From NCBI GenBank assembly GCA_029261055.1, contig JAJDCA010000066.1, positions 157 through 64,156 on the forward strand: a DNA stretch of 64,000 bases, given 5' to 3'. Made by a program: the position numbers and the translations under genes. Shown one piece after another: positions 1 to 64,000 of this stretch. Below the pieces are notes generated by a model. The model was not told where the DNA came from, made no database searches, and worked only from the letters and a program-made list of their open reading frames with translations. Positions within the stretch are counted from its first letter, which is position 1. The number at the start of each line of letters is the position of its first letter. The DNA is from Candidatus Omnitrophota bacterium (GTDB lineage: Bacteria > Omnitrophota > Gorgyraeia > Zapsychrales > Zapsychraceae).

Positions 1-557
1 CCGCAAATTTTACCTCTAATAAATCCTGGGTACGAGATTTCCGAGAAGTCACCTTCACTAACACATCAAGCAATTTAGATTCCAATGCAACATTCTTATG
101 GCATTTTGGGGATGGGGGAACTAGCACATTAAAAAACCCGAAACACACTTATCCCAAAAATACAGGTTTTACTAAACCTTATAATGTAACCCTGACAGTT
201 ATTAATCCGGGAGATAAAACAAATTCTAAATTTAAACGTAACTTTATTGAAGTTAGAACCGCAACTTCGACAGCTGTACAACCCACTGCAAATTTTATTT
301 CTGATAAAACTTGGGTAAGAAGTTTGCGGACAATAAAATTCACAAACACATCAACTAATTTAGACTCCAACACAACATTTTTATGGCATTTTGGGGATGG
401 GGGAACTAGCACATTGAAAAACCCATCGCACAAGTATCCAAAAAATACAAATATTTTGAATAGATCAAACTTCTATGATGTAACTCTAACTGTTACTAAT
501 CCGGGAAATAAAACATCTAGAAAATTTAAACACAACTTAATAGAAGTAAAAAAATAA
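1..557 (+). CDS. C-terminal part of a PKD-domain tandem-repeat protein (5' partial; extends upstream of the window)
   Basis: Open frame from position 3 to TAA at 555-557. Two ~95-aa repeats each show FTNTS.NLDSN.TFLWHFGDGGTSTLKNP.H.YPKNT...Y.VTLTV.NPG.KT..KFK.N.IEV, which is typical of PKD domains. The repeat is also visible as a ~280-bp nucleotide tandem duplication. Confidence 0.6.
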   Translation, partial: ANFTSNKSWVRDFREVTFTNTSSNLDSNATFLWHFGDGGTSTLKNPKHTYPKNTGFTKPYNVTLTVINPGDKTNSKFKRNFIEVRTATSTAVQPTANFISDKTWVRSLRTIKFTNTSTNLDSNTTFLWHFGDGGTSTLKNPSHKYPKNTNILNRSNFYDVTLTVTNPGNKTSRKFKHNLIEVKK

Positions 558-629
558 TCAATAGTTATAAAACATCAATTTAGATTTTCTCTTGCCGTAA
601 GCCGAGCGTCGATATACAATGCTCGTCTT

Positions 630-1961
630 ATGGCTGAAAAAGAATTCCTCACAGTTTCTGAACTTAACAATCTTATTAAAGATGTCGTCAATACCGGTTT
701 TCCGTATCCCGTGTGGGTCTGCGGGGAAATTCAAGGTTACAACCGTAATAGAAGTAAGAATCATATTTTCTTTGAACTTGTCGAAAAGGATGCTAAATCC
801 AAAGACTTCAAAGCCAAAATCGGTTTGGTTATCTTTGCCGGAAAAAAATTCCAAATTGCTCAAATACTACGTAAAGGGGGAAGCCCTTTTGAACTGAAAG
901 ATGATATCGAAGTTAAATTTGCCTGCAAGATTGACTTTTATGCTCCACACGGCGCGATGCGGCTTGTTGTCGAAAGCATTGATCCGGTTTATACCTTAGG
1001 AAAACTTGCCCAAGCTAAACAAAAACTTATTGCCGAACTTAAAGAGAAAGGGACTCTGGATAAAAACAAACAACAGGAATTATCTCTGGTTCCCCTTAAA
1101 ATCGGCCTGATAACATCGGATGACTCGGCTGCGTACAATGACTTTCGTTCGGAGTTGCAAAAAAGTGGATTTGGCTTTAAGATTCTTCTTCACAATGCCA
1201 CGATGCAAGGCAAAAAGACAGAGGGAGAGGTGGCCAAGGCCATCGCGACTCTCAATAAAATAAAAGATTTAGACTGTATTGTTGTGACACGCGGCGGCGG
1301 TTCGATTGCGGATTTAAGTTGTTTTGACAGTCAAAAAATTGCCGAAGCTATTGCAGATTCTAATCTGCCAGTATTAAGCGGCATCGGACATGAAATTGAT
1401 ATGAGTATTACGGATATGGCCGCTCACACGTATGCCAAAACACCGACGGCAATTGCAAAGTTTTTAATCACGCTCATCGAAGAATTTCTTACTCGTATTG
1501 ATGAATACAAAGATCGTATTTGTAATTATGCGCTTACTAAAATGGATACAGAAAAAAACCAGCTTAAAAATTCGGCCGTACGCTTACAAAATGGAACCCT
1601 GCAATATCTCAAAGATCACAATACCCAAATCATACGCTTTAGCGAAATCATACGGCAACGGCCAAATATGTTATTAAAAGATCAGCAAAAAATACTCGTC
1701 ACCCAAAGCGACGCTCTGACAAAAACAATTAAACGACGACTCGAAAATACTCAGCTACAACTGAAAAACTATCAGAAAGTAATCGATGTCCTGCATCCGG
1801 CCAATACATTAAAACGCGGATTCAGTATTACACGCAAAAAGAATGGCCAGGCCGTAAAAAGTATTTCTGATGTATCTAATAAACAAGAATTAGTCACTGA
1901 ACTCATTGATGGCACGATTGAAAGCCAAGTCGTGAGTAATCTTAAACAAGTAGGGGTTTGA
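630..1961 (+). CDS. xseA: exodeoxyribonuclease VII large subunit
   Basis: 443 aa. N-terminal OB-fold region (GFPYPVWVCGEIQGYNR), VVTRGGGSIADL motif and C-terminal coiled region, as in XseA. Immediately followed by xseB. Confidence 0.85.
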   Translation: MAEKEFLTVSELNNLIKDVVNTGFPYPVWVCGEIQGYNRNRSKNHIFFELVEKDAKSKDFKAKIGLVIFAGKKFQIAQILRKGGSPFELKDDIEVKFACKIDFYAPHGAMRLVVESIDPVYTLGKLAQAKQKLIAELKEKGTLDKNKQQELSLVPLKIGLITSDDSAAYNDFRSELQKSGFGFKILLHNATMQGKKTEGEVAKAIATLNKIKDLDCIVVTRGGGSIADLSCFDSQKIAEAIADSNLPVLSGIGHEIDMSITDMAAHTYAKTPTAIAKFLITLIEEFLTRIDEYKDRICNYALTKMDTEKNQLKNSAVRLQNGTLQYLKDHNTQIIRFSEIIRQRPNMLLKDQQKILVTQSDALTKTIKRRLENTQLQLKNYQKVIDVLHPANTLKRGFSITRKKNGQAVKSISDVSNKQELVTELIDGTIESQVVSNLKQVGV

Positions 1962-2001
1962 TTAATCAAACCCAATAAAAGGACTTTAAGGAAAATACCC
2001 C

Positions 2002-2208
2002 ATGAGTGAAGTCAAATACAGTAAATCGATTAAAAAATTAGAAGAGATCATCGATAAAATCGAAAGCGAAGAAATCGATGTAGATGAACTCTCGGAAAAA
2101 GTTAAAGAGGCCGTGACACTAATCAAGACCTGCAAAGATAAAATTGAAAAAGCAGAATTGGAAGTCAAAAAAGTGGTCGATGAATTAGGGACACAAGAAA
2201 ACGATTAA
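2002..2208 (+). CDS. xseB: exodeoxyribonuclease VII small subunit
   Basis: 68 aa. Helical protein (SIKKLEEIIDKIESEEIDVDEL...) of XseB size and composition, positioned directly after xseA. Confidence 0.8.
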   Translation: MSEVKYSKSIKKLEEIIDKIESEEIDVDELSEKVKEAVTLIKTCKDKIEKAELEVKKVVDELGTQEND

Positions 2209-2211
2209 AGC

Positions 2212-2277
2212 GTCATCAGACATCAGACTTCAGCCTAACATCAATGGCTGATAACTGACGACTGAAAACTGAAAGCT
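2212..2277. repeat. GACTGA/CATCAG-rich palindromic intergenic element, copy 1
   Basis: gtcatcagacatcagacttcagcc...ggctgataactgacgactgaaaactgaaagc. Shares ctgataNctgacgactga and catcag blocks with the copy at 35045-35105. The arms are self-complementary. Confidence 0.4.
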
Positions 2278-2285
2278 ATCAAAAA

Positions 2286-3188
2286 ATGCTATCAATATCT
2301 ACATCCTGGATGAGCAACCCTGAGCTGGGTATGAAACATTGGTTGAAACAAGTCAAAGACCTTGGCATTAATGCCGTTGAGCTCAGCTACAAACTATCCG
2401 TTGCACAACTCAATGAAATAGAAGAGGGCATCAAGGAACTCGACATGCACGTATCCAGCATTCACAATTTCTGCCCTTCACCCAACGATGAAATCTCACC
2501 AAGACATCTGTCTAATTATTACCGTCTATCATCTACAGACGAACACGAACGCCAGCAAGCCATCAAATGGACCAACATTGCCGTGGACACCGCCCAACGT
2601 GTTGGGGCAAAAGTAGTCGTCATTCACGCCGGAACACTCGATTTTGAAGATGAACGCTCCCCGGAATTATTTAAATTATATGTCGATGGACAAAAAGACA
2701 CCGACGCCTTCCGTGACGAACGCCAACGCATCTTAACAGTACGTCAAGAAAAAAAAGGCCCGTATATTCAAGCCCTGGAAAAAAGTTTAGACGAAGTCGT
2801 GGCCCACGCACGATCAAAAAATATTAAAATCGGTCTGGAAACACGCTATTACCCCATCGAAATCCCAAACTTTGAGGAAGTCGGCTTTTTCCTAAAGAAA
2901 TTTGATGCTGATGTAATGGGCTATTGGCACGACGTCGGCCACGCCGAAATGAACGATCGCCTCGGCATCACATCCCATTTAGACTTTTTAGAAACCTACA
3001 AAGACCGCCTCATCGGCGTCCACATCCACGGCATCAAGGGCCGAAGAGACCACCTAGCCCCGTTTGAGGGAGAGATGGACTTAAACAAATTCTTACCCTA
3101 CTTCAAACCAAATATCATCCGCGTCATCGAATCCAAACCCTTTGCGTCCGAAGAATTAATCAAAGCAGCGGTAGGGAAGTTAAAATAA
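2286..3188 (+). CDS. sugar phosphate isomerase/epimerase (xylose-isomerase-like TIM barrel)
   Basis: 300 aa. Pattern of conserved His/Asp/Glu positions (VVIHAG, GLETRYYP, WHDVGHAE, GVHIHG) typical of the AP_endonuc_2/xylose isomerase-like fold. Confidence 0.6.
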   Translation: MLSISTSWMSNPELGMKHWLKQVKDLGINAVELSYKLSVAQLNEIEEGIKELDMHVSSIHNFCPSPNDEISPRHLSNYYRLSSTDEHERQQAIKWTNIAVDTAQRVGAKVVVIHAGTLDFEDERSPELFKLYVDGQKDTDAFRDERQRILTVRQEKKGPYIQALEKSLDEVVAHARSKNIKIGLETRYYPIEIPNFEEVGFFLKKFDADVMGYWHDVGHAEMNDRLGITSHLDFLETYKDRLIGVHIHGIKGRRDHLAPFEGEMDLNKFLPYFKPNIIRVIESKPFASEELIKAAVGKLK

Positions 3189-3284
3189 TTCTAAACGTCT
3201 AGTACTTCGAGATCTCAGCAGGTAAACAATCCGGTAAATAAATTTTAAAATTTGTTTACTGGTTTGTCGATGGTTACAACATTC

Positions 3285-3355
3285 CGACCGCGCGGTCGCA
3301 TTTCAATCCCGAGCGCAAGTTCCGAAAACCTAATCAAATCCCGAGCGCGCGCTCG
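3285..3355. repeat. pair of related GC-rich 14-bp perfect palindromes (CGACCGCGCGGTCG at 3285-3298 and CGAGCGCGCGCTCG at 3342-3355) inside an AT-rich spacer
   Basis: Read directly. An additional half-site CCCGAGCGC lies at 3308-3316. Confidence 0.4.
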
Positions 3356-3817
3356 CAAATACAGATTCATCCGCAGTAAACTACTCTACAAACAGCTCAC
3401 CACAGAAACAGCCCAGGTCTAATTTCTTTCATTTGCATAAAAAGCCTGTCGCTTAGATGGATAGAAGGCATTGTAATAATTAAAAATCTAATTCTTTTTA
3501 TGTTGAATTAATTAATAAATATATCTATTACATGAGTATTAACGTATACTTGTAGTAGATCATGTAAGTAGATATCCTGTCAAAAACAGACCTCTCCATT
3601 ATTTTCCTCTTGGCCGTCTGCCAGAATTATCATCTATTTATCGGTCTCAAATTTTTACAAATGAACACAATAATTGATTGATTTGATGTGCATCGAAGGA
3701 GTATCAATACCCCTCATCTAACAGGATGTTATTGGGGGCAGGCTGCTTTGGGAGAAGGTGATTCAGTTTGGTTTGAGAGAGTACGGGGAAAAGGCAATAA
3801 ACATTAAATCGTGTTAA

Positions 3818-3900
3818 TGAAGTCTCCCCGGGGCAAGCCTCGAGGAATTAAATCCGTTGGAGATTGGCTAAATAATTTGTTCAGCCAATCTCTTAATTAA
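3818..3900 (+). promoter_or_regulatory. conserved leader element (GGGGCAAGCCTCG core, downstream hairpin, then TAATTAAAT), copy A
   Basis: gaagtctccccggggcaagcctcgaggaattaaat, then hairpin gagattggc/gccaatctc (3860-3892), then ttaattaaat, RBS and ATG at 3920. Related copies at 51644-51723 and 57374-57462. Confidence 0.4.
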
Positions 3901-3919
3901 ATAATAAAGGAGAAAACTA

Positions 3920-4003
3920 ATGGGTGACAAAGGAAAGAAAGACAAAACAAAAAGCAATAAACAAAAACAAGATAAACAAAATAAAAAAGCAAACAAAAGC
4001 TAA
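3920..4003 (+). CDS. 27-aa lysine-rich peptide (MGDKGKKDKTKSNKQKQDKQNKKANKS)
   Basis: AAAGGAG RBS 6 nt upstream of the ATG. Preceded by leader copy A and followed by a perfect 48-bp palindrome. Below the 60-aa cutoff of the ORF track. Confidence 0.35.
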   Translation: MGDKGKKDKTKSNKQKQDKQNKKANKS

Positions 4004-4068
4004 TAGACAAACCTCATTTAGTTTGCAGGTTGTTCCCTTGAAATTAGTTAGGCCCTTAAATCGTATAC

Positions 4069-4117
4069 CTATAAATTAAATATGGGTTGTCTACTAGTAG
4101 ACAACCCATATTTAATT
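4069..4117. terminator. perfect 24/24-bp inverted repeat (taaattaaatatgggttgtctact|agtagacaacccatatttaattta); candidate terminator or operator
   Basis: Exact self-complementarity read from the sequence, located downstream of the tiny K-rich ORF. Confidence 0.45.
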
Positions 4118-4168
4118 TACTGATTACCCTTAGGAAAATATATATTTTTAAGAAAGATGTGATTAATA

Positions 4169-4315
4169 ATGCCCCCTAAAAAAACAAAAAAAAATGGTCC
4201 TGTAAAAAATTTTAAAGCAGGGAGAATGTGTAAAAAGTTCGGGTGTAAACAAAAACTGAGTATTTATAACTCAGAGGAATATTGTAATGTTCATCGAGGC
4301 GAAATCTTGAGATGA
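4169..4315 (+). CDS. 48-aa basic Cys/His small protein (MPPKKTKKNGPVKNFKAGRMCKKFGCKQKLSIYNSEEYCNVHRGEILR)
   Basis: ORF immediately upstream of the GT4 gene. C-x4-C...C-x2-H spacing suggests a small zinc-ribbon-like fold. Below the ORF-track cutoff. Confidence 0.35.
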   Translation: MPPKKTKKNGPVKNFKAGRMCKKFGCKQKLSIYNSEEYCNVHRGEILR

Positions 4316-4328
4316 GAAAAGATATCAA

Positions 4329-5525
4329 ATGATAAAAGCGCTAGCAAAAATAAGTGTTCTCCATGTCGCGACGCTAAATAGACCAATCAGGCAAGACTTG
4401 GGTTATGGTCCTATTGAAACGGTTATTTATAATATTGATAAAGGACTGCATAAATTAGGACAGCGTTCGATTGTTGCTTGTTCCGGTGATTCGTGTGTTG
4501 ACGGTGAACACTACACCACTATTGAAAAAAGTTTTAGTGAATATCACAGTAAAGACACGCGTATGCAGCGAGACAATATGCGTAAACATCTTCTTATGTC
4601 TCTTGAAAGAGCAAAAAAAGGCGACATTGATATTATCCATATGCATGACTCTGCCATGGTTGAATATATTTTTAAAGGAATTTTTAAAAGTCCTGTTCCT
4701 ATTGTGATGACGCTTCATGTTCCTGCCGAAGATAAAGGATCATTTCAACGTTGGAATGAATCGCTGCTTGCTTCTTCTGCCGCATATTTTGTTCCCATCA
4801 GTGAATATCAGAAAAAACAACATCAGGGCTTAGTCAACGCACAGAAGGTTATTCATCACGGTGTTGATGTGGCAGACTATCCGTACAAAAGTAATATTCG
4901 GAAATACGATTATTTGTTTTCAATCGGAAGAATCACCCAGGATAAAGGGCAGGATAAAGCTATTAAGATTGCAAAAAAAACAGGTTCGCGGCTTATCCTT
5001 GCCGGGAATATTCAGAACAAAGCAAAAGACCGGGCATTCTTTAAGGAATTGGAAAAATCAATTGACCTTGTGACGGACGTAAGCAAACCTTGTGCCCCGG
5101 ACGAGTATTATGAAAAAGTCATGAAACCCATTTTAGACTCAGACAATCAGATTATCTATATCGGCGAAGTTACTAGTGAGCAAAAGAAGTTGTGGTACAG
5201 TCACGCCCGAGCGACACTCTTTACTATTCAATGGGGCGAACCTTTTGGGCTTGTTTTGATAGAATCTATGGCTTGCGGAACCCCAGTGCTCGCATTCAAT
5301 AAAGGCTCGGTTCCCGAAATTGTTGTTCATGGTAAAACAGGATTTGTTGAGGACTCAATGGATGGCATGATTGAGGCTGTTAGGTCAATTCAGCTTATAA
5401 AATCCAAGGATTGTCGTAATCACATTAAAAATAATTTTTCAATTACGAGTATGGCTGAAAAATATTCCAAGTTATATCAGCAAATTATGGATGAAAGGAC
5501 GTCATGCCTAAAGATATCCCAGTAA
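4329..5525 (+). CDS. glycosyltransferase family 4 (GT-B, group 1)
   Basis: 398 aa. C-terminal EPFGLVLIESMACGTPVLAFNKGSVPEIVVHGKTGFV is the GT4 retaining-transferase signature. Confidence 0.8.
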   Translation: MIKALAKISVLHVATLNRPIRQDLGYGPIETVIYNIDKGLHKLGQRSIVACSGDSCVDGEHYTTIEKSFSEYHSKDTRMQRDNMRKHLLMSLERAKKGDIDIIHMHDSAMVEYIFKGIFKSPVPIVMTLHVPAEDKGSFQRWNESLLASSAAYFVPISEYQKKQHQGLVNAQKVIHHGVDVADYPYKSNIRKYDYLFSIGRITQDKGQDKAIKIAKKTGSRLILAGNIQNKAKDRAFFKELEKSIDLVTDVSKPCAPDEYYEKVMKPILDSDNQIIYIGEVTSEQKKLWYSHARATLFTIQWGEPFGLVLIESMACGTPVLAFNKGSVPEIVVHGKTGFVEDSMDGMIEAVRSIQLIKSKDCRNHIKNNFSITSMAEKYSKLYQQIMDERTSCLKISQ

Positions 5526-7465
5526 GCAACGGATCATTTCTTTTAAATTTTGATTCGGATTATCAAATTCGGGATATTTATTTCCCTTTTATTGGTCAGG
5601 AAAATCATTCCAGTGGACGTCCTTTTATTTTTGGTGTCTGGGTAGACGGGCATTATTCGAAAATGGGGCCGGATTGGACAAAAGATTTAAGATATCATAA
5701 CAATAGTCTTGTAACAGATGTCTTTTTAAAAAATGAAGTTTTAGGGCTGGAGTTGCGATGTTCAGATGTAGTAGATATGGATTTGAATATATATATTAAG
5801 AAAATTGAAGTGATCAATCTCAAAGATGAAGATCGTCAAGTTCGACTTTTTTTTAGTCATGAATTTAATCTTTATGGTAATGGCATTGGAGGGACGGCTT
5901 ATTTTGATCCTCGAACGTGTTCGATTATTCACTACAAAGTCCATCGATATTTTTTGATCAGCTGTTGGGCGCATGATAAATGGGGTGTACAGCATTTTGC
6001 TTGTGGAAGAAGAGAAGCTTCAGGAGAATTGGAAACACTCAAAGAAGCAGAAAATGGAGAGCTTATTGGAGATGCCTGTGCATGGGGATCACCGCATTCT
6101 ACCATTGGTATTTGGTTGGACGTGCCTGCGAAGGGAACAACAGATGCTTATTATTGGATGGCAGCGGGTACGACGTATTCAGATGTTGCAAACCTTAATT
6201 TACAAGTTCATGAAAAAACACCAGAAAAGCTCATCAGTCGTTCATCAAAATATTGGAGAACTTGGGTTCATAAGGATTCATTACAGCTTGAAAGTTTGCC
6301 TGATTCCGTAACACATATTTTTAATCGAAGTTTGCTTATATTACGGACACAAATTGATAACGGTGGAGCTATTATAGCGGCCAATGATTCAGACATTATT
6401 CGTTTTGGAAAAGACACTTATTCGTATATGTGGGGGCGTGATGGTGCTTTTGTTGCCGCTGCCTTAGCAAAGGCCGGTTATTCGCATGCGTGTATGAAAT
6501 ATTTTGATTTTTGTGCGCGCGCTTTAACAGACGAAGGGTATTTATTTCAACATTACAATCCAGATGGTTCTCTTGCGAGTAATTGGCATTCTTGGTTGGT
6601 CGAGGGTAAAGAAGTTCTTCCTATTCAGGAAGACTCGACGGCTTTAACTCTTTGGGCCCTTTGGATTCACTACGAGAGTTTGAAAGATATAGAATTTATT
6701 AGGCCTCTTTACAATAGTCTCATTAGAAAAGCTGCAGATTTTTTAGTCAGTTATCTAGATCCTCAGACAATGTTGCCGTTACCTTCCTATGATTTATGGG
6801 AAGAGCGTTATGCACTGCATACTTATACCGTTGCTTCCGTGATTGCCGGATTAAGAGCGGCTTCGAATTTTGCAAAAATATTTGAAGATGCTTCTTTGGC
6901 GCAAGAGTATGACTCTGTTGCCGAAGAAATGACGGAAGGGATCAAGAAACATCTTTACCATGATGGCTTAAAGCGATATGCCCGTTCGGGCTCCAGAATA
7001 GAAGGAGGGTATAAGCTTAATGAAGTCATTGATATCAGTTTATTAAGCTTGGCAACTCTTGGAGTTTTGGATCCTAAAGATCCACGCATGGTTGAAACAG
7101 CTAACGCTGTACGTGAACAATTGTGGCTTAAAACTTCTGTTGAAGGTTGCGCCAGATATCAGGGGGATGTTTACCAACGTGCGGAAGATAGTCCCAAAGA
7201 TATTCCTGGGAATCCATGGTTTATTTCAACATTATGGCTGGCAGAATATTTTATTGATCAGGCAGAGAATCAAGAACAGCTTCAAGAAACCCTTCCTTAT
7301 CTTGAATGGTGCGGAAAAAATGCACTTCCTTCCGGCGTGCTTGCTGAACAGGTGCATCCTGTGAGTGGCGCACCTCTTTGTGTCTCACCTCTTACGTGGA
7401 GCCATTCGGCTTTTGTTTGGACTGTTCTAAGATACACCGAGAAACACAAAACACTTAAGAAATAG
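5504..7465 (+). CDS. glycoside hydrolase family 15 (glucoamylase / trehalase-like)
   Basis: 653 aa. N-terminal beta-sandwich domain plus (alpha/alpha)6 catalytic domain with WEERYALHTYTVASVIAGL and W..SHSAF motifs characteristic of GH15. Overlaps the GT4 stop by 22 nt, so the two are probably co-transcribed. Confidence 0.75.
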   Translation: MPKDIPVSNGSFLLNFDSDYQIRDIYFPFIGQENHSSGRPFIFGVWVDGHYSKMGPDWTKDLRYHNNSLVTDVFLKNEVLGLELRCSDVVDMDLNIYIKKIEVINLKDEDRQVRLFFSHEFNLYGNGIGGTAYFDPRTCSIIHYKVHRYFLISCWAHDKWGVQHFACGRREASGELETLKEAENGELIGDACAWGSPHSTIGIWLDVPAKGTTDAYYWMAAGTTYSDVANLNLQVHEKTPEKLISRSSKYWRTWVHKDSLQLESLPDSVTHIFNRSLLILRTQIDNGGAIIAANDSDIIRFGKDTYSYMWGRDGAFVAAALAKAGYSHACMKYFDFCARALTDEGYLFQHYNPDGSLASNWHSWLVEGKEVLPIQEDSTALTLWALWIHYESLKDIEFIRPLYNSLIRKAADFLVSYLDPQTMLPLPSYDLWEERYALHTYTVASVIAGLRAASNFAKIFEDASLAQEYDSVAEEMTEGIKKHLYHDGLKRYARSGSRIEGGYKLNEVIDISLLSLATLGVLDPKDPRMVETANAVREQLWLKTSVEGCARYQGDVYQRAEDSPKDIPGNPWFISTLWLAEYFIDQAENQEQLQETLPYLEWCGKNALPSGVLAEQVHPVSGAPLCVSPLTWSHSAFVWTVLRYTEKHKTLKK

Positions 7466-7489
7466 AATTAGTCATAGGAGAATTGATTT

Positions 7490-8119
7490 ATGCATTCAGA
7501 CGAAGCGGTGTTTGATCGATGCAGTCAACATATTTCTAACGATAATTATTCCGTCATTGATCAATTCTTAACTTCCGAGGAAGTATCGGATATTTTGGTT
7601 GGCGTGGAGAATAAATATTCTCAAGACAAATTTAAAAAAGCAGGGGTTGGACAAAATGATGATTACAACAACACTTCTCAAGTGAGAGGAGATTTGATTT
7701 ATTGGATTGATTCTCAAAAAGTGTTTGAACTTAAACGACGATTTCTTCCATATCTTAATAAGTTTATAACCCATTTAAATCAAAAGTGTTTTTTGTCGAT
7801 TAAAGATTACGAAATGCATTATTCTGTGTATCCAAAAGGAACGTATTATAAGCGACATCTGGATCAATTCAAAAAGGATGATAATCGCGTTCTTACATTC
7901 ATTTGTTATTTAAATTTTGATTGGAGAAAAGGTGATGGAGGCGATTTACGGCTTTATACCAATCAAAAAAATACCGATGCTCAATATATAGATATCTTGC
8001 CTGAAGCAGGCCGTTTTGTTTGTTTTAAAAGTGATGTTTTAGAGCATGAAGTTTTAGTCACAAACAAAACACGATATAGTTTGACTGGATGGATGCTAAC
8101 ACGCGCCATGGATTCGTAA
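7490..8119 (+). CDS. 2OG-Fe(II) oxygenase, prolyl-4-hydroxylase-like
   Basis: 209 aa. H-x-D (KRHLDQF) ... H (LEHEV) iron triad and P4Hc-like core (LTFICYLN...GGDLRLY...GRFVCF). Confidence 0.7.
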   Translation: MHSDEAVFDRCSQHISNDNYSVIDQFLTSEEVSDILVGVENKYSQDKFKKAGVGQNDDYNNTSQVRGDLIYWIDSQKVFELKRRFLPYLNKFITHLNQKCFLSIKDYEMHYSVYPKGTYYKRHLDQFKKDDNRVLTFICYLNFDWRKGDGGDLRLYTNQKNTDAQYIDILPEAGRFVCFKSDVLEHEVLVTNKTRYSLTGWMLTRAMDS

Positions 8120-8394
8120 TGATTAAAATTCTGGGGTGGAAATAATCGTGTCGTTTCTCATAACTCAATATATCACAAGTATTTTTGAGTAATTAATGTA
8201 AACCGTGGCAAATTTTGAATTAACGATATCTTTCGCTTTTTGATAAAGTTGTCGCCATGTCCCGAGTGTAATGCCCCATTAATTACCGATATTCCAACTA
8301 CCTCAAAAACTCCACCCCGAAGAAAAAATTATTCCGGAAATAAAAATTTTACTTTTCATTCAACTTTTTAAATGTTATGATTTCAACTAATATT

Positions 8395-8471
8395 GCGCCT
8401 GTAGCTCAGCTGGATAGAGCACCTGCCTTCGGAGCAGGGTGTCGGGGGTTCGAATCCTCCCAGGCGCGCCA
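8395..8471 (+). tRNA. tRNA-Arg (anticodon TCG)
   Basis: Manual fold: acceptor GCGCCTG/CAGGCGC, D-arm GCTC-AGCTGGATA-GAGC, anticodon stem CCTGC/GCAGG with loop CTTCGGA, T-arm GGGGG-TTCGAAT-CCTCC, encoded CCA. Body is nearly identical to E. coli tRNA-Arg. Confidence 0.8.
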
Positions 8472-8624
8472 GTCTTCGCCAAAGAGCTTTCGCATTTGGC
8501 TTCGTCTGGCTTTGCCTGATATAAGTAAAATCGCTGCGGCAAGAATGAATTCGTATCAACGGAAAAATCCTGGCGAAAATACTTTGATCATTTCAATTAT
8601 GCCTGTAGGCTAAATCACTAAAAA

Positions 8625-9719
8625 ATGCAAGCAACTCTTCAAAAAACTCCACTCTATGACAATCACACATCACTCGACGCGCGTATCGTGGAGTTTGGTG
8701 GCTGGGCGATGCCGGTGCAGTATGACGGTATTCTGGCGGAATATAAACAGACACGAACACACACGGCATTATTTGATATTTCTCATATGGGAGAATTTAT
8801 TATGGAAGGGGATTGTGTAGAAATCGGTTTAGATCGTCTTGTCACATCAGCCATTGCTGATATGCCGATTAAATCCTGCCGATATGGCGCTATGCTGAAT
8901 GAACAAGGAGGGGTATTGGATGACCTCATTGTTTTTCGTATCGAAAAAGAAAAATGGTTTATCGTGGTCAATGCCTCGACGACAGAAAAGGATGCACAAC
9001 ATATTCAAAAACACCTTAAGCCAGGCACAACCTTCCAAGATGTTTCTTTAAAAACAGGGAAAATTGATATTCAAGGGCCGTTAGCTCGCGAAGTCCTTAG
9101 CCCTTTAGCTCCGGGCATCGAAAAACTAAACTTCTACACATTTGATCATTTTGATTTATTAGGACAACATGTTCTTATCAGCCGCACCGGATACACCGGC
9201 GAACTCGGCTATGAAATTTATTTCCCGTGGGAACACACGCCGGAACTTTGGCAAAAACTTTTAGAACACAAACACGTCAAACCGGCAGGCCTGGGAGCAC
9301 GTGATCTTCTTCGTCTTGAAGTCGGATATAGCCTGTACGGACACGAACTTGATGAAAACACTTCGGTGTTAGAATCCGGGCTTAATCGTTTTATTGATTT
9401 TAAAAAAAATTTTTTCGGTAAGGAATCTCTTTTAAAACAAAAAGAGTCAGGGTTAAAAAGAAAACTGATTGGATTTATAGCTGATTCTCGTCGATCTCCA
9501 CGGCAAGGACATAAAATTTATTCCGAATCTCAAGACGAAATAGGGGAGGTCACCAGCGGTTCCTTTTCACCCCATTTGCAAAAAGGAATCGGTTTGGGTT
9601 TTGTCTTGACTGAAGAAGGCATCCGTGATAAAAAAATTTTCTTTGGCAATGACAAAAATAAAATACCCGCTATAATTACGCCAAAAATATTTTATAAAAA
9701 CGGATCATTAAAAGATTGA
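8625..9719 (+). CDS. gcvT: glycine cleavage system T protein (aminomethyltransferase)
   Basis: 364 aa. Typical GcvT N-terminus (TPLYDNH...ARIVEFGGWAMPVQY) and domain layout. First gene of gcvT-H-PA-PB. Confidence 0.9.
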   Translation: MQATLQKTPLYDNHTSLDARIVEFGGWAMPVQYDGILAEYKQTRTHTALFDISHMGEFIMEGDCVEIGLDRLVTSAIADMPIKSCRYGAMLNEQGGVLDDLIVFRIEKEKWFIVVNASTTEKDAQHIQKHLKPGTTFQDVSLKTGKIDIQGPLAREVLSPLAPGIEKLNFYTFDHFDLLGQHVLISRTGYTGELGYEIYFPWEHTPELWQKLLEHKHVKPAGLGARDLLRLEVGYSLYGHELDENTSVLESGLNRFIDFKKNFFGKESLLKQKESGLKRKLIGFIADSRRSPRQGHKIYSESQDEIGEVTSGSFSPHLQKGIGLGFVLTEEGIRDKKIFFGNDKNKIPAIITPKIFYKNGSLKD

Positions 9720-9734
9720 ACTGGGAGAACGCAC

Positions 9735-10121
9735 ATGGAAATTATTGATCATTATCTTTATACCAAAGAACATGAATGGATTAACATTGAAGAAAATCAA
9801 GGTACCATTGGCATTTCAGAATATGCTCAGAGCTCATTAGGCGACATTACGTTTGTTGAATTACCGGCTGCTGATGACGAATTTGATCAAGCCGCTCAAT
9901 TTGCTTCCGTGGAATCCGTGAAAGCTGCTAGCGATATTTATTCACCAATGTCTGGAAAAATTATTGAAGTTAATGAAGATTTAGTCGAAGAACCAGAACT
10001 CATCAATAAATCAGCTTATGAAAACGGTTGGATTGCAAAAATAAAGCTTGCCGATCTCAGTGAGACCGAAGATCTTATGACGGCGGATGATTACCGTAAA
10101 TTTTTAGAAAGTATCGTCTAG
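9735..10121 (+). CDS. gcvH: glycine cleavage system H protein
   Basis: 128 aa. Lipoyl-lysine motif region ESVKAASDIYSPMSG and the Y.KEHEW N-terminus. Confidence 0.9.
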   Translation: MEIIDHYLYTKEHEWINIEENQGTIGISEYAQSSLGDITFVELPAADDEFDQAAQFASVESVKAASDIYSPMSGKIIEVNEDLVEEPELINKSAYENGWIAKIKLADLSETEDLMTADDYRKFLESIV

Positions 10122-10122
10122 T

Positions 10123-11463
10123 TTGAATCCCTACATCGCTAACACAAAAAACGACACAAAAGATATGCTGAAGGTCATTGGTGTAAATACCATCGATGAC
10201 CTTTTTGCCGATATACAACCTCACCAAAAGCCTAAGTCTTTTGATCTGCCAAACGGCCTATCTGAGTTTGAAGTCATCGAAAAAATTAAACGTATCGCCG
10301 AAAAAAATACGACCAACCTTATTTCGTTTTTAGGGGGAGGGTATTACGACCATTATGTGCCCGCCGCTGTAACAGCGCTCATTTCTCGAGGAGAATTTTC
10401 CACGGCGTATACGCCGTATCAGCCGGAATGTTCTCAAGGCACACTACAAGCCTTGTACGAATATCAAAGTGCTATTTGTACTTTAACTGAAATGGATGTG
10501 GCCAATGCATCACTCTACGACGGAGGGACAGCCCTTTACGAAGCGATTATGATGGCTATTCGTATTACACGACGAAAAAAAATTGTTATGGACGGCGGCG
10601 TAAGTCCTATCTATCGAAAAATTATCCATAGCTATACAAATAACTTAAATATTGAATTCAAAGAAACCCCTGTTGTGCATGGCCAAAGCGACCGCGATCA
10701 AATCAACAATCTCCTCGACAAAGACACAGCGGCCATTATTTTGCAAAACCCCAATTTCTTTGGTACCATTGATGATCATTCTGACATTATCCAAAAAGCA
10801 CATGAACAAGGTATATTAGTTATTGAAAGTGTTTATCCTGTTTCCCTGGGCATTGTCAAAACACCGGGCGAAATGGGGGTGGACATTGTCACCGGCGAAG
10901 GGCAAAGCCTGGGATTACCGCTTAATTTTGGCGGACCTTATCTTGGATTCATGTCCACGCGTAAAAAATATATCCGGAAAATGCCGGGACGTATTGTCGG
11001 TAAAACAATCGATAGCAGCGGAAAATCATGTTTTGTAAATACCTTGCAGGCACGGGAACAACATATCCGACGAGAAAAAGCGACCTCCAATATTTGCACG
11101 AATGTTTCTCTGTGTGCTGTACAATCTCTCATATATATGTCCTTATTGGGTAAACAAGGATTTGTTAATTTATCTCAACTCAATTTAGATAAAGCTGAAT
11201 TTATGCGCAAAACACTGGAAACGATAGAAGGGGTCGAGGTTAAACGCAGCTCCCCAACATTTAATGAATTCACCGTACGCCTTGCCAAAGAAGCGTCTGT
11301 CGTTATTAACGCTATGATTGAAAAAGGATTTGCCGCGGGCTTCCCGTTAGGACGCTATTATAAAGGAATGGAAAACTATATGATCGTGGCGGTGACCGAA
11401 AAACGAACCAAAGAAGAAATATTAAAATATGCGGAATGCTTGAAGGAAATTTTATCCCAATGA
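10123..11463 (+). CDS. gcvPA: glycine dehydrogenase (decarboxylating) subunit 1
   Basis: 446 aa. N-terminal half of a split P-protein (YTPYQPE, SQGTLQA motifs). Confidence 0.9.
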   Translation: MNPYIANTKNDTKDMLKVIGVNTIDDLFADIQPHQKPKSFDLPNGLSEFEVIEKIKRIAEKNTTNLISFLGGGYYDHYVPAAVTALISRGEFSTAYTPYQPECSQGTLQALYEYQSAICTLTEMDVANASLYDGGTALYEAIMMAIRITRRKKIVMDGGVSPIYRKIIHSYTNNLNIEFKETPVVHGQSDRDQINNLLDKDTAAIILQNPNFFGTIDDHSDIIQKAHEQGILVIESVYPVSLGIVKTPGEMGVDIVTGEGQSLGLPLNFGGPYLGFMSTRKKYIRKMPGRIVGKTIDSSGKSCFVNTLQAREQHIRREKATSNICTNVSLCAVQSLIYMSLLGKQGFVNLSQLNLDKAEFMRKTLETIEGVEVKRSSPTFNEFTVRLAKEASVVINAMIEKGFAAGFPLGRYYKGMENYMIVAVTEKRTKEEILKYAECLKEILSQ

Positions 11464-12911
11464 AACTCATATTTGAAAAAAGTGTAGAAGGTCGGCAAGG
11501 TTTTGGAATCCCTCAATCAGATGTCGGCCCGCAAGAGGGCATCCCCGAAAAATATAAAAGGGAAAAGCCTGCTTGCTTTCCTGAAGCTTCTGAACTTGAT
11601 ATTGTCCGTCATTTTACCGACTTAGCCCATAAAAATTTTTCCATTGATACGCATTTTTATCCTTTGGGGTCGTGTACAATGAAATACAATCCTAAATTTG
11701 CCGATGTTGTTACACAAATTCCAGGATTTGCTAATTTACATCCTCTTTTACCGCAATTAACCAAAGGAGAAACACTATCCCAAGGGGCCATTGAAGTACT
11801 TTATGAAACAGAACAATGGCTGTGTGAAATGACAGGAATGGATCATTTTACCATGCAACCTTTAGCCGGCGCGCATGGAGAATTGACCGGTGTTATGATG
11901 ATGGCAGCCTATCATAAAGCCAAAGGCAATCAAAAAACCCATATTATTGTTCCGGATTCTTCCCATGGAACCAATCCGGCCACAGCCGCCATTGCCGGAT
12001 ATAATATCGTAGCAGTCCCATCCGATGAAAACGGGGTTATGAATATGGAAGAATTAGCCAAGCGTATTACCGATGAAACAGCCGGTCTTATGTTAACGTG
12101 TCCCAATACACACGGTATCTTTAATTCTAATATTGATAAAATCGCCAAAATGATTCACGCCGTCGATGGCATTATGTATTATGATGGCGCCAATCTCAAT
12201 GCTATTTTAGGACGCTGCCGTCCAGGAGATATTGGCTTTGATGTCATTCATATTAATGTGCATAAAACATTTGCCACACCGCACGGAGGGGGTGGTCCTG
12301 GAGCAGGTCCTGTGGGCGTGACAAAAAAATTGGAGCCTTATTTACCCATTTCCCGCGTTGTCAAACATGAAAATGGCCAATTTGGACTCGATTACGATTA
12401 TCCACATTCCATAGGTTATGTGGCCCCTTTTTATGGTAATTTTGGAATTATTTTGCGCGCCTATGCGTATATGCTGATGTTAGGCCAAGAGGGCCTTAAA
12501 CAAACAAGTAATCATGCCGTTTTGAATGCCAATTATATTAAGGAACGTTTAAAAGAACATTATGCTTTGGCGTATGACCATATATGCATGCATGAATCCG
12601 TTTTTTCTGCATCCCTACAAGCTCAAAGAGGTGTACACGCGATCGACATTGCCAAATTTTTAATTGATAAAAACATCCATCCTCCAACCATTTATTTTCC
12701 CTTAACTGTTAAAGAGGCCATTATGATTGAACCAACAGAAACAGAGTCCAAAGAAACGCTGGATGAATTTATTGAAACCATGATTGAAGCTGATTCTTTA
12801 AGTAAAACTGATCCCGATAGCTTTCACAACTGCCCACAATCCACTCCGATTAACCGCCCTGATGAAGTCAAAGCTGCCAAAGAGATGAATACGAATTATT
12901 TTGCATCATGA
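11460..12911 (+). CDS. gcvPB: glycine dehydrogenase (decarboxylating) subunit 2
   Basis: PLP-lysine region NVHKTFATPHGGGGPGAGP. I chose the ATG at 11460 (ATGA overlap with the gcvPA stop, N-terminus MKLIFEKS) over the in-frame upstream ATG at 11436. Confidence 0.9.
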   Translation: MKLIFEKSVEGRQGFGIPQSDVGPQEGIPEKYKREKPACFPEASELDIVRHFTDLAHKNFSIDTHFYPLGSCTMKYNPKFADVVTQIPGFANLHPLLPQLTKGETLSQGAIEVLYETEQWLCEMTGMDHFTMQPLAGAHGELTGVMMMAAYHKAKGNQKTHIIVPDSSHGTNPATAAIAGYNIVAVPSDENGVMNMEELAKRITDETAGLMLTCPNTHGIFNSNIDKIAKMIHAVDGIMYYDGANLNAILGRCRPGDIGFDVIHINVHKTFATPHGGGGPGAGPVGVTKKLEPYLPISRVVKHENGQFGLDYDYPHSIGYVAPFYGNFGIILRAYAYMLMLGQEGLKQTSNHAVLNANYIKERLKEHYALAYDHICMHESVFSASLQAQRGVHAIDIAKFLIDKNIHPPTIYFPLTVKEAIMIEPTETESKETLDEFIETMIEADSLSKTDPDSFHNCPQSTPINRPDEVKAAKEMNTNYFAS

Positions 12912-13615
12912 TTCTCAAAGACATTTCATTTTCAACTCCTCACGAAAATATCGCCTATGATGATACCCTTTTGAAATTGGCTGAAGAAGGGCAAGAGGGA
13001 GAGGTTCTACGATTTTGGGAATCGCCCGAAATGTTCGTTGTCCTGGGACGTATTTCCAAAGAAGAAGAGGATGTCGATAAAGAAGCCGTTACACGCGATA
13101 ATATCCCCATTTTACGCCGCTCTTCAGGAGGAGGCACTGTTTTACAAGGCCCCGGATGCCTCAATTATACGTTAATCTTATCCAAAAAATGCCGCCCAGA
13201 AGTGGCTGATTTAAAAAAATCGTATCAATATATTCTTAATAAAATCATCGCCGCCTTAGAAACCCTGGGTGTAGAGGCCTTTTTTCACCCCATATCAGAC
13301 ATAACCGTAAACAGACCCCGGGGGTCTGTTTCAACGGTTCAAACCAAAACAGACCCCCGGGGTCTGTTTACGGTTCCATTAAAAATATCAGGAAACGCCC
13401 AAAAAAGAGGACGAAACTATATTTTGCATCATGGAACCATTCTGTATGACTTTAACCTTAAAAATATCGAAAAATATCTTAAAATACCTAAAAGCATACC
13501 CGAATATCGGGAAAAACGTCCTCATCTGGACTTTGTAACGAATATCGCACTTTCAGTCACAAGTCTTAAACAAGAGGTTCAAAAACAATTTGATCAATCT
13601 GATGAAAAAAATTGA
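12908..13615 (+). CDS. lipoate-protein ligase / octanoyltransferase family (BPL_LplA_LipB catalytic domain)
   Basis: 235 aa. RRSSGGGTVLQGPG and K-ISGNAQKR (catalytic Lys) motifs. Last gene of the gcv operon, overlapping the gcvPB stop. Contains an in-frame palindromic insertion (see repeat at 13305-13373). Confidence 0.7.
   Translation: MILKDISFSTPHENIAYDDTLLKLAEEGQEGEVLRFWESPEMFVVLGRISKEEEDVDKEAVTRDNIPILRRSSGGGTVLQGPGCLNYTLILSKKCRPEVADLKKSYQYILNKIIAALETLGVEAFFHPISDITVNRPRGSVSTVQTKTDPRGLFTVPLKISGNAQKRGRNYILHHGTILYDFNLKNIEKYLKIPKSIPEYREKRPHLDFVTNIALSVTSLKQEVQKQFDQSDEKN
13305..13373. repeat. 69-bp compound palindromic element inserted in frame inside the lipoate-ligase CDS
   Basis: ccgtaaacagaccccgggggtctgtttcaacggttcaaaccaaaacagacccccggggtctgtttacgg. 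The unit aaacagacccc|ggggtctgttt occurs twice and is self-complementary. 23 codons, no stop. Encodes NRPRGSVSTVQTKTDPRGLFTVP just before the catalytic K-ISGNAQ motif. Confidence 0.5.
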
Positions 13616-13942
13616 TTTAGAAATGAAAATATTTATCAATATTTTCTCTAAAAACAAACAAAACCTGCCCCAATCTGAGAAATTATGAAGTCTCTCTGAT
13701 TCCGATTCAAGAATACCCATTACAAATTTTTCTGACAATTTCTAAATCCCCCCCTCTTTGCGCAGAATTAGAAAAAAATTTCAAATAATTTTTTATTATA
13801 CGCATAACCATATGTTATTACTATAGTTAAAATTTATAAAGAATATTTCCTCGGTGGCAATTTACCCCTTCAATATGTTATATTTATTATACGTTGAAGA
13901 AAAGACTTTCTTCCTTTCTAAATATAGCAAAAAATCAAAAAA

Positions 13943-13957
13943 ATCGCCTACGCTGAT
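13943..13957. promoter_or_regulatory. near-palindromic operator-like site ATCGCCTACGCTGAT, 33 nt upstream of the giant-protein-1 start
   Basis: Near-identical (22/24 nt) to the motif aaaatcgcctacggcgataacc at 38558-38579 upstream of the histone-like gene. Confidence 0.35.
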
Positions 13958-13989
13958 AACCAAAATTACAGTACAGGAGAAAATAAGCC

Positions 13990-16900
13990 ATGCATATTTA
14001 CACAACAAAAAAACGATCAAATTTAATGTATCGAATCCTCTCAGCATTTATTGCAATAGTATTTTTAAGCACCACTATTGTGCCGCGAGGGTATACCCAA
14101 ACAGTGGTTTTACCAACAGCCACTATACTTAATTTACCTGTGCCGGGTACGATGGTAGGCATAACCGAAGGTTTTACACCTGCGATTATCAAAGGAATGA
14201 CGATTCATCCGGATAATCCTTTGGAATTTGATTTTATTGTGGGCCGCGGTGATAAAAATTTACAAGGAGATGATTTAAAAAAAGAAGGCATCAAAATAAT
14301 CAAATATTTTCTGGCTGCACTGACAACTCCTAAAGAGGACATGTGGGTAAACCTTTCCCCGTATGAAAAGAATCGTATTATTGCCGAAGGATTCGGACAA
14401 ACTGAAATGGGAGGAGATCTTTTATCTCAAGACTATCTTTTAAAACAGCTGACATCGTCATTAATGTATCCGGAAGATGAATTAGGCGGTGATTTTTGGG
14501 AAAAAGTGCATAAAAAAGCCTATGAACAGTTCGGAACAACCGATATTCCCATGAATACTTTTAATAAAATCTGGATTGTTCCAGAAAATGCCATGGTATA
14601 TGAGCATGAATCAAGCGCATTCGTAGTAGGCCGGCATTTAAAAGTGATGTTGGAGCAGGATTTTGTAGCTATGGATCATCAAAATTCTGGCATGCAAGGC
14701 ATAAAATTTGAGGTTACGACTGACAATATTGAACGAAAAAGCACGATAACTACGGAATTAATTCGTGAAATCCTTATCCCTGAGATTGAACGCGAGGTCA
14801 ATGAAGGTGAAAACTTTGCCAATTTACGTCAAATTTATAATTCTATGATTTTGGCTACATGGTATAAGCAAAACTTGAAAGAAAGTTTATTAGGACAAGT
14901 ATATATTGATAAAAATAAAATATTAGGCGTCGATGTGGAAGATAAAGATATCAAACATAAAATTTACAATCAATATATCCAGGCATTCAAAAAGGGCGTT
15001 TATAACTATATTAAGGAGGATTATGATTCTGTAACACATCAGGTCATTCCACGAAAATATTTTTCCGGAGGAACTTTATGGGTAAACGAAATTTCAGAAG
15101 TGGATAATTTAGAGGGCATTAACCTTAAACCTAAAATGATTCCTAATAAAACAGATGCTTCAATATTAACAAGTATTGTAGATGCAGGAGATGGTGCGGA
15201 TACGATTTATATTGAAGAAGTGATGAATCAATATGATGGCTCAATGTTAACCGTTCAGAGTGAGCTGGTTAGATTGAGAAATGATTTACCTTTAAATTTT
15301 TCTGGTAATTCGGATGAAATCATGGAAATTAAGAACTGGCCAAAGGTGGAACAGACAGTGAAAAACATCTCTGATGCTACCAAACAACTAATTCTTTTAT
15401 CAACAGTAAAAAATAACCTTTTTCGAGAATCAGTTCAAAAAGAAGTAGGTTTTATTTATGCCATTGCTTATTTCAGACAGCTTCTTCCGAATGATAAAAA
15501 GAAAGTTATAGAGGATTTTAATACATTGGGCCATAAGAATACTGCTGCGTGGTTAATGGAGAATAACAATTTGCATCTTGATGAATTAAAAGCCAAAATT
15601 CAGGACAAATTTGAAATTAATCTTAATCAAGAAACGGTAGAGTATATCAAAATGCATGATGAAACGGTGCGTCGATCAAGGGGGTTACGCTTAGCGGCAG
15701 ATTCTTTGAAAATATCTACCAGTGATCTTGATGTGATTTTCAAAAATCAAAGTTTGCTTGATGTTATTTTGGGATTACGCAAAGGAGCTGTTGTTGAAAT
15801 CCGACAACCTTTAAACAATTTAGAAAAAGTGCTACGACGGCTAAGATTGGCTGAAGGAGAGGCTATTCAATTTGTTCATCTTGGAAAAAATCAATATTAC
15901 GTCTATGAAGAACATCAGCTGAAACGGTTGGCGCAGGACAATGATTTAAATTATGGATTACACAGGAGTGGACTAAACCATTTGATCCAATTGGATATGG
16001 CAAAAAAACAAGGTATATTTTTTGAAGAAGCAAATAAAACAATTAATACAGATGCCCAAAAGAATATACATAGAATAAGCAGTTCCATCACTCTTTCAGA
16101 TACAAATAGAACTATGTATTTTGACGAAAAAGAAAAATTTTGGCGTGCTGATAAAACAGCCTCCCAGATTTTTGAAATTGAAAGAGTGGGAGCAGAACGA
16201 TCATATATTGCAACTATTCAAAGGGCAAAAGGATTTAAAAATGTTTTAGAATCCCAACTTGAAAATTTTTTAATATTTAATGTACAAACCCCAATCACCG
16301 TTATTGATGATTCTAACGAAACTGAACTTGAAATTAATATAAAGACAGTTAAAGAGTTTCAAAAAAAATATCAAATAGAAATTAAACATATAACAAAAAA
16401 AGAATGGGATGAAGAGTATGGATATTATGCAAAATATTTAAAGAAAACTTGGGAACAACAGCTAAATCAAGAAGTTTTACCTAACACTATTAAAGAATTT
16501 CTTTTAGAGACTGAAATTTTGCAAAAAAATATAATTAATGATGAAAAAATAGTCGAAGTCCTGCGTAGTCCAGAATTTTATCATACGTCCGGATTTCGAA
16601 ACAGACAATTTCTGATGGCTGTAGGGGAACCGATTATCCATGGATGGGATGACGATGCCCCTGCACATGTTTACGCGGTGACCGATAAAAAACGCGATCA
16701 ACTTCGCGAAGATGCCTTAAATGACAAAAAACCAATTATGCAGAACATGTTTCAAAAAGTTGGAAAAATGATTAACACAACCATTAAAAGTGAAAAAGCG
16801 TTCTATAAAGAACTCGCTAAGAACGATAATTATGACAACCCTAAAATCAAAGAGATTCTTGACAACTATTTTGGTTATGACCCCCAAGATGATCATAAAG

Positions 16901-18765
16901 GCTTAATTCCTCAAGCAGCAGAAGAAATAATTACATTGGAAAACAAAATGGATGGCATTAATCCTTATTCTGTCCAGAGGTATTCTCCTTTTATGCGAAA
17001 ATTCATTCCAAAACAAGCTCTTAGGATGGGAGACAATTATTCCCATAAACCTAGGATAAGTGATGATAAAGAAAATACATGTTGTATCATTATGCCGGCT
17101 AATCACCTGGGGCATTCCAGACGTGTTGGGCAAAGAATAGGGGATACTAATTTCTTCCTTGGGCAGGTTCCTTATAGGGGATTACTTAATACGCCTACAA
17201 ATAAAAATGAATCAAATGATTTAAAAGATCGCACTACCCATTTTCTGGGGCATGATTTTAATAATGACATCGATACGCAGGCCGGCAAACATTTGGAAGC
17301 TTATATTAATTCAGATGATCATCATATGAAACACATACAGCATACACATCAATCTGTTCTTTTGGTTGAGGGAGCTTTTGGTTTTGCTTCACTTCTTGGG
17401 TATCCTGTTTTTAATCGTAATTCAATGTTTGTGGGCGATTTTCCTCTGCCATCTTTGGGTGGACCGCTGCGTATTGAAGAACCCAAGATGTATCGATGGG
17501 TCGTCGGCCCATTGTTACTTAACACGGTAGCAGCTGCTAATGATAATATTGCAGGCGGACAAAAGCGTCATTTAGAAAATCGATTATATCGCAATTCTTA
17601 CCAAGACCTTACCGAAGTTGTGGGAGGGAACATTGCGGGTGATTTTTACGAAGCGGCCAAAGAGAAATATTACAAAATACTTCCAGAGAAATACAAAAAA
17701 GATTTATGGGGAGATTTATATAATCGACTTATCGTTTTAGCGAATGTTTTTCTTGAAGCTGGGACTGAAGTTAATTTAACAACCAAGCATAAAGAAAAGG
17801 CCTTAGAAGAACGTCAATTGAGAGCCCAATCCATTTCACGATTAGCATTAAAACGAAGCAAGAAAGTTATTAAATTAGAGAAAAATCCAGATGAAAATTT
17901 AAAACAGGAGATAAAAGATATTGATTTAATGATTCTCGACTATGCCGATCATTTTGGTTATTACGCTCCACAAAATACTAAAAATAAAAATTATAATCCG
18001 ATAAATCCTGAAGAAGATTATTTTTATAAAATCAAGGTTGATGGAAATTATTTAAAATGGCAAGCGGTATATCCTGATATGGAAGTCGCTGATCAGAATG
18101 GAGTTTCTTCAGTCAAGAGCAGTGAATGGAAAAATTTGCAAAAAAAATCAGGTGAAACCCGACTAAGTAATTGGGTAAAAGGAGAAACTATTTCTTTAGA
18201 AAATGGCCGGTCCATTCTTTTAGACGAACTGCCAGATAACGATATTGAAATAATTGTACCGGGCTTACGCTCCGACCTTGAAAAAGAATATTTAAAAGAA
18301 GTTCAACAAATTATTATAAAACAGCTTAAAGCCGATGGTAATCAAATGATTATCTGGCCAGATATGGTTGCAGCCGCTAAGCAAAGAAAAAAAGATTCCG
18401 CCATGGCAACAAAAAATGTAAAAAATAACCTTACTTTTAATACAAAACAGACTATAAATGAAGTCGGTGGTATCGATCTTAATCCTGATTTATTAAATTT
18501 ACAAATCAAACGTGATGGAAATGGCGTGCCGTTACCAGTAGCGATGCAGCCTATTGAAAATATGCATATTGAAGGGTTTTTCCCTATTATTATCAATATT
18601 ACACCTGTCAATCTTCCACTTCTTGGTTTTGGAGACACTCTTCCGAAAGAAAACTATCCCAAACCATCACCTGAACTCAGCTTTTGGGAAGAACAAGAGA
18701 GAAAAGCTTTTCTGAGAAGTAAATTAGGTGATAGAAATACACAACTAATACAAGAAAACACCTAA
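13990..18765 (+). CDS. giant secreted protein (1591 aa) with a conserved N-terminal domain of unknown function; paralog of 53880-57287
   Basis: Uninterrupted 4.8-kb ORF with a signal-peptide-like N-terminus (MYRILSAFIAIVFLSTTIV). The first ~350 aa are ~55-60% identical to the N-terminus of the 1135-aa protein at 53880 (LNLPVPGTMV...IKG...DPL.FDF; WVNLSPYE.NRII...GQTEMG.DLL.QDYLLKQLT.SLMYPE.ELG; IPRKYFSGG). The rest is unique and carries no domain I recognise. Confidence 0.7.
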   Translation: MHIYTTKKRSNLMYRILSAFIAIVFLSTTIVPRGYTQTVVLPTATILNLPVPGTMVGITEGFTPAIIKGMTIHPDNPLEFDFIVGRGDKNLQGDDLKKEGIKIIKYFLAALTTPKEDMWVNLSPYEKNRIIAEGFGQTEMGGDLLSQDYLLKQLTSSLMYPEDELGGDFWEKVHKKAYEQFGTTDIPMNTFNKIWIVPENAMVYEHESSAFVVGRHLKVMLEQDFVAMDHQNSGMQGIKFEVTTDNIERKSTITTELIREILIPEIEREVNEGENFANLRQIYNSMILATWYKQNLKESLLGQVYIDKNKILGVDVEDKDIKHKIYNQYIQAFKKGVYNYIKEDYDSVTHQVIPRKYFSGGTLWVNEISEVDNLEGINLKPKMIPNKTDASILTSIVDAGDGADTIYIEEVMNQYDGSMLTVQSELVRLRNDLPLNFSGNSDEIMEIKNWPKVEQTVKNISDATKQLILLSTVKNNLFRESVQKEVGFIYAIAYFRQLLPNDKKKVIEDFNTLGHKNTAAWLMENNNLHLDELKAKIQDKFEINLNQETVEYIKMHDETVRRSRGLRLAADSLKISTSDLDVIFKNQSLLDVILGLRKGAVVEIRQPLNNLEKVLRRLRLAEGEAIQFVHLGKNQYYVYEEHQLKRLAQDNDLNYGLHRSGLNHLIQLDMAKKQGIFFEEANKTINTDAQKNIHRISSSITLSDTNRTMYFDEKEKFWRADKTASQIFEIERVGAERSYIATIQRAKGFKNVLESQLENFLIFNVQTPITVIDDSNETELEINIKTVKEFQKKYQIEIKHITKKEWDEEYGYYAKYLKKTWEQQLNQEVLPNTIKEFLLETEILQKNIINDEKIVEVLRSPEFYHTSGFRNRQFLMAVGEPIIHGWDDDAPAHVYAVTDKKRDQLREDALNDKKPIMQNMFQKVGKMINTTIKSEKAFYKELAKNDNYDNPKIKEILDNYFGYDPQDDHKGLIPQAAEEIITLENKMDGINPYSVQRYSPFMRKFIPKQALRMGDNYSHKPRISDDKENTCCIIMPANHLGHSRRVGQRIGDTNFFLGQVPYRGLLNTPTNKNESNDLKDRTTHFLGHDFNNDIDTQAGKHLEAYINSDDHHMKHIQHTHQSVLLVEGAFGFASLLGYPVFNRNSMFVGDFPLPSLGGPLRIEEPKMYRWVVGPLLLNTVAAANDNIAGGQKRHLENRLYRNSYQDLTEVVGGNIAGDFYEAAKEKYYKILPEKYKKDLWGDLYNRLIVLANVFLEAGTEVNLTTKHKEKALEERQLRAQSISRLALKRSKKVIKLEKNPDENLKQEIKDIDLMILDYADHFGYYAPQNTKNKNYNPINPEEDYFYKIKVDGNYLKWQAVYPDMEVADQNGVSSVKSSEWKNLQKKSGETRLSNWVKGETISLENGRSILLDELPDNDIEIIVPGLRSDLEKEYLKEVQQIIIKQLKADGNQMIIWPDMVAAAKQRKKDSAMATKNVKNNLTFNTKQTINEVGGIDLNPDLLNLQIKRDGNGVPLPVAMQPIENMHIEGFFPIIINITPVNLPLLGFGDTLPKENYPKPSPELSFWEEQERKAFLRSKLGDRNTQLIQENT

Positions 18766-18775
18766 TAAAAAAACA

Positions 18776-18803
18776 TTGACATTTTCTAAAAAAGTGATAT
18801 ATT
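18776..18803 (+). promoter_or_regulatory. sigma70-like promoter (TTGACA, 16-nt spacer, TATATT) for rplM-rpsI
   Basis: Read from sequence. The -35 plus spacer (ttgacattttctaaaaaag) is almost identical to the promoter at 42202. Confidence 0.5.
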
Positions 18804-18833
18804 TACGGTTCATCTTTTACGAGGAGAGTTTAA

Positions 18834-19268
18834 ATGATACAAAAAACATACATGGCCAAGGCATCTGAAATAGAACGTAAGTGTTATATTATTGATGCCA
18901 AAGATAAAATTTTAGGACGTATTGCTGCCAAGGCGGCTACTATTTTGCGTGGTAAACATAAAGCCATTTATACACCACATGTGGATACAGGTGACATGGT
19001 TGTGATTATTAATGCGGAGAAAGTCAAAGTTACAGGTAAAAAGTTGGAACAAAAAGAATATCAACGCTACTCTGGTTATCCTTCAGGACAAAAATCTGTC
19101 AAGCTGAGTGTTATGTTAGAAAAAGCCCCGACACGAGTACTACGTCTTGCTATAAACCGTATGATTCCAAGCGGTCCATTAGGAAATCAAGTCAAAACAA
19201 AATTAAAAATTTATGCTGGGGACCAACATCCTCATCAAGCACAAAAACCGATTGCTTTAGCGGTTTAA
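18834..19268 (+). CDS. rplM: 50S ribosomal protein L13
   Basis: ILGRIAAKAATILRGKHKAIYTPHVDTGD is diagnostic of L13. The true start could be the ATG at 18852 (MAKASE...). Confidence 0.9.
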   Translation: MIQKTYMAKASEIERKCYIIDAKDKILGRIAAKAATILRGKHKAIYTPHVDTGDMVVIINAEKVKVTGKKLEQKEYQRYSGYPSGQKSVKLSVMLEKAPTRVLRLAINRMIPSGPLGNQVKTKLKIYAGDQHPHQAQKPIALAV

Positions 19269-19291
19269 TCTAATTTAAGGAGTTTGATCAC

Positions 19292-19687
19292 ATGGTTGAA
19301 ACAGTAAAATACGGAGCTACCGGACGTCGAAAATCTTCTATTGCCCGCGTCAATTTAATTCCTGGTGAAGGAACTATTCGTGTTAATAAACGCACATTCG
19401 AAAATTATTTTCCGCGTGAGACAGACCGTATTACCATTTTAAAACCTCTTAACCTCACCAATACGCTTGGAAAATTTAATATTGAAGCTAAAGTTTCTGG
19501 TGGTGGAAGCACTGGCCAAACAGGAGCTCTTTGCTTAGGAATTTCCCGCGCTTTAGCTTTATGTGATCCTGAAAATAAACCTGTCCTCAAAAAAGCCACT
19601 CTTCTAAGACGCGATCCCAGAATGAAAGAAAGACAAAAGCCCGGTCAAAAGGGAGCGCGAAAGAAATTCCAGTGGGTTAAACGATAA
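19292..19687 (+). CDS. rpsI: 30S ribosomal protein S9
   Basis: 131 aa. YGATGRRKSSIARV N-terminus and the ...FQWVKR C-terminus typical of S9. Confidence 0.9.
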   Translation: MVETVKYGATGRRKSSIARVNLIPGEGTIRVNKRTFENYFPRETDRITILKPLNLTNTLGKFNIEAKVSGGGSTGQTGALCLGISRALALCDPENKPVLKKATLLRRDPRMKERQKPGQKGARKKFQWVKR

Positions 19688-19744
19688 CGGTTGGATATTT
19701 CTGAACGTATCGTTCAGAATTACTCACCACACATTTCAGTAATA

Positions 19745-19797
19745 AAAAGCCTATCTCCCTTTGAAAAACAATTGACGAGATAGGCTTTTTATTTTAT
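19745..19797 (+). terminator. Rho-independent terminator after rpsI
   Basis: 13-bp stem aaaagcctatctc / gagataggctttt followed by a T-run. Confidence 0.55.
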
Positions 19798-19830
19798 TAT
19801 GATTTCTAATTATTTGTCGTGGAGGATTTT

Positions 19831-20850
19831 ATGATTAAAACAGGTATAGTTGGGATTAGTGGTTATTCCGGAGGCATACTTCTAGAAATTTTATTGAAGC
19901 ACCCTCAAGTGCGCGTCACTTATGTAAGTGCCAATAATACGCACGGAAAAGTGGACACCATCTGGCCACAAGTGGCGGGATACACTAATCTTACATGTGA
20001 AAAATTTGATGTAAAAAAAGCAGCTAAACATTGTGATTTTATATTTTTAGCTGTGCCGCACACCATTGCTATGCAAGTCACGCCAGGCTTGTTAAAAGCC
20101 GGACTTCGTGTCATTGATTTAAGCGGCGATTATCGCCTTAATTCTATTCAACAATATAAAAAATGGTACGGAGCTGCACATACAGATGCCAAAAATATTA
20201 AAAAAGCGGTCTATGGGTTACCCGAGCTTTACCGTGAAAATATCAAAAAGGCCAACCTCATTGCTAATCCAGGGTGTTATCCAACAGCTGCTTTACTAGG
20301 CTTAATACCTTTAACTTCTACGCATGCCACGGCTATTCAATCTATTATTATCGATGCAAAATCAGGCGTCACAGGGGCAGGACGTAAAGCTAAACTACAA
20401 CTCAATTTTTCTGAAATAAACGAAAATTTTAAAGCGTACAAAGTTTTAAATCACCAACATGTCCCGGAAATGGAATTATATTTATCTAAAATATCTAAAG
20501 AAAAATTCACGATCAACTTTGTCCCACATTTATTACCAGTAAACCGCGGCATTTTAGAAACTATCTATGTACAAGTGAATAAATGTTTACCCTTAAAAGA
20601 TATTCATAAAATTTATACACGTTTTTATAAAACAGAACCTTTTGTACGCATTCTTCCATTAGGACAACAACCGGAATTAAATAATGTTACAAAAAATAAT
20701 TATTGTGATATCGGCCTGGCAACAGATGCAACCAATCAACTCTTGGTCATCACATCTGTCATTGACAATCTAATGAAGGGCGCTGCAGGCCAAGCCGTGC
20801 AAAATATGAATATCATGTGTGGATTTGACGAAAAAGAAGGATTACATTAA
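19831..20850 (+). CDS. argC: N-acetyl-gamma-glutamyl-phosphate reductase
   Basis: Catalytic-Cys motif GCYPTAALLGLIPL. Start placed at the ATG at 19831 behind a GGAGGA RBS. The ORF-track start at 19819 is a GTG. Confidence 0.9.
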   Translation: MIKTGIVGISGYSGGILLEILLKHPQVRVTYVSANNTHGKVDTIWPQVAGYTNLTCEKFDVKKAAKHCDFIFLAVPHTIAMQVTPGLLKAGLRVIDLSGDYRLNSIQQYKKWYGAAHTDAKNIKKAVYGLPELYRENIKKANLIANPGCYPTAALLGLIPLTSTHATAIQSIIIDAKSGVTGAGRKAKLQLNFSEINENFKAYKVLNHQHVPEMELYLSKISKEKFTINFVPHLLPVNRGILETIYVQVNKCLPLKDIHKIYTRFYKTEPFVRILPLGQQPELNNVTKNNYCDIGLATDATNQLLVITSVIDNLMKGAAGQAVQNMNIMCGFDEKEGLH

Positions 20851-20852
20851 AA

Positions 20853-21995
20853 ATGAAAATCATAAAAGGTGGAATAACACAACCTCAAGGCTTTAAATCT
20901 AACGGTATTGCCTGTGGGCTTAAAAAATCTGGAAAACTGGATCTCGGATTAATTACCAGCGATATTCCCGCAGTGTCATCTGCTGTATTCACAAAGAGTT
21001 CCATTAAAGCGGCTCCGTTGCTCGTGTGTCAAGAACACATTCGCAATCATATAACCCAGGCTATTGTTATTAATAGTGGTAATGCTAATTGTTTTACAGG
21101 AAAACAAGGCCTTGCTTGCGCTCAAAAGACCACGGAATTAATTGGCAAAAAACTCGCGATTCCTCACGAAGATGTCCTTGTCGCCTCTACAGGTATTATT
21201 GGAAAACAATTATCTTTTACAAAAATTCAAGATGGCGCCAAAAAGTTAATTAAAGGATTAAGTCCTCACGGGGCAGATAAAACCGCTCGCGCGATTTTAA
21301 CAACAGACATTACAACCAAAGAAATCACTGTTGAAATCACCTTAAGCGGCAAAAAAGTAACGATCGGTGCTTGCGCCAAAGGTTCAGGAATGATTGCCCC
21401 GAACATGGCGACCATGTTGGCGTTTATCACCACCGATGCCGCTATTAGTGCAAAAATGCTGAATACAGCCCTTAAAAGTGCGTCCGATCAATCCTTCAAT
21501 TGTATTTCTGTAGACGGATGCATGAGCACCAATGATATGGTTTCAGTAATGGCCAATGGATTGGCCAAAAATAAGAAAATTACAACGGCGAATAAAGATT
21601 ATAAAACATTCTGCAATGCCCTCAATCATGTCTGCCTTGATTTAGCTAAAAAAATTGTCTTAGATGGAGAGGGCGCCACAAAATTTATTGAAATCCAAGT
21701 TGTCGGCGCAAAAAACTATAAGCAGGCTCAAGAAGTTGGCTTAAAAGTCGCCAACTCAAATCTTGTTAAAACCGCCGCTTACGGCAATAATCCTAACTGG
21801 GGACGCGTCGCCGCTGCCGTAGGTTCCGTAGGAATTAAAGAAGTTACCGAAAATAAAATCAAATTCAAATTCAGCCCGTTCACACGAAAACATATTATCA
21901 TCCATATTAATCTTAATATCGGTGCGCACAAAGCCGTCGTCTACACCTCAGATTTATCTTATAAATACGTAAAAATTAATGTGGAGTACACCTAA
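20853..21995 (+). CDS. argJ: bifunctional ornithine acetyltransferase / N-acetylglutamate synthase
   Basis: 380 aa. ATMLAFITTDA self-cleavage site region typical of ArgJ. Confidence 0.9.
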   Translation: MKIIKGGITQPQGFKSNGIACGLKKSGKLDLGLITSDIPAVSSAVFTKSSIKAAPLLVCQEHIRNHITQAIVINSGNANCFTGKQGLACAQKTTELIGKKLAIPHEDVLVASTGIIGKQLSFTKIQDGAKKLIKGLSPHGADKTARAILTTDITTKEITVEITLSGKKVTIGACAKGSGMIAPNMATMLAFITTDAAISAKMLNTALKSASDQSFNCISVDGCMSTNDMVSVMANGLAKNKKITTANKDYKTFCNALNHVCLDLAKKIVLDGEGATKFIEIQVVGAKNYKQAQEVGLKVANSNLVKTAAYGNNPNWGRVAAAVGSVGIKEVTENKIKFKFSPFTRKHIIIHINLNIGAHKAVVYTSDLSYKYVKINVEYT

Positions 21996-22874
21996 ATGGA
22001 AGACGTCATTAAAAAAGCTGGAATTCTTGTTGAAGCGATTCCTTATATTCATGCCTTTCGACGTAAAGTATTTGTCATTAAATATGGTGGCAGTATCCTT
22101 GATCATGATGCGATCCGAAAAAACATACTCGAAGATATTGTTTTTTTGAGTTACGTTGGCATTCATACCATTCTTGTTCATGGGGGAGGGCCCCACATCA
22201 GCGGCCGCTTAAAAGAGGCCGGTGTTAAACCTGAATTCCACAATGGTATTCGTGTGACCGATAAACAAACCCTCGCTATTGTTAGCGAAGAATTAGGAAA
22301 ATTAAATAAATCTATCGTCGAAGAAATCAAAAGTTTAAAAGGGGATGTTACCGGATTAAAAGGGCATGAAAATATTATCCATGTCAAAAAACGTAAATCA
22401 TCTAAAGATCTTGGATATGTCGGAACGATTACCAACATTGAAAAAGAAGCTTTGGAAACACATTTAAAAAAAGGACACATCACCGTTGTTTCACCAATGG
22501 GTATTTCGGTAGAAAAACAACCGCATAACATCAATGCTGATGAAGTCGCTAGTGCGATTGCCACGTCTATGAACGCAGAAAAATTAGTTTTGCTCACTAA
22601 TGTACAAGGTGTCATGCGTAAAGCAGATGATCCTGAGTCATTAATTTCCACCTTAAACATCGATGAAATTCAAAATTTAATTGAACTCAATGTTATTCAA
22701 GGAGGTATGATTCCTAAAGTCAACTCTTGCGTCGAAGCTTTACACGGTGGTGTTAAAAAAACACATATCGTGGACGCCCGTATCCCGCATGCCCTCTTAC
22801 TTGAATTTTTTACCACTCTTGGTATTGGAACTCAAATACTGAAGAAATCCCATGAAAAAAAATCAAATTCTTGA
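21996..22874 (+). CDS. argB: acetylglutamate kinase
   Basis: 292 aa. VIKYGGS and HGGGP amino-acid-kinase motifs. Confidence 0.9.
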   Translation: MEDVIKKAGILVEAIPYIHAFRRKVFVIKYGGSILDHDAIRKNILEDIVFLSYVGIHTILVHGGGPHISGRLKEAGVKPEFHNGIRVTDKQTLAIVSEELGKLNKSIVEEIKSLKGDVTGLKGHENIIHVKKRKSSKDLGYVGTITNIEKEALETHLKKGHITVVSPMGISVEKQPHNINADEVASAIATSMNAEKLVLLTNVQGVMRKADDPESLISTLNIDEIQNLIELNVIQGGMIPKVNSCVEALHGGVKKTHIVDARIPHALLLEFFTTLGIGTQILKKSHEKKSNS

Positions 22875-24045
22875 AAATTACGACAAATATATCCTGTCCA
22901 CGTACACACGCACGCCCGCAATCTTTGTAAAAGGCAAAGGGATGAATCTTGTAGATATTGACGGAAAAAAATATCTCGATTTCTTTCCCGGATGGGGCGT
23001 TAACAATGTTGGGCATTGTCATCCGAAAGTTATGTCGGGCGTTCGTGATCAAATTTCAAAATTGATTCACATCCCAAATAATTTTTATCATCCTAATCAG
23101 GTCAAATTAGCCAAAGAAATCATCCGTTGTTCCTTCAAAGGAAAAGTCTTTTTTTGCAACAGTGGGGCTGAAGGCAATGAAGCGGCCATAAAATTTGCTA
23201 GGGTCTACGGCAAAGGGCAACGTCACGAGATTATTACGATGAAAAATTCCTTTCACGGACGCACTTTAGGCGCCTTAGCCGCTACAGGGCAACCCAAATA
23301 CCACGAAGGATTTGAACCATTACCTAAAGGATTTAAAACCGTACCTTTTAATGATTGGAACGCATTAGAGTCTGCTGTCACTGAAAAAACAACGGCCATT
23401 TTATTAGAATTGGTTCAAGGGGAAGGTGGCGTCAATATTGCACCTAAAGAATATATTCAAAAAATACGAAAATTATGCGATCAAAAAGATATTCTGTTAA
23501 TCCTTGATGAAGTTCAGACGGGGATGGGGCGCACAGGAACGATGTTTGCTTTTCAACAATATGATATTCAACCGGATGTCATGATTCTTGCCAAGGCTCT
23601 TGGTGGAGGATTACCGATCGGCGCTATTGTGGTTAAAGATAGTATCGCCGATACATTTCAACCTGGCATGCATGCATCCACGTTTGGTGGAAGTCCGCTT
23701 GTCAGTAAAGCGGCCTTAGGCACATTTAAAGCTATTTTCAGCGATAAAATGTTACAAAATGCAAAAAAAATCGGGGCTTATATCCTTAAAGAGCTAACGC
23801 AATTGAAACAAGAAATTCCCTACATTGTTGATGTCCGCGGTCTTGGACTGATGATTGGTATTGAGCTTAATATGGAAGGTAAAGAAATTTATGAAGAGTG
23901 CTTCAAAAATGGACTTATCATCAACTGCACACAGGGAAACATTTTACGCTTTATGCCGGCGTTAAACGTCACCAAAAAACAAGCGGATAAAGCTATTTAT
24001 ATCCTTAAAAAATCATTAACAAAGGTAACCCAAAATGAAACGTGA
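22852..24045 (+). CDS. argD: acetylornithine aminotransferase
   Basis: 397 aa. Class-III aminotransferase (LILDEVQTGMGRTG, PLP-lysine region), sitting in the arg operon. Confidence 0.85.
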   Translation: MKKNQILENYDKYILSTYTRTPAIFVKGKGMNLVDIDGKKYLDFFPGWGVNNVGHCHPKVMSGVRDQISKLIHIPNNFYHPNQVKLAKEIIRCSFKGKVFFCNSGAEGNEAAIKFARVYGKGQRHEIITMKNSFHGRTLGALAATGQPKYHEGFEPLPKGFKTVPFNDWNALESAVTEKTTAILLELVQGEGGVNIAPKEYIQKIRKLCDQKDILLILDEVQTGMGRTGTMFAFQQYDIQPDVMILAKALGGGLPIGAIVVKDSIADTFQPGMHASTFGGSPLVSKAALGTFKAIFSDKMLQNAKKIGAYILKELTQLKQEIPYIVDVRGLGLMIGIELNMEGKEIYEECFKNGLIINCTQGNILRFMPALNVTKKQADKAIYILKKSLTKVTQNET

Positions 24046-24973
24046 CTTAATGAGTTTACATGATTTATCATCCGACGAAATTCTGCATATTCTAGATCTT
24101 ACGCAAAAAATCAAAAATGATAAAACAATGGGGAAGGCAATTCTCAAAGACCAATCGATTGGTCTTGTATTCCAAAAACCATCCAACCGAACACGCGTAT
24201 CATTTGAAGTCGGTGTCACGCAGCTTGGCGGACATTGTTTGTACTTAGGGCCGGATGAAATTAATTTAGGTGTCCGTGAATCAACAGCTGACGTTTCCAA
24301 AACATTATCCCGGTATTTAAACGGTATTGTCGCTCGAACGCATACCCACCAGGATATTGAAGACCTTTGTCGTTATTCATCTGTCCCTGTAATTAACGGC
24401 CTGTCGGATTTATATCATCCTTGCCAGGCGTTAACTGATCTTTTTTCAATTAAAGAAAAATTTGAACAGATTAAAGGTTTAACTTTTGCTTATATCGGAG
24501 ATGGCAACAATGTCTGCCACTCCTTATTAATCGGATGTGCTAAAGTCGGCATTCATATAAATGTAGCAACACCCAAAGGATATGAACCTGACGAAGACGT
24601 TATCGAAACGGCTAAGACTTATGCAGAACAATCCGGCGTCAGCATTGATTTAAGCAACTCTCCCGAGGAAGCCGTTGGACAAGCCGATGTCATTTATACC
24701 GATGTTTGGGTCAGCATGGGACAGGAAAAAGAATCTGAAAAACGCTTAGCTGATTTTGATAATTTTCAAATCAACGAAAAACTCATGCAATTAGCCAACA
24801 ATAAACACATCTTCATGCACTGCCTGCCAGCTCACCGCGGCCAGGAAGTCACCGCAGAAGTGATCGACGGCCCCAATTCCATCGTCTTCGACCAAGCCGA
24901 AAACCGGTTACATACGCAAAAAGCAGTACTGATGTTTTTATTCCAAACACAAGAGACCTGTCAAACTGAATAA
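24035..24973 (+). CDS. argF: ornithine carbamoyltransferase
   Basis: 312 aa. STRTR carbamoyl-phosphate motif and HCLP ornithine-binding motif. Confidence 0.85.
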   Translation: MKRDLMSLHDLSSDEILHILDLTQKIKNDKTMGKAILKDQSIGLVFQKPSNRTRVSFEVGVTQLGGHCLYLGPDEINLGVRESTADVSKTLSRYLNGIVARTHTHQDIEDLCRYSSVPVINGLSDLYHPCQALTDLFSIKEKFEQIKGLTFAYIGDGNNVCHSLLIGCAKVGIHINVATPKGYEPDEDVIETAKTYAEQSGVSIDLSNSPEEAVGQADVIYTDVWVSMGQEKESEKRLADFDNFQINEKLMQLANNKHIFMHCLPAHRGQEVTAEVIDGPNSIVFDQAENRLHTQKAVLMFLFQTQETCQTE

Positions 24974-26310
24974 TGAAAGAATCTGAAACAACTGAACTTA
25001 AAAAGTCTACCGCTGAATTGAAAGATGCCGTTATTTCCATTGCAGCGATTCTCAATAAACATAGCCAGGGAGATATATATTTTGGGATAAAGGATAATGG
25101 GACTATCGTTGGACAGACGGTTGGTCGCCATACTATTAAAGAAGTCACGCAGACAATTGTGGACAATATTGAACCAAAAATTTATCCCAAAATTGAAGCA
25201 AAAAAAATCAAAGGCAAAGAGTGCGTCGTTGTAGAATTTCAAGGTTTGAACAGTCCCTATTTTGCTTATGGCCGGGCGTATATGCGCGTTGGAGAGTCTG
25301 ACAAACAACTAACTGTTAAGGAAATCGAAGAACAGATTGTGAAAAGAAAAAAATTTCTATGGGAAAGTGAGATTTCTAAGAAAACCTTGGAGGATGTTAA
25401 TGACGCAGCTATCCAAGAGTTTATGCGCAAAGCAAAAGAGGCTGGCCGGATTAATTTTGAGTTTACAAGCACGAAAGAGACACTTCGGAAACTTAGCTTG
25501 CTATCTGGAGATCAGTTAACAATGGCCGCCGAAATTTTGTTTTGCGATAACAGTCGTATGGAAATTCAGGCTGCTGTTTTTGCTACAGCAGTAAAGGCCA
25601 CTTTTCTTGATATCAGTAAATTTGAAGGAAATCTTTTTAGCCTGCGTAAACAGGCGGAAGCCTATGTCAAAGAGCACATGAAATGGCGAGCAGACATGAC
25701 TGGAAGTCGACGCAAAGAAATTCCAGAAATTCCCATACGAGCACTTTCCGAAGCAATTGGAAATTCATTGTGCCATCGGGATTATTCAAATCCAAAAGGT
25801 AATGAGGTTGCAATTTTCAAAGACCGAATTGAAATTTACAACCCAGGACAATTTCCAAATGAATTAGATCCGGATGATTTTATCAAAGGTGACGGATATT
25901 CTGTTTTACGTAATCCTTTGATTGCAGAAACAATGTACCGTTCTGAAGATATTGAAAAATGGGCGAGTGGCCTAAGACGGATTTACGATGAGTGTATGAC
26001 GAATCAGGTAAAGGTCGAGTTCAAAAGAGTTAAAACAGGATTTGTTGTGTGTTTTTATCGGCCTAAATGGGAAAACGGCGAAGGTTTAGAACAAAACATC
26101 CAGGAAGGTAAAGAGAAAAGTTCGGAGAAAAGTTCGGAGAAAATACTTCGCTTACTTAAAGAAAATAACACCATTTCTGCCCAAGAATTATCAGGATTAA
26201 TCGGAATAAGCTCCCGTGCCGTTGAAAAACATTTAGCCACATTGAAGAAATTAAACAAAATTAAACGTGTCGGCCCGGATAAGGGGGGGCATTGGGAAGC
26301 TGTGGAATAA
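24973..26310 (+). CDS. AlbA_2 (divergent AAA / Schlafen-like) plus HATPase_c_4/wHTH putative DNA-binding regulator (often mis-annotated as RecG-like)
   Basis: 445 aa. N-terminal ESETTELKKS...GDIYFGIKDNGTIVG (AlbA_2 core). Central IRALSEAIGNSLCHRDY (HATPase_c_4). C-terminal wHTH (ISAQELSGLIGISSRAVEKHLATLKKL). Its start overlaps the argF stop (TAATG). Confidence 0.6.
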   Translation: MKESETTELKKSTAELKDAVISIAAILNKHSQGDIYFGIKDNGTIVGQTVGRHTIKEVTQTIVDNIEPKIYPKIEAKKIKGKECVVVEFQGLNSPYFAYGRAYMRVGESDKQLTVKEIEEQIVKRKKFLWESEISKKTLEDVNDAAIQEFMRKAKEAGRINFEFTSTKETLRKLSLLSGDQLTMAAEILFCDNSRMEIQAAVFATAVKATFLDISKFEGNLFSLRKQAEAYVKEHMKWRADMTGSRRKEIPEIPIRALSEAIGNSLCHRDYSNPKGNEVAIFKDRIEIYNPGQFPNELDPDDFIKGDGYSVLRNPLIAETMYRSEDIEKWASGLRRIYDECMTNQVKVEFKRVKTGFVVCFYRPKWENGEGLEQNIQEGKEKSSEKSSEKILRLLKENNTISAQELSGLIGISSRAVEKHLATLKKLNKIKRVGPDKGGHWEAVE

Positions 26311-26403
26311 TATTTTCTTGATATTGCATCATAACTCCATCGAATTCGATGGGTTTAAAAATATATTAAATTCAAATATAAAAAACTCAGAACTTGCTAT
26401 TAC

Positions 26404-28494
26404 ATGAAAAACTTCATCTATACACTCTTATTTACCCTTAGCATCCTTTTATTTTGCCAAGCTGAGGCAGGTTTCACAAAAGTCACTTCATCAATGGATA
26501 CCAAAAAAACACCTATCCCGGCAGAAGAAATTATTCAAAAACTTATAAATACTTATGCGGTTATGGAAAACTATCAAAGTGAGGCCAAATATATAGGGCA
26601 GTTTGAAATCGATGGACAGATTGTAAAAACTGAAACGACTATGTTGATCAAATTAGGCAAGCCAAACTTATATCACATCAATTGGAAATCTCAGGAGAAC
26701 CAATTTGGCGAAAGCCCAGGAACAATTTGGAACGCCGGGAAAGGAGCATTTAAGTATACCGAATCAACAAATACTTATATCCAAATTTCAGAAATGCCAC
26801 AAGAATCATGTGAGATGAAAAATCAAAAAGAATGGTTGAATATAACAGAGCCATTGTTTGACATTTTCTTTAATTGCAACAATACCTCTTCAAAAATAAC
26901 ACAATTTAGATTAGTAGGAACAGATACGATCAACGGAGAAGACAACTACATCCTCCATCAAACCAATGATTCTTACAAACACACTTTATGGATTTCTAAA
27001 AAAGATTTCTTGATCAATAGGTATAAAAAAGAACCCCTGACAGAAGATTTAAGTATAGATGCCTTATCTGCAAGCCTGATAGATTCTTATGAAGATATGG
27101 GAATTGATCTTACTGAACAGGACAAATCAAAAATAAACAAATTTACGGGAATTTCTTATTTCTCATTAAATACAAGTGAATTTAAAAATATGCACATAGC
27201 ACTAAATTTTTATAATAATTTAATTGATGAAATAAAAGATAATAATGAATTCATATATTCTCTTCCTGAAAATGCTCAACTAAAATCATCTGAAAATATT
27301 ATTCCAAACAAAGAATCTATGCTACGCATACTAAAAAATCTAGATGGATTAAATTATACAATGTTATACACAAAAGGTCTTGAGCTTAGCGAAGAATCCG
27401 TAAGCGACCTCGAGAAAGAATTAGAAAACGATCCTTATAATTTTGAAATACGTTTGCAGATAATAGGGTATTACAGTGCTGATACTGACTCCGAAGAATA
27501 TCGCAGAATTAAAAATAAACACATTCTGTGGATTATTGAAAACCAACCGGATTATAAGGAAGGTAGTAGTATAATCTCTTCCCTATTTTATATTTTTCCT
27601 GACATTAATCCAAATGCCTATGATAAAGCCAAATCATTGTGGTTAAAACAAATTGAACTTCATAAAGATAATCCTGTTGTACTTACGAACGCATCTAAAT
27701 TTTTTTACCTTGTAGACAGTGAACTCTCAAAAGAAATTTTAAATATTGGAAAAAATATTGATCCAGATAATCTTTATTGGGAAGAAAGATTAAAATTCTT
27801 AAATTCATTAAATCCAAAAGATGGTATTCATAAAGAGTATTATGTCAACGGAAAATTAAAATTAGAGACAGAATATAAAGACGGCAAATACAATGGAATA
27901 TATAAAACATATTATGAAAGCGGCTCTTTAAAATTTGATGGAAATGTTAAAAATGGCGTTTATCACGGGATGGGAAAAAAGTATTATGAAAATGGACAAA
28001 TAAGTTTTATCGGGAATTTCAAAGAAGGAGCAAATGATGGTCTGTATAAATTTTTTCATGAAAGTGGTGAATTAATGCACACGTGTACGCAACAATTTAA
28101 AAAAGAAGGATTTACCCGAAAAGACTGCCAACAATATTCTTCAACAGGTGAAATAGAAAAAGAATATTATGCATTAATTTATAAACAGGATAAAGGTACT
28201 ACTCTGGAAAAAATATTTACAAACGATCATCTGTCTATTGAAAAAATCTATGATGAAAATGGGACTATTATAAAAGAAAAAGCATATACTAACGATGGGA
28301 AGCTAAAAGATGGCATTAATTATAACTACTATGATACTGGTAAAGTTCATTATGCACTAAATTACAAAAAGGGGATAAGAAAAGGTGTTAGTAAAGAGTA
28401 TTATGAAAACGGCAGCTTAAAAAAAGAAGTATCTTACACAAAGACGGCAAAAGAATTGGAATTTACAAAGAATTTTATGAAACTGGGGAAATAA
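26404..28494 (+). CDS. secreted MORN-variant (YwqK-like) repeat protein; apparent frameshift near 28436, with the repeat array continuing in another frame to 28583
   Basis: 696 aa. Signal peptide and a C-terminal array of YYENG.LK.E..YK.GK..G repeats. After the annotated stop, the +1 frame reads KDGKRIGIYKEFYETGEIKEEWSYKEGELIRKKKY...*, i.e. two further perfect MORN-variant repeats. Confidence 0.7.
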   Translation: MKNFIYTLLFTLSILLFCQAEAGFTKVTSSMDTKKTPIPAEEIIQKLINTYAVMENYQSEAKYIGQFEIDGQIVKTETTMLIKLGKPNLYHINWKSQENQFGESPGTIWNAGKGAFKYTESTNTYIQISEMPQESCEMKNQKEWLNITEPLFDIFFNCNNTSSKITQFRLVGTDTINGEDNYILHQTNDSYKHTLWISKKDFLINRYKKEPLTEDLSIDALSASLIDSYEDMGIDLTEQDKSKINKFTGISYFSLNTSEFKNMHIALNFYNNLIDEIKDNNEFIYSLPENAQLKSSENIIPNKESMLRILKNLDGLNYTMLYTKGLELSEESVSDLEKELENDPYNFEIRLQIIGYYSADTDSEEYRRIKNKHILWIIENQPDYKEGSSIISSLFYIFPDINPNAYDKAKSLWLKQIELHKDNPVVLTNASKFFYLVDSELSKEILNIGKNIDPDNLYWEERLKFLNSLNPKDGIHKEYYVNGKLKLETEYKDGKYNGIYKTYYESGSLKFDGNVKNGVYHGMGKKYYENGQISFIGNFKEGANDGLYKFFHESGELMHTCTQQFKKEGFTRKDCQQYSSTGEIEKEYYALIYKQDKGTTLEKIFTNDHLSIEKIYDENGTIIKEKAYTNDGKLKDGINYNYYDTGKVHYALNYKKGIRKGVSKEYYENGSLKKEVSYTKTAKELEFTKNFMKLGK

Positions 28495-28623
28495 AGGAAG
28501 AGTGGAGTTACAAAGAAGGAGAATTAATTCGTAAAAAGAAATATGCTACATCAGGTAATATGCTTTCTGTAGAAAATTACTAAACCAAAAAATATACTAT
28601 TACATTGCTTTAGGAGAAACCAC

Positions 28624-29790
28624 ATGAAAAAAATTGTACTTGCTTACTCGGGGGGGTTAGATACCTCGTGTCTTATCAAATGGTTTGAGGAAAAAGGGTA
28701 TGATGTTATTGCCTTTATTGCGGATGTGGGGCAGGGGGAGGACTTTACTTCCATCAAAAAGCGTGCTCTGGCTACAGGAGCATCCAAGGTCTACTGTCTG
28801 AATTTACAAAAAGAGTTTGTGACGGATTATGTATTTCCGGCGCTTAAGGCTGGGGCGCTTTATGAAGAGAAATATAATTTAGCTTGCGCGTTATCTCGGC
28901 CATTGATTGCCAAGCATCTTGTGGACATTGCCCATAAAGAAAAGGCCCACGCAATTGCGCACGGGTGTACTGGTAAAGGTAACGATCAAGTACGATTTGA
29001 AGTGACCGCGCGTTTGATTGACCCTAAAATTGAAATTATCGCACCCGTGCGTTTTTGGGAGTTTAAAACACGGGACGAAGAAATTGAATATGCAAAATCT
29101 AAAAAAATTCCTGTGAGTGTAACCAAAAAAAGTCCGTACAGTATTGATGTCAATCTCTACGGCCGTGCGATTGAATGCGGTGTCTTAGAGGATCCTTGGC
29201 AAGAACCTCCGGAAGATATTTATGCGTTGACGGAAAACCCGATCAAGGCGCCTAATAAACCGACTTATGTCACCATTGATTTTGTGAAGGGTATTCCTCA
29301 AAAAATTGATGGCAAGGCGTATGCGCCTGTTACCTTAATCCAAAAACTGAATCAAATTGGTGGGAAAAATAGCGTCGGCCGTGTCGATATGGTAGAAAAC
29401 CGTTTGGTAGGTATTAAATCCCGTGAAATTTACGAAAATCCCGCTGGGACGATTCTTTACGCCGCTCTGCACGAATTAGAATGTTTAGTCTTAGACCGCG
29501 AAACTATGCGTTACAAACAAGCGGCCGCACAAAAGTATGCGGAGTTGACCTATAACGGTCTTTGGTGTATACCTTTAAAGACTCAATTGGATTCTTATTT
29601 TAACACAGTCCATAAAAACACCACCGGCACCGTTCGTCTAAAACTTTTCAAAGGAAATTGTACGGTCGCAGGACGTAAATCAAAATATTCGCGATACAAA
29701 GAAGAAATGGCAACCTACGGGGAAAAAGACATCTTCGACCAAAAACAATCCGAAGGCTTTGTCAAACTCTGGGGCATGCCTTTTGCATAA
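28624..29790 (+). CDS. argG: argininosuccinate synthase
   Basis: 388 aa. AYSGGLDTS PP-loop and the rest of the ArgG fold. Confidence 0.9.
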   Translation: MKKIVLAYSGGLDTSCLIKWFEEKGYDVIAFIADVGQGEDFTSIKKRALATGASKVYCLNLQKEFVTDYVFPALKAGALYEEKYNLACALSRPLIAKHLVDIAHKEKAHAIAHGCTGKGNDQVRFEVTARLIDPKIEIIAPVRFWEFKTRDEEIEYAKSKKIPVSVTKKSPYSIDVNLYGRAIECGVLEDPWQEPPEDIYALTENPIKAPNKPTYVTIDFVKGIPQKIDGKAYAPVTLIQKLNQIGGKNSVGRVDMVENRLVGIKSREIYENPAGTILYAALHELECLVLDRETMRYKQAAAQKYAELTYNGLWCIPLKTQLDSYFNTVHKNTTGTVRLKLFKGNCTVAGRKSKYSRYKEEMATYGEKDIFDQKQSEGFVKLWGMPFA

Positions 29791-29794
29791 TTGA

Positions 29795-29905
29795 AATAGA
29801 AGCAGAGAAGCAAAGAAGCAAAATGCAAAGAAAAAAACAACTAATCTAAACATTTTATCTCTCTGCCTCTTGCCGCTTTACACCTCTGCCTCTTTAAATT
29901 GGAGT
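29795..29905. repeat. GA-arm / CT-arm hairpin intergenic repeat, copy 1 (argG|argH spacer)
   Basis: aatagaagcagagaagcaaagaagcaaa...tctctgcctcttgccgctttacacctctgcctctttaaattgg. Related copies at 36301-36415 and 45291-45420. All three end in ctcttt(t)aaa just before the next gene. Confidence 0.5.
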
Positions 29906-29912
29906 TAGAACT

Positions 29913-31286
29913 ATGACAAAATTTTGGGGAAGTCGATTTGCTAAGAAAACAGATAGCCTCGCTGATCAATTTAGCTTTAGTATCAGCTATGATTATCGTT
30001 TAGCTATATATGATGTCCTGGGTAGCATTGCTCATGCCAATATGCTTGGCAAATGCAAAATCATCAGTAAAAAAGATGCTTCTGAAATTGTTTCAGGTTT
30101 GAAGAAAATAGGGAAGCAATTGGAAGAAGAGACCTTCAAATTTGATACTAAAGCCGAAGATATTCATACCAACATTCAATCAGCACTTAAAAAATTAATA
30201 GGGCCAGCGGCTGATAAACTGCATACGGCACGTTCCCGCAATGATCTTATTGCACTGGACATGAAATTATATTGTCTCGTCGAATTGACGATGATTATGG
30301 ATTTGATAGCTAAACTACAAAAATCTATCATCAAATTTGCGGATAAACATCAAGATGTTATTGTCCCGGCCTATACGCACCTTCAAGCCGCCCAAGTGGT
30401 TTTATTATCCCATCATATGCTGGCTTATGTCGAAATGCTTGACCGTGACAAAAATCGTTTGATGGATACACTCAACCGCACAGATGTTATGCCCTTGGGA
30501 AGTTGCGCCTTATCCGGAACATCGCTTGAAACGGACCGTGACTTTGTGACCAAAGAATTAGGCTTTTTAGCGACAACCCAAAATAGCATCGATTCTGTCA
30601 GCGACCGCGACTTTATTATTGAATCCTTATCGAATTTGGCAATGCTTGGCATACACGCGTCCCGTATCTCAGAAGATTTTATTATCTGGGCGACAAGTGA
30701 ATTTAATTTTATCAATATCGACTGGTCCTTATGTACAGGGTCATCCATAATGCCGCACAAAAAGAATCCGGATATTTTAGAATTAGTCCGTGGAGAGACG
30801 GCCAAGCTCTGCAGCAATTTAAATGAAATATTAATTTTGATGAAAGGTCTACCGTTGACATATAACCGTGATATGCAACTGGACAAACCGCCACTTTTTG
30901 AATCTGTGGAAAAATCAAAAGAGATATTACAACTATTGTCGTCATTGTTTACAGGACTTAAGGTCAATAAAAAAGTCCTCAAAGAACGTATCAACGATGA
31001 ATCATTTTTTTCTGTCGACATTATGGAATACTTAATCAAAAAAGGTATTTCTTACCGCGAAGCGCATGATATCGTTGGAACAATGATCAAAGAATGCGTT
31101 GATAAAGGAAACAAAATTGCAGACTTAAGCAAAGAAGAATTAAAAAAGTATTGCCCAAAGTTCGATACTGATGTAAAAGAACTGCTTAATCCGGAGACGT
31201 CAGTAAAAATGAAAAAATCTCTCGGGTCAACGAATCCTCAAATGGTTAAAAAACAGATTGAGGGATGGAAGAAAAAATTGTTGTAA
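29913..31286 (+). CDS. argH: argininosuccinate lyase
   Basis: 457 aa. Fumarase/aspartase family with the GSS.MPHKKNPD signature. Confidence 0.9.
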   Translation: MTKFWGSRFAKKTDSLADQFSFSISYDYRLAIYDVLGSIAHANMLGKCKIISKKDASEIVSGLKKIGKQLEEETFKFDTKAEDIHTNIQSALKKLIGPAADKLHTARSRNDLIALDMKLYCLVELTMIMDLIAKLQKSIIKFADKHQDVIVPAYTHLQAAQVVLLSHHMLAYVEMLDRDKNRLMDTLNRTDVMPLGSCALSGTSLETDRDFVTKELGFLATTQNSIDSVSDRDFIIESLSNLAMLGIHASRISEDFIIWATSEFNFINIDWSLCTGSSIMPHKKNPDILELVRGETAKLCSNLNEILILMKGLPLTYNRDMQLDKPPLFESVEKSKEILQLLSSLFTGLKVNKKVLKERINDESFFSVDIMEYLIKKGISYREAHDIVGTMIKECVDKGNKIADLSKEELKKYCPKFDTDVKELLNPETSVKMKKSLGSTNPQMVKKQIEGWKKKLL

Positions 31287-31316
31287 CAATGGTAAGATGT
31301 AAGCGAGGCTAAATTA

Positions 31317-32573
31317 ATGCACGATTTTAAATTTAAAAATAATGAATTACATTGCGAATCGGTTAAGGTAAGCACGATTGCTAAAAAGGTGGGGACGCCA
31401 TTTTATCTTTATAGTCACCATACGCTTGTCGATCATTTTACAAAAATTCAAAAAGCTTTTAAGAAAATTGATCCGATAATCTGCTTTGCCATGAAAGCTA
31501 ATGATAATTTAGCGGTGCTTAAAACCTTGGCAGATGAGGGAGCAGGTTTTGATATTGTTTCTGTAGGTGAACTAAAAAAGGTAAAAAAAGTCGGGGCCGA
31601 TCCGAAAAAAATCGTATTTGCTTCTGTTGGCAAAACCGAAGAAGAAATAACAGCGGCGATCAAAGCTGGCATCTTATTTTTTAATGTCGAATCTCTGCCG
31701 GAACTGGAAGAAATCAATGCCATTGCAAAAAAATTAAAAAAGAAAACACAAATTGCTTTGCGTATCAATCCGGATGTGGAAGCTGCGACTCATGCCAAAA
31801 TTACAACAGGGACATTAAGAAATAAATTTGGTATTGATTTACAAACAGCGCGTCACATTTTAAACGAACAAAAGAAATATCCGTTCCTTAAAATCAATGG
31901 ACTACATGTACACATCGGTTCACAAATCACAAGTAGCGCTCCTTTTATTCATGCAATTAAAAAAGTCATCGACTTCATTGGTGTTTTACAAAAAGAAGGT
32001 ATTCCGTTAGAATATCTCGATATTGGCGGCGGCTTAGGGATTGTTTATCATGATGAAAAACCCCAAACGGCACAAGATTTTGCCAATGCTATTTTACCGT
32101 ATCTTGAAAAAACTGGCCTGAAGATTGTGATGGAACCCGGACGATTTATTGCTGGAAACGCCGGAATTTTTGTCACACAAGTTTTGTATCTTAAAGATAA
32201 TGGTTTTAAAAAATTTCTGATTGTTGATGGTGGCATGAATGATTTACTACGGCCTTCTCTATATGATGCCTACCATGACGTTGTGGCATTAAAAAAATCG
32301 AATGCCAAAAAAGTAAAGATGGACATTGTAGGCCCCATTTGCGAAAGCGGTGATTTTTTTGCTAAAGACCGTATTTTTCCACAGTTAAAAAAAGGCGATC
32401 TGATCGCCGTTATGAGCACCGGTGCCTACGGTTATGTTATGGCGAGTAATTACAATGTTCGAGGACGTCCTCCGGAAGTCATGGTTCGTGGGAATAAATA
32501 TGCAATAACTAAAAAACGTGAAACCTTTCAAGATTTGATGCGTGGCGAATGTATACCAGAATTTCTAAAATAA
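31317..32573 (+). CDS. lysA: diaminopimelate decarboxylase
   Basis: 418 aa. PLP-lysine (CFAMKAN) and fold-III decarboxylase motifs (GGGLGI, EPGR, CESGD). Confidence 0.9.
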   Translation: MHDFKFKNNELHCESVKVSTIAKKVGTPFYLYSHHTLVDHFTKIQKAFKKIDPIICFAMKANDNLAVLKTLADEGAGFDIVSVGELKKVKKVGADPKKIVFASVGKTEEEITAAIKAGILFFNVESLPELEEINAIAKKLKKKTQIALRINPDVEAATHAKITTGTLRNKFGIDLQTARHILNEQKKYPFLKINGLHVHIGSQITSSAPFIHAIKKVIDFIGVLQKEGIPLEYLDIGGGLGIVYHDEKPQTAQDFANAILPYLEKTGLKIVMEPGRFIAGNAGIFVTQVLYLKDNGFKKFLIVDGGMNDLLRPSLYDAYHDVVALKKSNAKKVKMDIVGPICESGDFFAKDRIFPQLKKGDLIAVMSTGAYGYVMASNYNVRGRPPEVMVRGNKYAITKKRETFQDLMRGECIPEFLK

Positions 32574-33397
32574 AAAAAATCCCTTTCACAAAAATGGCCG
32601 GAGCCGGAAATGATTTTATTATCGTTGAAGCCCCTGTTGAAGGTGTTCGTTTAAAACGATTAGCAATCCAGGTCTGTGACCGAACCAATGGTATTGGGGC
32701 TGATGGGCTGCTCGTTTTAGATAAATCTAAAAAAGCGGATTACAAAATGCGCATTATCAATGCGGATGGGTCTATAGCAGAAATGTGTGGTAACGGCGCT
32801 CGTTGTATGGCTTCTTACATTGCTCAATATAAAAAACCAAAAAAGAAATTATTTAATATGGAAACATTAGCTGGACTCGTATTAGGAGAAGCCGCAGGTG
32901 AAATTGCCAATGTTCGCTTAAGTAATCCCGTCAATTATAAACCGGATATTCCTATTGTCCTTATGGGCCGAAAAATTTCGGTGCATTATATTAATACTGG
33001 TGTACCTCATACAATTGTGTATGTTGACGACCTTGCGAATATTGACGTAGCTAAAATTGGCCACATTATCCGCCACCATGATGAATTTGAACCGAGAGGA
33101 TGTAATGTCAATTTTGTGGAACAAATTAATCAAAACACCGTAAGCGCGCGCACTTATGAACGTGGTGTTGAAGATGAAACCAAGGCATGTGGGACAGGTA
33201 GTGTCGCGGCAGCTATTATTTCTTATTTAAAGGCAAACTTAATCGTCGTTAATAAATCAAATGCCCGAATGAAAGTAAAAACAACCGGGGGCGAAACCCT
33301 GGAAGTAACATTCGATGTCAAAGAAGGTAAAATTTCCAATGTGTGGTTAAAAGGCAGTGCTAAATTTATCGCCAGTGGAAAATTTTATTTTAAATAG
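32549..33397 (+). CDS. dapF: diaminopimelate epimerase
   Basis: FTKMAGAGNDFIIVE N-terminal motif plus CGNGARC and ACGTGS catalytic-Cys motifs. Confidence 0.85.
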   Translation: MYTRISKIKKIPFTKMAGAGNDFIIVEAPVEGVRLKRLAIQVCDRTNGIGADGLLVLDKSKKADYKMRIINADGSIAEMCGNGARCMASYIAQYKKPKKKLFNMETLAGLVLGEAAGEIANVRLSNPVNYKPDIPIVLMGRKISVHYINTGVPHTIVYVDDLANIDVAKIGHIIRHHDEFEPRGCNVNFVEQINQNTVSARTYERGVEDETKACGTGSVAAAIISYLKANLIVVNKSNARMKVKTTGGETLEVTFDVKEGKISNVWLKGSAKFIASGKFYFK

Positions 33398-33412
33398 AGA
33401 AAGGATTCAAAC

Positions 33413-34318
33413 ATGTTAAAAGGATCTATTGTTGCGCTTGTGACCCCATTTAAAAACGGACAAGTCGATCAAGACAAACTTAAAGAATTAGTAGAATTTC
33501 AAATTAAAAATGGCACAAACGGTATTCTTCCGTGTGGAACAACCGGAGAATCACCGACATTGTCACACGATGAGCATAATCTAGTTGTAGAAACCTGTAT
33601 TCAAGCCGCTAATGGTCGTGTGCCTGTTATGGCCGGAACCGGATCAAATTCAACCTCAGAAGCCGTGGCTTTAACTAAACATGCAGCCGAGGCAGGCGCA
33701 GATGCAGCCCTTATTGTTTCCCCTTATTATAATAAGCCAACACAAAAAGGACTTTATTTACATTTCAAAGAAATTGCCGATAATGTCGACATTCCTATTA
33801 TTCTCTATAATATTGCCGGACGTACCGCTGTCAACATCGAACCAGACACCATCGCCAAACTAGCCAAAGATTGTAAAAATATTATAGGCGTTAAAGAAGC
33901 CTCAGGTTCTTTAGGACAAATGCAGGCGATCAAGCAATTATGTCCTGATAGTTTTTTAATGTTTTCAGGCGATGACAATTTAACCTTGCCTGTGCTGAGC
34001 ATCGGGGGCGTCGGCGTTATTTCTGTATTAGCTAATATTGTGCCAGCTGATATTGCCAAAGTGATTGAATATTATAACAATGGCCAAATAAAAGAAGCAC
34101 AAACACTACATTACAAACTTTTACCATTAGTCAAAGCGATGTTTGTAGAAACTAATCCTACTCCTGTTAAAAAAGCGATGGAATTGCTAGGCCTTTGCTC
34201 AGCTGAACTACGACTTCCTTTATGTGCTATGGCAGAAGAAAATGTAGCAACAGTAAAAGCCGCTTTAAAAGATTACGGTTTGAATTCTTCTAACGTGATG
34301 GTGAAGGAGGCCGCATGA
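33413..34318 (+). CDS. dapA: 4-hydroxy-tetrahydrodipicolinate synthase
   Basis: 301 aa. GS.VALVTPF, GTTGES and the K-containing IIGVKEASG motifs. Confidence 0.9.
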   Translation: MLKGSIVALVTPFKNGQVDQDKLKELVEFQIKNGTNGILPCGTTGESPTLSHDEHNLVVETCIQAANGRVPVMAGTGSNSTSEAVALTKHAAEAGADAALIVSPYYNKPTQKGLYLHFKEIADNVDIPIILYNIAGRTAVNIEPDTIAKLAKDCKNIIGVKEASGSLGQMQAIKQLCPDSFLMFSGDDNLTLPVLSIGGVGVISVLANIVPADIAKVIEYYNNGQIKEAQTLHYKLLPLVKAMFVETNPTPVKKAMELLGLCSAELRLPLCAMAEENVATVKAALKDYGLNSSNVMVKEAA

Positions 34319-35037
34319 TAAAATTAGGCGTTAGCGGGTGTCAAGGGAGGATGGGGCAAAGTATTCGTCGATTAGCCCTTGAAGATAAAGCCTTTGAATT
34401 AACAACCCTCTTAGAACATAAAGCTCACCCAAAAGCGAATGAAACAGTTCATAATATTGCTATTAGCACGGATAATGCTTCTTTAAACAAAGACACAGAC
34501 GTTCTTATTGAATTTACATTACCGGAAGGGACCATCGAGAATCTGAAAGCTTGTGTTCAATATGGTGTCAAGATGGTGATTGGTACAACAGGATTTACAC
34601 CGGAACAAATCAAAGCCATTGAAGACGCTTCTAAAAAAATTCCGATCGTATTTGCTTCTAATATGTCTGTTGGAGTAAATATCTTATTTAAATTAACACA
34701 AATGGTAGCTGAAAAAACTGGTGAATCATATTCCATTAATATGACAGAAGCTCATCATATCCACAAAAAAGATGCGCCATCAGGCACAGCAAAAACTTTA
34801 GCAGAAATCGCTGAGGCTTCATCCGGACAGAAGGTTGAAAACATTGATTCAATCCGTGAAGGAGAAATTATCGGGGATCATGACGTCGTTTTTGAAAGTG
34901 CCGAGGATATTATTAAAATTTCTCATCACGCCAAAAACCGGGACATTTTTGCCAAAGGAGCGCTTGTTGCCGCAAAATTCCTAGCCAATAAAGAAAAAGG
35001 CTTGTTCAACATGCAGGATGTATTAGGATTAAATTAG
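34315..35037 (+). CDS. dapB: 4-hydroxy-tetrahydrodipicolinate reductase
   Basis: 240 aa. N-terminal Rossmann fold (KLGVSGCQGRMG) and the EAHHIHKKDAPSGTA motif. Confidence 0.8.
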   Translation: MIKLGVSGCQGRMGQSIRRLALEDKAFELTTLLEHKAHPKANETVHNIAISTDNASLNKDTDVLIEFTLPEGTIENLKACVQYGVKMVIGTTGFTPEQIKAIEDASKKIPIVFASNMSVGVNILFKLTQMVAEKTGESYSINMTEAHHIHKKDAPSGTAKTLAEIAEASSGQKVENIDSIREGEIIGDHDVVFESAEDIIKISHHAKNRDIFAKGALVAAKFLANKEKGLFNMQDVLGLN

Positions 35038-35044
35038 GCCGCTT

Positions 35045-35105
35045 TCAGCCATCAGTCATCAGTAAAAAAATACTGAAGTCTGATAGCTGACGACTGATGA
35101 CTATT
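35045..35105. repeat. GACTGA/CATCAG-rich palindromic intergenic element, copy 2 (dapB|dapL spacer)
   Basis: gctttcagccatcagtcatcagt...actgaagtctgatagctgacgactgatgact. Shares ctgatagctgacgactga with the copy at 2212-2277. Confidence 0.4.
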
Positions 35106-35125
35106 AAGAAAGGATTCAAAGATCT

Positions 35126-36292
35126 ATGTCAATTTCCATCGAATTTTCCGAACGATTAAAAAATTTACCACCATACCTTTTTGTTGCCATCGATAAAGCC
35201 AAAAGAGCTGCTATGGCTGAAGGACGGGATGTTATTAATCTTGGTATCGGTGATCCGGATTCTGGAACCCCACAACATATTATTGATGCCCTTAAACAAG
35301 CGGTTGAAGATTCAGCGAATCATCATTATGCTTTGGATTCTGGCTTACCAGAATTAAGAAAAGAAATTGCTATCTGGTTTCAAAACCGCTTTCAAGTATC
35401 TCTGGATATTGATTCAGAAATATATCCTCTCATCGGAACTAAGGAAGGGTTGGCCCATTTACCTTTAGGCATTATTAACCCTAAAGACAAAGTGCTTCTT
35501 ACAGATCCAGCTTACCCAGCATACCGGCCTTCCATTGAATTTGCCGGAGGAAAAATCGTTAATATCCCTTTAAAAGCTAATCGTGGATTTTTACCAGATC
35601 TAGAAAAGATTGAAAAAATGAGGGATGTTAAAATGTTGGTGATTAACTACCCCAACAATCCAACCGCCACAACAGCAACCAAAGAATTCTACACAGACTT
35701 AGTAAAACTCGCTCAAGAAAAAGAATTTATCATTGTCTCAGATATGGCCTATTCAGAAGTTTATTACGATGGAGAAAAACCTCTTAGCATCCTGGAAATT
35801 GATGGGGCAAAGGATGTTGCCATAGAATTTCATTCTTTATCTAAGACATATTACATGACTGGCTGGCGTATTGGATGGGCTTGTGGTAATCCAACGCTTG
35901 TGGCAGCTCTGGCTAAAGTCAAATCAAACTTTGATTCTGGTATTTTTCAAGCAATTCAAGTGGCTGGTATTGCAGCCTTAAAAAGTGATCCTCAAATCAC
36001 TGAAGACATGCGCACACTTTATCAAGATAGACGCGATTATCTTGTAAATGGACTAAGAGGCATCGGGTGGAAAGTGCCCGCACCTCAAGCCGCTTTCTAT
36101 GTTTGGGCTAAAATTCCAAAAGGATTTTCCAGCTCTATGGAAACCTCAAAAGCATTTTTGGACAAAGCCGATATCGTGGCTACCCCTGGAAATGGATTTG
36201 GAGAGGCAGGGGAGGGTTACATTCGCATGGCGCTTACTGTTTCAAAAGACCGAATTAATGAAGCCGTAGAAAGATTACGAAAGGTTTTGTAG
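35126..36292 (+). CDS. LL-diaminopimelate aminotransferase-type class-I aminotransferase (DapL-like)
   Basis: 388 aa fold-type-I aminotransferase (NLGIGDPD, SKTYYMTGWRIGW). Sits directly after dapFAB, and no dapD/dapC/dapE is present, which is consistent with the DapL route. Confidence 0.65.
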   Translation: MSISIEFSERLKNLPPYLFVAIDKAKRAAMAEGRDVINLGIGDPDSGTPQHIIDALKQAVEDSANHHYALDSGLPELRKEIAIWFQNRFQVSLDIDSEIYPLIGTKEGLAHLPLGIINPKDKVLLTDPAYPAYRPSIEFAGGKIVNIPLKANRGFLPDLEKIEKMRDVKMLVINYPNNPTATTATKEFYTDLVKLAQEKEFIIVSDMAYSEVYYDGEKPLSILEIDGAKDVAIEFHSLSKTYYMTGWRIGWACGNPTLVAALAKVKSNFDSGIFQAIQVAGIAALKSDPQITEDMRTLYQDRRDYLVNGLRGIGWKVPAPQAAFYVWAKIPKGFSSSMETSKAFLDKADIVATPGNGFGEAGEGYIRMALTVSKDRINEAVERLRKVL

Positions 36293-36300
36293 TCTATTTA

Positions 36301-36415
36301 AATATAGAAGCAAGATGCATAGAGGTAAGAGGCAGAGAATAAAAACATTAGTTAGCTTTATTTTTTGCTTTGCTTCTTGTGTCTCTATTTCTCTGCTTCT
36401 TTAAATAGGAAGGAA
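36301..36415. repeat. GA-arm / CT-arm hairpin intergenic repeat, copy 2 (dapL|folK spacer)
   Basis: aatatagaagcaagatgcatagaggtaagaggcagagaat...ttttttgctttgcttcttgtgtctctatttctctgcttctttaaatagg. The two arms are reverse complements of each other. Confidence 0.5.
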
Positions 36416-36420
36416 AAGAT

Positions 36421-36852
36421 TTGGAAACCGTTTACCTTGGGTTGGGTTCCAATATGGGAAATCGTCAAGAAAACATCAAAAAATCCTTAGAACTTTTAGA
36501 AAACAATTTGATCAAAATTCTAAAATGCGCAACGATTATTGAAACCGATCCCGTAGGAGGACCTAAACAGGATAAATACCTCAACACAGTTGCCGAGGCT
36601 AAAACCTCATTGTCCCCACAAGATTTACTTACACAACTCCATCAAATCGAGAAACAACTCGGTCGTATTCGAACCATCAAAAATGGACCACGTCCTATTG
36701 ATATCGATATTCTTCTTTATGGAAATATAAATATACAAACACCTCAACTTACTATTCCACATCCGCGCATGCTGAAACGCGATTTTGTGATGATCCCACT
36801 TAAAGAAATTTCTCCTAAAACGGTAGAGGCATTGCTCCATGCGCGTCATTAA
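36421..36852 (+). CDS. folK: 2-amino-4-hydroxy-6-hydroxymethyldihydropteridine pyrophosphokinase
   Basis: 143 aa. VYLGLGSNMGNR N-terminus and PRPIDIDILLYG motifs of HPPK. Apparent TTG start. Confidence 0.8.
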   Translation: METVYLGLGSNMGNRQENIKKSLELLENNLIKILKCATIIETDPVGGPKQDKYLNTVAEAKTSLSPQDLLTQLHQIEKQLGRIRTIKNGPRPIDIDILLYGNINIQTPQLTIPHPRMLKRDFVMIPLKEISPKTVEALLHARH

Positions 36853-37687
36853 ATCCATAAAATCAATCCGAACCTTCCTTAAAACGATAAAAATAAAAAA
36901 TAAAAGAATCGGCCTTGTCCCGACTATGGGAGCCCTTCATAAAGGACACCTTTCGCTTATACAAAAATCTCGACGAGAAAATGACATTATCATCTTAAGT
37001 ATTTTTGTAAACCCAAAACAATTCGGTCCAAAGGAGGATTTCACCCAATATCCTCGACAAGAAAAAAAAGATGAATTATTGGCAAAAAAAGAAAAAGTTG
37101 ATATAATATTTTATCCGTCGGTCGAGGAGCTTTATCCGAAGGATTATTTGACATACGTTTTTGTTGACGAATTAGGTGAAAAATTATGCGGCCAGTCACG
37201 ACCAAATCATTTTCAAGGCGTTACAACTATCGTCGCTAAACTTTTAAATATCATTACCCCTGATACATTGTATCTAGGGCAAAAAGATGCTCAGCAGGTC
37301 ATTATTATAAATAAAATGATCCAAAATTTAAATATTCCTGTAAAAGTAAAAACCTGTCCTATTATTCGAGAACCTGACGGACTTGCCATGAGTTCACGTA
37401 ATCGTTATCTTTCAAGCCGCCAACGAAAAGAAGCCCCAATCCTTTTTCAATCACTCAAATCAGCTAAAAAAAGAATTCAAAAAGGCGAACACAGAAGCGC
37501 AGCTTTGCTTCAAATGATCCAATCTAATATTGAAAGAAATAGTTCCGGCCGTATTGATTATCTTGAATGCGTAGACAATCAATCACTAAACCCTTTAAAA
37601 AAAATTACATCAAGTGGTATGATTGCTCTGGCTGTAAAATTTGGTTCTACACGACTCATAGATAACATTGAATTTAAAATAAAATGA
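36839..37687 (+). CDS. panC: pantoate--beta-alanine ligase
   Basis: 282 aa. VPTMGALHKGHLSL HIGH-type motif. Confidence 0.9.
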   Translation: MRVIKSIKSIRTFLKTIKIKNKRIGLVPTMGALHKGHLSLIQKSRRENDIIILSIFVNPKQFGPKEDFTQYPRQEKKDELLAKKEKVDIIFYPSVEELYPKDYLTYVFVDELGEKLCGQSRPNHFQGVTTIVAKLLNIITPDTLYLGQKDAQQVIIINKMIQNLNIPVKVKTCPIIREPDGLAMSSRNRYLSSRQRKEAPILFQSLKSAKKRIQKGEHRSAALLQMIQSNIERNSSGRIDYLECVDNQSLNPLKKITSSGMIALAVKFGSTRLIDNIEFKIK

Positions 37688-38514
37688 AATCAAGAAATTA
37701 CAAAGTTAAAATTGGTATTGTTGGCTGTGGCGCGATTGGATCCCGAATGGCACAAGCTATTCATCACGACTTTAAGGATGATTGCAAAATATCTGGACTC
37801 TACGACATCAATGCAAAAAAAACTGAAGAACTTGGTAAGAAACTATCCCTCAAAAAATCGCTCTACACTCTATCGCTCCCGGAACTGATAAAAACCTGTG
37901 ATTGTATGGTTGAAGCTATAAACGCAGAAAATACACTTGATATTATTCGTCAGGCATTGAAAGCCAAAAAAAGTGTCTTAGCTATGAGCGTAGGCAAACT
38001 TCTAAATGCTCAAGATTTATTTCAACTAGCCAGAAAAAACCGACGATATATTCTATTGCCTTCCGGAGCAATCGCCGGTATTGACGCTATAAAAGCTGCA
38101 AGCCTTGTTAATGTTAAGAAAATTACACTCACCTCAAGCAAGCCTCCTCAGGGGTTTAAAAATAATCCTTATTTCCTTGAAAAGAAAATTGATGTGTCTA
38201 AGATAAAGAGGAAGACAATACTATTTGAAGGAGATGTGAATACGGCTGTAAAACTTTTCCCGCAAAACATCAATGTTGCTGCAACTTTAGCGCTTGCTTG
38301 TCAAGTAAGGAAAAAAATACACATTCGTATTATCACTTCTCCTAAATATAAAACAAATTCGCATGAAATTGAAATGACAGGAGACTTTGGTAGCTTAATA
38401 ACAAAAACGGATAACGTTATTTGTCCCGACAACCCGAAATCAAGTTACCTAGCCGTGCTGTCAGGACTACAAACTTTAAAACAATATTGCACCGGTATAG
38501 TGATCGGAACATAA
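37684..38514 (+). CDS. aspartate dehydrogenase-like protein (NAD-binding; DUF108-type)
   Basis: 276 aa. KIGIVGCGAIGSRMAQAI Rossmann N-terminus and the general layout of L-aspartate dehydrogenases. Function inferred only. Confidence 0.5.
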   Translation: MKSRNYKVKIGIVGCGAIGSRMAQAIHHDFKDDCKISGLYDINAKKTEELGKKLSLKKSLYTLSLPELIKTCDCMVEAINAENTLDIIRQALKAKKSVLAMSVGKLLNAQDLFQLARKNRRYILLPSGAIAGIDAIKAASLVNVKKITLTSSKPPQGFKNNPYFLEKKIDVSKIKRKTILFEGDVNTAVKLFPQNINVAATLALACQVRKKIHIRIITSPKYKTNSHEIEMTGDFGSLITKTDNVICPDNPKSSYLAVLSGLQTLKQYCTGIVIGT

Positions 38515-38560
38515 ATACGCTTGTACAAAACTAAGTATTACCCTTTTTCTATCCAAGAAA

Positions 38561-38575
38561 ATCGCCTACGGCGAT
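38561..38575. promoter_or_regulatory. perfect palindrome ATCGCCTACGGCGAT, 85 nt upstream of the histone-like gene
   Basis: Read directly. The 22-bp context matches 13940-13961. Confidence 0.35.
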
Positions 38576-38659
38576 AACCTGAAGCGATTTTTAATGCCGA
38601 TAGGAAAGTTTAATACTTTTTTATACGGAAAAAATTAATAAGAAAGGAGGAACACACAC

Positions 38660-39088
38660 ATGGCCAAGAAAGTTGCAAAAGTTGGTATAAAAAAAGAGAG
38701 TGGATATCTTTATTTTGTCGACAAAGCTGGTGATATTTCTTGTGCAAAGATGGCCCGTGGCAACAAAAAAGGGGGTAAACCCAAAAAAGTTGCAAAAGTC
38801 GGTATAGAAAAAGAATCAGGATTTCTTTACTTCATCGACAAAAACGGAGATATCTCCTGCGCTAAGATGGTTCGTGGTGGAAAGAAAAAGAAAGCCACTA
38901 AGAAAAAAGCCGCTAAGAAGACAACGAAGAAAAAAGTAGTTAAAAAAGCAACAAAGAAAACAGCAACAAAAAAAACAGCTACTAAGAAAAAAGCTGTCAA
39001 AAAAGCTGTAACAAAGAAAAAAGCAACAAAGAAAACAGCTACTAAAAAAAAAGCTACTAAGAAAAAAGCAACAAAAAAAAGAAAATAA
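38660..39088 (+). CDS. lysine-rich histone H1-like basic protein with a duplicated ~35-aa N-terminal module
   Basis: 142 aa. Two copies of KKVAKVGI.KESG.LYF.DK.GDISCAKM.RG, followed by a K/A/T-rich tail (KKKATKKKAAKKTTKKK...). Strong RBS AAAGGAGG. Confidence 0.6.
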   Translation: MAKKVAKVGIKKESGYLYFVDKAGDISCAKMARGNKKGGKPKKVAKVGIEKESGFLYFIDKNGDISCAKMVRGGKKKKATKKKAAKKTTKKKVVKKATKKTATKKTATKKKAVKKAVTKKKATKKTATKKKATKKKATKKRK

Positions 39089-39128
39089 ACCATTTCAAAC
39101 GGCCCTCGTATACTTCGATCTGTTCGAC

Positions 39129-40406
39129 ATGTGCCTGGGCCGTCTTGAAATAATGAAGAGATATACTATGTTTAATCGTCCAATAAAATCAATTGTTATT
39201 TTTCTTACCCTATTCAACATTCTCTGCATGTGGAACTTAAAATCAGGCTATGCGGAGAAAAGCAAAGAAGGCATCATCAAAGAATTTTATCCTGATGGAT
39301 CCTTAGAGACTCAACGACACTATAAAGCCAATAAACTTAATGGAAAAAGTCAAACATTTTACAATAACGGCCAATTAATGAGTGAAGCAACCTACAAAGA
39401 TGATATCCTTAATGATACTTACAAAACTTTTTATGAAAATGGTAAAACATATTTTATTAAAAGATTTAACAAAGGAATTCAAGATGGTGAAGCTAAAGAA
39501 TATTATGAAAATGGCCAATTAAAAAGTGAAGAAACTTACGTCAACGACAAACTACAAGGTTTAAGTAAATATTATTTTGATGATGGTCAACTTAAATATT
39601 TTATGAATTTTAAAAAGGGCCAGTTAGAAGGAATCAGTAAAGAATACTACCAGAATGGAAAAATAAAAAGCACTGTTACCTATAAAGATGGGAAGTGGCA
39701 TGGATTAGTAAAAGAACACGAGGAAACCGGACATTTAATAGCTGAATGGGAATATCTCAATGGGAAAAGAAACGGTATTTCCAAAATCTTTTATCCTGAT
39801 GGTAAATTAAAATGGAAAGCAAATTTCAAAAATGATGAAATGAATGGCCCCAGTCTTGCCTTTGCCAAAAACGGCCAACAAATCATGGAAACAAATTTTA
39901 ACCAAAATAAATTGCATGGGCTCGTTACAGAAAACTATTCAGATGGAACATTAAAACGTGTTTCTCATTATAAAAATGACTTAAAAAATGGCCTTACAAA
40001 AGAATACTTTGAAAATGGCACATTAAGCCTCGAACGACATTATAAAGAGGCTAGAGAAGTAGGCGTTTCAAAAGAATATTATGAGGATGGAAGCCTCTGG
40101 ATTACAAGAACCTACTTAAATGAAAATAACGATGGAACATTGCGAGAATATTACGAAACAGGTGAATTAAAACAACAATGGATCATAAAAAACGGCCTCA
40201 TTCATGATATCAGTAAGTCCTACTACAAAATTGGCAAATTAATGACCGAAGAATACTATTTTGAAGGAAAGAAAAATGGTATCAGCCGTCTATACCGCCA
40301 AAATGGATCAATCGTCTATGAAGATACATACATGGATGGCGCCAGAATAAACCGAAAAATGTTTGATGAAAACGGAAAAATAATACAACCCGCCGATAAA
40401 AACTAA
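39129..40406 (+). CDS. secreted MORN-variant (YwqK-like) repeat protein
   Basis: 425 aa. Hydrophobic N-terminus, then about 14 repeats of the YYENGQLK.E..Y...K.G form. The start may instead be 39144. Confidence 0.7.
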   Translation: MCLGRLEIMKRYTMFNRPIKSIVIFLTLFNILCMWNLKSGYAEKSKEGIIKEFYPDGSLETQRHYKANKLNGKSQTFYNNGQLMSEATYKDDILNDTYKTFYENGKTYFIKRFNKGIQDGEAKEYYENGQLKSEETYVNDKLQGLSKYYFDDGQLKYFMNFKKGQLEGISKEYYQNGKIKSTVTYKDGKWHGLVKEHEETGHLIAEWEYLNGKRNGISKIFYPDGKLKWKANFKNDEMNGPSLAFAKNGQQIMETNFNQNKLHGLVTENYSDGTLKRVSHYKNDLKNGLTKEYFENGTLSLERHYKEAREVGVSKEYYEDGSLWITRTYLNENNDGTLREYYETGELKQQWIIKNGLIHDISKSYYKIGKLMTEEYYFEGKKNGISRLYRQNGSIVYEDTYMDGARINRKMFDENGKIIQPADKN

Positions 40407-41878
40407 TGAAAAAAAAACAAAAACAAAATTTTGCTTTATCTATCGAAAAAGAATCAATTTTAAGAAAATTCACTATTTTATTTTTGTTAATGTCTTTCCT
40501 TCCAATGAGCCTTCTTTATTACCTATATTTTCAAATTAAAGAATATGGCTCCGTTCAAATCAGCGAAGAAAACTTTAACCTCACTTTATCTATCATTATC
40601 ATTGGAATTATTGTCGGTTATTTTGCCATGCGTTCTGTAATAAAAAAAGTCATGGAATTAGCTCATGCTAATCGAAAAGCTCTGGAAAAAATACTAAGCC
40701 CGGATAAAATTAAAGAACTCAGCAATGAAAAAAATGAAATTGCTGTTTTAGCTAAATCATTTAAAAGTATCACTCAACGGTTGGAAGAAAATGTCCAAAA
40801 TCTCAAGAGTGCCAAACAGACACTTCATGCCGTTATGACGAAAATTGGCCATGGTATTTCCAACATACAAAATATTGACACTTTTTTAGAATTAATTTTA
40901 GAAACCATCACAGACGCATTCTTAGGGGAAGTAGGGGTCTTATTGGTTCGTACTGAAAAAGAGAATGAACTACAAATAAGGACTATTCATGGAATAAAAT
41001 CTAAACGATTGAAGAAAAATAAAATATCTTTTGAATCTGAGTCTGTTTTTGCTGATATTTTAGCATCAAAAAAACCCCGCATCATATCGGACATAGAGCC
41101 AGAAACTCTTGAACTCAAAAAATATGACCCCTTATTTAAACCGCCGTTGCTATGTTCCCCTTTAATTGTCCACGAAAACTGTTGTGGTATTATTGCTGTA
41201 AGCGGAAAAATAAAAAGTAAAAACTTTGGTGAAGATGAACTAAATCAATTTTTTAATTTTGCATCCCAGACAGCCGTTGCTTTAGAAAACTCTCGATTAA
41301 ATAAAAACATTGAAAAAACCTATTTTGAGACTATATCGGCTCTAGCTTTGGCGGTAGATGCAAAAGATAAATATTCTCGAGGACACCTGGAGCGCGTTTC
41401 CAAATATTGCGTTCAAACAGCAGAAAAACTTGGACTCGAAGAAGAAGATATAAACACCTTACGGGATGCCGCTAAACTGCATGATTTAGGAAAAATTGGT
41501 ATTCCAGATGAAGTTTTAGCTAAAAAAGGACCTCTAAACGATCAAGAATGGGCTTTAATGCGTAAACATCCTGAAATTGGAGAAAGCATCATCAAACCTA
41601 TTCGCTCCCTAAACCATTTATGTGACATCATCCGCCATCATCATGAAAAACTTGACGGAAGCGGATATCCTGATGGAATAAAAGGGGATAACATCACGCC
41701 GTTAGTTAGAATTCTTACCGTTGCTGATATCTACGATGCACTAACTACAAATCGATCTTATAGAGAAAGAATGCCTAAAGAAAAAGCCTATCAGCTCCTT
41801 CGTAACATGCAAGATCAAATTGATCAAGACATCGTAGAAACCTTTATTGAAACATTAGAAGAAGAGACCCTTCCATAA
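40406..41878 (+). CDS. membrane-anchored GAF + HD-GYP c-di-GMP phosphodiesterase-type protein
   Basis: 490 aa. Two N-terminal TM helices and an HD-GYP domain (HDLGKIGIPDEVL ... HHEKLDGSGYP). Confidence 0.75.
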   Translation: MKKKQKQNFALSIEKESILRKFTILFLLMSFLPMSLLYYLYFQIKEYGSVQISEENFNLTLSIIIIGIIVGYFAMRSVIKKVMELAHANRKALEKILSPDKIKELSNEKNEIAVLAKSFKSITQRLEENVQNLKSAKQTLHAVMTKIGHGISNIQNIDTFLELILETITDAFLGEVGVLLVRTEKENELQIRTIHGIKSKRLKKNKISFESESVFADILASKKPRIISDIEPETLELKKYDPLFKPPLLCSPLIVHENCCGIIAVSGKIKSKNFGEDELNQFFNFASQTAVALENSRLNKNIEKTYFETISALALAVDAKDKYSRGHLERVSKYCVQTAEKLGLEEEDINTLRDAAKLHDLGKIGIPDEVLAKKGPLNDQEWALMRKHPEIGESIIKPIRSLNHLCDIIRHHHEKLDGSGYPDGIKGDNITPLVRILTVADIYDALTTNRSYRERMPKEKAYQLLRNMQDQIDQDIVETFIETLEEETLP

Positions 41879-41891
41879 AAAATTATTCCAA

Positions 41892-41978
41892 GGAGAGATG
41901 CCAGAGCGGTTGAATGGGACGGTCTCGAAAATCGTTGCCCTACTGGGGCCCTGGGTTCGAATCCCAGTCTCTCCGCCA
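41892..41978 (+). tRNA. tRNA-Ser (anticodon CGA)
   Basis: Manual fold: acceptor GGAGAGA/TCTCTCC, anticodon stem ACGGT/ATCGT with loop CTCGAAA, long variable arm, T-arm CTGGG-TTCGAAT-CCCAG, encoded CCA. Close to E. coli tRNA-Ser(CGA). Confidence 0.8.
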
Positions 41979-42041
41979 AATTTTGCTACGCAAAATTTGG
42001 CGAGATCTCGCCATTTTGCAGAGCAAAATGGCGGATCCGCC
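41978..42041. repeat. array of four consecutive short palindromes immediately 3' of tRNA-Ser
   Basis: aaattttgcTACgcaaaattt | ggcgagatctcgcc | attttgcAGAgcaaaat | ggcggatccgcc. Two alternating hairpin types. Confidence 0.4.
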
Positions 42042-42060
42042 AACAAAATCATCCACTATT

Positions 42061-42168
42061 ATGTATTACGTTTATATTCTATTAAATGAAAAAAAGACAC
42101 GGACGTATACAGGAGCTGCAAAAAATGTTGAAAAACGATTGAAAGAAATACTTTCTAGACTTGAATAA
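42061..42168 (+). pseudogene. truncated GIY-YIG nuclease remnant (35 codons)
   Basis: MYYVYILLNEKKTRTYTGAAKNVEKRLKEI matches the N-terminal GIY-YIG motifs. The ORF stops where the conserved H-N-x-G segment should follow. Confidence 0.4.
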
Positions 42169-42201
42169 TAGGGGCATTTACCCCAAAATCCAGATTTTTT
42201 A

Positions 42202-42229
42202 TTGACTTTTCTAAAAAAAGCACTATAAT
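42202..42229 (+). promoter_or_regulatory. sigma70-like promoter (TTGACT, 16-nt spacer, TATAAT) for the IMPDH-family gene and guaA
   Basis: Read from sequence. The spacer is nearly identical to the rplM promoter. Confidence 0.5.
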
Positions 42230-42282
42230 ATAGCTTTAATTTACCCGCAAAATACCCACAATTCAATTGGAGGAAAATATAC

Positions 42283-43443
42283 ATGGCAGAATGGATTGGA
42301 ATTGGCCGCAGGGCTAGACGATGTTATGGATTTGATGAAGTAGCTCTTGTCCCAGGAGCTCTAACAGTTAACCCTAACGATGTGGACCCCAGCTGGACCC
42401 TTGGAGGAAAGAAATTTAAAGTTCCTATCCTCGCAGCCGCTATGGATGGCGTGGTAGACGTCAATTTTGCCATTGCGATGGGCAAATTAGGTGGTATTGC
42501 CGTGCTTAATTTAGACGGTATTCAAACGCGGTATGATAACCCCGATGAAGTTCTTGAAAAAATTGCTAATGCCTCACCTGACGAAGCCACAAAATTGGTA
42601 CAAACCGTTTATTTAAAACCAATTAAAGAAGATCTTATTGCTAAACGTGTTGAACAAATCAAAGCCAAAAAAGTTCCTGCCGTTGTAAGCTGCATTCCTC
42701 AAAATGCTAAAAAATTCTCCAAGATTGCACAAGAGGCAGGATGTGATATTTTTGTTGTCCAATCAACCGTAGCTTCAGTAAAGCACCTTTCAACAGAATA
42801 CAAAGCCTTGGACTTAGAAAAACTTTGTAATGAGCTTAAAATCCCTGTTATTATCGGAAACTGCGTTACATACGAAATTGCCCTGGAACTTATGGAAATA
42901 GGCTCTTCAGGTTTATTGGTAGGTATCGGACCCGGTGCGGCGTGTACAACACGAGGTGTTTTAGGCATCGGTGTCCCACAAATTACAACCACCGTTGATA
43001 CAGCGGCTGCACGTGATCATTTTTATAAACGCAAAGGAAAATACATACCTATCATTACAGATGGTGGGATGCGTATCGGTGGCGAAATATGCAAAGCCTT
43101 TGCTGCAGGGGCTGATGCCGTTATGGTTGGTTCCGCTTTTGCCAAAACCCAAGAGGCCCCTGGAAGGGGATTCCATTGGGGCATGGCTACATCACACGCC
43201 AACCTACCACGCGGAACACGTGTGCATGTCCGAACGACAGGAACGGTTAAAGATGTCCTCTTTGGCCCGGCAAAAGTAGACGATGGTTCCCAAAACCTTG
43301 TCGGAGCTCTACAAACTTCTATGGGCTCTCTTGGAGCCTCAAACTTAAAAGAAATGCATGATGTGGAAATTATTATGGCGCCATCTATTCAGACAGAAGG
43401 TAAAGTCTTCCAAGTCGGACAACGTGTGGGAATGGGTAAATAA
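42283..43443 (+). CDS. IMP dehydrogenase / GMP reductase family protein lacking the CBS subdomain
   Basis: 386 aa. Catalytic-Cys loop GIGPGAACTTR, GVPQIT and GGMRIGGEICKA motifs. Located upstream of guaA. Confidence 0.75.
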   Translation: MAEWIGIGRRARRCYGFDEVALVPGALTVNPNDVDPSWTLGGKKFKVPILAAAMDGVVDVNFAIAMGKLGGIAVLNLDGIQTRYDNPDEVLEKIANASPDEATKLVQTVYLKPIKEDLIAKRVEQIKAKKVPAVVSCIPQNAKKFSKIAQEAGCDIFVVQSTVASVKHLSTEYKALDLEKLCNELKIPVIIGNCVTYEIALELMEIGSSGLLVGIGPGAACTTRGVLGIGVPQITTTVDTAAARDHFYKRKGKYIPIITDGGMRIGGEICKAFAAGADAVMVGSAFAKTQEAPGRGFHWGMATSHANLPRGTRVHVRTTGTVKDVLFGPAKVDDGSQNLVGALQTSMGSLGASNLKEMHDVEIIMAPSIQTEGKVFQVGQRVGMGK

Positions 43444-43541
43444 AATATATATAATAACCAGTTAAGGAATTAAAAAAAGAATACCCATCTCAAGAGAAAA
43501 AATTTCTTTCATAATTCCTAAATAATAGAAAATTAAAACAA

Positions 43542-45287
43542 ATGCCAAAAACAACTAAAAAAGCCCCTGTAAAGAAAAAAACAGCAACCAAAAAAGTAGT
43601 CACTAAAAAAGCCCCCTTAAAACCAAAAAAGAAAGTCGGTTTAAAAACACGATTCAAGGTTAACCCCAAAAAAAGTATTGGAAAACTCCCTAAACTACGA
43701 AAAATTAAGGGACGCGTCAGTGCTACAGTAAAAATCAAAAAAATACGACACAAAGATGTTATGTTAATCCTTGATTTTGGTTCCCAATATACCCAACTCA
43801 TCGCTCGTCGCATTCGAGAAAATAAAGTTTATAGTAAAATTGTACCTTATACTATTAGCCCCGATGAAATCCGAGAACTAAATCCAAAAGGAATTATTCT
43901 TTCCGGAGGCCCTTTAAGTGTTTATGACAAAAATGCACCGACCCCTTCCAAAGAAATATTTAAAATGGGGATTCCAATTCTCGGCATCTGTTATGGTATG
44001 CAGATTATAACTGAAATTTTTGGTGGTAAAGTTAAATCAAGCAACGAAAGAGAGTTTGGACGCGCTGAACTATTTGTCGACAGCAATAAAGATCTTTTTA
44101 CAAATCTTCCATCTAATTTAACCAGCTGGATGAGCCACAGTGATGAAATTAAAAAAATTCCTACAGGCTTCGTCAAACTCGCGCATACACTTAATGCCCC
44201 TGTTGCTGCTTTTGCTAACCGTGCAAAGAAAATTTATGGTGTACAATTTCACCCGGAAGTTGTTCATACTCAACGTGGTGTTCAAGTCTTAACCAACTTT
44301 GTTTTTCATATTTGTGGATGTCTCCCTCGATGGACAATGGATAAATTCATCAATGCTTCCATTAAACAAATCAAAGAAAAAGTTGGCACCAAAAAAGTTA
44401 TTCTTGGTTTAAGTGGTGGGGTTGACTCTGCTGTAGCTGCTGCCATGATTCATAAGGCTATTGGAAAAAGACTATATTGTGTTTTTATCGACAATGGACT
44501 GTTACGAAAAAATGAACTGACCTCCGTCCAAAAAACATTTAAAACAAATTTAAACATGAATTTAACATGTGTCAGTGCCGAAAAAGGATTTTTAACCCGG
44601 CTAGAAAATATCACCGACCCTGAAGAAAAAAGAAAAATTATCGGGGATGAATTCATAAAAGTTTTCCAAAATAAATCTAAAAGAATTAAGAATGCTTCTT
44701 TTCTGGCCCAAGGCACACTTTATCCAGATGTTATAGAATCCCATTCTCCGACAGGAGGGCCATCGGCTGTCATTAAAAGCCATCACAATGTTGGAGGACT
44801 CCCTAAAAACCTTAAGTTTGAACTTATCGAACCTTTGCGCGAACTTTTCAAAGATGAAGTCCGTGCGATTGGAAAGCGCCTTGACCTCCCGGAAAACATC
44901 CTTAAGCGACAGCCATTTCCTGGACCTGGACTTGCTATTCGTATCATTGGTGCGGTAACCCCAGAACGCCTGGAAATACTTAGAGAAGCCGATGAACGCG
45001 TACTTGATGAAATCAAAAAAGCCGGCCTGTATAATGAGATTTGGCAGTCTTTTGCGGTATTACTTCCTATAAAAACTGTTGGCGTTATGGGAGACCAAAG
45101 AACCTATGAAAATGTTATCGCCATCAGATGTGTAAACAGTCAGGATGGCATGACGGCAGACTGGGTACAATTGCCACACGAAATTCTTGGAAAAATATCT
45201 AACCGCATTATTAATGAAGTCAACGGTGTTAACCGTGTCGTTTACGATATAAGCTCTAAGCCTCCCGCAACGATTGAATGGGAGTAA
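43542..45287 (+). CDS. guaA: GMP synthase (glutamine-hydrolysing), with ~70 in-frame K-rich codons ahead of the conserved GATase start (possible N-terminal extension)
   Basis: GATase region [19 protein letters not shown]...GICYGMQ, ATP-PPase region GLSGGVDS and a conserved C-terminal dimerisation domain. The first ~70 codons are [18 protein letters not shown]... Confidence 0.9.
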
Positions 45288-45290
45288 TTA

Positions 45291-45420
45291 ATAGAAATAA
45301 AGAAGCAGAGAAGCAAGAGACAGAGAAGCAGAGAAAAACCTTTGTTTCTCTGTGCCTTTGCCTCTTACTTCTCGTAATATCTCTACCTCTTGCATCTCTA
45401 CTTCTTGCCTCTTTTTAAAA
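45291..45420. repeat. GA-arm / CT-arm hairpin intergenic repeat, copy 3 (guaA|dnaE spacer)
   Basis: aatagaaataaagaagcagagaagcaagagacagagaagcagagaaaaa...tctctgtgcctttgcctcttacttctcg...cttgcctctttttaaaat. Confidence 0.5.
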
Positions 45421-45421
45421 T

Positions 45422-48400
45422 ATGAACCAAGCCGAATTCGTCCATCTCCACGTCCACACACAATACAGCCTCCTTGATGGGGCTTGTCGCATTAAAAAAT
45501 TAATCCAAAAAGCTGTTGATTACAATATGCCGGCCCTTGGCATGACTGACCACGGAAATTTATTTGGCGCTATCGATTTTTATCAAACGGCCGTTAAAAT
45601 GGGTGTCAAACCTATTATCGGCTGTGAAGCCTACATGGCGGTCAATGGCAGTCGTTTAGAAAAAACACCTCGAAATAAAGCAACCGCACACCTTATTTTA
45701 TTTGCACGCAATAAAGACGGTTATCAAAACTTACTAAAATTAGTTTCTGCATCTTATCTAGATGGTTTTTATTATCATCCTCGGATGGATAAAGAAATCC
45801 TTTCCCAACATTCCGAAGGACTGCTTTGTACCTCAGGCTGTATCCGGGGAGAGGTTGCCTGGAACCTCAAGGAAGGAAATTATGATGCCGCATTAAAAGC
45901 GGCTGACGACCTGTCTCAAATTTTTGGCAAAGGCAACTTTTACCTCGAAGTGATGAACCACGGACTTAATGAGGAAAGAATTGTTAACGAAGGTATTCTA
46001 AAAATTTCCAAACAATTAAACCTTCCTATTGTCGCCACTAATGATGTTCATTTCTTAGAACAATGCCAATCCAACGCTCACGATGCCTTGCTGTGTATTC
46101 AAACACAAACAACGCTCAGCGACCCCAAACACATGTCCTTACAATCGGATCAATTTTATTTTAAAGATCCTGACTCAATGAGAAAAGCCTTTGATTGGAT
46201 TCCTGAAGCATTAACCAATACATTAGAAATTGCCGAGAAATGTAATCTGGATTTAAGTTTTAACAAATTTCATTTGCCACGTTTTGATCCCCCCAAAGAC
46301 ACAAAGAATGACCAGTATCTTCATCAACTTTGCACAGAAGGCCTGGCAAAACGTTATCCAGAAATCACAGACGAAATACAACAACGCCTTGACCATGAAT
46401 TAAAAACTATCGAAAAAATGGGCTTTGTCAGTTACTTTCTCATTGTCTGGGATTTTATTCGTTTTGCAAAAAGTGAAAATATTCCTGTTGGACCGGGAAG
46501 AGGATCAGCGGCTGGAAGTATTGTCAGTTATCTTTTGGGAATCACAGACTTGGATCCGTTAAAATATGGCCTCTTGTTTGAACGCTTTCTTAATCCGGAC
46601 CGCTCCGGTATGCCCGATATTGATATTGACTTTTGTTATGAACGACGCCCGGAAGTCATTGAGTATGTGACTCGAAAATATGGAAAACATAATGTCGCCC
46701 AAATCATAACATTCGGAACCATGCAAGCCCGCGCGGCGATTCGTGATGTAGGGCGCGTAATGGATGTGCCTTATTCCGATGTTGACCGTATTGCCAAATT
46801 AATCCCAAATGATTTAGGTATTACCCTTACTGAAGCGCTTGAAAAAGAACCTCAGCTAAAAAAACTATGTGACGAAGACCCCACCACAAAAAAAGTCATT
46901 GAAACAGCCCAAATCCTTGAAGGTCTCAACCGTCACGCCTCAACACACGCCGCTGGTGTCGTTATTTCGGATAAGCCGCTCAATGAGTACACGCCGCTTT
47001 TTAAAACAAGTGACGATCAAATCACCACCGGATATTCAATGAACGGGATTGCCCTCATCGGTCTTTTAAAAATGGACTTTTTAGGCTTGCGTACCCTTAC
47101 AGTCATTAGCCAATCCGTGCAACTTATTAAAGAAAATCACAATATTGATATCGACATAAGTAAAGTCCCACTTGATGACAAAAAAACGTATGAAAATTTA
47201 AGCCAAGCAAATAGTTTCGGCGTGTTCCAGCTGGAAAGTGCTGGTATGCGAGAACTGTTAAAACGGCTTCAACCATCTGAATTTGAAGATTTGATATCCA
47301 TCCTGGCCCTTTACCGACCGGGCCCAATGGGAAGTGGCATGTTAGAAGACTTCATCAAGCGTAAAAGAGGCGAAGTGCCCATTGTATATGACCACCCAAA
47401 ACTTGAACCTATCCTAAAGTCTACCTACGGTATCATTGTTTACCAGGAACAAGTTATGCAAATCCCAGTTGCCCTGGCTGGCTTTTCAATGACAGATGCC
47501 GACCACCTTCGACGGGCGATGAGTAAGAAAATTGCGTCGGTCATGGAGAAGATACGTAAAGATTTTGTATCTGGATGTCAAAAATACAGTGATATTACCG
47601 AAATAGCGGGTAACAAACTCTTTGACCTCATTGACTATTTTTCCGGTTATGGGTTTAACCGCAGCCATTCGGCGGCCTATGCCTTAATTACCTATCAAAC
47701 GGCGTATCTCAAGGCCAATTATCCAGTTGAATTTATGTGCGCCATATTAAACAGTGAAAAAAATAATACCGATAAAATTGTTGAGTATGTCAAAGAATCA
47801 AAAGCGATGGGCATCACCATCGTGCCACCTGATATTAACAATAGCTTTAAAGAATTTCACGTTGTCGATTCAAAAACGATACAATTCGGACTTTTAGCTA
47901 TAAAAAATGTTGGATCAACAGCCATTGATTCTATTGTTGATAAACGAAAATCAGGCCCGTACAAAAACATCTATGAATTATGCGAGAGAATTGACTTACG
48001 TTTAGCCAATAAAAAAGTCATTGAAAGTCTTATCAAATGTGGGGCAGTGGATTGTTTAGGGGTATTCCGCTCTCAAATGATGGCGGTTTCAGACAGAGCC
48101 CTTGAACAGGGATCTAAAACACAAAAAGAAAAAGCCCAGGGCCAAGTCTCATTCTTTAATCTTGGCGCCGAAATGGGTGGTTTTACAAAAAAAATGGATG
48201 ACTTTCCTGATATCAAAGAATGGCATAAACCCCAAATTTTATCATTTGAAAAAGAAATTCTAGGATTTTATATCAGTGGTCACCCTCTAGAACATTATGA
48301 AATTGAAATTAAAAAATTTACAGACTTCTCAACAAAGAGCCTTAGAACAGCCATTGACGGAGAAGGTGTACGCCTGGTCGGACTCATCGAACATGTTAAA

Positions 48401-48856
48401 TTAACCAATACCCGCAAAAAGAACGAACGTATGGCTATTATCAAAATTGGAGATATGGAAGGGGAAGTCGAGGTTGTCATTTTTCCTTCAACCTATGCAA
48501 CTTTAGCCTCGTATCTCACTGAAGGAGAAGTTGTTTTCATAAACGGAACAGTAAACATCCGACAAGATACTCCCACTATCATTGCCAATGATATGCGCCG
48601 TATTCAAGACGTTTATAGTGCCATCAAGGCCATTACACTGGACTTATCCAAAGTTGAAAAACAAAATTTTATGGACCTAAAAAGACGCCTTTTGACTTTC
48701 CCTGGAAAAGTCCCTGTATATCTACAAATGAGTACAAAATCCAACAAAAGCGTCCAAATCCGCGTCGGCGAAGACCTCTGCGTGACGCCGAATGAAAATT
48801 TGATGAATGAAGTAAAGAAATTAGTAGGCCAAGAAGGATTGTCTGTAGCGTTTTAA
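45422..48856 (+). CDS. dnaE: DNA polymerase III alpha subunit
   Basis: 1144 aa. PHP domain (HLHVHTQYSLLDG, MTDHGNLFG), polymerase core, OB-fold. Confidence 0.95.
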   Translation: MNQAEFVHLHVHTQYSLLDGACRIKKLIQKAVDYNMPALGMTDHGNLFGAIDFYQTAVKMGVKPIIGCEAYMAVNGSRLEKTPRNKATAHLILFARNKDGYQNLLKLVSASYLDGFYYHPRMDKEILSQHSEGLLCTSGCIRGEVAWNLKEGNYDAALKAADDLSQIFGKGNFYLEVMNHGLNEERIVNEGILKISKQLNLPIVATNDVHFLEQCQSNAHDALLCIQTQTTLSDPKHMSLQSDQFYFKDPDSMRKAFDWIPEALTNTLEIAEKCNLDLSFNKFHLPRFDPPKDTKNDQYLHQLCTEGLAKRYPEITDEIQQRLDHELKTIEKMGFVSYFLIVWDFIRFAKSENIPVGPGRGSAAGSIVSYLLGITDLDPLKYGLLFERFLNPDRSGMPDIDIDFCYERRPEVIEYVTRKYGKHNVAQIITFGTMQARAAIRDVGRVMDVPYSDVDRIAKLIPNDLGITLTEALEKEPQLKKLCDEDPTTKKVIETAQILEGLNRHASTHAAGVVISDKPLNEYTPLFKTSDDQITTGYSMNGIALIGLLKMDFLGLRTLTVISQSVQLIKENHNIDIDISKVPLDDKKTYENLSQANSFGVFQLESAGMRELLKRLQPSEFEDLISILALYRPGPMGSGMLEDFIKRKRGEVPIVYDHPKLEPILKSTYGIIVYQEQVMQIPVALAGFSMTDADHLRRAMSKKIASVMEKIRKDFVSGCQKYSDITEIAGNKLFDLIDYFSGYGFNRSHSAAYALITYQTAYLKANYPVEFMCAILNSEKNNTDKIVEYVKESKAMGITIVPPDINNSFKEFHVVDSKTIQFGLLAIKNVGSTAIDSIVDKRKSGPYKNIYELCERIDLRLANKKVIESLIKCGAVDCLGVFRSQMMAVSDRALEQGSKTQKEKAQGQVSFFNLGAEMGGFTKKMDDFPDIKEWHKPQILSFEKEILGFYISGHPLEHYEIEIKKFTDFSTKSLRTAIDGEGVRLVGLIEHVKLTNTRKKNERMAIIKIGDMEGEVEVVIFPSTYATLASYLTEGEVVFINGTVNIRQDTPTIIANDMRRIQDVYSAIKAITLDLSKVEKQNFMDLKRRLLTFPGKVPVYLQMSTKSNKSVQIRVGEDLCVTPNENLMNEVKKLVGQEGLSVAF

Positions 48857-48888
48857 ATCGAAGCCCCCATCGAAGGCCCACATAACAT

Positions 48889-48916
48889 TTGTCCTTCCTA
48901 ATTTTAGTGCTATAAT
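48889..48916 (+). promoter_or_regulatory. sigma70-like promoter (TTGTCC, 16 nt, TATAAT) upstream of the zeta-like gene
   Basis: Read from sequence; 10 nt before the ATG. Confidence 0.45.
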
Positions 48917-48925
48917 TTCCGTATT

Positions 48926-49510
48926 ATGAAAAGTAAAAACGTTTATATTATTGCTGGATCAAACGGTTCTGGGAAGACAACTTTTGCCAAAACGTTTTTA
49001 CCCGAGTACGCCAAGTGTATTCGATTTATCAATGCGGATTTGATTGCGGCAGGATTATCACCCTTTTTGCCTCAACAAGTCGCCATCAAATCAGGCAAAC
49101 TTGTCTTGGAACAAATCAAGGAATATGCAGAAGCTGGTATCGATTTTTGTTTTGAAACAACCATGTCCGGAACAACTTATCTGAAATATTTTAAAATGTT
49201 GAAAGAAAAAGGCTACAAAATACATATTTTCTTTTTATGGATTCCAAGTGCGCAATTAGCGATGATCCGCATTAAAGACCGTGTCGCTCAGGGAGGGCAT
49301 GATGTTCCTGTGAAAGATATAAAACGTCGCTTTGAACGTAGCCTTAACAAATTCTTCACTGAATACCGTTTATTAACTGATAAATGGATTTTATTTGATA
49401 ACGCCGAAGCCACACCAAAAATTATCGCTAAAAAATCTAATGCTCATATCGATATTATTAATGCCGATAAATTTAAAAAGATTACAAAAAAAATTGGAAT
49501 AACATTATGA
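48926..49510 (+). CDS. zeta-toxin-like P-loop kinase (Zeta_toxin/AAA_33 family)
   Basis: 194 aa. Walker A IIAGSNGSGKTTFAK, Walker B-like DFCFETT and the overall zeta/PezT-like layout. Confidence 0.7.
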   Translation: MKSKNVYIIAGSNGSGKTTFAKTFLPEYAKCIRFINADLIAAGLSPFLPQQVAIKSGKLVLEQIKEYAEAGIDFCFETTMSGTTYLKYFKMLKEKGYKIHIFFLWIPSAQLAMIRIKDRVAQGGHDVPVKDIKRRFERSLNKFFTEYRLLTDKWILFDNAEATPKIIAKKSNAHIDIINADKFKKITKKIGITL

Positions 49511-49656
49511 AAAAGAAAAAAAGATTGTCGATCCTGGATAAAGCTGAATTGGCGATGAAAAAGGCGATTGCGGGGGTTGTGGAAGAGCATCGAAAATCTG
49601 GTCGCCCACTTGCTATCTGGAGAAATGGGCGGGTTGTTCGCATCAAAGTTAAATAA
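49507..49656 (+). CDS. 49-aa basic small protein translationally coupled to the zeta-like gene (MKKKKRLSILDKAELAMKKAIAGVVEEHRKSGRPLAIWRNGRVVRIKVK)
   Basis: ATGA start/stop overlap with the upstream gene. Below the ORF-track cutoff. Candidate partner/antitoxin. Confidence 0.4.
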   Translation: MKKKKRLSILDKAELAMKKAIAGVVEEHRKSGRPLAIWRNGRVVRIKVK

Positions 49657-49672
49657 AATGAAAGGAGTTAAA

Positions 49673-50623
49673 ATGAACTTCTCAAAATGGATTAAATTAA
49701 ATTTTTATGTTTTAACAGCCGGTGTTTTAAATTCTACTCTTGCCTTCGCACAAACAAAAACTTCTACATCAACATCAACGGAAGCGCAAAGTCTTCAGGA
49801 TGTGGCTGTATCTCAAATCGAGACGGCTAAAAGTTTGGTGAATATGATTATTGAATTCTTTGTGAAATACAGTTTTCAAGTTTTAGGCGGTATTATTGTT
49901 CTTGTAATCGGATGGGCGGTGGCGGGATATGTTGCTAACATTATTAATAAGCTGCTTGCTAAAAAAGGAATAGATGTCACGATCAACAAATTTGCGGTTG
50001 GTTCGATCAAATTAATGATTGTGAGTTTTGCCGTAATTGTGGCTTTGGGAAAATTTGGAATTGAAATTGCGCCCTTGATCGCCGGTATCAGTGTCGCAGG
50101 CTTCGGTTTAAGTTTTGCTTTACAAGGCCCCTTGTCTAATTATGCAGCAGGTATCGCCCTTATTTTCACGAAACCATTTAAAGTTGGACAAATCATTGAA
50201 GTCGCCGGTGTGATGGGGGAAGTGATCGACATGAAACTGCCGCGTACAGACATTAAAACGGTTGACGGTAATATGGTTGTTATCCCTAATAAACATATCA
50301 TTGGTGAAATTATCCACAATTATTCAACCGCCAAACGATTAGATATTAATGTCGGCGTCAGTTACAAAGCAGATGTAGAATCCGCTATTAATGTTGTCAA
50401 AGACATCATTAAAAAAGATGCGCGAACCGTTAAAGAACCTAACGTAGGCATCTCCGAATTTGCTGACTCCAGCGTCAATATTTATGCCCGACTCTGGTGT
50501 AAGCAGGACGATTACTGGAATACAAAATTTGATCTCAATAAAAAAATATTTGATGCGTTTAATGCTAAGGGCATCGAAATCCCATTCCCACAACGCGACG
50601 TGCATTTGATAAAGGAGGCCTGA
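49673..50623 (+). CDS. mscS: small-conductance mechanosensitive channel
   Basis: TM helices followed by the MscS beta-domain (GQIIEVAGVMGEVIDMKLPRTDIKTVDGNMVVIPN). Start chosen at 49673 behind an AAAGGAG RBS rather than at 49568, which would overlap the small ORF. Confidence 0.8.
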   Translation: MNFSKWIKLNFYVLTAGVLNSTLAFAQTKTSTSTSTEAQSLQDVAVSQIETAKSLVNMIIEFFVKYSFQVLGGIIVLVIGWAVAGYVANIINKLLAKKGIDVTINKFAVGSIKLMIVSFAVIVALGKFGIEIAPLIAGISVAGFGLSFALQGPLSNYAAGIALIFTKPFKVGQIIEVAGVMGEVIDMKLPRTDIKTVDGNMVVIPNKHIIGEIIHNYSTAKRLDINVGVSYKADVESAINVVKDIIKKDARTVKEPNVGISEFADSSVNIYARLWCKQDDYWNTKFDLNKKIFDAFNAKGIEIPFPQRDVHLIKEA

Positions 50624-50850
50624 TGGCAAAATTAAATGAAATTATTGAGTGGCAAGAGCTTGGAACAGAATATCGAATGTACATACGGCATCATTGGGGA
50701 GAGGATGAAAAAGTAAATATCCGAATGGTCTTTGAAGATGTCACCCACGACAAAGTAACTGAAATGAATATTCCACACACAAAAGTCAAACAATTTCTCA
50801 ATACCCTAAACGGCAATCTATTGTCCAGAAAATACGAAATTAATGTTTGA
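50623..50850 (+). CDS. 75-aa hypothetical protein translationally coupled to mscS
   Basis: TGATG overlap with the mscS stop and an AAGGAGG RBS inside the mscS 3' end. No recognisable motif. Confidence 0.45.
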   Translation: MAKLNEIIEWQELGTEYRMYIRHHWGEDEKVNIRMVFEDVTHDKVTEMNIPHTKVKQFLNTLNGNLLSRKYEINV

Positions 50851-50856
50851 GTTTTA

Positions 50857-51552
50857 ATGATCTCCAATTCCAAAACAGCACCATTTATTCTTGAAACAAT
50901 TGACCAACGCTTACAGTTACGTAAATCTGATGAACCGAAACTCGGGTCTGTCTGCGTCGATTTTGTCAAAGGCTCAAATGCTCATCGTCGTAAATTTGGT
51001 GGAGGGAGGAGGCAGGCTATTGCCAGGGCTGTCGGCCTTAAAAAAGGAGCAACACCCTCGATCTTAGATGCCACGGCCGGACTAGGGCGCGATGCGTTTG
51101 TACTGGCCTCACTCGGTTGTCGTGTTCATATGCTGGAGCGTTCACCCATCATAACGGATCTGCTTGCCGATGGATTACAGCGCGCAAAAAATGATGCTCA
51201 AATCGGTACCTGGATTTCAAAACGCCTTACACTAGACATCAAAGACAGCACCAAAGGATTATCATCTTTACCTTTTAAACCCGATGTTGTTTATTTAGAT
51301 CCGATGTACCCGGAAAAGAAAAAATCTGCTCTTGTAAAAAAAGAAATGCGCATGCTTCAATTGCTTCTCGGCAATGATCTTGATTCTGACAACCTACTAG
51401 AGATAGCTTTAAATATCGCACAACAACGTGTTGTTGTTAAACGTTCGGCACATGCCAGTCATCTCGCCGATAAAACCCCCAATGCCACAATTAAAACACA
51501 AAAAAATCGTTTTGATATTTATCTAATACCAAACCAAAATAGAAAAGATTGA
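50857..51552 (+). CDS. rsmJ: 16S rRNA (guanine1516-N2)-methyltransferase
   Basis: 231 aa. Close match to E. coli RsmJ/YhiQ over its length ([10 protein letters not shown]...DFV.G...[60 protein letters not shown]). Confidence 0.9.
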
Positions 51553-51643
51553 CGAATGAATAAACAAAGAGTATAGTGCAAACAATTAGGAATTGAAAAA
51601 AATAATTTACACATATTTAATAAAAAACCTCGTCGATTCAACT

Positions 51644-51723
51644 GAATCTCCTCGGGGCAAGCCTCGGGAAATTAGACCCTTTTGGAATTTCTTTAAAACT
51701 AGAAATTCCTAATTAAATTAAAC
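51644..51723 (+). promoter_or_regulatory. conserved leader element, copy B, within a ~320-nt 5' leader
   Basis: gaatctcctcggggcaagcctcgggaaattag, then hairpin ggaatttct/agaaattcc (51684-51709), then taattaaattaaac. Confidence 0.4.
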
Positions 51724-51874
51724 GATGATTTTATTTCTTTCCAATTGCTTGAGTAAAAGTTTTTACTTTAACCATCCTGAAATTTTAATTAACCATTTTC
51801 GTGTTCAACCTACTTTTAAACATTATCAAAATTCCTACACGCTTAGCTTTATTTAAAAGGGAGGGGAAAAATCA

Positions 51875-52105
51875 ATGATGGATATAGGGAAAATTTCAAA
51901 AATACGGCAAGACAAACACTGTGGCATGATAACATTATCTGATGGTCGAGAGGCTACGTTTAATAATCGTTGCCTTTATAAGAATGCTGATTTTAATACG
52001 TTATACGAAGGCCAAGAGGTTGAATTTTATATTCAAAGAAGCCATAAAGGTTATCTAGCTGCTTCAATTAGACCGCTCCAACCAGCAAGTACTGTAAAAG
52101 TTTAA
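51875..52105 (+). CDS. degenerate cold-shock-domain-like small protein
   Basis: 76 aa. Spacing resembles CspA (G.I..I...KG.G.IT..DG...F ... L.EGQ.V.F.I), but the aromatic residues of RNP1 are replaced (KHCGMI). Confidence 0.4.
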   Translation: MMDIGKISKIRQDKHCGMITLSDGREATFNNRCLYKNADFNTLYEGQEVEFYIQRSHKGYLAASIRPLQPASTVKV

Positions 52106-52131
52106 ACACCCTTATTTAGATATCTGCATCA

Positions 52132-52947
52132 ATGAAAAAAATTATACATATCAGTGATCTACATATCGGATACGAAGATTTTTCTGAGCGCTTTTCAAAA
52201 ATTATATCGAATTTAAAAACACAATTGGGCGAACAGGCACGTGATTATGTTCTGGTCATTACCGGTGATTTAATCGATAATGCACACAACCAGGATGATT
52301 TCTTTGTTATTCAAAAAAAATTAGAGGAATTAAAACAATCAGGCTTTGAAGAAATCCTTGTAGTGCCGGGAAATCATGATTACGGTACCGGGTCCCGCGG
52401 GGATAAAAAATTCGTTAAAGTTTTTCACGATATCTTTTATCAAGATCAAAAAACCTTTCCCCGAAAAAATATTATCGAAAATGTTGCCTTCCTTGGGCTG
52501 GACTCAATGGCCGAAGAACTCAATTGGTACGATGAAATTTGGGCCGAAGGAGAATTGGGCAACGAACAATTGCAACGTTTAGAAGCGAACTTACACGAAG
52601 ATGAAGTACGTTCTTGTGCCAAACGTGTGGTTTACCTTCATCACCATCCATTTGATTTTCGGCCACTGCACCAGCTCAAAGACTCCAGGAAATTAAAAAA
52701 AGTCCTGTGTGACGCTATTGCTGAAGGCATCAGTATTGATGCGCTTCTTTACGGGCACAATCACGAAGGCAAATCGCATAATGGTCAGTGGGACATTCCT
52801 CGGTGTTACGATGCCGGCAGCGCCACACTAAAACCTCGCCCATCGTATATTGATTGGGTTCCCGGTTTTCAAACCAAGGCCTCCGTACGTGTTATCGATC
52901 TGGAGCAACATGATGCTACACTCGACAAAGAATTGACTCTCTTATAA
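52132..52947 (+). CDS. calcineurin-like metallophosphoesterase
   Basis: 271 aa. Motifs IHISDLHIG, GDLIDN, VPGNHDYG, LHHHP, GHNHEG. Confidence 0.75.
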   Translation: MKKIIHISDLHIGYEDFSERFSKIISNLKTQLGEQARDYVLVITGDLIDNAHNQDDFFVIQKKLEELKQSGFEEILVVPGNHDYGTGSRGDKKFVKVFHDIFYQDQKTFPRKNIIENVAFLGLDSMAEELNWYDEIWAEGELGNEQLQRLEANLHEDEVRSCAKRVVYLHHHPFDFRPLHQLKDSRKLKKVLCDAIAEGISIDALLYGHNHEGKSHNGQWDIPRCYDAGSATLKPRPSYIDWVPGFQTKASVRVIDLEQHDATLDKELTLL

Positions 52948-52968
52948 AAACATACATCCTGATTATTT

Positions 52969-53751
52969 ATGCTAAAAATTAAAAAAATTCTAAGTCGTCA
53001 AAATAACCAAATCAAATGCCTCCGTAAATTATCCCTAAAGAAGTATCGCCATCAAACAAACACATTTACCGTCGAGAATTTAGCCATCATTTTCGATGCC
53101 TTAAAAAGCGATTATACATTCAAAGAATTATTTGTAACGCAGGATTTTATTGATCGACATAAAGAAAAATTTCAATATCTACAAAAACATGCCGCCTCAG
53201 CCGAATATTATTTAATTAATGAACCTTTGAATAAATATGCTTCACAACTCGACACCCCCGCTGGAATCATCGCTGTTTATGAGCAAACACCCTCTAATTT
53301 AGATCAAAGCCAGTCCGCCGTTTATCTAAACGGCATTAAAGACCCTGGTAATCTTGGCACAATCCTACGCACAGCCTTAGCCTTTAATGTACCCAACATC
53401 ATCGTGGATCCTACGTGTGTGGACGTTTATAATTTTAAAACTATTAGCGCGGCTAAAGATTCGATTTTTAAATTGAATATTACCGAAGACAAGCAGGGGA
53501 CTTGGCTAAAGGAGCATAAAGATATCTGGCCTATTTACGTGGCGAATTCCCAAGGTGGGGTGGCCTTATCAAAAGTGAAGGGGGCAAGAAAATTCTGTCT
53601 GGTTTTAGGTAACGAAAGCCACGGCGTGAGTAAAGATATCATCAAATTGGCTGATAAAAACATCTATATCGAAATCTCCGAACAAATTGAATCACTCAAT
53701 GTCGCTACCGCTGCTGCTATTTTACTACACAGATTACAACAAAAAACATAA
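52969..53751 (+). CDS. SpoU/TrmH-family RNA 2'-O-methyltransferase
   Basis: 260 aa. SPOUT motifs NPGNLGTILRTA, LVLGNESHGVS, NVATAAAILL. Confidence 0.75.
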   Translation: MLKIKKILSRQNNQIKCLRKLSLKKYRHQTNTFTVENLAIIFDALKSDYTFKELFVTQDFIDRHKEKFQYLQKHAASAEYYLINEPLNKYASQLDTPAGIIAVYEQTPSNLDQSQSAVYLNGIKDPGNLGTILRTALAFNVPNIIVDPTCVDVYNFKTISAAKDSIFKLNITEDKQGTWLKEHKDIWPIYVANSQGGVALSKVKGARKFCLVLGNESHGVSKDIIKLADKNIYIEISEQIESLNVATAAAILLHRLQQKT

Positions 53752-53879
53752 TGATGTTTGAGCAAATATGGCAATTAAGGAAACCATATAGTATACTTAA
53801 AGGAGAAAAAATTAAACGGAAATCAATAAAACCTATTCTTATGAAATCGGTTTTTATATTTTTTAGAAAATAATATTTT

Positions 53880-56800
53880 ATGAAATTACAATTTTCATTA
53901 AAATCTCAAATTATTAGTAACTTTGTCATTTTGACATTTGTATCTAGCTTGATTCTCCCTCCATCCAAGGTACAAGCCCAGACAGCACCTGCATTAACAA
54001 AAAGCGGATTAAATCTTCCTGTTCCCGGGACAATGGTACCATTGAGTGAATCATTTTTTCCTGTGGTGATAAAAGGAATAAAGGTATTTCCAGAGGATCC
54101 GCTAAAATTTGATTTTATTATGAATATGCCTGAGTCTGAATTAGAAGGCGCTGATTTAGAAAATAAAGCATTTAAACTTGTGAAATACTTTTTAGCTTCA
54201 CTCACCGTTCCTGAGAAAGATTTATGGGTTAACCTCTCTCCTTACGAAGAAAATCGTATCATTCCTGAGCAACTTGGACAAACAGAAATGGGTCGTGATT
54301 TGTTGGCACAGGATTATTTGCTAAAACAATTGACGGCATCTTTGATGTATCCGGAGGAGGAACTAGGAGAAGAATTTTGGGATCGAATATATAAAGAATC
54401 TTATGAAAAATTCGGAACAACGGATGTTCCGATAAATACATTTCATAAAGTTTGGATTATTCCTGATAAAGCGGTTGTCCATGAACAAGGAACAACTGCT
54501 TTTGTAACGGAAAGTTATTTAAAGGTAATGTTAGAAAAAGATTATTTAGCTTCCCAAAAAGGCACAAAAACCGCCCCTTCATCACAAGAAAAAGATGATT
54601 TAGAATCAAAAATTATTAAAGAGGTTATCATTCCTGCCATTGAAGAAGAAGTTAACTATGGAAAGAATTTCATTCTATTACGGCAAATTTATCATTCTTT
54701 GATTCTTGCTAAATGGTTTAAAACACGCATGAAGAGTACTTTATTAGGGAAAAATTATGCAGACAAAAGTAAAATCGTTGGCATTGAATTGGAAGATAAA
54801 GACATTTCAGAAAAAATTTATCAACAGTATGTCGAATCTTTTAAAGTAGGGGTATATGATCTAATTCGGGAAGAATATGATCCCATGACAGAGTCTATTA
54901 TTCCGAGAAAATATTTTTCCGGAGGGCTTGTTTTGGAAACACCACTTGTTATTCAAAATATCAATGGTGTAAGTATGGCCATGCTTGTGAATGATTCATT
55001 TAGTAAAGTAGCTTCCTTTACTGTAAGAATTAATCCTATTTCCTCTGGTGATAAATCAATGAGTTCGGCGGCAGATGATCTTCTTGTAAAAATAAAGCGT
55101 CGGGTTAAAAGCGAGAGCTTTACTATTATTGATGAGCCTCTAGAAGAGCTAAAAGGTCTTATTGGAAATGACAGTAAAGCTGCGAGTCAATACAAAGAAG
55201 CCGTTATTACTTTTGCCGATGGGCTACTTGAAAAGATAAAAGATCTTTCTAATCGCGAAAAATTTAATATTATTGACGGATATCTGGAACAACTAAAAGA
55301 ACTTAGTGAGGAACACACATATGTTGTCGATCAATTCAAAGAAGCCGTTATTGCTTTTGCAGATGGCTTAGTTAAAAAGATAAAAAGACTTTCTGATGAA
55401 AAGAAATTTAATATTATTGACGGATATCTGAACCAACTAAAAGAGCTTAGTGAGGAATATACATATGTTGTCGATCAATATGAAACAGCAAATTTTTATT
55501 ATCAAGAGTCTTTGCCGAGGGATAATTTATCCGGAGTTGATGAAGAAATTTATAAAAGGACTACCGAAATTAGAAAAAATCTAAATAGGGGCAATTTTAA
55601 AAAAGTGCAGGAACTTCATATAGAGAACATAGACACTGTGAAAAAACTTTCCAATCCAGAAAAAGAAGAAAAATATGGTAGACTTATCGTTAAAACATTT
55701 CTAGAAGGTCAGATAGATTCGATGAACAGAGAACAAAATTATGGAGATTTCTTTACATTAGTACAAAATGAGAGGTTTGAAGAAAATCTAAAGAATTTTG
55801 GGCATTTGCAATCAATCACGACACATAAAACTCTACAAGAAATGTATACGGATATGCTGAGAAAAAAAGCATTATTTATGAAAAACAAATTTAAGGCTCT
55901 TCCTGATGAAGAAAAATTTAGTGTTAATATAAAGAAAGAGGGCATCAGCTTTAATGATAATATTGCTGCCATAGTAGCGATTTTTTCTATAAATCAAAAG
56001 GATACAGTGATAGGGAAACATTTGATAGAAATGTTTGAGACCTACTCTGCGAGTTTATTAAGGGTATTAGAAAATGAATGGGGAAAAAATAAAAAACCCT
56101 CTTTTAAATTGATTTATACATCAGAAAAAATCCTGGAAGCTATGAAAGAAATTACAAATATTGTCCAGCTGCATGACGGACTCACGGAAAATCTTAAAAC
56201 AGCAACTTCAACATACCAGACGGCTTTAGAAAACGCCGGAATATCAGATTCCATAAGAAAGAAATTGTTAAATTTTGCAATATACTTTTTGCAAACAATT
56301 TACAACGCCAGAAGTTATGATGCAAATAAATTATTTTCTTCTTTGAAGGAAGATCCCGAGCTTCTTCAATACCCCCATTTGGAAAACGTTTATGCTGAAG
56401 GATTCTCATATTTATTTTCTGTATTCAAAGAAAATAGATTATTCTCGAGTTGGGAGAGCCTGTCTTCCGGTTGGAATATTCACCTTTTTGATTATTTGAA
56501 AACATTTTTACTGGAGAGAAATGGTGAATTTACGTTAATCAAAAAAGTTTATGAGACAAATCTAGGAGAATATGCGGTTAATTTTTCTCGAGCAATTCAG
56601 AATCAACTTGATAAAGATACAGATTGGGATGGAAGAATGACTACTCCTATTTCTGCGGTCTTAAACTCAGAACCAGTAAATATTCCAAGCGCATCAAACA
56701 TACTCTTTAAATTTTGGGAGTTCTTAGTGGATTATCCTGTTGAAAGTGTAGAGGATGTTTATGTAGAAACATTAGAAAATATTTTTAATGCAATAGAAAG

Positions 56801-57287
56801 GAATTATTCTTCAAATATTTTTGAATCGGTAAGAGAAGATTTTATGAAAACTATTCGTAGAAGATTAAATGATGCCGATCCGAATACATTTGTAAAAATA
56901 AGAGAATTTCTTGCTCATCAAGAAACTAATCCTCATAAAAATCGTCAAATAGACGCAGTTGAAAACACGCCTATAGCTTTCCCATCATTAAACCCATGGG
57001 GGCAGATTCCACGTAGAATAGTTATTTCTAATAATAGTGATGGGAGTTTTACAATTATGTTCTCTGATCTGAGTATGCTTAATAATAAAACAATATCGAC
57101 TAAAGGGGGGATTGATTTGGTTGATACAAAGATAGATATTCGGCAAGATAATGCGTTTGAACGGTTTAATAACGAAAATGTATTATTAGATTCTGCCTCA
57201 TTTGTAGGGGGGTCCTTTGATATTAATGGTGTAACCATGATTCCTAATGTTTCAGCTTATCTTAATCCTAACCCACTATCGTATTAA
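53880..57287 (+). CDS. giant secreted protein (1135 aa); paralog of 13990-18765 through the shared N-terminal ~350-aa domain
   Basis: Signal-peptide-like N-terminus ending ...VQAQT. The N-terminal domain aligns along its length with giant protein 1. The central region has an internal ~60-aa duplication (..KESFTIIDEPLEELKGL.. / ..REKFNIIDGYLEQLKELSEEHTYVVDQFKEAVIAFADGL.. x2). Confidence 0.7.
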   Translation: MKLQFSLKSQIISNFVILTFVSSLILPPSKVQAQTAPALTKSGLNLPVPGTMVPLSESFFPVVIKGIKVFPEDPLKFDFIMNMPESELEGADLENKAFKLVKYFLASLTVPEKDLWVNLSPYEENRIIPEQLGQTEMGRDLLAQDYLLKQLTASLMYPEEELGEEFWDRIYKESYEKFGTTDVPINTFHKVWIIPDKAVVHEQGTTAFVTESYLKVMLEKDYLASQKGTKTAPSSQEKDDLESKIIKEVIIPAIEEEVNYGKNFILLRQIYHSLILAKWFKTRMKSTLLGKNYADKSKIVGIELEDKDISEKIYQQYVESFKVGVYDLIREEYDPMTESIIPRKYFSGGLVLETPLVIQNINGVSMAMLVNDSFSKVASFTVRINPISSGDKSMSSAADDLLVKIKRRVKSESFTIIDEPLEELKGLIGNDSKAASQYKEAVITFADGLLEKIKDLSNREKFNIIDGYLEQLKELSEEHTYVVDQFKEAVIAFADGLVKKIKRLSDEKKFNIIDGYLNQLKELSEEYTYVVDQYETANFYYQESLPRDNLSGVDEEIYKRTTEIRKNLNRGNFKKVQELHIENIDTVKKLSNPEKEEKYGRLIVKTFLEGQIDSMNREQNYGDFFTLVQNERFEENLKNFGHLQSITTHKTLQEMYTDMLRKKALFMKNKFKALPDEEKFSVNIKKEGISFNDNIAAIVAIFSINQKDTVIGKHLIEMFETYSASLLRVLENEWGKNKKPSFKLIYTSEKILEAMKEITNIVQLHDGLTENLKTATSTYQTALENAGISDSIRKKLLNFAIYFLQTIYNARSYDANKLFSSLKEDPELLQYPHLENVYAEGFSYLFSVFKENRLFSSWESLSSGWNIHLFDYLKTFLLERNGEFTLIKKVYETNLGEYAVNFSRAIQNQLDKDTDWDGRMTTPISAVLNSEPVNIPSASNILFKFWEFLVDYPVESVEDVYVETLENIFNAIERNYSSNIFESVREDFMKTIRRRLNDADPNTFVKIREFLAHQETNPHKNRQIDAVENTPIAFPSLNPWGQIPRRIVISNNSDGSFTIMFSDLSMLNNKTISTKGGIDLVDTKIDIRQDNAFERFNNENVLLDSASFVGGSFDINGVTMIPNVSAYLNPNPLSY

Positions 57288-57373
57288 CAAAACTAATAGA
57301 ATACAACAAAAAACATAATGATTGCATTTTGATGAAAAATGCATTATACTTAATAATGAATCAAGGGTATGAA

Positions 57374-57462
57374 CAGGGCAAGCCCTGGACCCTATCAGTC
57401 GCAGCGAACTGCAGGGTATTAAACCCATTTAGAATTTCGTTAAAGCATCGAAATTCCTAAAT
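57374..57462 (+). promoter_or_regulatory. conserved leader element, copy C (more divergent), upstream of vapB
   Basis: cagggcaagccctgg..., then hairpin gaatttcg/cgaaattc (57432-57456), then ctaaatgaaaggagg. Confidence 0.35.
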
Positions 57463-57477
57463 GAAAGGAGGTTGACT

Positions 57478-57726
57478 ATGGCATCATTACAGATAAGAGA
57501 CATCCCTCTCAATATTGAAAAAAAACTAAAAAATGAAGCAAAAAAATATCATCGTAGTTTAACGCAACAGGCTATTGCGACATTAGAAAAAGGGTTAGGG
57601 TTTACAGAGCCTTCTAAAGAAAAACGCAAAAAAACTATTCAGAATTTATTAGATAATCCAATCGTAGAAGACACCTCTAAACTAAAGGATCATATTCCAT
57701 TAATTAGAGAGGACCGCAACCGATGA
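57478..57726 (+). CDS. ribbon-helix-helix antitoxin (VapB/FitA-like)
   Basis: MASLQIRDIPLNIEKKLKNEAKKYHRSLTQQAIATLEKGL is an Arc/MetJ-type RHH N-terminus. AAAGGAGG RBS. Overlaps the downstream PIN gene by ATGA. Confidence 0.65.
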   Translation: MASLQIRDIPLNIEKKLKNEAKKYHRSLTQQAIATLEKGLGFTEPSKEKRKKTIQNLLDNPIVEDTSKLKDHIPLIREDRNR

Positions 57727-58121
57727 TCATCGTCCTGGATCCCAGCGCAGCTATTGAAATTGTATTAAATAAGAAAAAAGCAAAAAATTTAATACCGCAC
57801 CTCGCGGCAGCAGATTGGGTAATTGCTCCACGATTATATGTTTCTGAAATCAACAATGTTTTCTGGAAATATTATGAATTCACACAACTTTCTAAAGAAG
57901 TTTGTGAAACAGCTATTGAAAAATCATTAGATTTAGTTGAAGAACTGTTTAATGAAAGTGATTTTTACCGGGAAGCCTTTGCGTTAGCCTGTTTAACACG
58001 CTCATCCGTGTATGATATGTTTTATCTCACCCTGGCCCGCCGAAACGATGCTCATCTTATGACTCTAGACACCAAACTTATGGCAACGGCGAAAAAACAA
58101 TCTATTAAATATTTTTTGTAA
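57723..58121 (+). CDS. vapC: PIN-domain toxin
   Basis: 132 aa. Acidic residues at PIN positions (IVLDPSA ... E ... D ... TLD). Confidence 0.75.
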   Translation: MIIVLDPSAAIEIVLNKKKAKNLIPHLAAADWVIAPRLYVSEINNVFWKYYEFTQLSKEVCETAIEKSLDLVEELFNESDFYREAFALACLTRSSVYDMFYLTLARRNDAHLMTLDTKLMATAKKQSIKYFL

Positions 58122-58181
58122 CTTTTTCCTCCCATCTGCGATAAATAAGTGTAGGATAAAACAGACAACCGGAGGGAAATA

Positions 58182-61100
58182 ATGAAAATAAAATATCTTG
58201 CAGTAGCTTGCTTATTACTCGTAGCTTTTACCACCTCACCACACTCCTTTGCCAATCCAATAGACATTGAACAATCCCTCACGCAGGCCAATCAATTCTG
58301 GCACGAAAAATCCTTTCGCCAGGCGGCTGAACATTATGCCAAATTCCTTACACAGACAGACCTTAATAAGGAAGAACAACGTGAAGTGGCGTTTAAATGG
58401 GCAGATGCGAGTTGGCGGACACAGGAAAATCGACGTTACGAAGAGGCGGTTGATGCCCTCAAAACACTGATTGAGTCTGATACAGACGACCGCTGGCGGG
58501 CTGAGGCCAATGAATCATTGGCTGAACATTATTTGCAAGTGGATCGTTGGACACATCAAGAAGACATCAAACAGTATTTCCAAAATGCCCGTGAATATTG
58601 GGCTTCTTCTAAAAATATTGAATTAGCCCGCAAACGTTTCATCAAGGTAAGTTTTACGTTTGGTGAATATCTACGCAACAATTGGGGCTGGCATTACAAT
58701 CAAATCCAACCCGTCAGCGCATTTCGTAAAACTCTTGAAACTATCCCAGATACGCCTCAATCCGGATTACATGTCCTTTATGAAGAAATACTTCAAGTTG
58801 CCACATCAGACGAAGACAAGGCCAAAGCCTATTACGCGCTGGCGATGAGTTATATGAACCAATATTATGGACAATATAAAGAAGATCTGGCTGAAAAGTA
58901 TTTCCAGAAAGTCATTGATGAATTTTCTAAAAGCGAATGGTTGGATGATGCCTATTATTATTTAGGCCAATACCATCAAAAAAACCAGGACTATGTTAAA
59001 GCCTTAAATCCTTATCAGGGATTAATACAAAGATTCAAACCGGGTGAATCCCAGTGGCTGGATAATGCCCGCAACCAAATCAAAAATATTACATCACCCA
59101 CCATTAACCTCAGCAACGGCTATACTTATCTTCCAGGATCGGAAATACTATTTTCACTCAATTGGCACAATGTATCGAAGGCAACCTTTACTATTTATAA
59201 AATGGATATTGTTAAGGAACTAGCATTGGATTTGAATAAACCGGCAGATAACCGCGAACGCGGGGTTGATAATTACCAAGACATCCTCAAACAAATCGTA
59301 GATTACCGCCGCTATCAAAGCTTTCCTAAAGTTTTATCCTGGCAAAAACCCCTTAAGAATGAAGGAAAACACAAACAACATAATGCCACCCAATCACTGG
59401 CCGACTGGCAAGCCGATGAAGGAGAAAAAGATATTGATCCAAAATCTGGCATTCTTGAACCCGGCGCGTATTTACTTTTAGTTAATGCGGCAGGTCAAAC
59501 GGCCTACGATTTAATTTTAGTGACCGAGACGGCTTTGATTTCTAAAACAGGGGGACACTCAGCCCTTTTCTTTACGATGGACAGCAAAACCGGTAAACCC
59601 AAGCCTGAAGCGACGATCAAATATCATTACCGTTATTACGACAGCAACCGTAATGATTGGTTGTGGGAAGAAGACCAGGGCGTCACCGACTCCAAAGGCT
59701 TACTGAAAATATCGCTGAAAAAAAACAACCCGCATCATTATGACAATCAGCATCAAATCTTTGCTACCGCCTCAGACGGTGTAATGCAAGCTTTTACGCA
59801 AAATAATTATTATAACTATTCGAATCAATCCAACCAATGGCACCTATACGCCCACACGGACCGCCCGGCGTATCGTCCGAATGAAAAGGTGTCCTTTAAA
59901 GCGACACTGCGGGGATACGATGATGAAGCATTTAACACGCCCTCCGGCAAAAAAGTTAAGGGCTGGATTCAGGATGCGCGGGGTCAGAAAGTCTTTGAAA
60001 AAACATTTATCCTGAATGATTTTGGTTCTCTTTATGACAGTTTCACTTTAGATGAAAAGGCTACCTTAGGCGAGTATATCCTTTATATCTATTCTGAAGA
60101 AGACAACGCATACTTGGCCCAATCCACCTTGTTCCGTTTGGAAGAATACAAACTACCGGAATTTTTGGTAAACATTAATCCCAAAGCTAAAGAAGGGCAA
60201 GAGGCGGCTGCTTATCAATTGGGCGACACGGTCAAAATCGAAGTTGCTGCTGAATATTATTTCGGCGGGCCGGTGGCTGAGGCAGAGGTAGAATATTTGG
60301 TCTATCAAAACCCCTATTATCATTATTACCGTCAACCGCGCGAATACGGTTGGTACTACGACGATATGTATCCGAATCCCCACAATTATTACAACCAAGG
60401 CCAGCTGTTGCATAAAGAAAAAATTAAAACAGATACCCACGGCAAGGCAATTTTTGAATTTCAAACACTGAAAAAAAGTGATTATGATTTAAGCTACCGT
60501 ATCGAAGTGCGCGTGGTCGATCAAAGTCGACGGGAAATTACAGCTAACCGAGAAATGAAAGTGACGCGTCAGGCCTTTTATGCCTATTTGACGCCCAAAA
60601 ATAATCTCTACCGTCCCGGTGACAAAGCTGAGATTGATATTAAAACCATCACCGCTAATAACGACCCGGTATCTGTTGACGGTAAAGTCACGGTATCACG
60701 TAATTGGTGGAAAAATCCGATTATTAAAAAAAGTACCGTCATAGAACAAGGCCGTTACGATGCGACAGAACTGTTTTCTAAATTTGTTAAAACCAATAAA
60801 AAAGGGGAAACCATCTTTTCCTTTGAACCGGGGCAAGATGGCTATTACATAATTGCCTTTACTGGATTTGATAACAAAGGTAAAGAAGTCAAAACACAAA
60901 CCAATATTTTTGTCTGTGACAAAGGAAGCCGGGATTTAGGCTACCGACACGGGGGCATCCAGATTATTGCCGAAAAAGATACCTACACAATTGGGGAAAC
61001 GGCCCGCGTGATGCTTACGGCGGACAAGCCGGATACCTGGGTATTATTTTCTGTGGAGGCGGACGAAATCTTTGATTACAATCTGTATCATTTAGATGGT

Positions 61101-64000
61101 GCCGTTAAGCTTTTAGAATTTCCTGTTCAAGAAAGCTTTACACCAAATATATTTCTAAACGCGATTTCTGGGCAAGACCACCAGTTGAAAAATCATACCC
61201 TAGCTCTGGTTGTACCTCCGGAAGAAAAATTTCTGAATATCAAGATCCAATCGGATAAGGAAGTCTATCGCCCACAGGAAGAAGGACACTTTGACGTTGA
61301 AGTCACCGACAGCCAGGGCCACCCGGTTTCAGGTGAAATGGCTTTAGGCATCGTGGATGCCAGTGTGTATTACATTCAACAAGATTATGCCGGCGACATC
61401 CGTCAATTTTTCTACGGTACCAAACGGCCGCATTCCGTGCAGACCAACGCGAGTTTTTATCAACGATCTTACGTGAAACTTGTCCGTGGGGATCAAAATC
61501 AAATAATAGATGAACGTATTACGCGTCAGGCTGGATTAACCGAAGCGAAAATATTTAGCGACTCTAGTGATACATTTGGTGGAGGACGTTTAGAACAGGA
61601 TAAATTTGCTCTACGCTCAATGAATGCCATTGCCCCAATGGGAGAAATGATTGATGCTTTAGAAAAAAAAGAAGGGAGGGGCTTTGCTAAATCTTCCCTG
61701 GCTTCCCCTGCAAAGAAAATGAAGTCCCGAAAAAATTTACCAGCATCTCAAGCCTCACCAGCACCAACCAAGGCGGGACTTGCCCAACCAGCTGTCCGTC
61801 AAGACTTCCGCTCCACGGTCTTCTGGCAACCGACGATTATCACGGATGAAGACGGCAAGGCGAGCGTCACAGTCAAATTTCCGGATTCCTTAACCACGTG
61901 GCGCACCACGGCACGTTCACTTACACGCGAGACCGCGGTGGGCACAGTGACTCACGAAAATAAAACCAGCAAAGATATCCTCGTACGCCTGCAGGCTCCG
62001 CGCTTTTTCACAGAACGCGACGAAGTCACCATTTCCGCCAACGTACACAATTACACCGATACCGAACAAAAAATTAAAGTGAACCTTAAAGCCGAAGGTC
62101 TGGATGTTCTTGGCGAAAAATCCCTTTGGGTGACCGTTGAAGCAAATGGAGAACAACGTGTGGATTGGGCCACCGTGGCCCAACAACAAGGTCAGGCCTC
62201 ATTAACAGTGATGGCCCAGGCGCAAGACGACGCCGATGCTGTCCTGCGTACGTACCCTATCATTCCACACGGCATTGAGAAATTTATCGCGCAATCAATC
62301 GTACTTAAAAGTAAAGAAGGCGAGGCTGTTAAAAACCAGTTCACACTCGATCTACCCAAAAAACGTATTAAAGAATCCACTTCGTTACAATTAACATTTT
62401 CTCCTTCACTAGCCGCCGCCTTGTTAGATGCCTTACCGTATTTAGCGGATTATCCGTACGGCTGTGTCGAACAAACAATGAGTCGATTCTTGCCAGCCGT
62501 GACTGTGAAAAAAACAATGAAGGACTTGGGTTTAACGGATACAGAAATTGCGACTTACTTAAACGATGTACTGGAACCCCGTCAAGACCCTGAACATCCA
62601 AAACGCCGCAAAGATGCCACACTGTCCAAACTCAATCAAATGACCAAAGCTAGCCTGGACCGTCTTTACGATTTTCAACACAGCGACGGCGGCTGGGGTT
62701 GGTGGAAAGAAGGGAGCAGCGACTGGTTTATGAGTGCCTACGTGGTGTGGGGATTGAGTCTCGCCAAAGAAGCCGGCATCAAGGTAAAAGGCAAAGTTTT
62801 AAACCGTGCTGTGGACTTCTTGCAAAAACAACTCGTGGAAGAAGAAAATCAACCCGATATGCTCGCCTGGATGTTGCACGCCCTTTCGGTCGCCAAATCA
62901 AAAAGTACATTTGAAAACAAACAAAGCCAACGGCTCTGGGAACAAAGGGAAAAACTTAATCCTTATACTCGCGCCTTATTTGCTTTGAGCGAACATTATC
63001 GCGGTTCGACCGAACACGCCGTGATTTTGGCCCGTAATCTGGCCAACGGCTTACACGAAGATAAAGATAACGGCACGGCCCACTGGGGTGAAGCCGGCAT
63101 TCACTACCGTTTTAGCGAAGGCGGGGTAGAGGCCACGGCCTTTGGCATTAAGGCATTGGCCAACATTCTTCCGGACAGTGAATATCTGGAACCCGCCGTC
63201 AAATGGCTGGCCTTAAACCGAAGAGGAGGCCACTGGAAAAATACACGAGATACGGCGATTGCCATTCTCGGCCTTTCCGATTATCTAAAAATTTCTAAAG
63301 AACTTGTCCCTAATTTTGACTACACGGTCACTGTCAACGGCAAGATTGCACAAAAAGGACACGTTGATCGCAGCAATATCTTCCAATTCAACCGTATTAT
63401 CACCTTGCCCAACGACGCCCTGAAAGATGGAACCAACACCGTTGACGTTAACATCAACGGCACAGGGGCCCTGTACGTTGCCGGTTACCTCAAATATTTC
63501 ACACTGGAAGAAAACATCACACCAGCCGGTAACGAAGTATTTGTCGAACGCAAATACTTTATCAACGACACCGCTGAAACCCTTTTAAAAGGCTACACCA
63601 CCGACTGGCGACCGCTTAAAGCTGGCGACACCGTCAAAAGCGGAGACCGCATCAAAGTCGAAATTACATTGGAAGCCAAGAACCACTACGAATACTTAAT
63701 TGTCGAAGACTACAAACCGGCGGGCCTTGAGGCTGTCGAACTCAAAAGCGGCACCGGTTACGCCCAACAGCTAGATCACAAAGGCAAAGAAACCGGCCGC
63801 ACAACCTGGCTTTACCAAGAATACCGCGACCAAAAAGCCGCCATCTTTATCGACAAACTCAAACAAGGCAAACACCGCATAGAATACGAACTAAGGGCTG
63901 AAATCCCCGGCCGCTTCCACGGCATGCCCAACCAGGTCCACGCAATGTACGTGCCGGAGATCCGGGCGAATAGTAGTGAAATGATTTTAACGGTAGGGGA
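58182..64000 (+). CDS. bacterial alpha-2-macroglobulin family protein (3' partial; runs past the window end)
   Basis: Signal peptide, N-terminal helical repeats, then a long beta-rich region. Thioester-region motif DYPYGCVEQTMSRFLP at ~62440-62490 (CxEQ), followed by DFQHSDGGWGWW (the thioester-containing domain). RBS GGAGGG. Confidence 0.75.
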   Translation, partial: MKIKYLAVACLLLVAFTTSPHSFANPIDIEQSLTQANQFWHEKSFRQAAEHYAKFLTQTDLNKEEQREVAFKWADASWRTQENRRYEEAVDALKTLIESDTDDRWRAEANESLAEHYLQVDRWTHQEDIKQYFQNAREYWASSKNIELARKRFIKVSFTFGEYLRNNWGWHYNQIQPVSAFRKTLETIPDTPQSGLHVLYEEILQVATSDEDKAKAYYALAMSYMNQYYGQYKEDLAEKYFQKVIDEFSKSEWLDDAYYYLGQYHQKNQDYVKALNPYQGLIQRFKPGESQWLDNARNQIKNITSPTINLSNGYTYLPGSEILFSLNWHNVSKATFTIYKMDIVKELALDLNKPADNRERGVDNYQDILKQIVDYRRYQSFPKVLSWQKPLKNEGKHKQHNATQSLADWQADEGEKDIDPKSGILEPGAYLLLVNAAGQTAYDLILVTETALISKTGGHSALFFTMDSKTGKPKPEATIKYHYRYYDSNRNDWLWEEDQGVTDSKGLLKISLKKNNPHHYDNQHQIFATASDGVMQAFTQNNYYNYSNQSNQWHLYAHTDRPAYRPNEKVSFKATLRGYDDEAFNTPSGKKVKGWIQDARGQKVFEKTFILNDFGSLYDSFTLDEKATLGEYILYIYSEEDNAYLAQSTLFRLEEYKLPEFLVNINPKAKEGQEAAAYQLGDTVKIEVAAEYYFGGPVAEAEVEYLVYQNPYYHYYRQPREYGWYYDDMYPNPHNYYNQGQLLHKEKIKTDTHGKAIFEFQTLKKSDYDLSYRIEVRVVDQSRREITANREMKVTRQAFYAYLTPKNNLYRPGDKAEIDIKTITANNDPVSVDGKVTVSRNWWKNPIIKKSTVIEQGRYDATELFSKFVKTNKKGETIFSFEPGQDGYYIIAFTGFDNKGKEVKTQTNIFVCDKGSRDLGYRHGGIQIIAEKDTYTIGETARVMLTADKPDTWVLFSVEADEIFDYNLYHLDGAVKLLEFPVQESFTPNIFLNAISGQDHQLKNHTLALVVPPEEKFLNIKIQSDKEVYRPQEEGHFDVEVTDSQGHPVSGEMALGIVDASVYYIQQDYAGDIRQFFYGTKRPHSVQTNASFYQRSYVKLVRGDQNQIIDERITRQAGLTEAKIFSDSSDTFGGGRLEQDKFALRSMNAIAPMGEMIDALEKKEGRGFAKSSLASPAKKMKSRKNLPASQASPAPTKAGLAQPAVRQDFRSTVFWQPTIITDEDGKASVTVKFPDSLTTWRTTARSLTRETAVGTVTHENKTSKDILVRLQAPRFFTERDEVTISANVHNYTDTEQKIKVNLKAEGLDVLGEKSLWVTVEANGEQRVDWATVAQQQGQASLTVMAQAQDDADAVLRTYPIIPHGIEKFIAQSIVLKSKEGEAVKNQFTLDLPKKRIKESTSLQLTFSPSLAAALLDALPYLADYPYGCVEQTMSRFLPAVTVKKTMKDLGLTDTEIATYLNDVLEPRQDPEHPKRRKDATLSKLNQMTKASLDRLYDFQHSDGGWGWWKEGSSDWFMSAYVVWGLSLAKEAGIKVKGKVLNRAVDFLQKQLVEEENQPDMLAWMLHALSVAKSKSTFENKQSQRLWEQREKLNPYTRALFALSEHYRGSTEHAVILARNLANGLHEDKDNGTAHWGEAGIHYRFSEGGVEATAFGIKALANILPDSEYLEPAVKWLALNRRGGHWKNTRDTAIAILGLSDYLKISKELVPNFDYTVTVNGKIAQKGHVDRSNIFQFNRIITLPNDALKDGTNTVDVNINGTGALYVAGYLKYFTLEENITPAGNEVFVERKYFINDTAETLLKGYTTDWRPLKAGDTVKSGDRIKVEITLEAKNHYEYLIVEDYKPAGLEAVELKSGTGYAQQLDHKGKETGRTTWLYQEYRDQKAAIFIDKLKQGKHRIEYELRAEIPGRFHGMPNQVHAMYVPEIRANSSEMILTVG

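What the first reader, a model, noticed from the sequence alone, without database searches (positions are those of the whole stretch)
53880..57287. Giant secreted protein 2 (1135 aa) with an internal duplication, sitting immediately upstream of vapBC and an alpha-2-macroglobulin
Paralog of giant protein 1 through the shared N-terminal domain. Its unique central region carries a tandem ~60-aa duplication (ERKFNIIDGYL.QLKELSEE.TYVVDQ..). Locus order is giant protein, then RHH-PIN toxin-antitoxin, then a thioester A2M: a secreted or surface effector-type gene beside a TA pair and a bacterial protease-trapping defence protein looks like an accessory island. A hairpin (tgcatttt..aaaatgca at 57318-57338) follows the stop.
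Basis: partly seen in the sequence, partly recalled or inferred. Interest (0 to 1): 0.7.

Follow-up and report, generated by a model that had tools for sequence, protein, structure and literature searches.

The report
Exported Omnitrophota modular protein, orphan payload
The gene encodes one member of a very large, apparently undescribed family of exported proteins found only in Omnitrophota bacteria, in which a conserved front domain and a short conserved tail bracket an interchangeable middle part; here the middle part is unique to this organism and the gene looks like a recent single-gene insertion.

Summary
The ORF (53880-57287, 1135 aa) is real. So are the paralogy with 13990-18765, the internal duplication (48 aa, not ~60), vapBC and a thioester alpha-2-macroglobulin (A2M).

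In relatives this domain is followed by unrelated payloads, including full PEPCK, phosphoglucomutase, GT2, kinase and radical-SAM domains. Most then carry a ~60-aa C-terminal motif beginning GGIDLNP. Payloads hold 0.064% cysteine, against 1.37% in cytoplasmic proteins of the window, which argues for export.

The query's payload (aa 350-1075) has no homologue in 5.8 billion proteins or 1.84 billion cluster representatives. Its C-terminal motif is degenerate.

A 25-bp direct repeat (53731-53755 and 57298-57322) brackets this gene alone. VapBC and A2M lie outside the repeat, and A2M deviates in GC the opposite way. The "effector + TA + A2M island" reading is therefore only partly supported. The protein's function is inferred, not shown.

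The parts
53731..53755 (+). Left copy of the 25-bp direct repeat, AGATTACAACAAAAAACATAATGAT. It covers the last six codons and the stop of the SpoU-type methyltransferase gene plus 4 nt.
   Evidence: 24 of 25 identical to 57298-57322 and unique in the window. None of 100 shuffles gave 2 or more matches at up to 3 mismatches. SpoU in relatives ends 2-3 residues earlier.
53880..57287 (+). CDS of the 1135-aa protein (the finding).
   Evidence: The probability of no stop in the 780 codons after the N-domain, at this base composition, is about 1e-30.
53880..53978 (+). Predicted Sec-type signal peptide, aa 1-33. It has a basic n-region (K2, K8), a hydrophobic core (IISNFVILTFVSSLIL) and the sequence PPSKVQA|Q. 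The AQ pair is at least 90% conserved in the family.
   Evidence: Sequence; family conservation (consensus R..S.FI...F..S...PP....AQ). Cleavage is inferred; no signal-peptide predictor was available.
54009..54926 (+). Conserved N-terminal family domain, aa 44-349, from LNLPVPGTMV to RKYFSGG. It is a mixed alpha/beta domain.
   Evidence: 3815 proteins with E <= 0.001 among 8000 scored candidates, 54-59% identity for the very best hits (44-59% across the 120 listed); 53 invariant columns, all kept by the query. AF2 core pLDDT about 85-95. No Pfam or NCBIfam match. No PDB sequence relative or structural relative.
54927..57104 (+). Payload, aa 350-1075. It is an ORFan, cysteine-free and rich in Lys, Glu, Asn, Ile and Leu.
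   Evidence: no hit among 5.8e9 proteins; no hit by phmmer against 1.84e9 representatives (both searches used aa 381-1135); no similarity to the payloads of 120 family members. Composition.
55071..55160 (+). Degenerate partial copy of the internal repeat, aa 398-427.
   Evidence: Read from the translation: ADDLLVKIKRRVKSESFTIIDEPLEELKGL against ADGLLEKIKDLSNREKFNIIDGYLEQLKEL, 17 of 30 identical. Not tested statistically.
55188..55475 (+). Tandem duplication of 2 x 144 nt: aa 437-484 and aa 485-532.
   Evidence: TRF: period 144, 2.0 copies, 86% matches, score 451; 21 nt and 10 aa differences; dN/dS about 0.5 on a very small sample.
57105..57284 (+). Degenerate copy of the family's C-terminal motif, aa 1076-1135: GGIDLVDTKIDIRQDN...GGSFDINGVTMIPNVSAYLNPNPLSY.
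   Evidence: aligns in register with 38 family motifs, but the near-invariant P and final G are lost. HMM E 0.24, first 23 positions only; best BLAST 30.8 bits lands on the motif of P0093; shuffles give 23.7 +/- 2.0, and 1 of 200 reaches it.
57298..57322 (+). Right copy of the 25-bp direct repeat, AGAATACAACAAAAAACATAATGAT. It starts 11 nt after the stop codon.
57323..57343 (+). It may be the original 3' hairpin of spoU.
   Evidence: sequence; not called as a terminator. The link to spoU is inference from the direct repeat.
57385..57462 (+). One of three copies of a two-hairpin intergenic element. The others are at 3818-3898 and 51642-51712. It lies just upstream of the vapB ribosome-binding site and belongs to the context, not to the gene.
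   Evidence: (family D7), 84, 98: 17 predicted pairs, 6 with compensatory changes. No Rfam family.
13990..18765 (+). The paralogue (1591 aa). It has the same signal peptide and N-domain, an unrelated payload and a canonical C-terminal motif.
   Evidence: E 5e-124. C-motif HMM 88.4 bits, E 8e-27; 2 Cys in 1591 aa; no flanking direct repeat.
57472..58121 (+). Neighbour, not part: the vapBC-type pair (RHH 57472-57726, PIN 57723-58121).
   Evidence: It lies outside the repeat-bounded segment.
58182..64000 (+). Neighbour, not part: bacterial thioester alpha-2-macroglobulin, at least 1939 aa, running off the window. It is GC-rich relative to the rest of the window.
   Evidence: GCVEQ; GC 0.45, GC3 0.455.

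Best explanation
The gene encodes a Sec-exported member of a very large paralogous family of modular proteins seen so far only in Omnitrophota. The family plan has four parts:
1. A sequence-conserved signal peptide ending in A|Q.
2. A strongly conserved alpha/beta N-domain of about 306 aa.
3. An interchangeable payload.
4. A C-terminal motif of about 60 aa, GGI(D/N)(L/F)NP..LdLq...GF.PvIInI.P..nLP.LLG, usually followed by an acidic tail.

The most likely reading is that the two constant ends are handles. I infer that they are recognised by shared cell-envelope or export machinery, or bind a shared envelope component, and that the payload supplies the specific activity outside the cytoplasm.

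In this copy the payload is a fast-evolving, lineage-specific region. From its composition it is probably helical. It recently expanded by a 48-aa tandem duplication, and its C-terminal handle has decayed.

The gene arrived at, or was rearranged into, its present place immediately behind spoU as a single-gene segment of 3567 bp bounded by a 25-bp direct repeat. Its adjacency to vapBC and A2M is incidental.

Shown: family membership, the architecture, the orphan status of the payload, the cysteine depletion and the direct repeat. Inferred: signal-peptide cleavage, the final location (periplasm, surface, medium or a host cell), the handle function of the two ends, and the insertion mechanism.
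For: Family and architecture:
- more than 3,800 hits, all covering only the first ~30-43% of the query. The named ones are all Omnitrophota or Omnitrophica.
- 83 of the 120 best hits carry the C-terminal motif.
- there are 53 invariant N-domain columns, and the query keeps all of them.
- real enzyme payloads lie between the two constant ends. Examples are PEPCK_GTP (354 bits), PGM domains I-IV, GT2 (127 bits), radical SAM, response regulator, protein kinase and transketolase.

Export:
- signal-peptide features and a conserved AQ pair.
- cysteine is 0 of 1135 in the query and 2 of 1591 in the paralogue.
- 47 Cys in 73,524 payload residues (0.064%), against 1.37% in 28 cytoplasmic-type proteins of the window.
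- even the PEPCK, PGM and transketolase members have 0-1 Cys.

Orphan payload.

Coding status: (probability of an open frame by chance about 1e-30).

Insertion:
- the direct repeat is unique in the window, and 0 of 100 shuffles match it.
- in 4 of 7 relatives spoU is translationally coupled to a 545-aa FAD-protein gene that is absent from the window.
- the window's SpoU carries a 2-3-residue C-terminal extension encoded inside the repeat.

Not an island with its neighbours.
Against: - No experiment or signal-peptide predictor supports cleavage. The hydrophobic N-terminus could be an uncleaved membrane anchor.
- No partner machinery was identified. The one neighbourhood of another family member that was examined shows none.
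- The N-domain has no structural or sequence relative, so its handle role is argued only from conservation and position.
- The query's C-terminal motif is only marginally detectable.
- There is no obvious Shine-Dalgarno sequence before the ATG.
- The repeat-bounded segment carries no integrase or transposase. A 25-bp duplication could arise in other ways.
- No empty site was found.
- Two other family members and the paralogue lack flanking repeats.
Confidence: 0.6

Rival explanations
1. First reader's reading. The protein, the vapBC pair and the A2M form one accessory or defence island: a secreted effector, stabilised by a toxin-antitoxin pair, beside a protease-trapping defence protein.
For: The genes are adjacent and co-directional. 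vapBC and A2M are real. The query is an ORFan-bearing gene with low GC3.
Against: The 25-bp direct repeat encloses the query alone. A2M is GC-rich while the query is GC-poor. Nearly every long ORF in the 64-kb window is co-directional, so orientation carries no information. No relative shows this arrangement. Another family member sits among housekeeping genes. PADLOC finds nothing for the protein.
Confidence: 0.1
2. Membrane-tethered periplasmic protein. The N-terminal hydrophobic segment is an uncleaved signal anchor. [quoted passage not shown]
For: Positive charges precede a hydrophobic stretch of about 16-18 residues. The segment is conserved in sequence across paralogues, which is unusual for ordinary cleaved signal peptides. 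Cysteine depletion fits any extracytoplasmic location.
Against: The conserved small-residue site (V-Q-A|Q; AQ at least 90% conserved) just after the hydrophobic core looks like a signal peptidase I site. ATP-, GTP- and SAM-dependent payloads would have no substrates in the periplasm, although this objection applies equally to a surface location.
Confidence: 0.2
3. Type 1 secretion-like adhesin logic. The C-terminal motif plus acidic tail is an uncleaved C-terminal secretion signal, and the conserved N-domain is a retention plug that keeps the protein on the surface, as in LapA-type adhesins.
For: The family has a conserved C-terminal block followed by an acidic tail and very low cysteine, together with a constant N-terminal folded domain.
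Against: A Sec-type signal peptide is present, which T1SS substrates lack. Pfam finds no RTX or calcium-binding repeats. No ABC transporter, membrane-fusion or TolC genes lie beside the two window copies or beside P0109. The query's own C-terminal block is degenerate.
Confidence: 0.05
4. A decaying, non-functional paralogue: a recently duplicated or inserted copy whose payload and C-terminal motif are drifting towards pseudogenisation.
For: The C-motif is degenerate. The payload is an ORFan. There is no clear ribosome-binding site. This gene has the lowest GC3 of the long ORFs.
Against: A 3.4-kb frame stays open in 33% GC DNA (probability about 1e-30 for the last 780 codons). All 53 invariant N-domain residues are retained. 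dN/dS between the internal repeats is about 0.5, not about 1, on a small sample. The complete absence of cysteine is maintained over 1135 residues.
Confidence: 0.05

Closest known systems
Type IX secretion cargo proteins of Bacteroidota (Sec signal peptide + functional domains + conserved C-terminal domain)
   Same: Both have an N-terminal Sec signal, highly diverse functional modules, and a conserved C-terminal block of roughly 60-100 residues shared by many paralogues in one genome. This comparison rests on my knowledge of T9SS and on the abstract of PMC11285876.
   Different: There is no Pfam or NCBIfam CTD match. The family adds a constant N-domain of about 306 aa that T9SS cargo lacks. 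Many payloads are cytoplasm-type enzymes rather than hydrolases or adhesins. From my own knowledge, T9SS is a feature of the Fibrobacterota-Chlorobiota-Bacteroidota group and not of the PVC group; whether this genome has one was not tested.
Polymorphic toxin and effector families with a constant N-terminal trafficking region and variable ends (Rhs, CdiA, LXG, MIX-type)
   Same: One conserved N-terminal module is joined to many unrelated modules, with several paralogues per genome and fast turnover of the variable part.
   Different: Here the variable part lies in the middle and a second conserved element closes the protein. Payloads seen are metabolic and signalling enzymes or HEAT, ankyrin or WD40 repeats, not toxins. 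No immunity gene pattern is present. The downstream vapBC is a self-contained pair.
Cell-envelope anchoring modules joined to variable enzymes (SLH-domain proteins of Firmicutes; dockerin-bearing cellulosome enzymes)
   Same: A signal peptide is followed by a constant anchoring module and a variable catalytic module, repeated across many paralogues.
   Different: There is no sequence or fold similarity to SLH or dockerin. The family has two constant ends, and its payloads are not typical extracellular hydrolases.
Very long Omnitrophota proteins ("Archaeovorins" and related; bioRxiv 10.1101/2023.11.21.568195 and 10.64898/2026.06.07.730766)
   Same: Same phylum. Both are predicted to be exported or membrane-associated, and both combine many enzyme-type Pfam domains in proteins with signal peptides.
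   Different: Those proteins are 10,000 to over 100,000 aa, lie beside type II secretion or Tad genes, and neither paper mentions this N-domain or C-motif. The family here spans 633-1964 aa among the best 120 hits.

Membership tests
Unnamed Omnitrophota N-domain / C-motif modular family (defined here) | Conserved N-domain of about 306 aa (LNLPxPGTMV ... RKYFSGG) with 53 invariant positions | tested here: met
   E 1e-130 to 1e-118 for the 120 best hits; all invariant columns are kept by the query.
Unnamed Omnitrophota N-domain / C-motif modular family (defined here) | Sec-type signal peptide with the conserved pattern ...PP....A|Q | tested here: met
   PPSKVQAQ at aa 27-34, with AQ at least 90% conserved. 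Cleavage itself was not tested.
Unnamed Omnitrophota N-domain / C-motif modular family (defined here) | C-terminal motif GGI(D/N)(L/F)NP...GF.PvIInI.P...LLG | tested here: inconclusive
   aligns in register and at the right position, with GGIDL kept. HMM E 0.24; 1 of 200 shuffles reaches the BLAST score. The near-invariant P and final G are lost.
Unnamed Omnitrophota N-domain / C-motif modular family (defined here) | Strong cysteine depletion | tested here: met
   0 Cys in 1135 aa; family median 0.08%; payloads 0.064% against 1.37% in cytoplasmic proteins.
Type IX secretion cargo | Recognisable CTD (Pfam or NCBIfam T9SS C-terminal target domain) | tested here: not met
   no family matched the query or the paralogue, which has the canonical motif.
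Type IX secretion cargo | T9SS machinery (PorK/L/M/N, Sov, PorU/V) in the genome | not testable with these tools
   Only a 64-kb window is available.
Polymorphic toxin with immunity gene | Variable C-terminal toxin domain followed by a cognate immunity gene | tested here: not met
   The extreme C-terminus is the conserved element, not the variable one. No toxin domain was found. The downstream genes are a complete RHH-PIN pair.
Type 1 secretion RTX adhesin or toxin | RTX nonapeptide repeats and no N-terminal signal peptide | tested here: not met
   No HemolysinCabind or other Pfam hit. A signal peptide is present.
Type V autotransporter / chlamydial Pmp | C-terminal beta-barrel translocator domain | tested here: not met
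   No Pfam hit. The C-terminal conserved block is only about 60 aa.
Integrative element / genomic islet | Flanking direct repeats (att-like or target-site duplication) | tested here: met
   24 of 25 identical, unique in the window, 0 of 100 shuffles.
Integrative element / genomic islet | Integrase or transposase within the bounded segment, or an observed empty site | tested here: not met
   The 3567-bp segment holds only this ORF. The empty-site 35-mer was not found in metagenome contigs.
VapBC toxin-antitoxin (neighbour) | Small RHH antitoxin gene overlapping a PIN-domain toxin gene | tested here: met
   PIN 25.4 bits against a cut-off of 23.6; RHH 22.1 bits against a cut-off of 27, which is a weak match.
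Bacterial alpha-2-macroglobulin (neighbour) | MG domains, bait region, thioester domain with CxEQ, MG10 | tested here: met
   (GCVEQ at aa 1428).

The most novel reading that the evidence does not exclude
The family is the cargo set of an undescribed Omnitrophota export or delivery route. The constant signal peptide plus N-domain and the C-terminal motif would act as a two-ended address label. Cysteine-free versions of normally cytoplasmic enzymes (PEPCK, phosphoglucomutase, transketolase, kinases, glycosyltransferases) and many orphan payloads, such as the one in this window, would be sent to the cell surface or into host or prey cells. This would be a molecular basis for the host-dependent lifestyle proposed for these ultra-small bacteria.
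Probability: 0.25. Interest if true: 0.85.

Novelty: new variant of a known kind. Interest (0 to 1): 0.6.

Why it matters
Omnitrophota are uncultured, mostly ultra-small bacteria thought to depend on or prey on other cells (PMC10066038). How they act on their partners is unknown.

A family of thousands of exported proteins shares one uncatalogued N-domain and one C-terminal motif. Its payloads range from orphan sequences to complete central-metabolism enzymes stripped of cysteine. That gives a concrete, testable entry point. One could ask where these proteins go, what recognises the two constant ends, and whether metabolic enzymes are delivered outside the cell.

For annotation, the two modules could be turned into profile models that label thousands of "hypothetical proteins". 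For this window specifically, the result separates a probable single-gene insertion from its unrelated neighbours.

Tried and rejected
1. Pfam, NCBIfam and PADLOC scans of the query and the paralogue found nothing.
2. A homology search with aa 381-1135 found nothing in the word-indexed 5.8e9 set or in the exhaustive phmmer search of 1.84e9 representatives.
4. A profile search against PDB sequences hit only junk coiled-coil columns.
5. I tested whether the start of the N-domain and the C-motif are homologous, as donor-strand-exchange-type polymerisation would suggest. hhalign aligned only 9 columns (GF.PvIi) at 5.7% probability, so I dropped the idea.
6. A profile search with the C-motif, meant to see whether it occurs without the N-domain, returned only short gene fragments of 60-116 aa. 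This is evidently a candidate-selection bias, so no conclusion follows.
7. Synteny around spoU in seven relatives is not conserved on either side, so it neither supports nor refutes an island.
8. Flanking direct repeats were sought around the paralogue and two other family members, and none was found.
9. Empty-site and occupied-site junction 35-mers gave 0 matches in metagenome contigs.
10. Rfam found nothing for the intergenic hairpins.
11. A literature search found no description of this domain or motif.
12. A first 72-sequence alignment failed internally.
13. Structure prediction of the payload (aa 350-1135) was not attempted.


Full report
**Observation.** The ORF 53880-57287 (+) of 1135 aa is present as described. 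It shares its first ~375 residues with the 1591-aa ORF 13990-18765: 50% identity, E 5e-124. tblastn finds no further copy in the window.

The internal duplication is real but has a period of 144 nt, or 48 aa. TRF reports 55187-55480, 2.0 copies and 86% matches. The copies are aa 437-484 and 485-532, with 21 nucleotide and 10 amino-acid differences. A weaker partial copy precedes them at aa 398-427 (by eye).

Downstream lie three features:
- An RHH gene at 57472-57726, a weak Pfam match.
- A PIN gene at 57723-58121 that overlaps the RHH gene by 4 nt.
- A thioester alpha-2-macroglobulin starting at 58182 and running off the window, with MG2, bait-region, A2M, TED and bMG10 domains and a GCVEQ motif.

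The hairpin sits at 57323-57343, not 57318-57338. It is AT-rich, lacks a T-tract and was not called as a terminator.

**Organism and family.** The SpoU-type methyltransferase just upstream is 62-69% identical to those of seven closest MAG contigs, five of them labelled Omnitrophota, including Ca. Aceula meridiana and Ca. Aceula lacicola.

A search with the whole protein returned 3815 proteins with E <= 0.001 among 8000 scored candidates. Every one of the best 120 matches only the first 28-43% of the query, at 44-59% identity. All hits that carry a taxon name are Omnitrophota or Omnitrophica; a few others are labelled only as hydrothermal vent metagenome.

Alignment shows a conserved hydrophobic leader with the consensus R..S.FI...F..S...PP....AQ. 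It is followed by a domain running from LNLPxPGTMV to RKYFSGG, aa 44-349 in the query. That domain has 53 invariant columns, and the query keeps all of them.

Behind this domain the proteins are unrelated to one another. Thirty-six of the 120 carry precomputed Pfam domains of many kinds. A direct scan confirmed complete enzyme domains in that position:
- PEPCK_GTP at 354 bits plus PEPCK_N.
- All four phosphoglucomutase domains.
- GT2.
- Radical SAM.
- A response-regulator receiver.
- A protein kinase.
- Transketolase-like domains.

Eighty-three of the 120 end with a conserved block of about 60 aa: GGI(D/N)(L/F)NP..LdLqIKRDGnGvPLPv..qpIenm.IeGF.PvIInItPv.nLP.LLG. An acidic tail usually follows, often closing with a phi-S-x-phi-(N) ending.

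The paralogue at 13990-18765 has the canonical block (88 bits, E 8e-27). The query has a degenerate one. MAFFT places its last 60 residues in register with 38 family motifs, and GGIDL is kept, but the near-invariant Pro and terminal Gly are lost. The HMM matches only the first 23 positions (E 0.24). The best BLAST hit (30.8 bits) falls on the motif of P0093, and 1 of 200 shuffles reaches that score.

**What the constant parts are.**
- Neither Pfam nor NCBIfam has a model that matches.
- A profile search against all PDB sequences gave nothing for the N-domain.
- AlphaFold2 models the core of the N-domain as a mixed alpha/beta domain with pLDDT about 85-95. This held both for a full-length relative and for the query's domain alone (mean pLDDT 70.5, pTM 0.67).
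- In the full-length model the GGIDL hairpin reached pLDDT 90 while its flanks were below 55. This hints that it packs against something, but no contact information is returned, so I leave it open.
- A short resemblance between the first strand of the N-domain (F.PvvIKG) and the C-motif (GF.PvIInI) is not homology by hhalign: 9 columns at 5.7% probability.

**Evidence for export.** The leader has basic residues before a hydrophobic core and a small-residue site, V-Q-A|Q. The AQ pair is at least 90% conserved.

Independently, the family is almost free of cysteine:
- 0 of 1135 residues in the query and 2 of 1591 in the paralogue.
- 42 of the 120 best hits have no cysteine at all.
- 47 Cys in 73,524 payload residues (0.064%), against 1.37% in 28 cytoplasmic-type proteins of the same window.

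Members carrying PEPCK, phosphoglucomutase or transketolase domains have 0-1 Cys. Only the radical-SAM member keeps nine. Cysteine exclusion from exported proteins is an established pattern in bacteria without periplasmic disulfide handling; that statement rests on my own knowledge. The exported A2M next door shows the same depletion, at 0.15%. I therefore regard extracytoplasmic location as well supported. Cleavage, and the final destination (periplasm, surface, medium or another cell), are inferred.

**The query's own payload.** Residues 381-1135 have no detectable relative. This holds among 5.8 billion clustered proteins, by exhaustive phmmer against 1.84 billion representatives, and among the payloads of 120 family members. 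The region is certainly coding, because the chance of an open frame over 780 codons at this composition is about 1e-30. It is rich in Lys, Glu, Asn, Ile and Leu, poor in Gly and Pro, and cysteine-free. From that composition I infer a mostly helical structure. No structure prediction was run on it, because there is no alignment to support one.

**Genomic setting.** The gene's GC (0.329; GC3 0.251) is at the low end of the window. It is matched by other lineage-specific genes, such as the paralogue (GC3 0.275) and the MORN-repeat genes. The query's own N-domain has the same low GC3 (0.256), so this is not a foreign signature. A2M is the compositional outlier in the opposite direction (GC 0.45, GC3 0.455).

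A repeat search found a 25-bp direct repeat that brackets the gene exactly:
- Left copy: 53731-53755, AGATTACAACAAAAAACATAATGAT. It covers the last six codons and stop of spoU plus 4 nt.
- Right copy: 57298-57322, with one mismatch, starting 11 nt after the query's stop.

The repeat is unique in the window, and no shuffle reproduces it.

In four of seven relatives spoU is translationally coupled to a 545-aa FAD-protein gene that is absent from the window. The window's SpoU is 2-3 residues longer than its relatives, and the extension is encoded inside the repeat. This fits a 3567-bp single-gene insertion or rearrangement at the 3' end of spoU. The AT-rich hairpin directly after the right repeat copy would then be the original 3' hairpin of spoU.

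Four points weigh against a mobile element:
- The segment carries no recombinase.
- The paralogue and two other family members lack such repeats.
- No empty site was found.
- Synteny around spoU is not conserved in any relative on either side.

VapBC and A2M lie outside the bounded segment. Another family member, in Ca. Aceula lacicola, sits among hydrogenase-maturation, MMPL and rubredoxin genes.

**Comparison with known systems.** The nearest analogies are:
- T9SS cargo: signal peptide + variable module + conserved C-terminal domain.
- Polymorphic toxins: constant N-terminal trafficking region + variable module.
- SLH- or dockerin-type anchoring modules.

Membership fails for each on tested defining features, as listed in the membership table. 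The papers on very long Omnitrophota proteins (bioRxiv 10.1101/2023.11.21.568195 and 10.64898/2026.06.07.730766) describe exported multi-enzyme proteins in the same phylum. The text passages I searched in them do not mention this domain or motif. Nor do the Omnitrophota survey (PMC10066038) or the Ace Lake study that named Ca. Aceula (PMC8542988). I found no description of the family in the searchable library. It may still exist in papers that are not held there.

**Verdict.** The "island" interpretation is only partly right. The gene is a member, with an orphan payload and a decayed C-terminal motif, of a large and apparently uncatalogued family of exported modular proteins in Omnitrophota. 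It was probably inserted on its own behind spoU.

The individual gene is of moderate interest. The family architecture it reveals is the more surprising result: two conserved ends bracketing interchangeable, cysteine-purged payloads that include central-metabolism enzymes.

Noticed in passing
window 53731-53755 and 57298-57322: A 25-bp direct repeat (24 of 25 identical, unique in the window) brackets the query gene exactly. The left copy is the 3' end of the spoU CDS.
   Followed up: yes
window 3818-3898, 51642-51712, 57385-57462: Three copies of an intergenic element with two hairpins. The first has a GCAA or CGAA tetraloop, and several pairs are kept by compensatory changes. The third copy lies between the query and the vapB ribosome-binding site. 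It has no Rfam match.
   Followed up: partly
window 58182-64000: The A2M gene is clearly GC-richer (0.45, GC3 0.455, rising to 0.48 at the window end) than the rest of the window (about 0.39). It may be the horizontally acquired gene of this neighbourhood.
   Followed up: no
window 1-64000: 37 of the 39 ORFs of at least 150 aa are on the + strand, and the two minus-strand ones overlap plus-strand genes. The whole 64 kb is co-directional, so gene orientation says nothing about operons or islands here.
   Followed up: no
window 38873-39094 and 43542-43640: There are lysine-rich repeats with a 15-nt period (KKA/T-type). One run lies in an ORF upstream of the MORN-repeat gene. A similar Lys-rich extension ([31 protein letters not shown]) sits at the N-terminus of GMP synthase, which is unusual for that enzyme.
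   Followed up: no
window 48926-49510: A zeta-toxin / AAA_33-type kinase gene lies directly after dnaE, with no obvious antitoxin partner in the ORF list.
   Followed up: no
window 3-164 and 288-449: A 162-nt direct repeat (81% identity) at the very start of the window. I did not examine it.
   Followed up: no
L002 10759-12396, L003 6147-7784 (also L004, L007): In relatives, spoU is translationally coupled (overlapping ATGA) to a 545-aa FAD-dependent protein gene. The window has no such gene.
   Followed up: partly
P0002, P0010 (family members): Some full-length family members lack the GGIDL motif and instead share a different C-terminal ending (...GVFQRV). This suggests a second class of C-terminal tag.
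   Followed up: no
P0122, P0143, P0146, P0182, P0208: Small ORFs of 80-115 aa that consist almost only of the C-terminal motif occur on long contigs (49-125 kb). They may be split genes or stand-alone motif proteins.
   Followed up: no
window 26404-28494 and 39129-40406: Two MORN-repeat proteins with hydrophobic N-terminal leaders that look like signal peptides (by eye) are the other markedly AT-rich genes of the window (GC 0.30 and 0.33). They share 51-nt repeat units.
   Followed up: no
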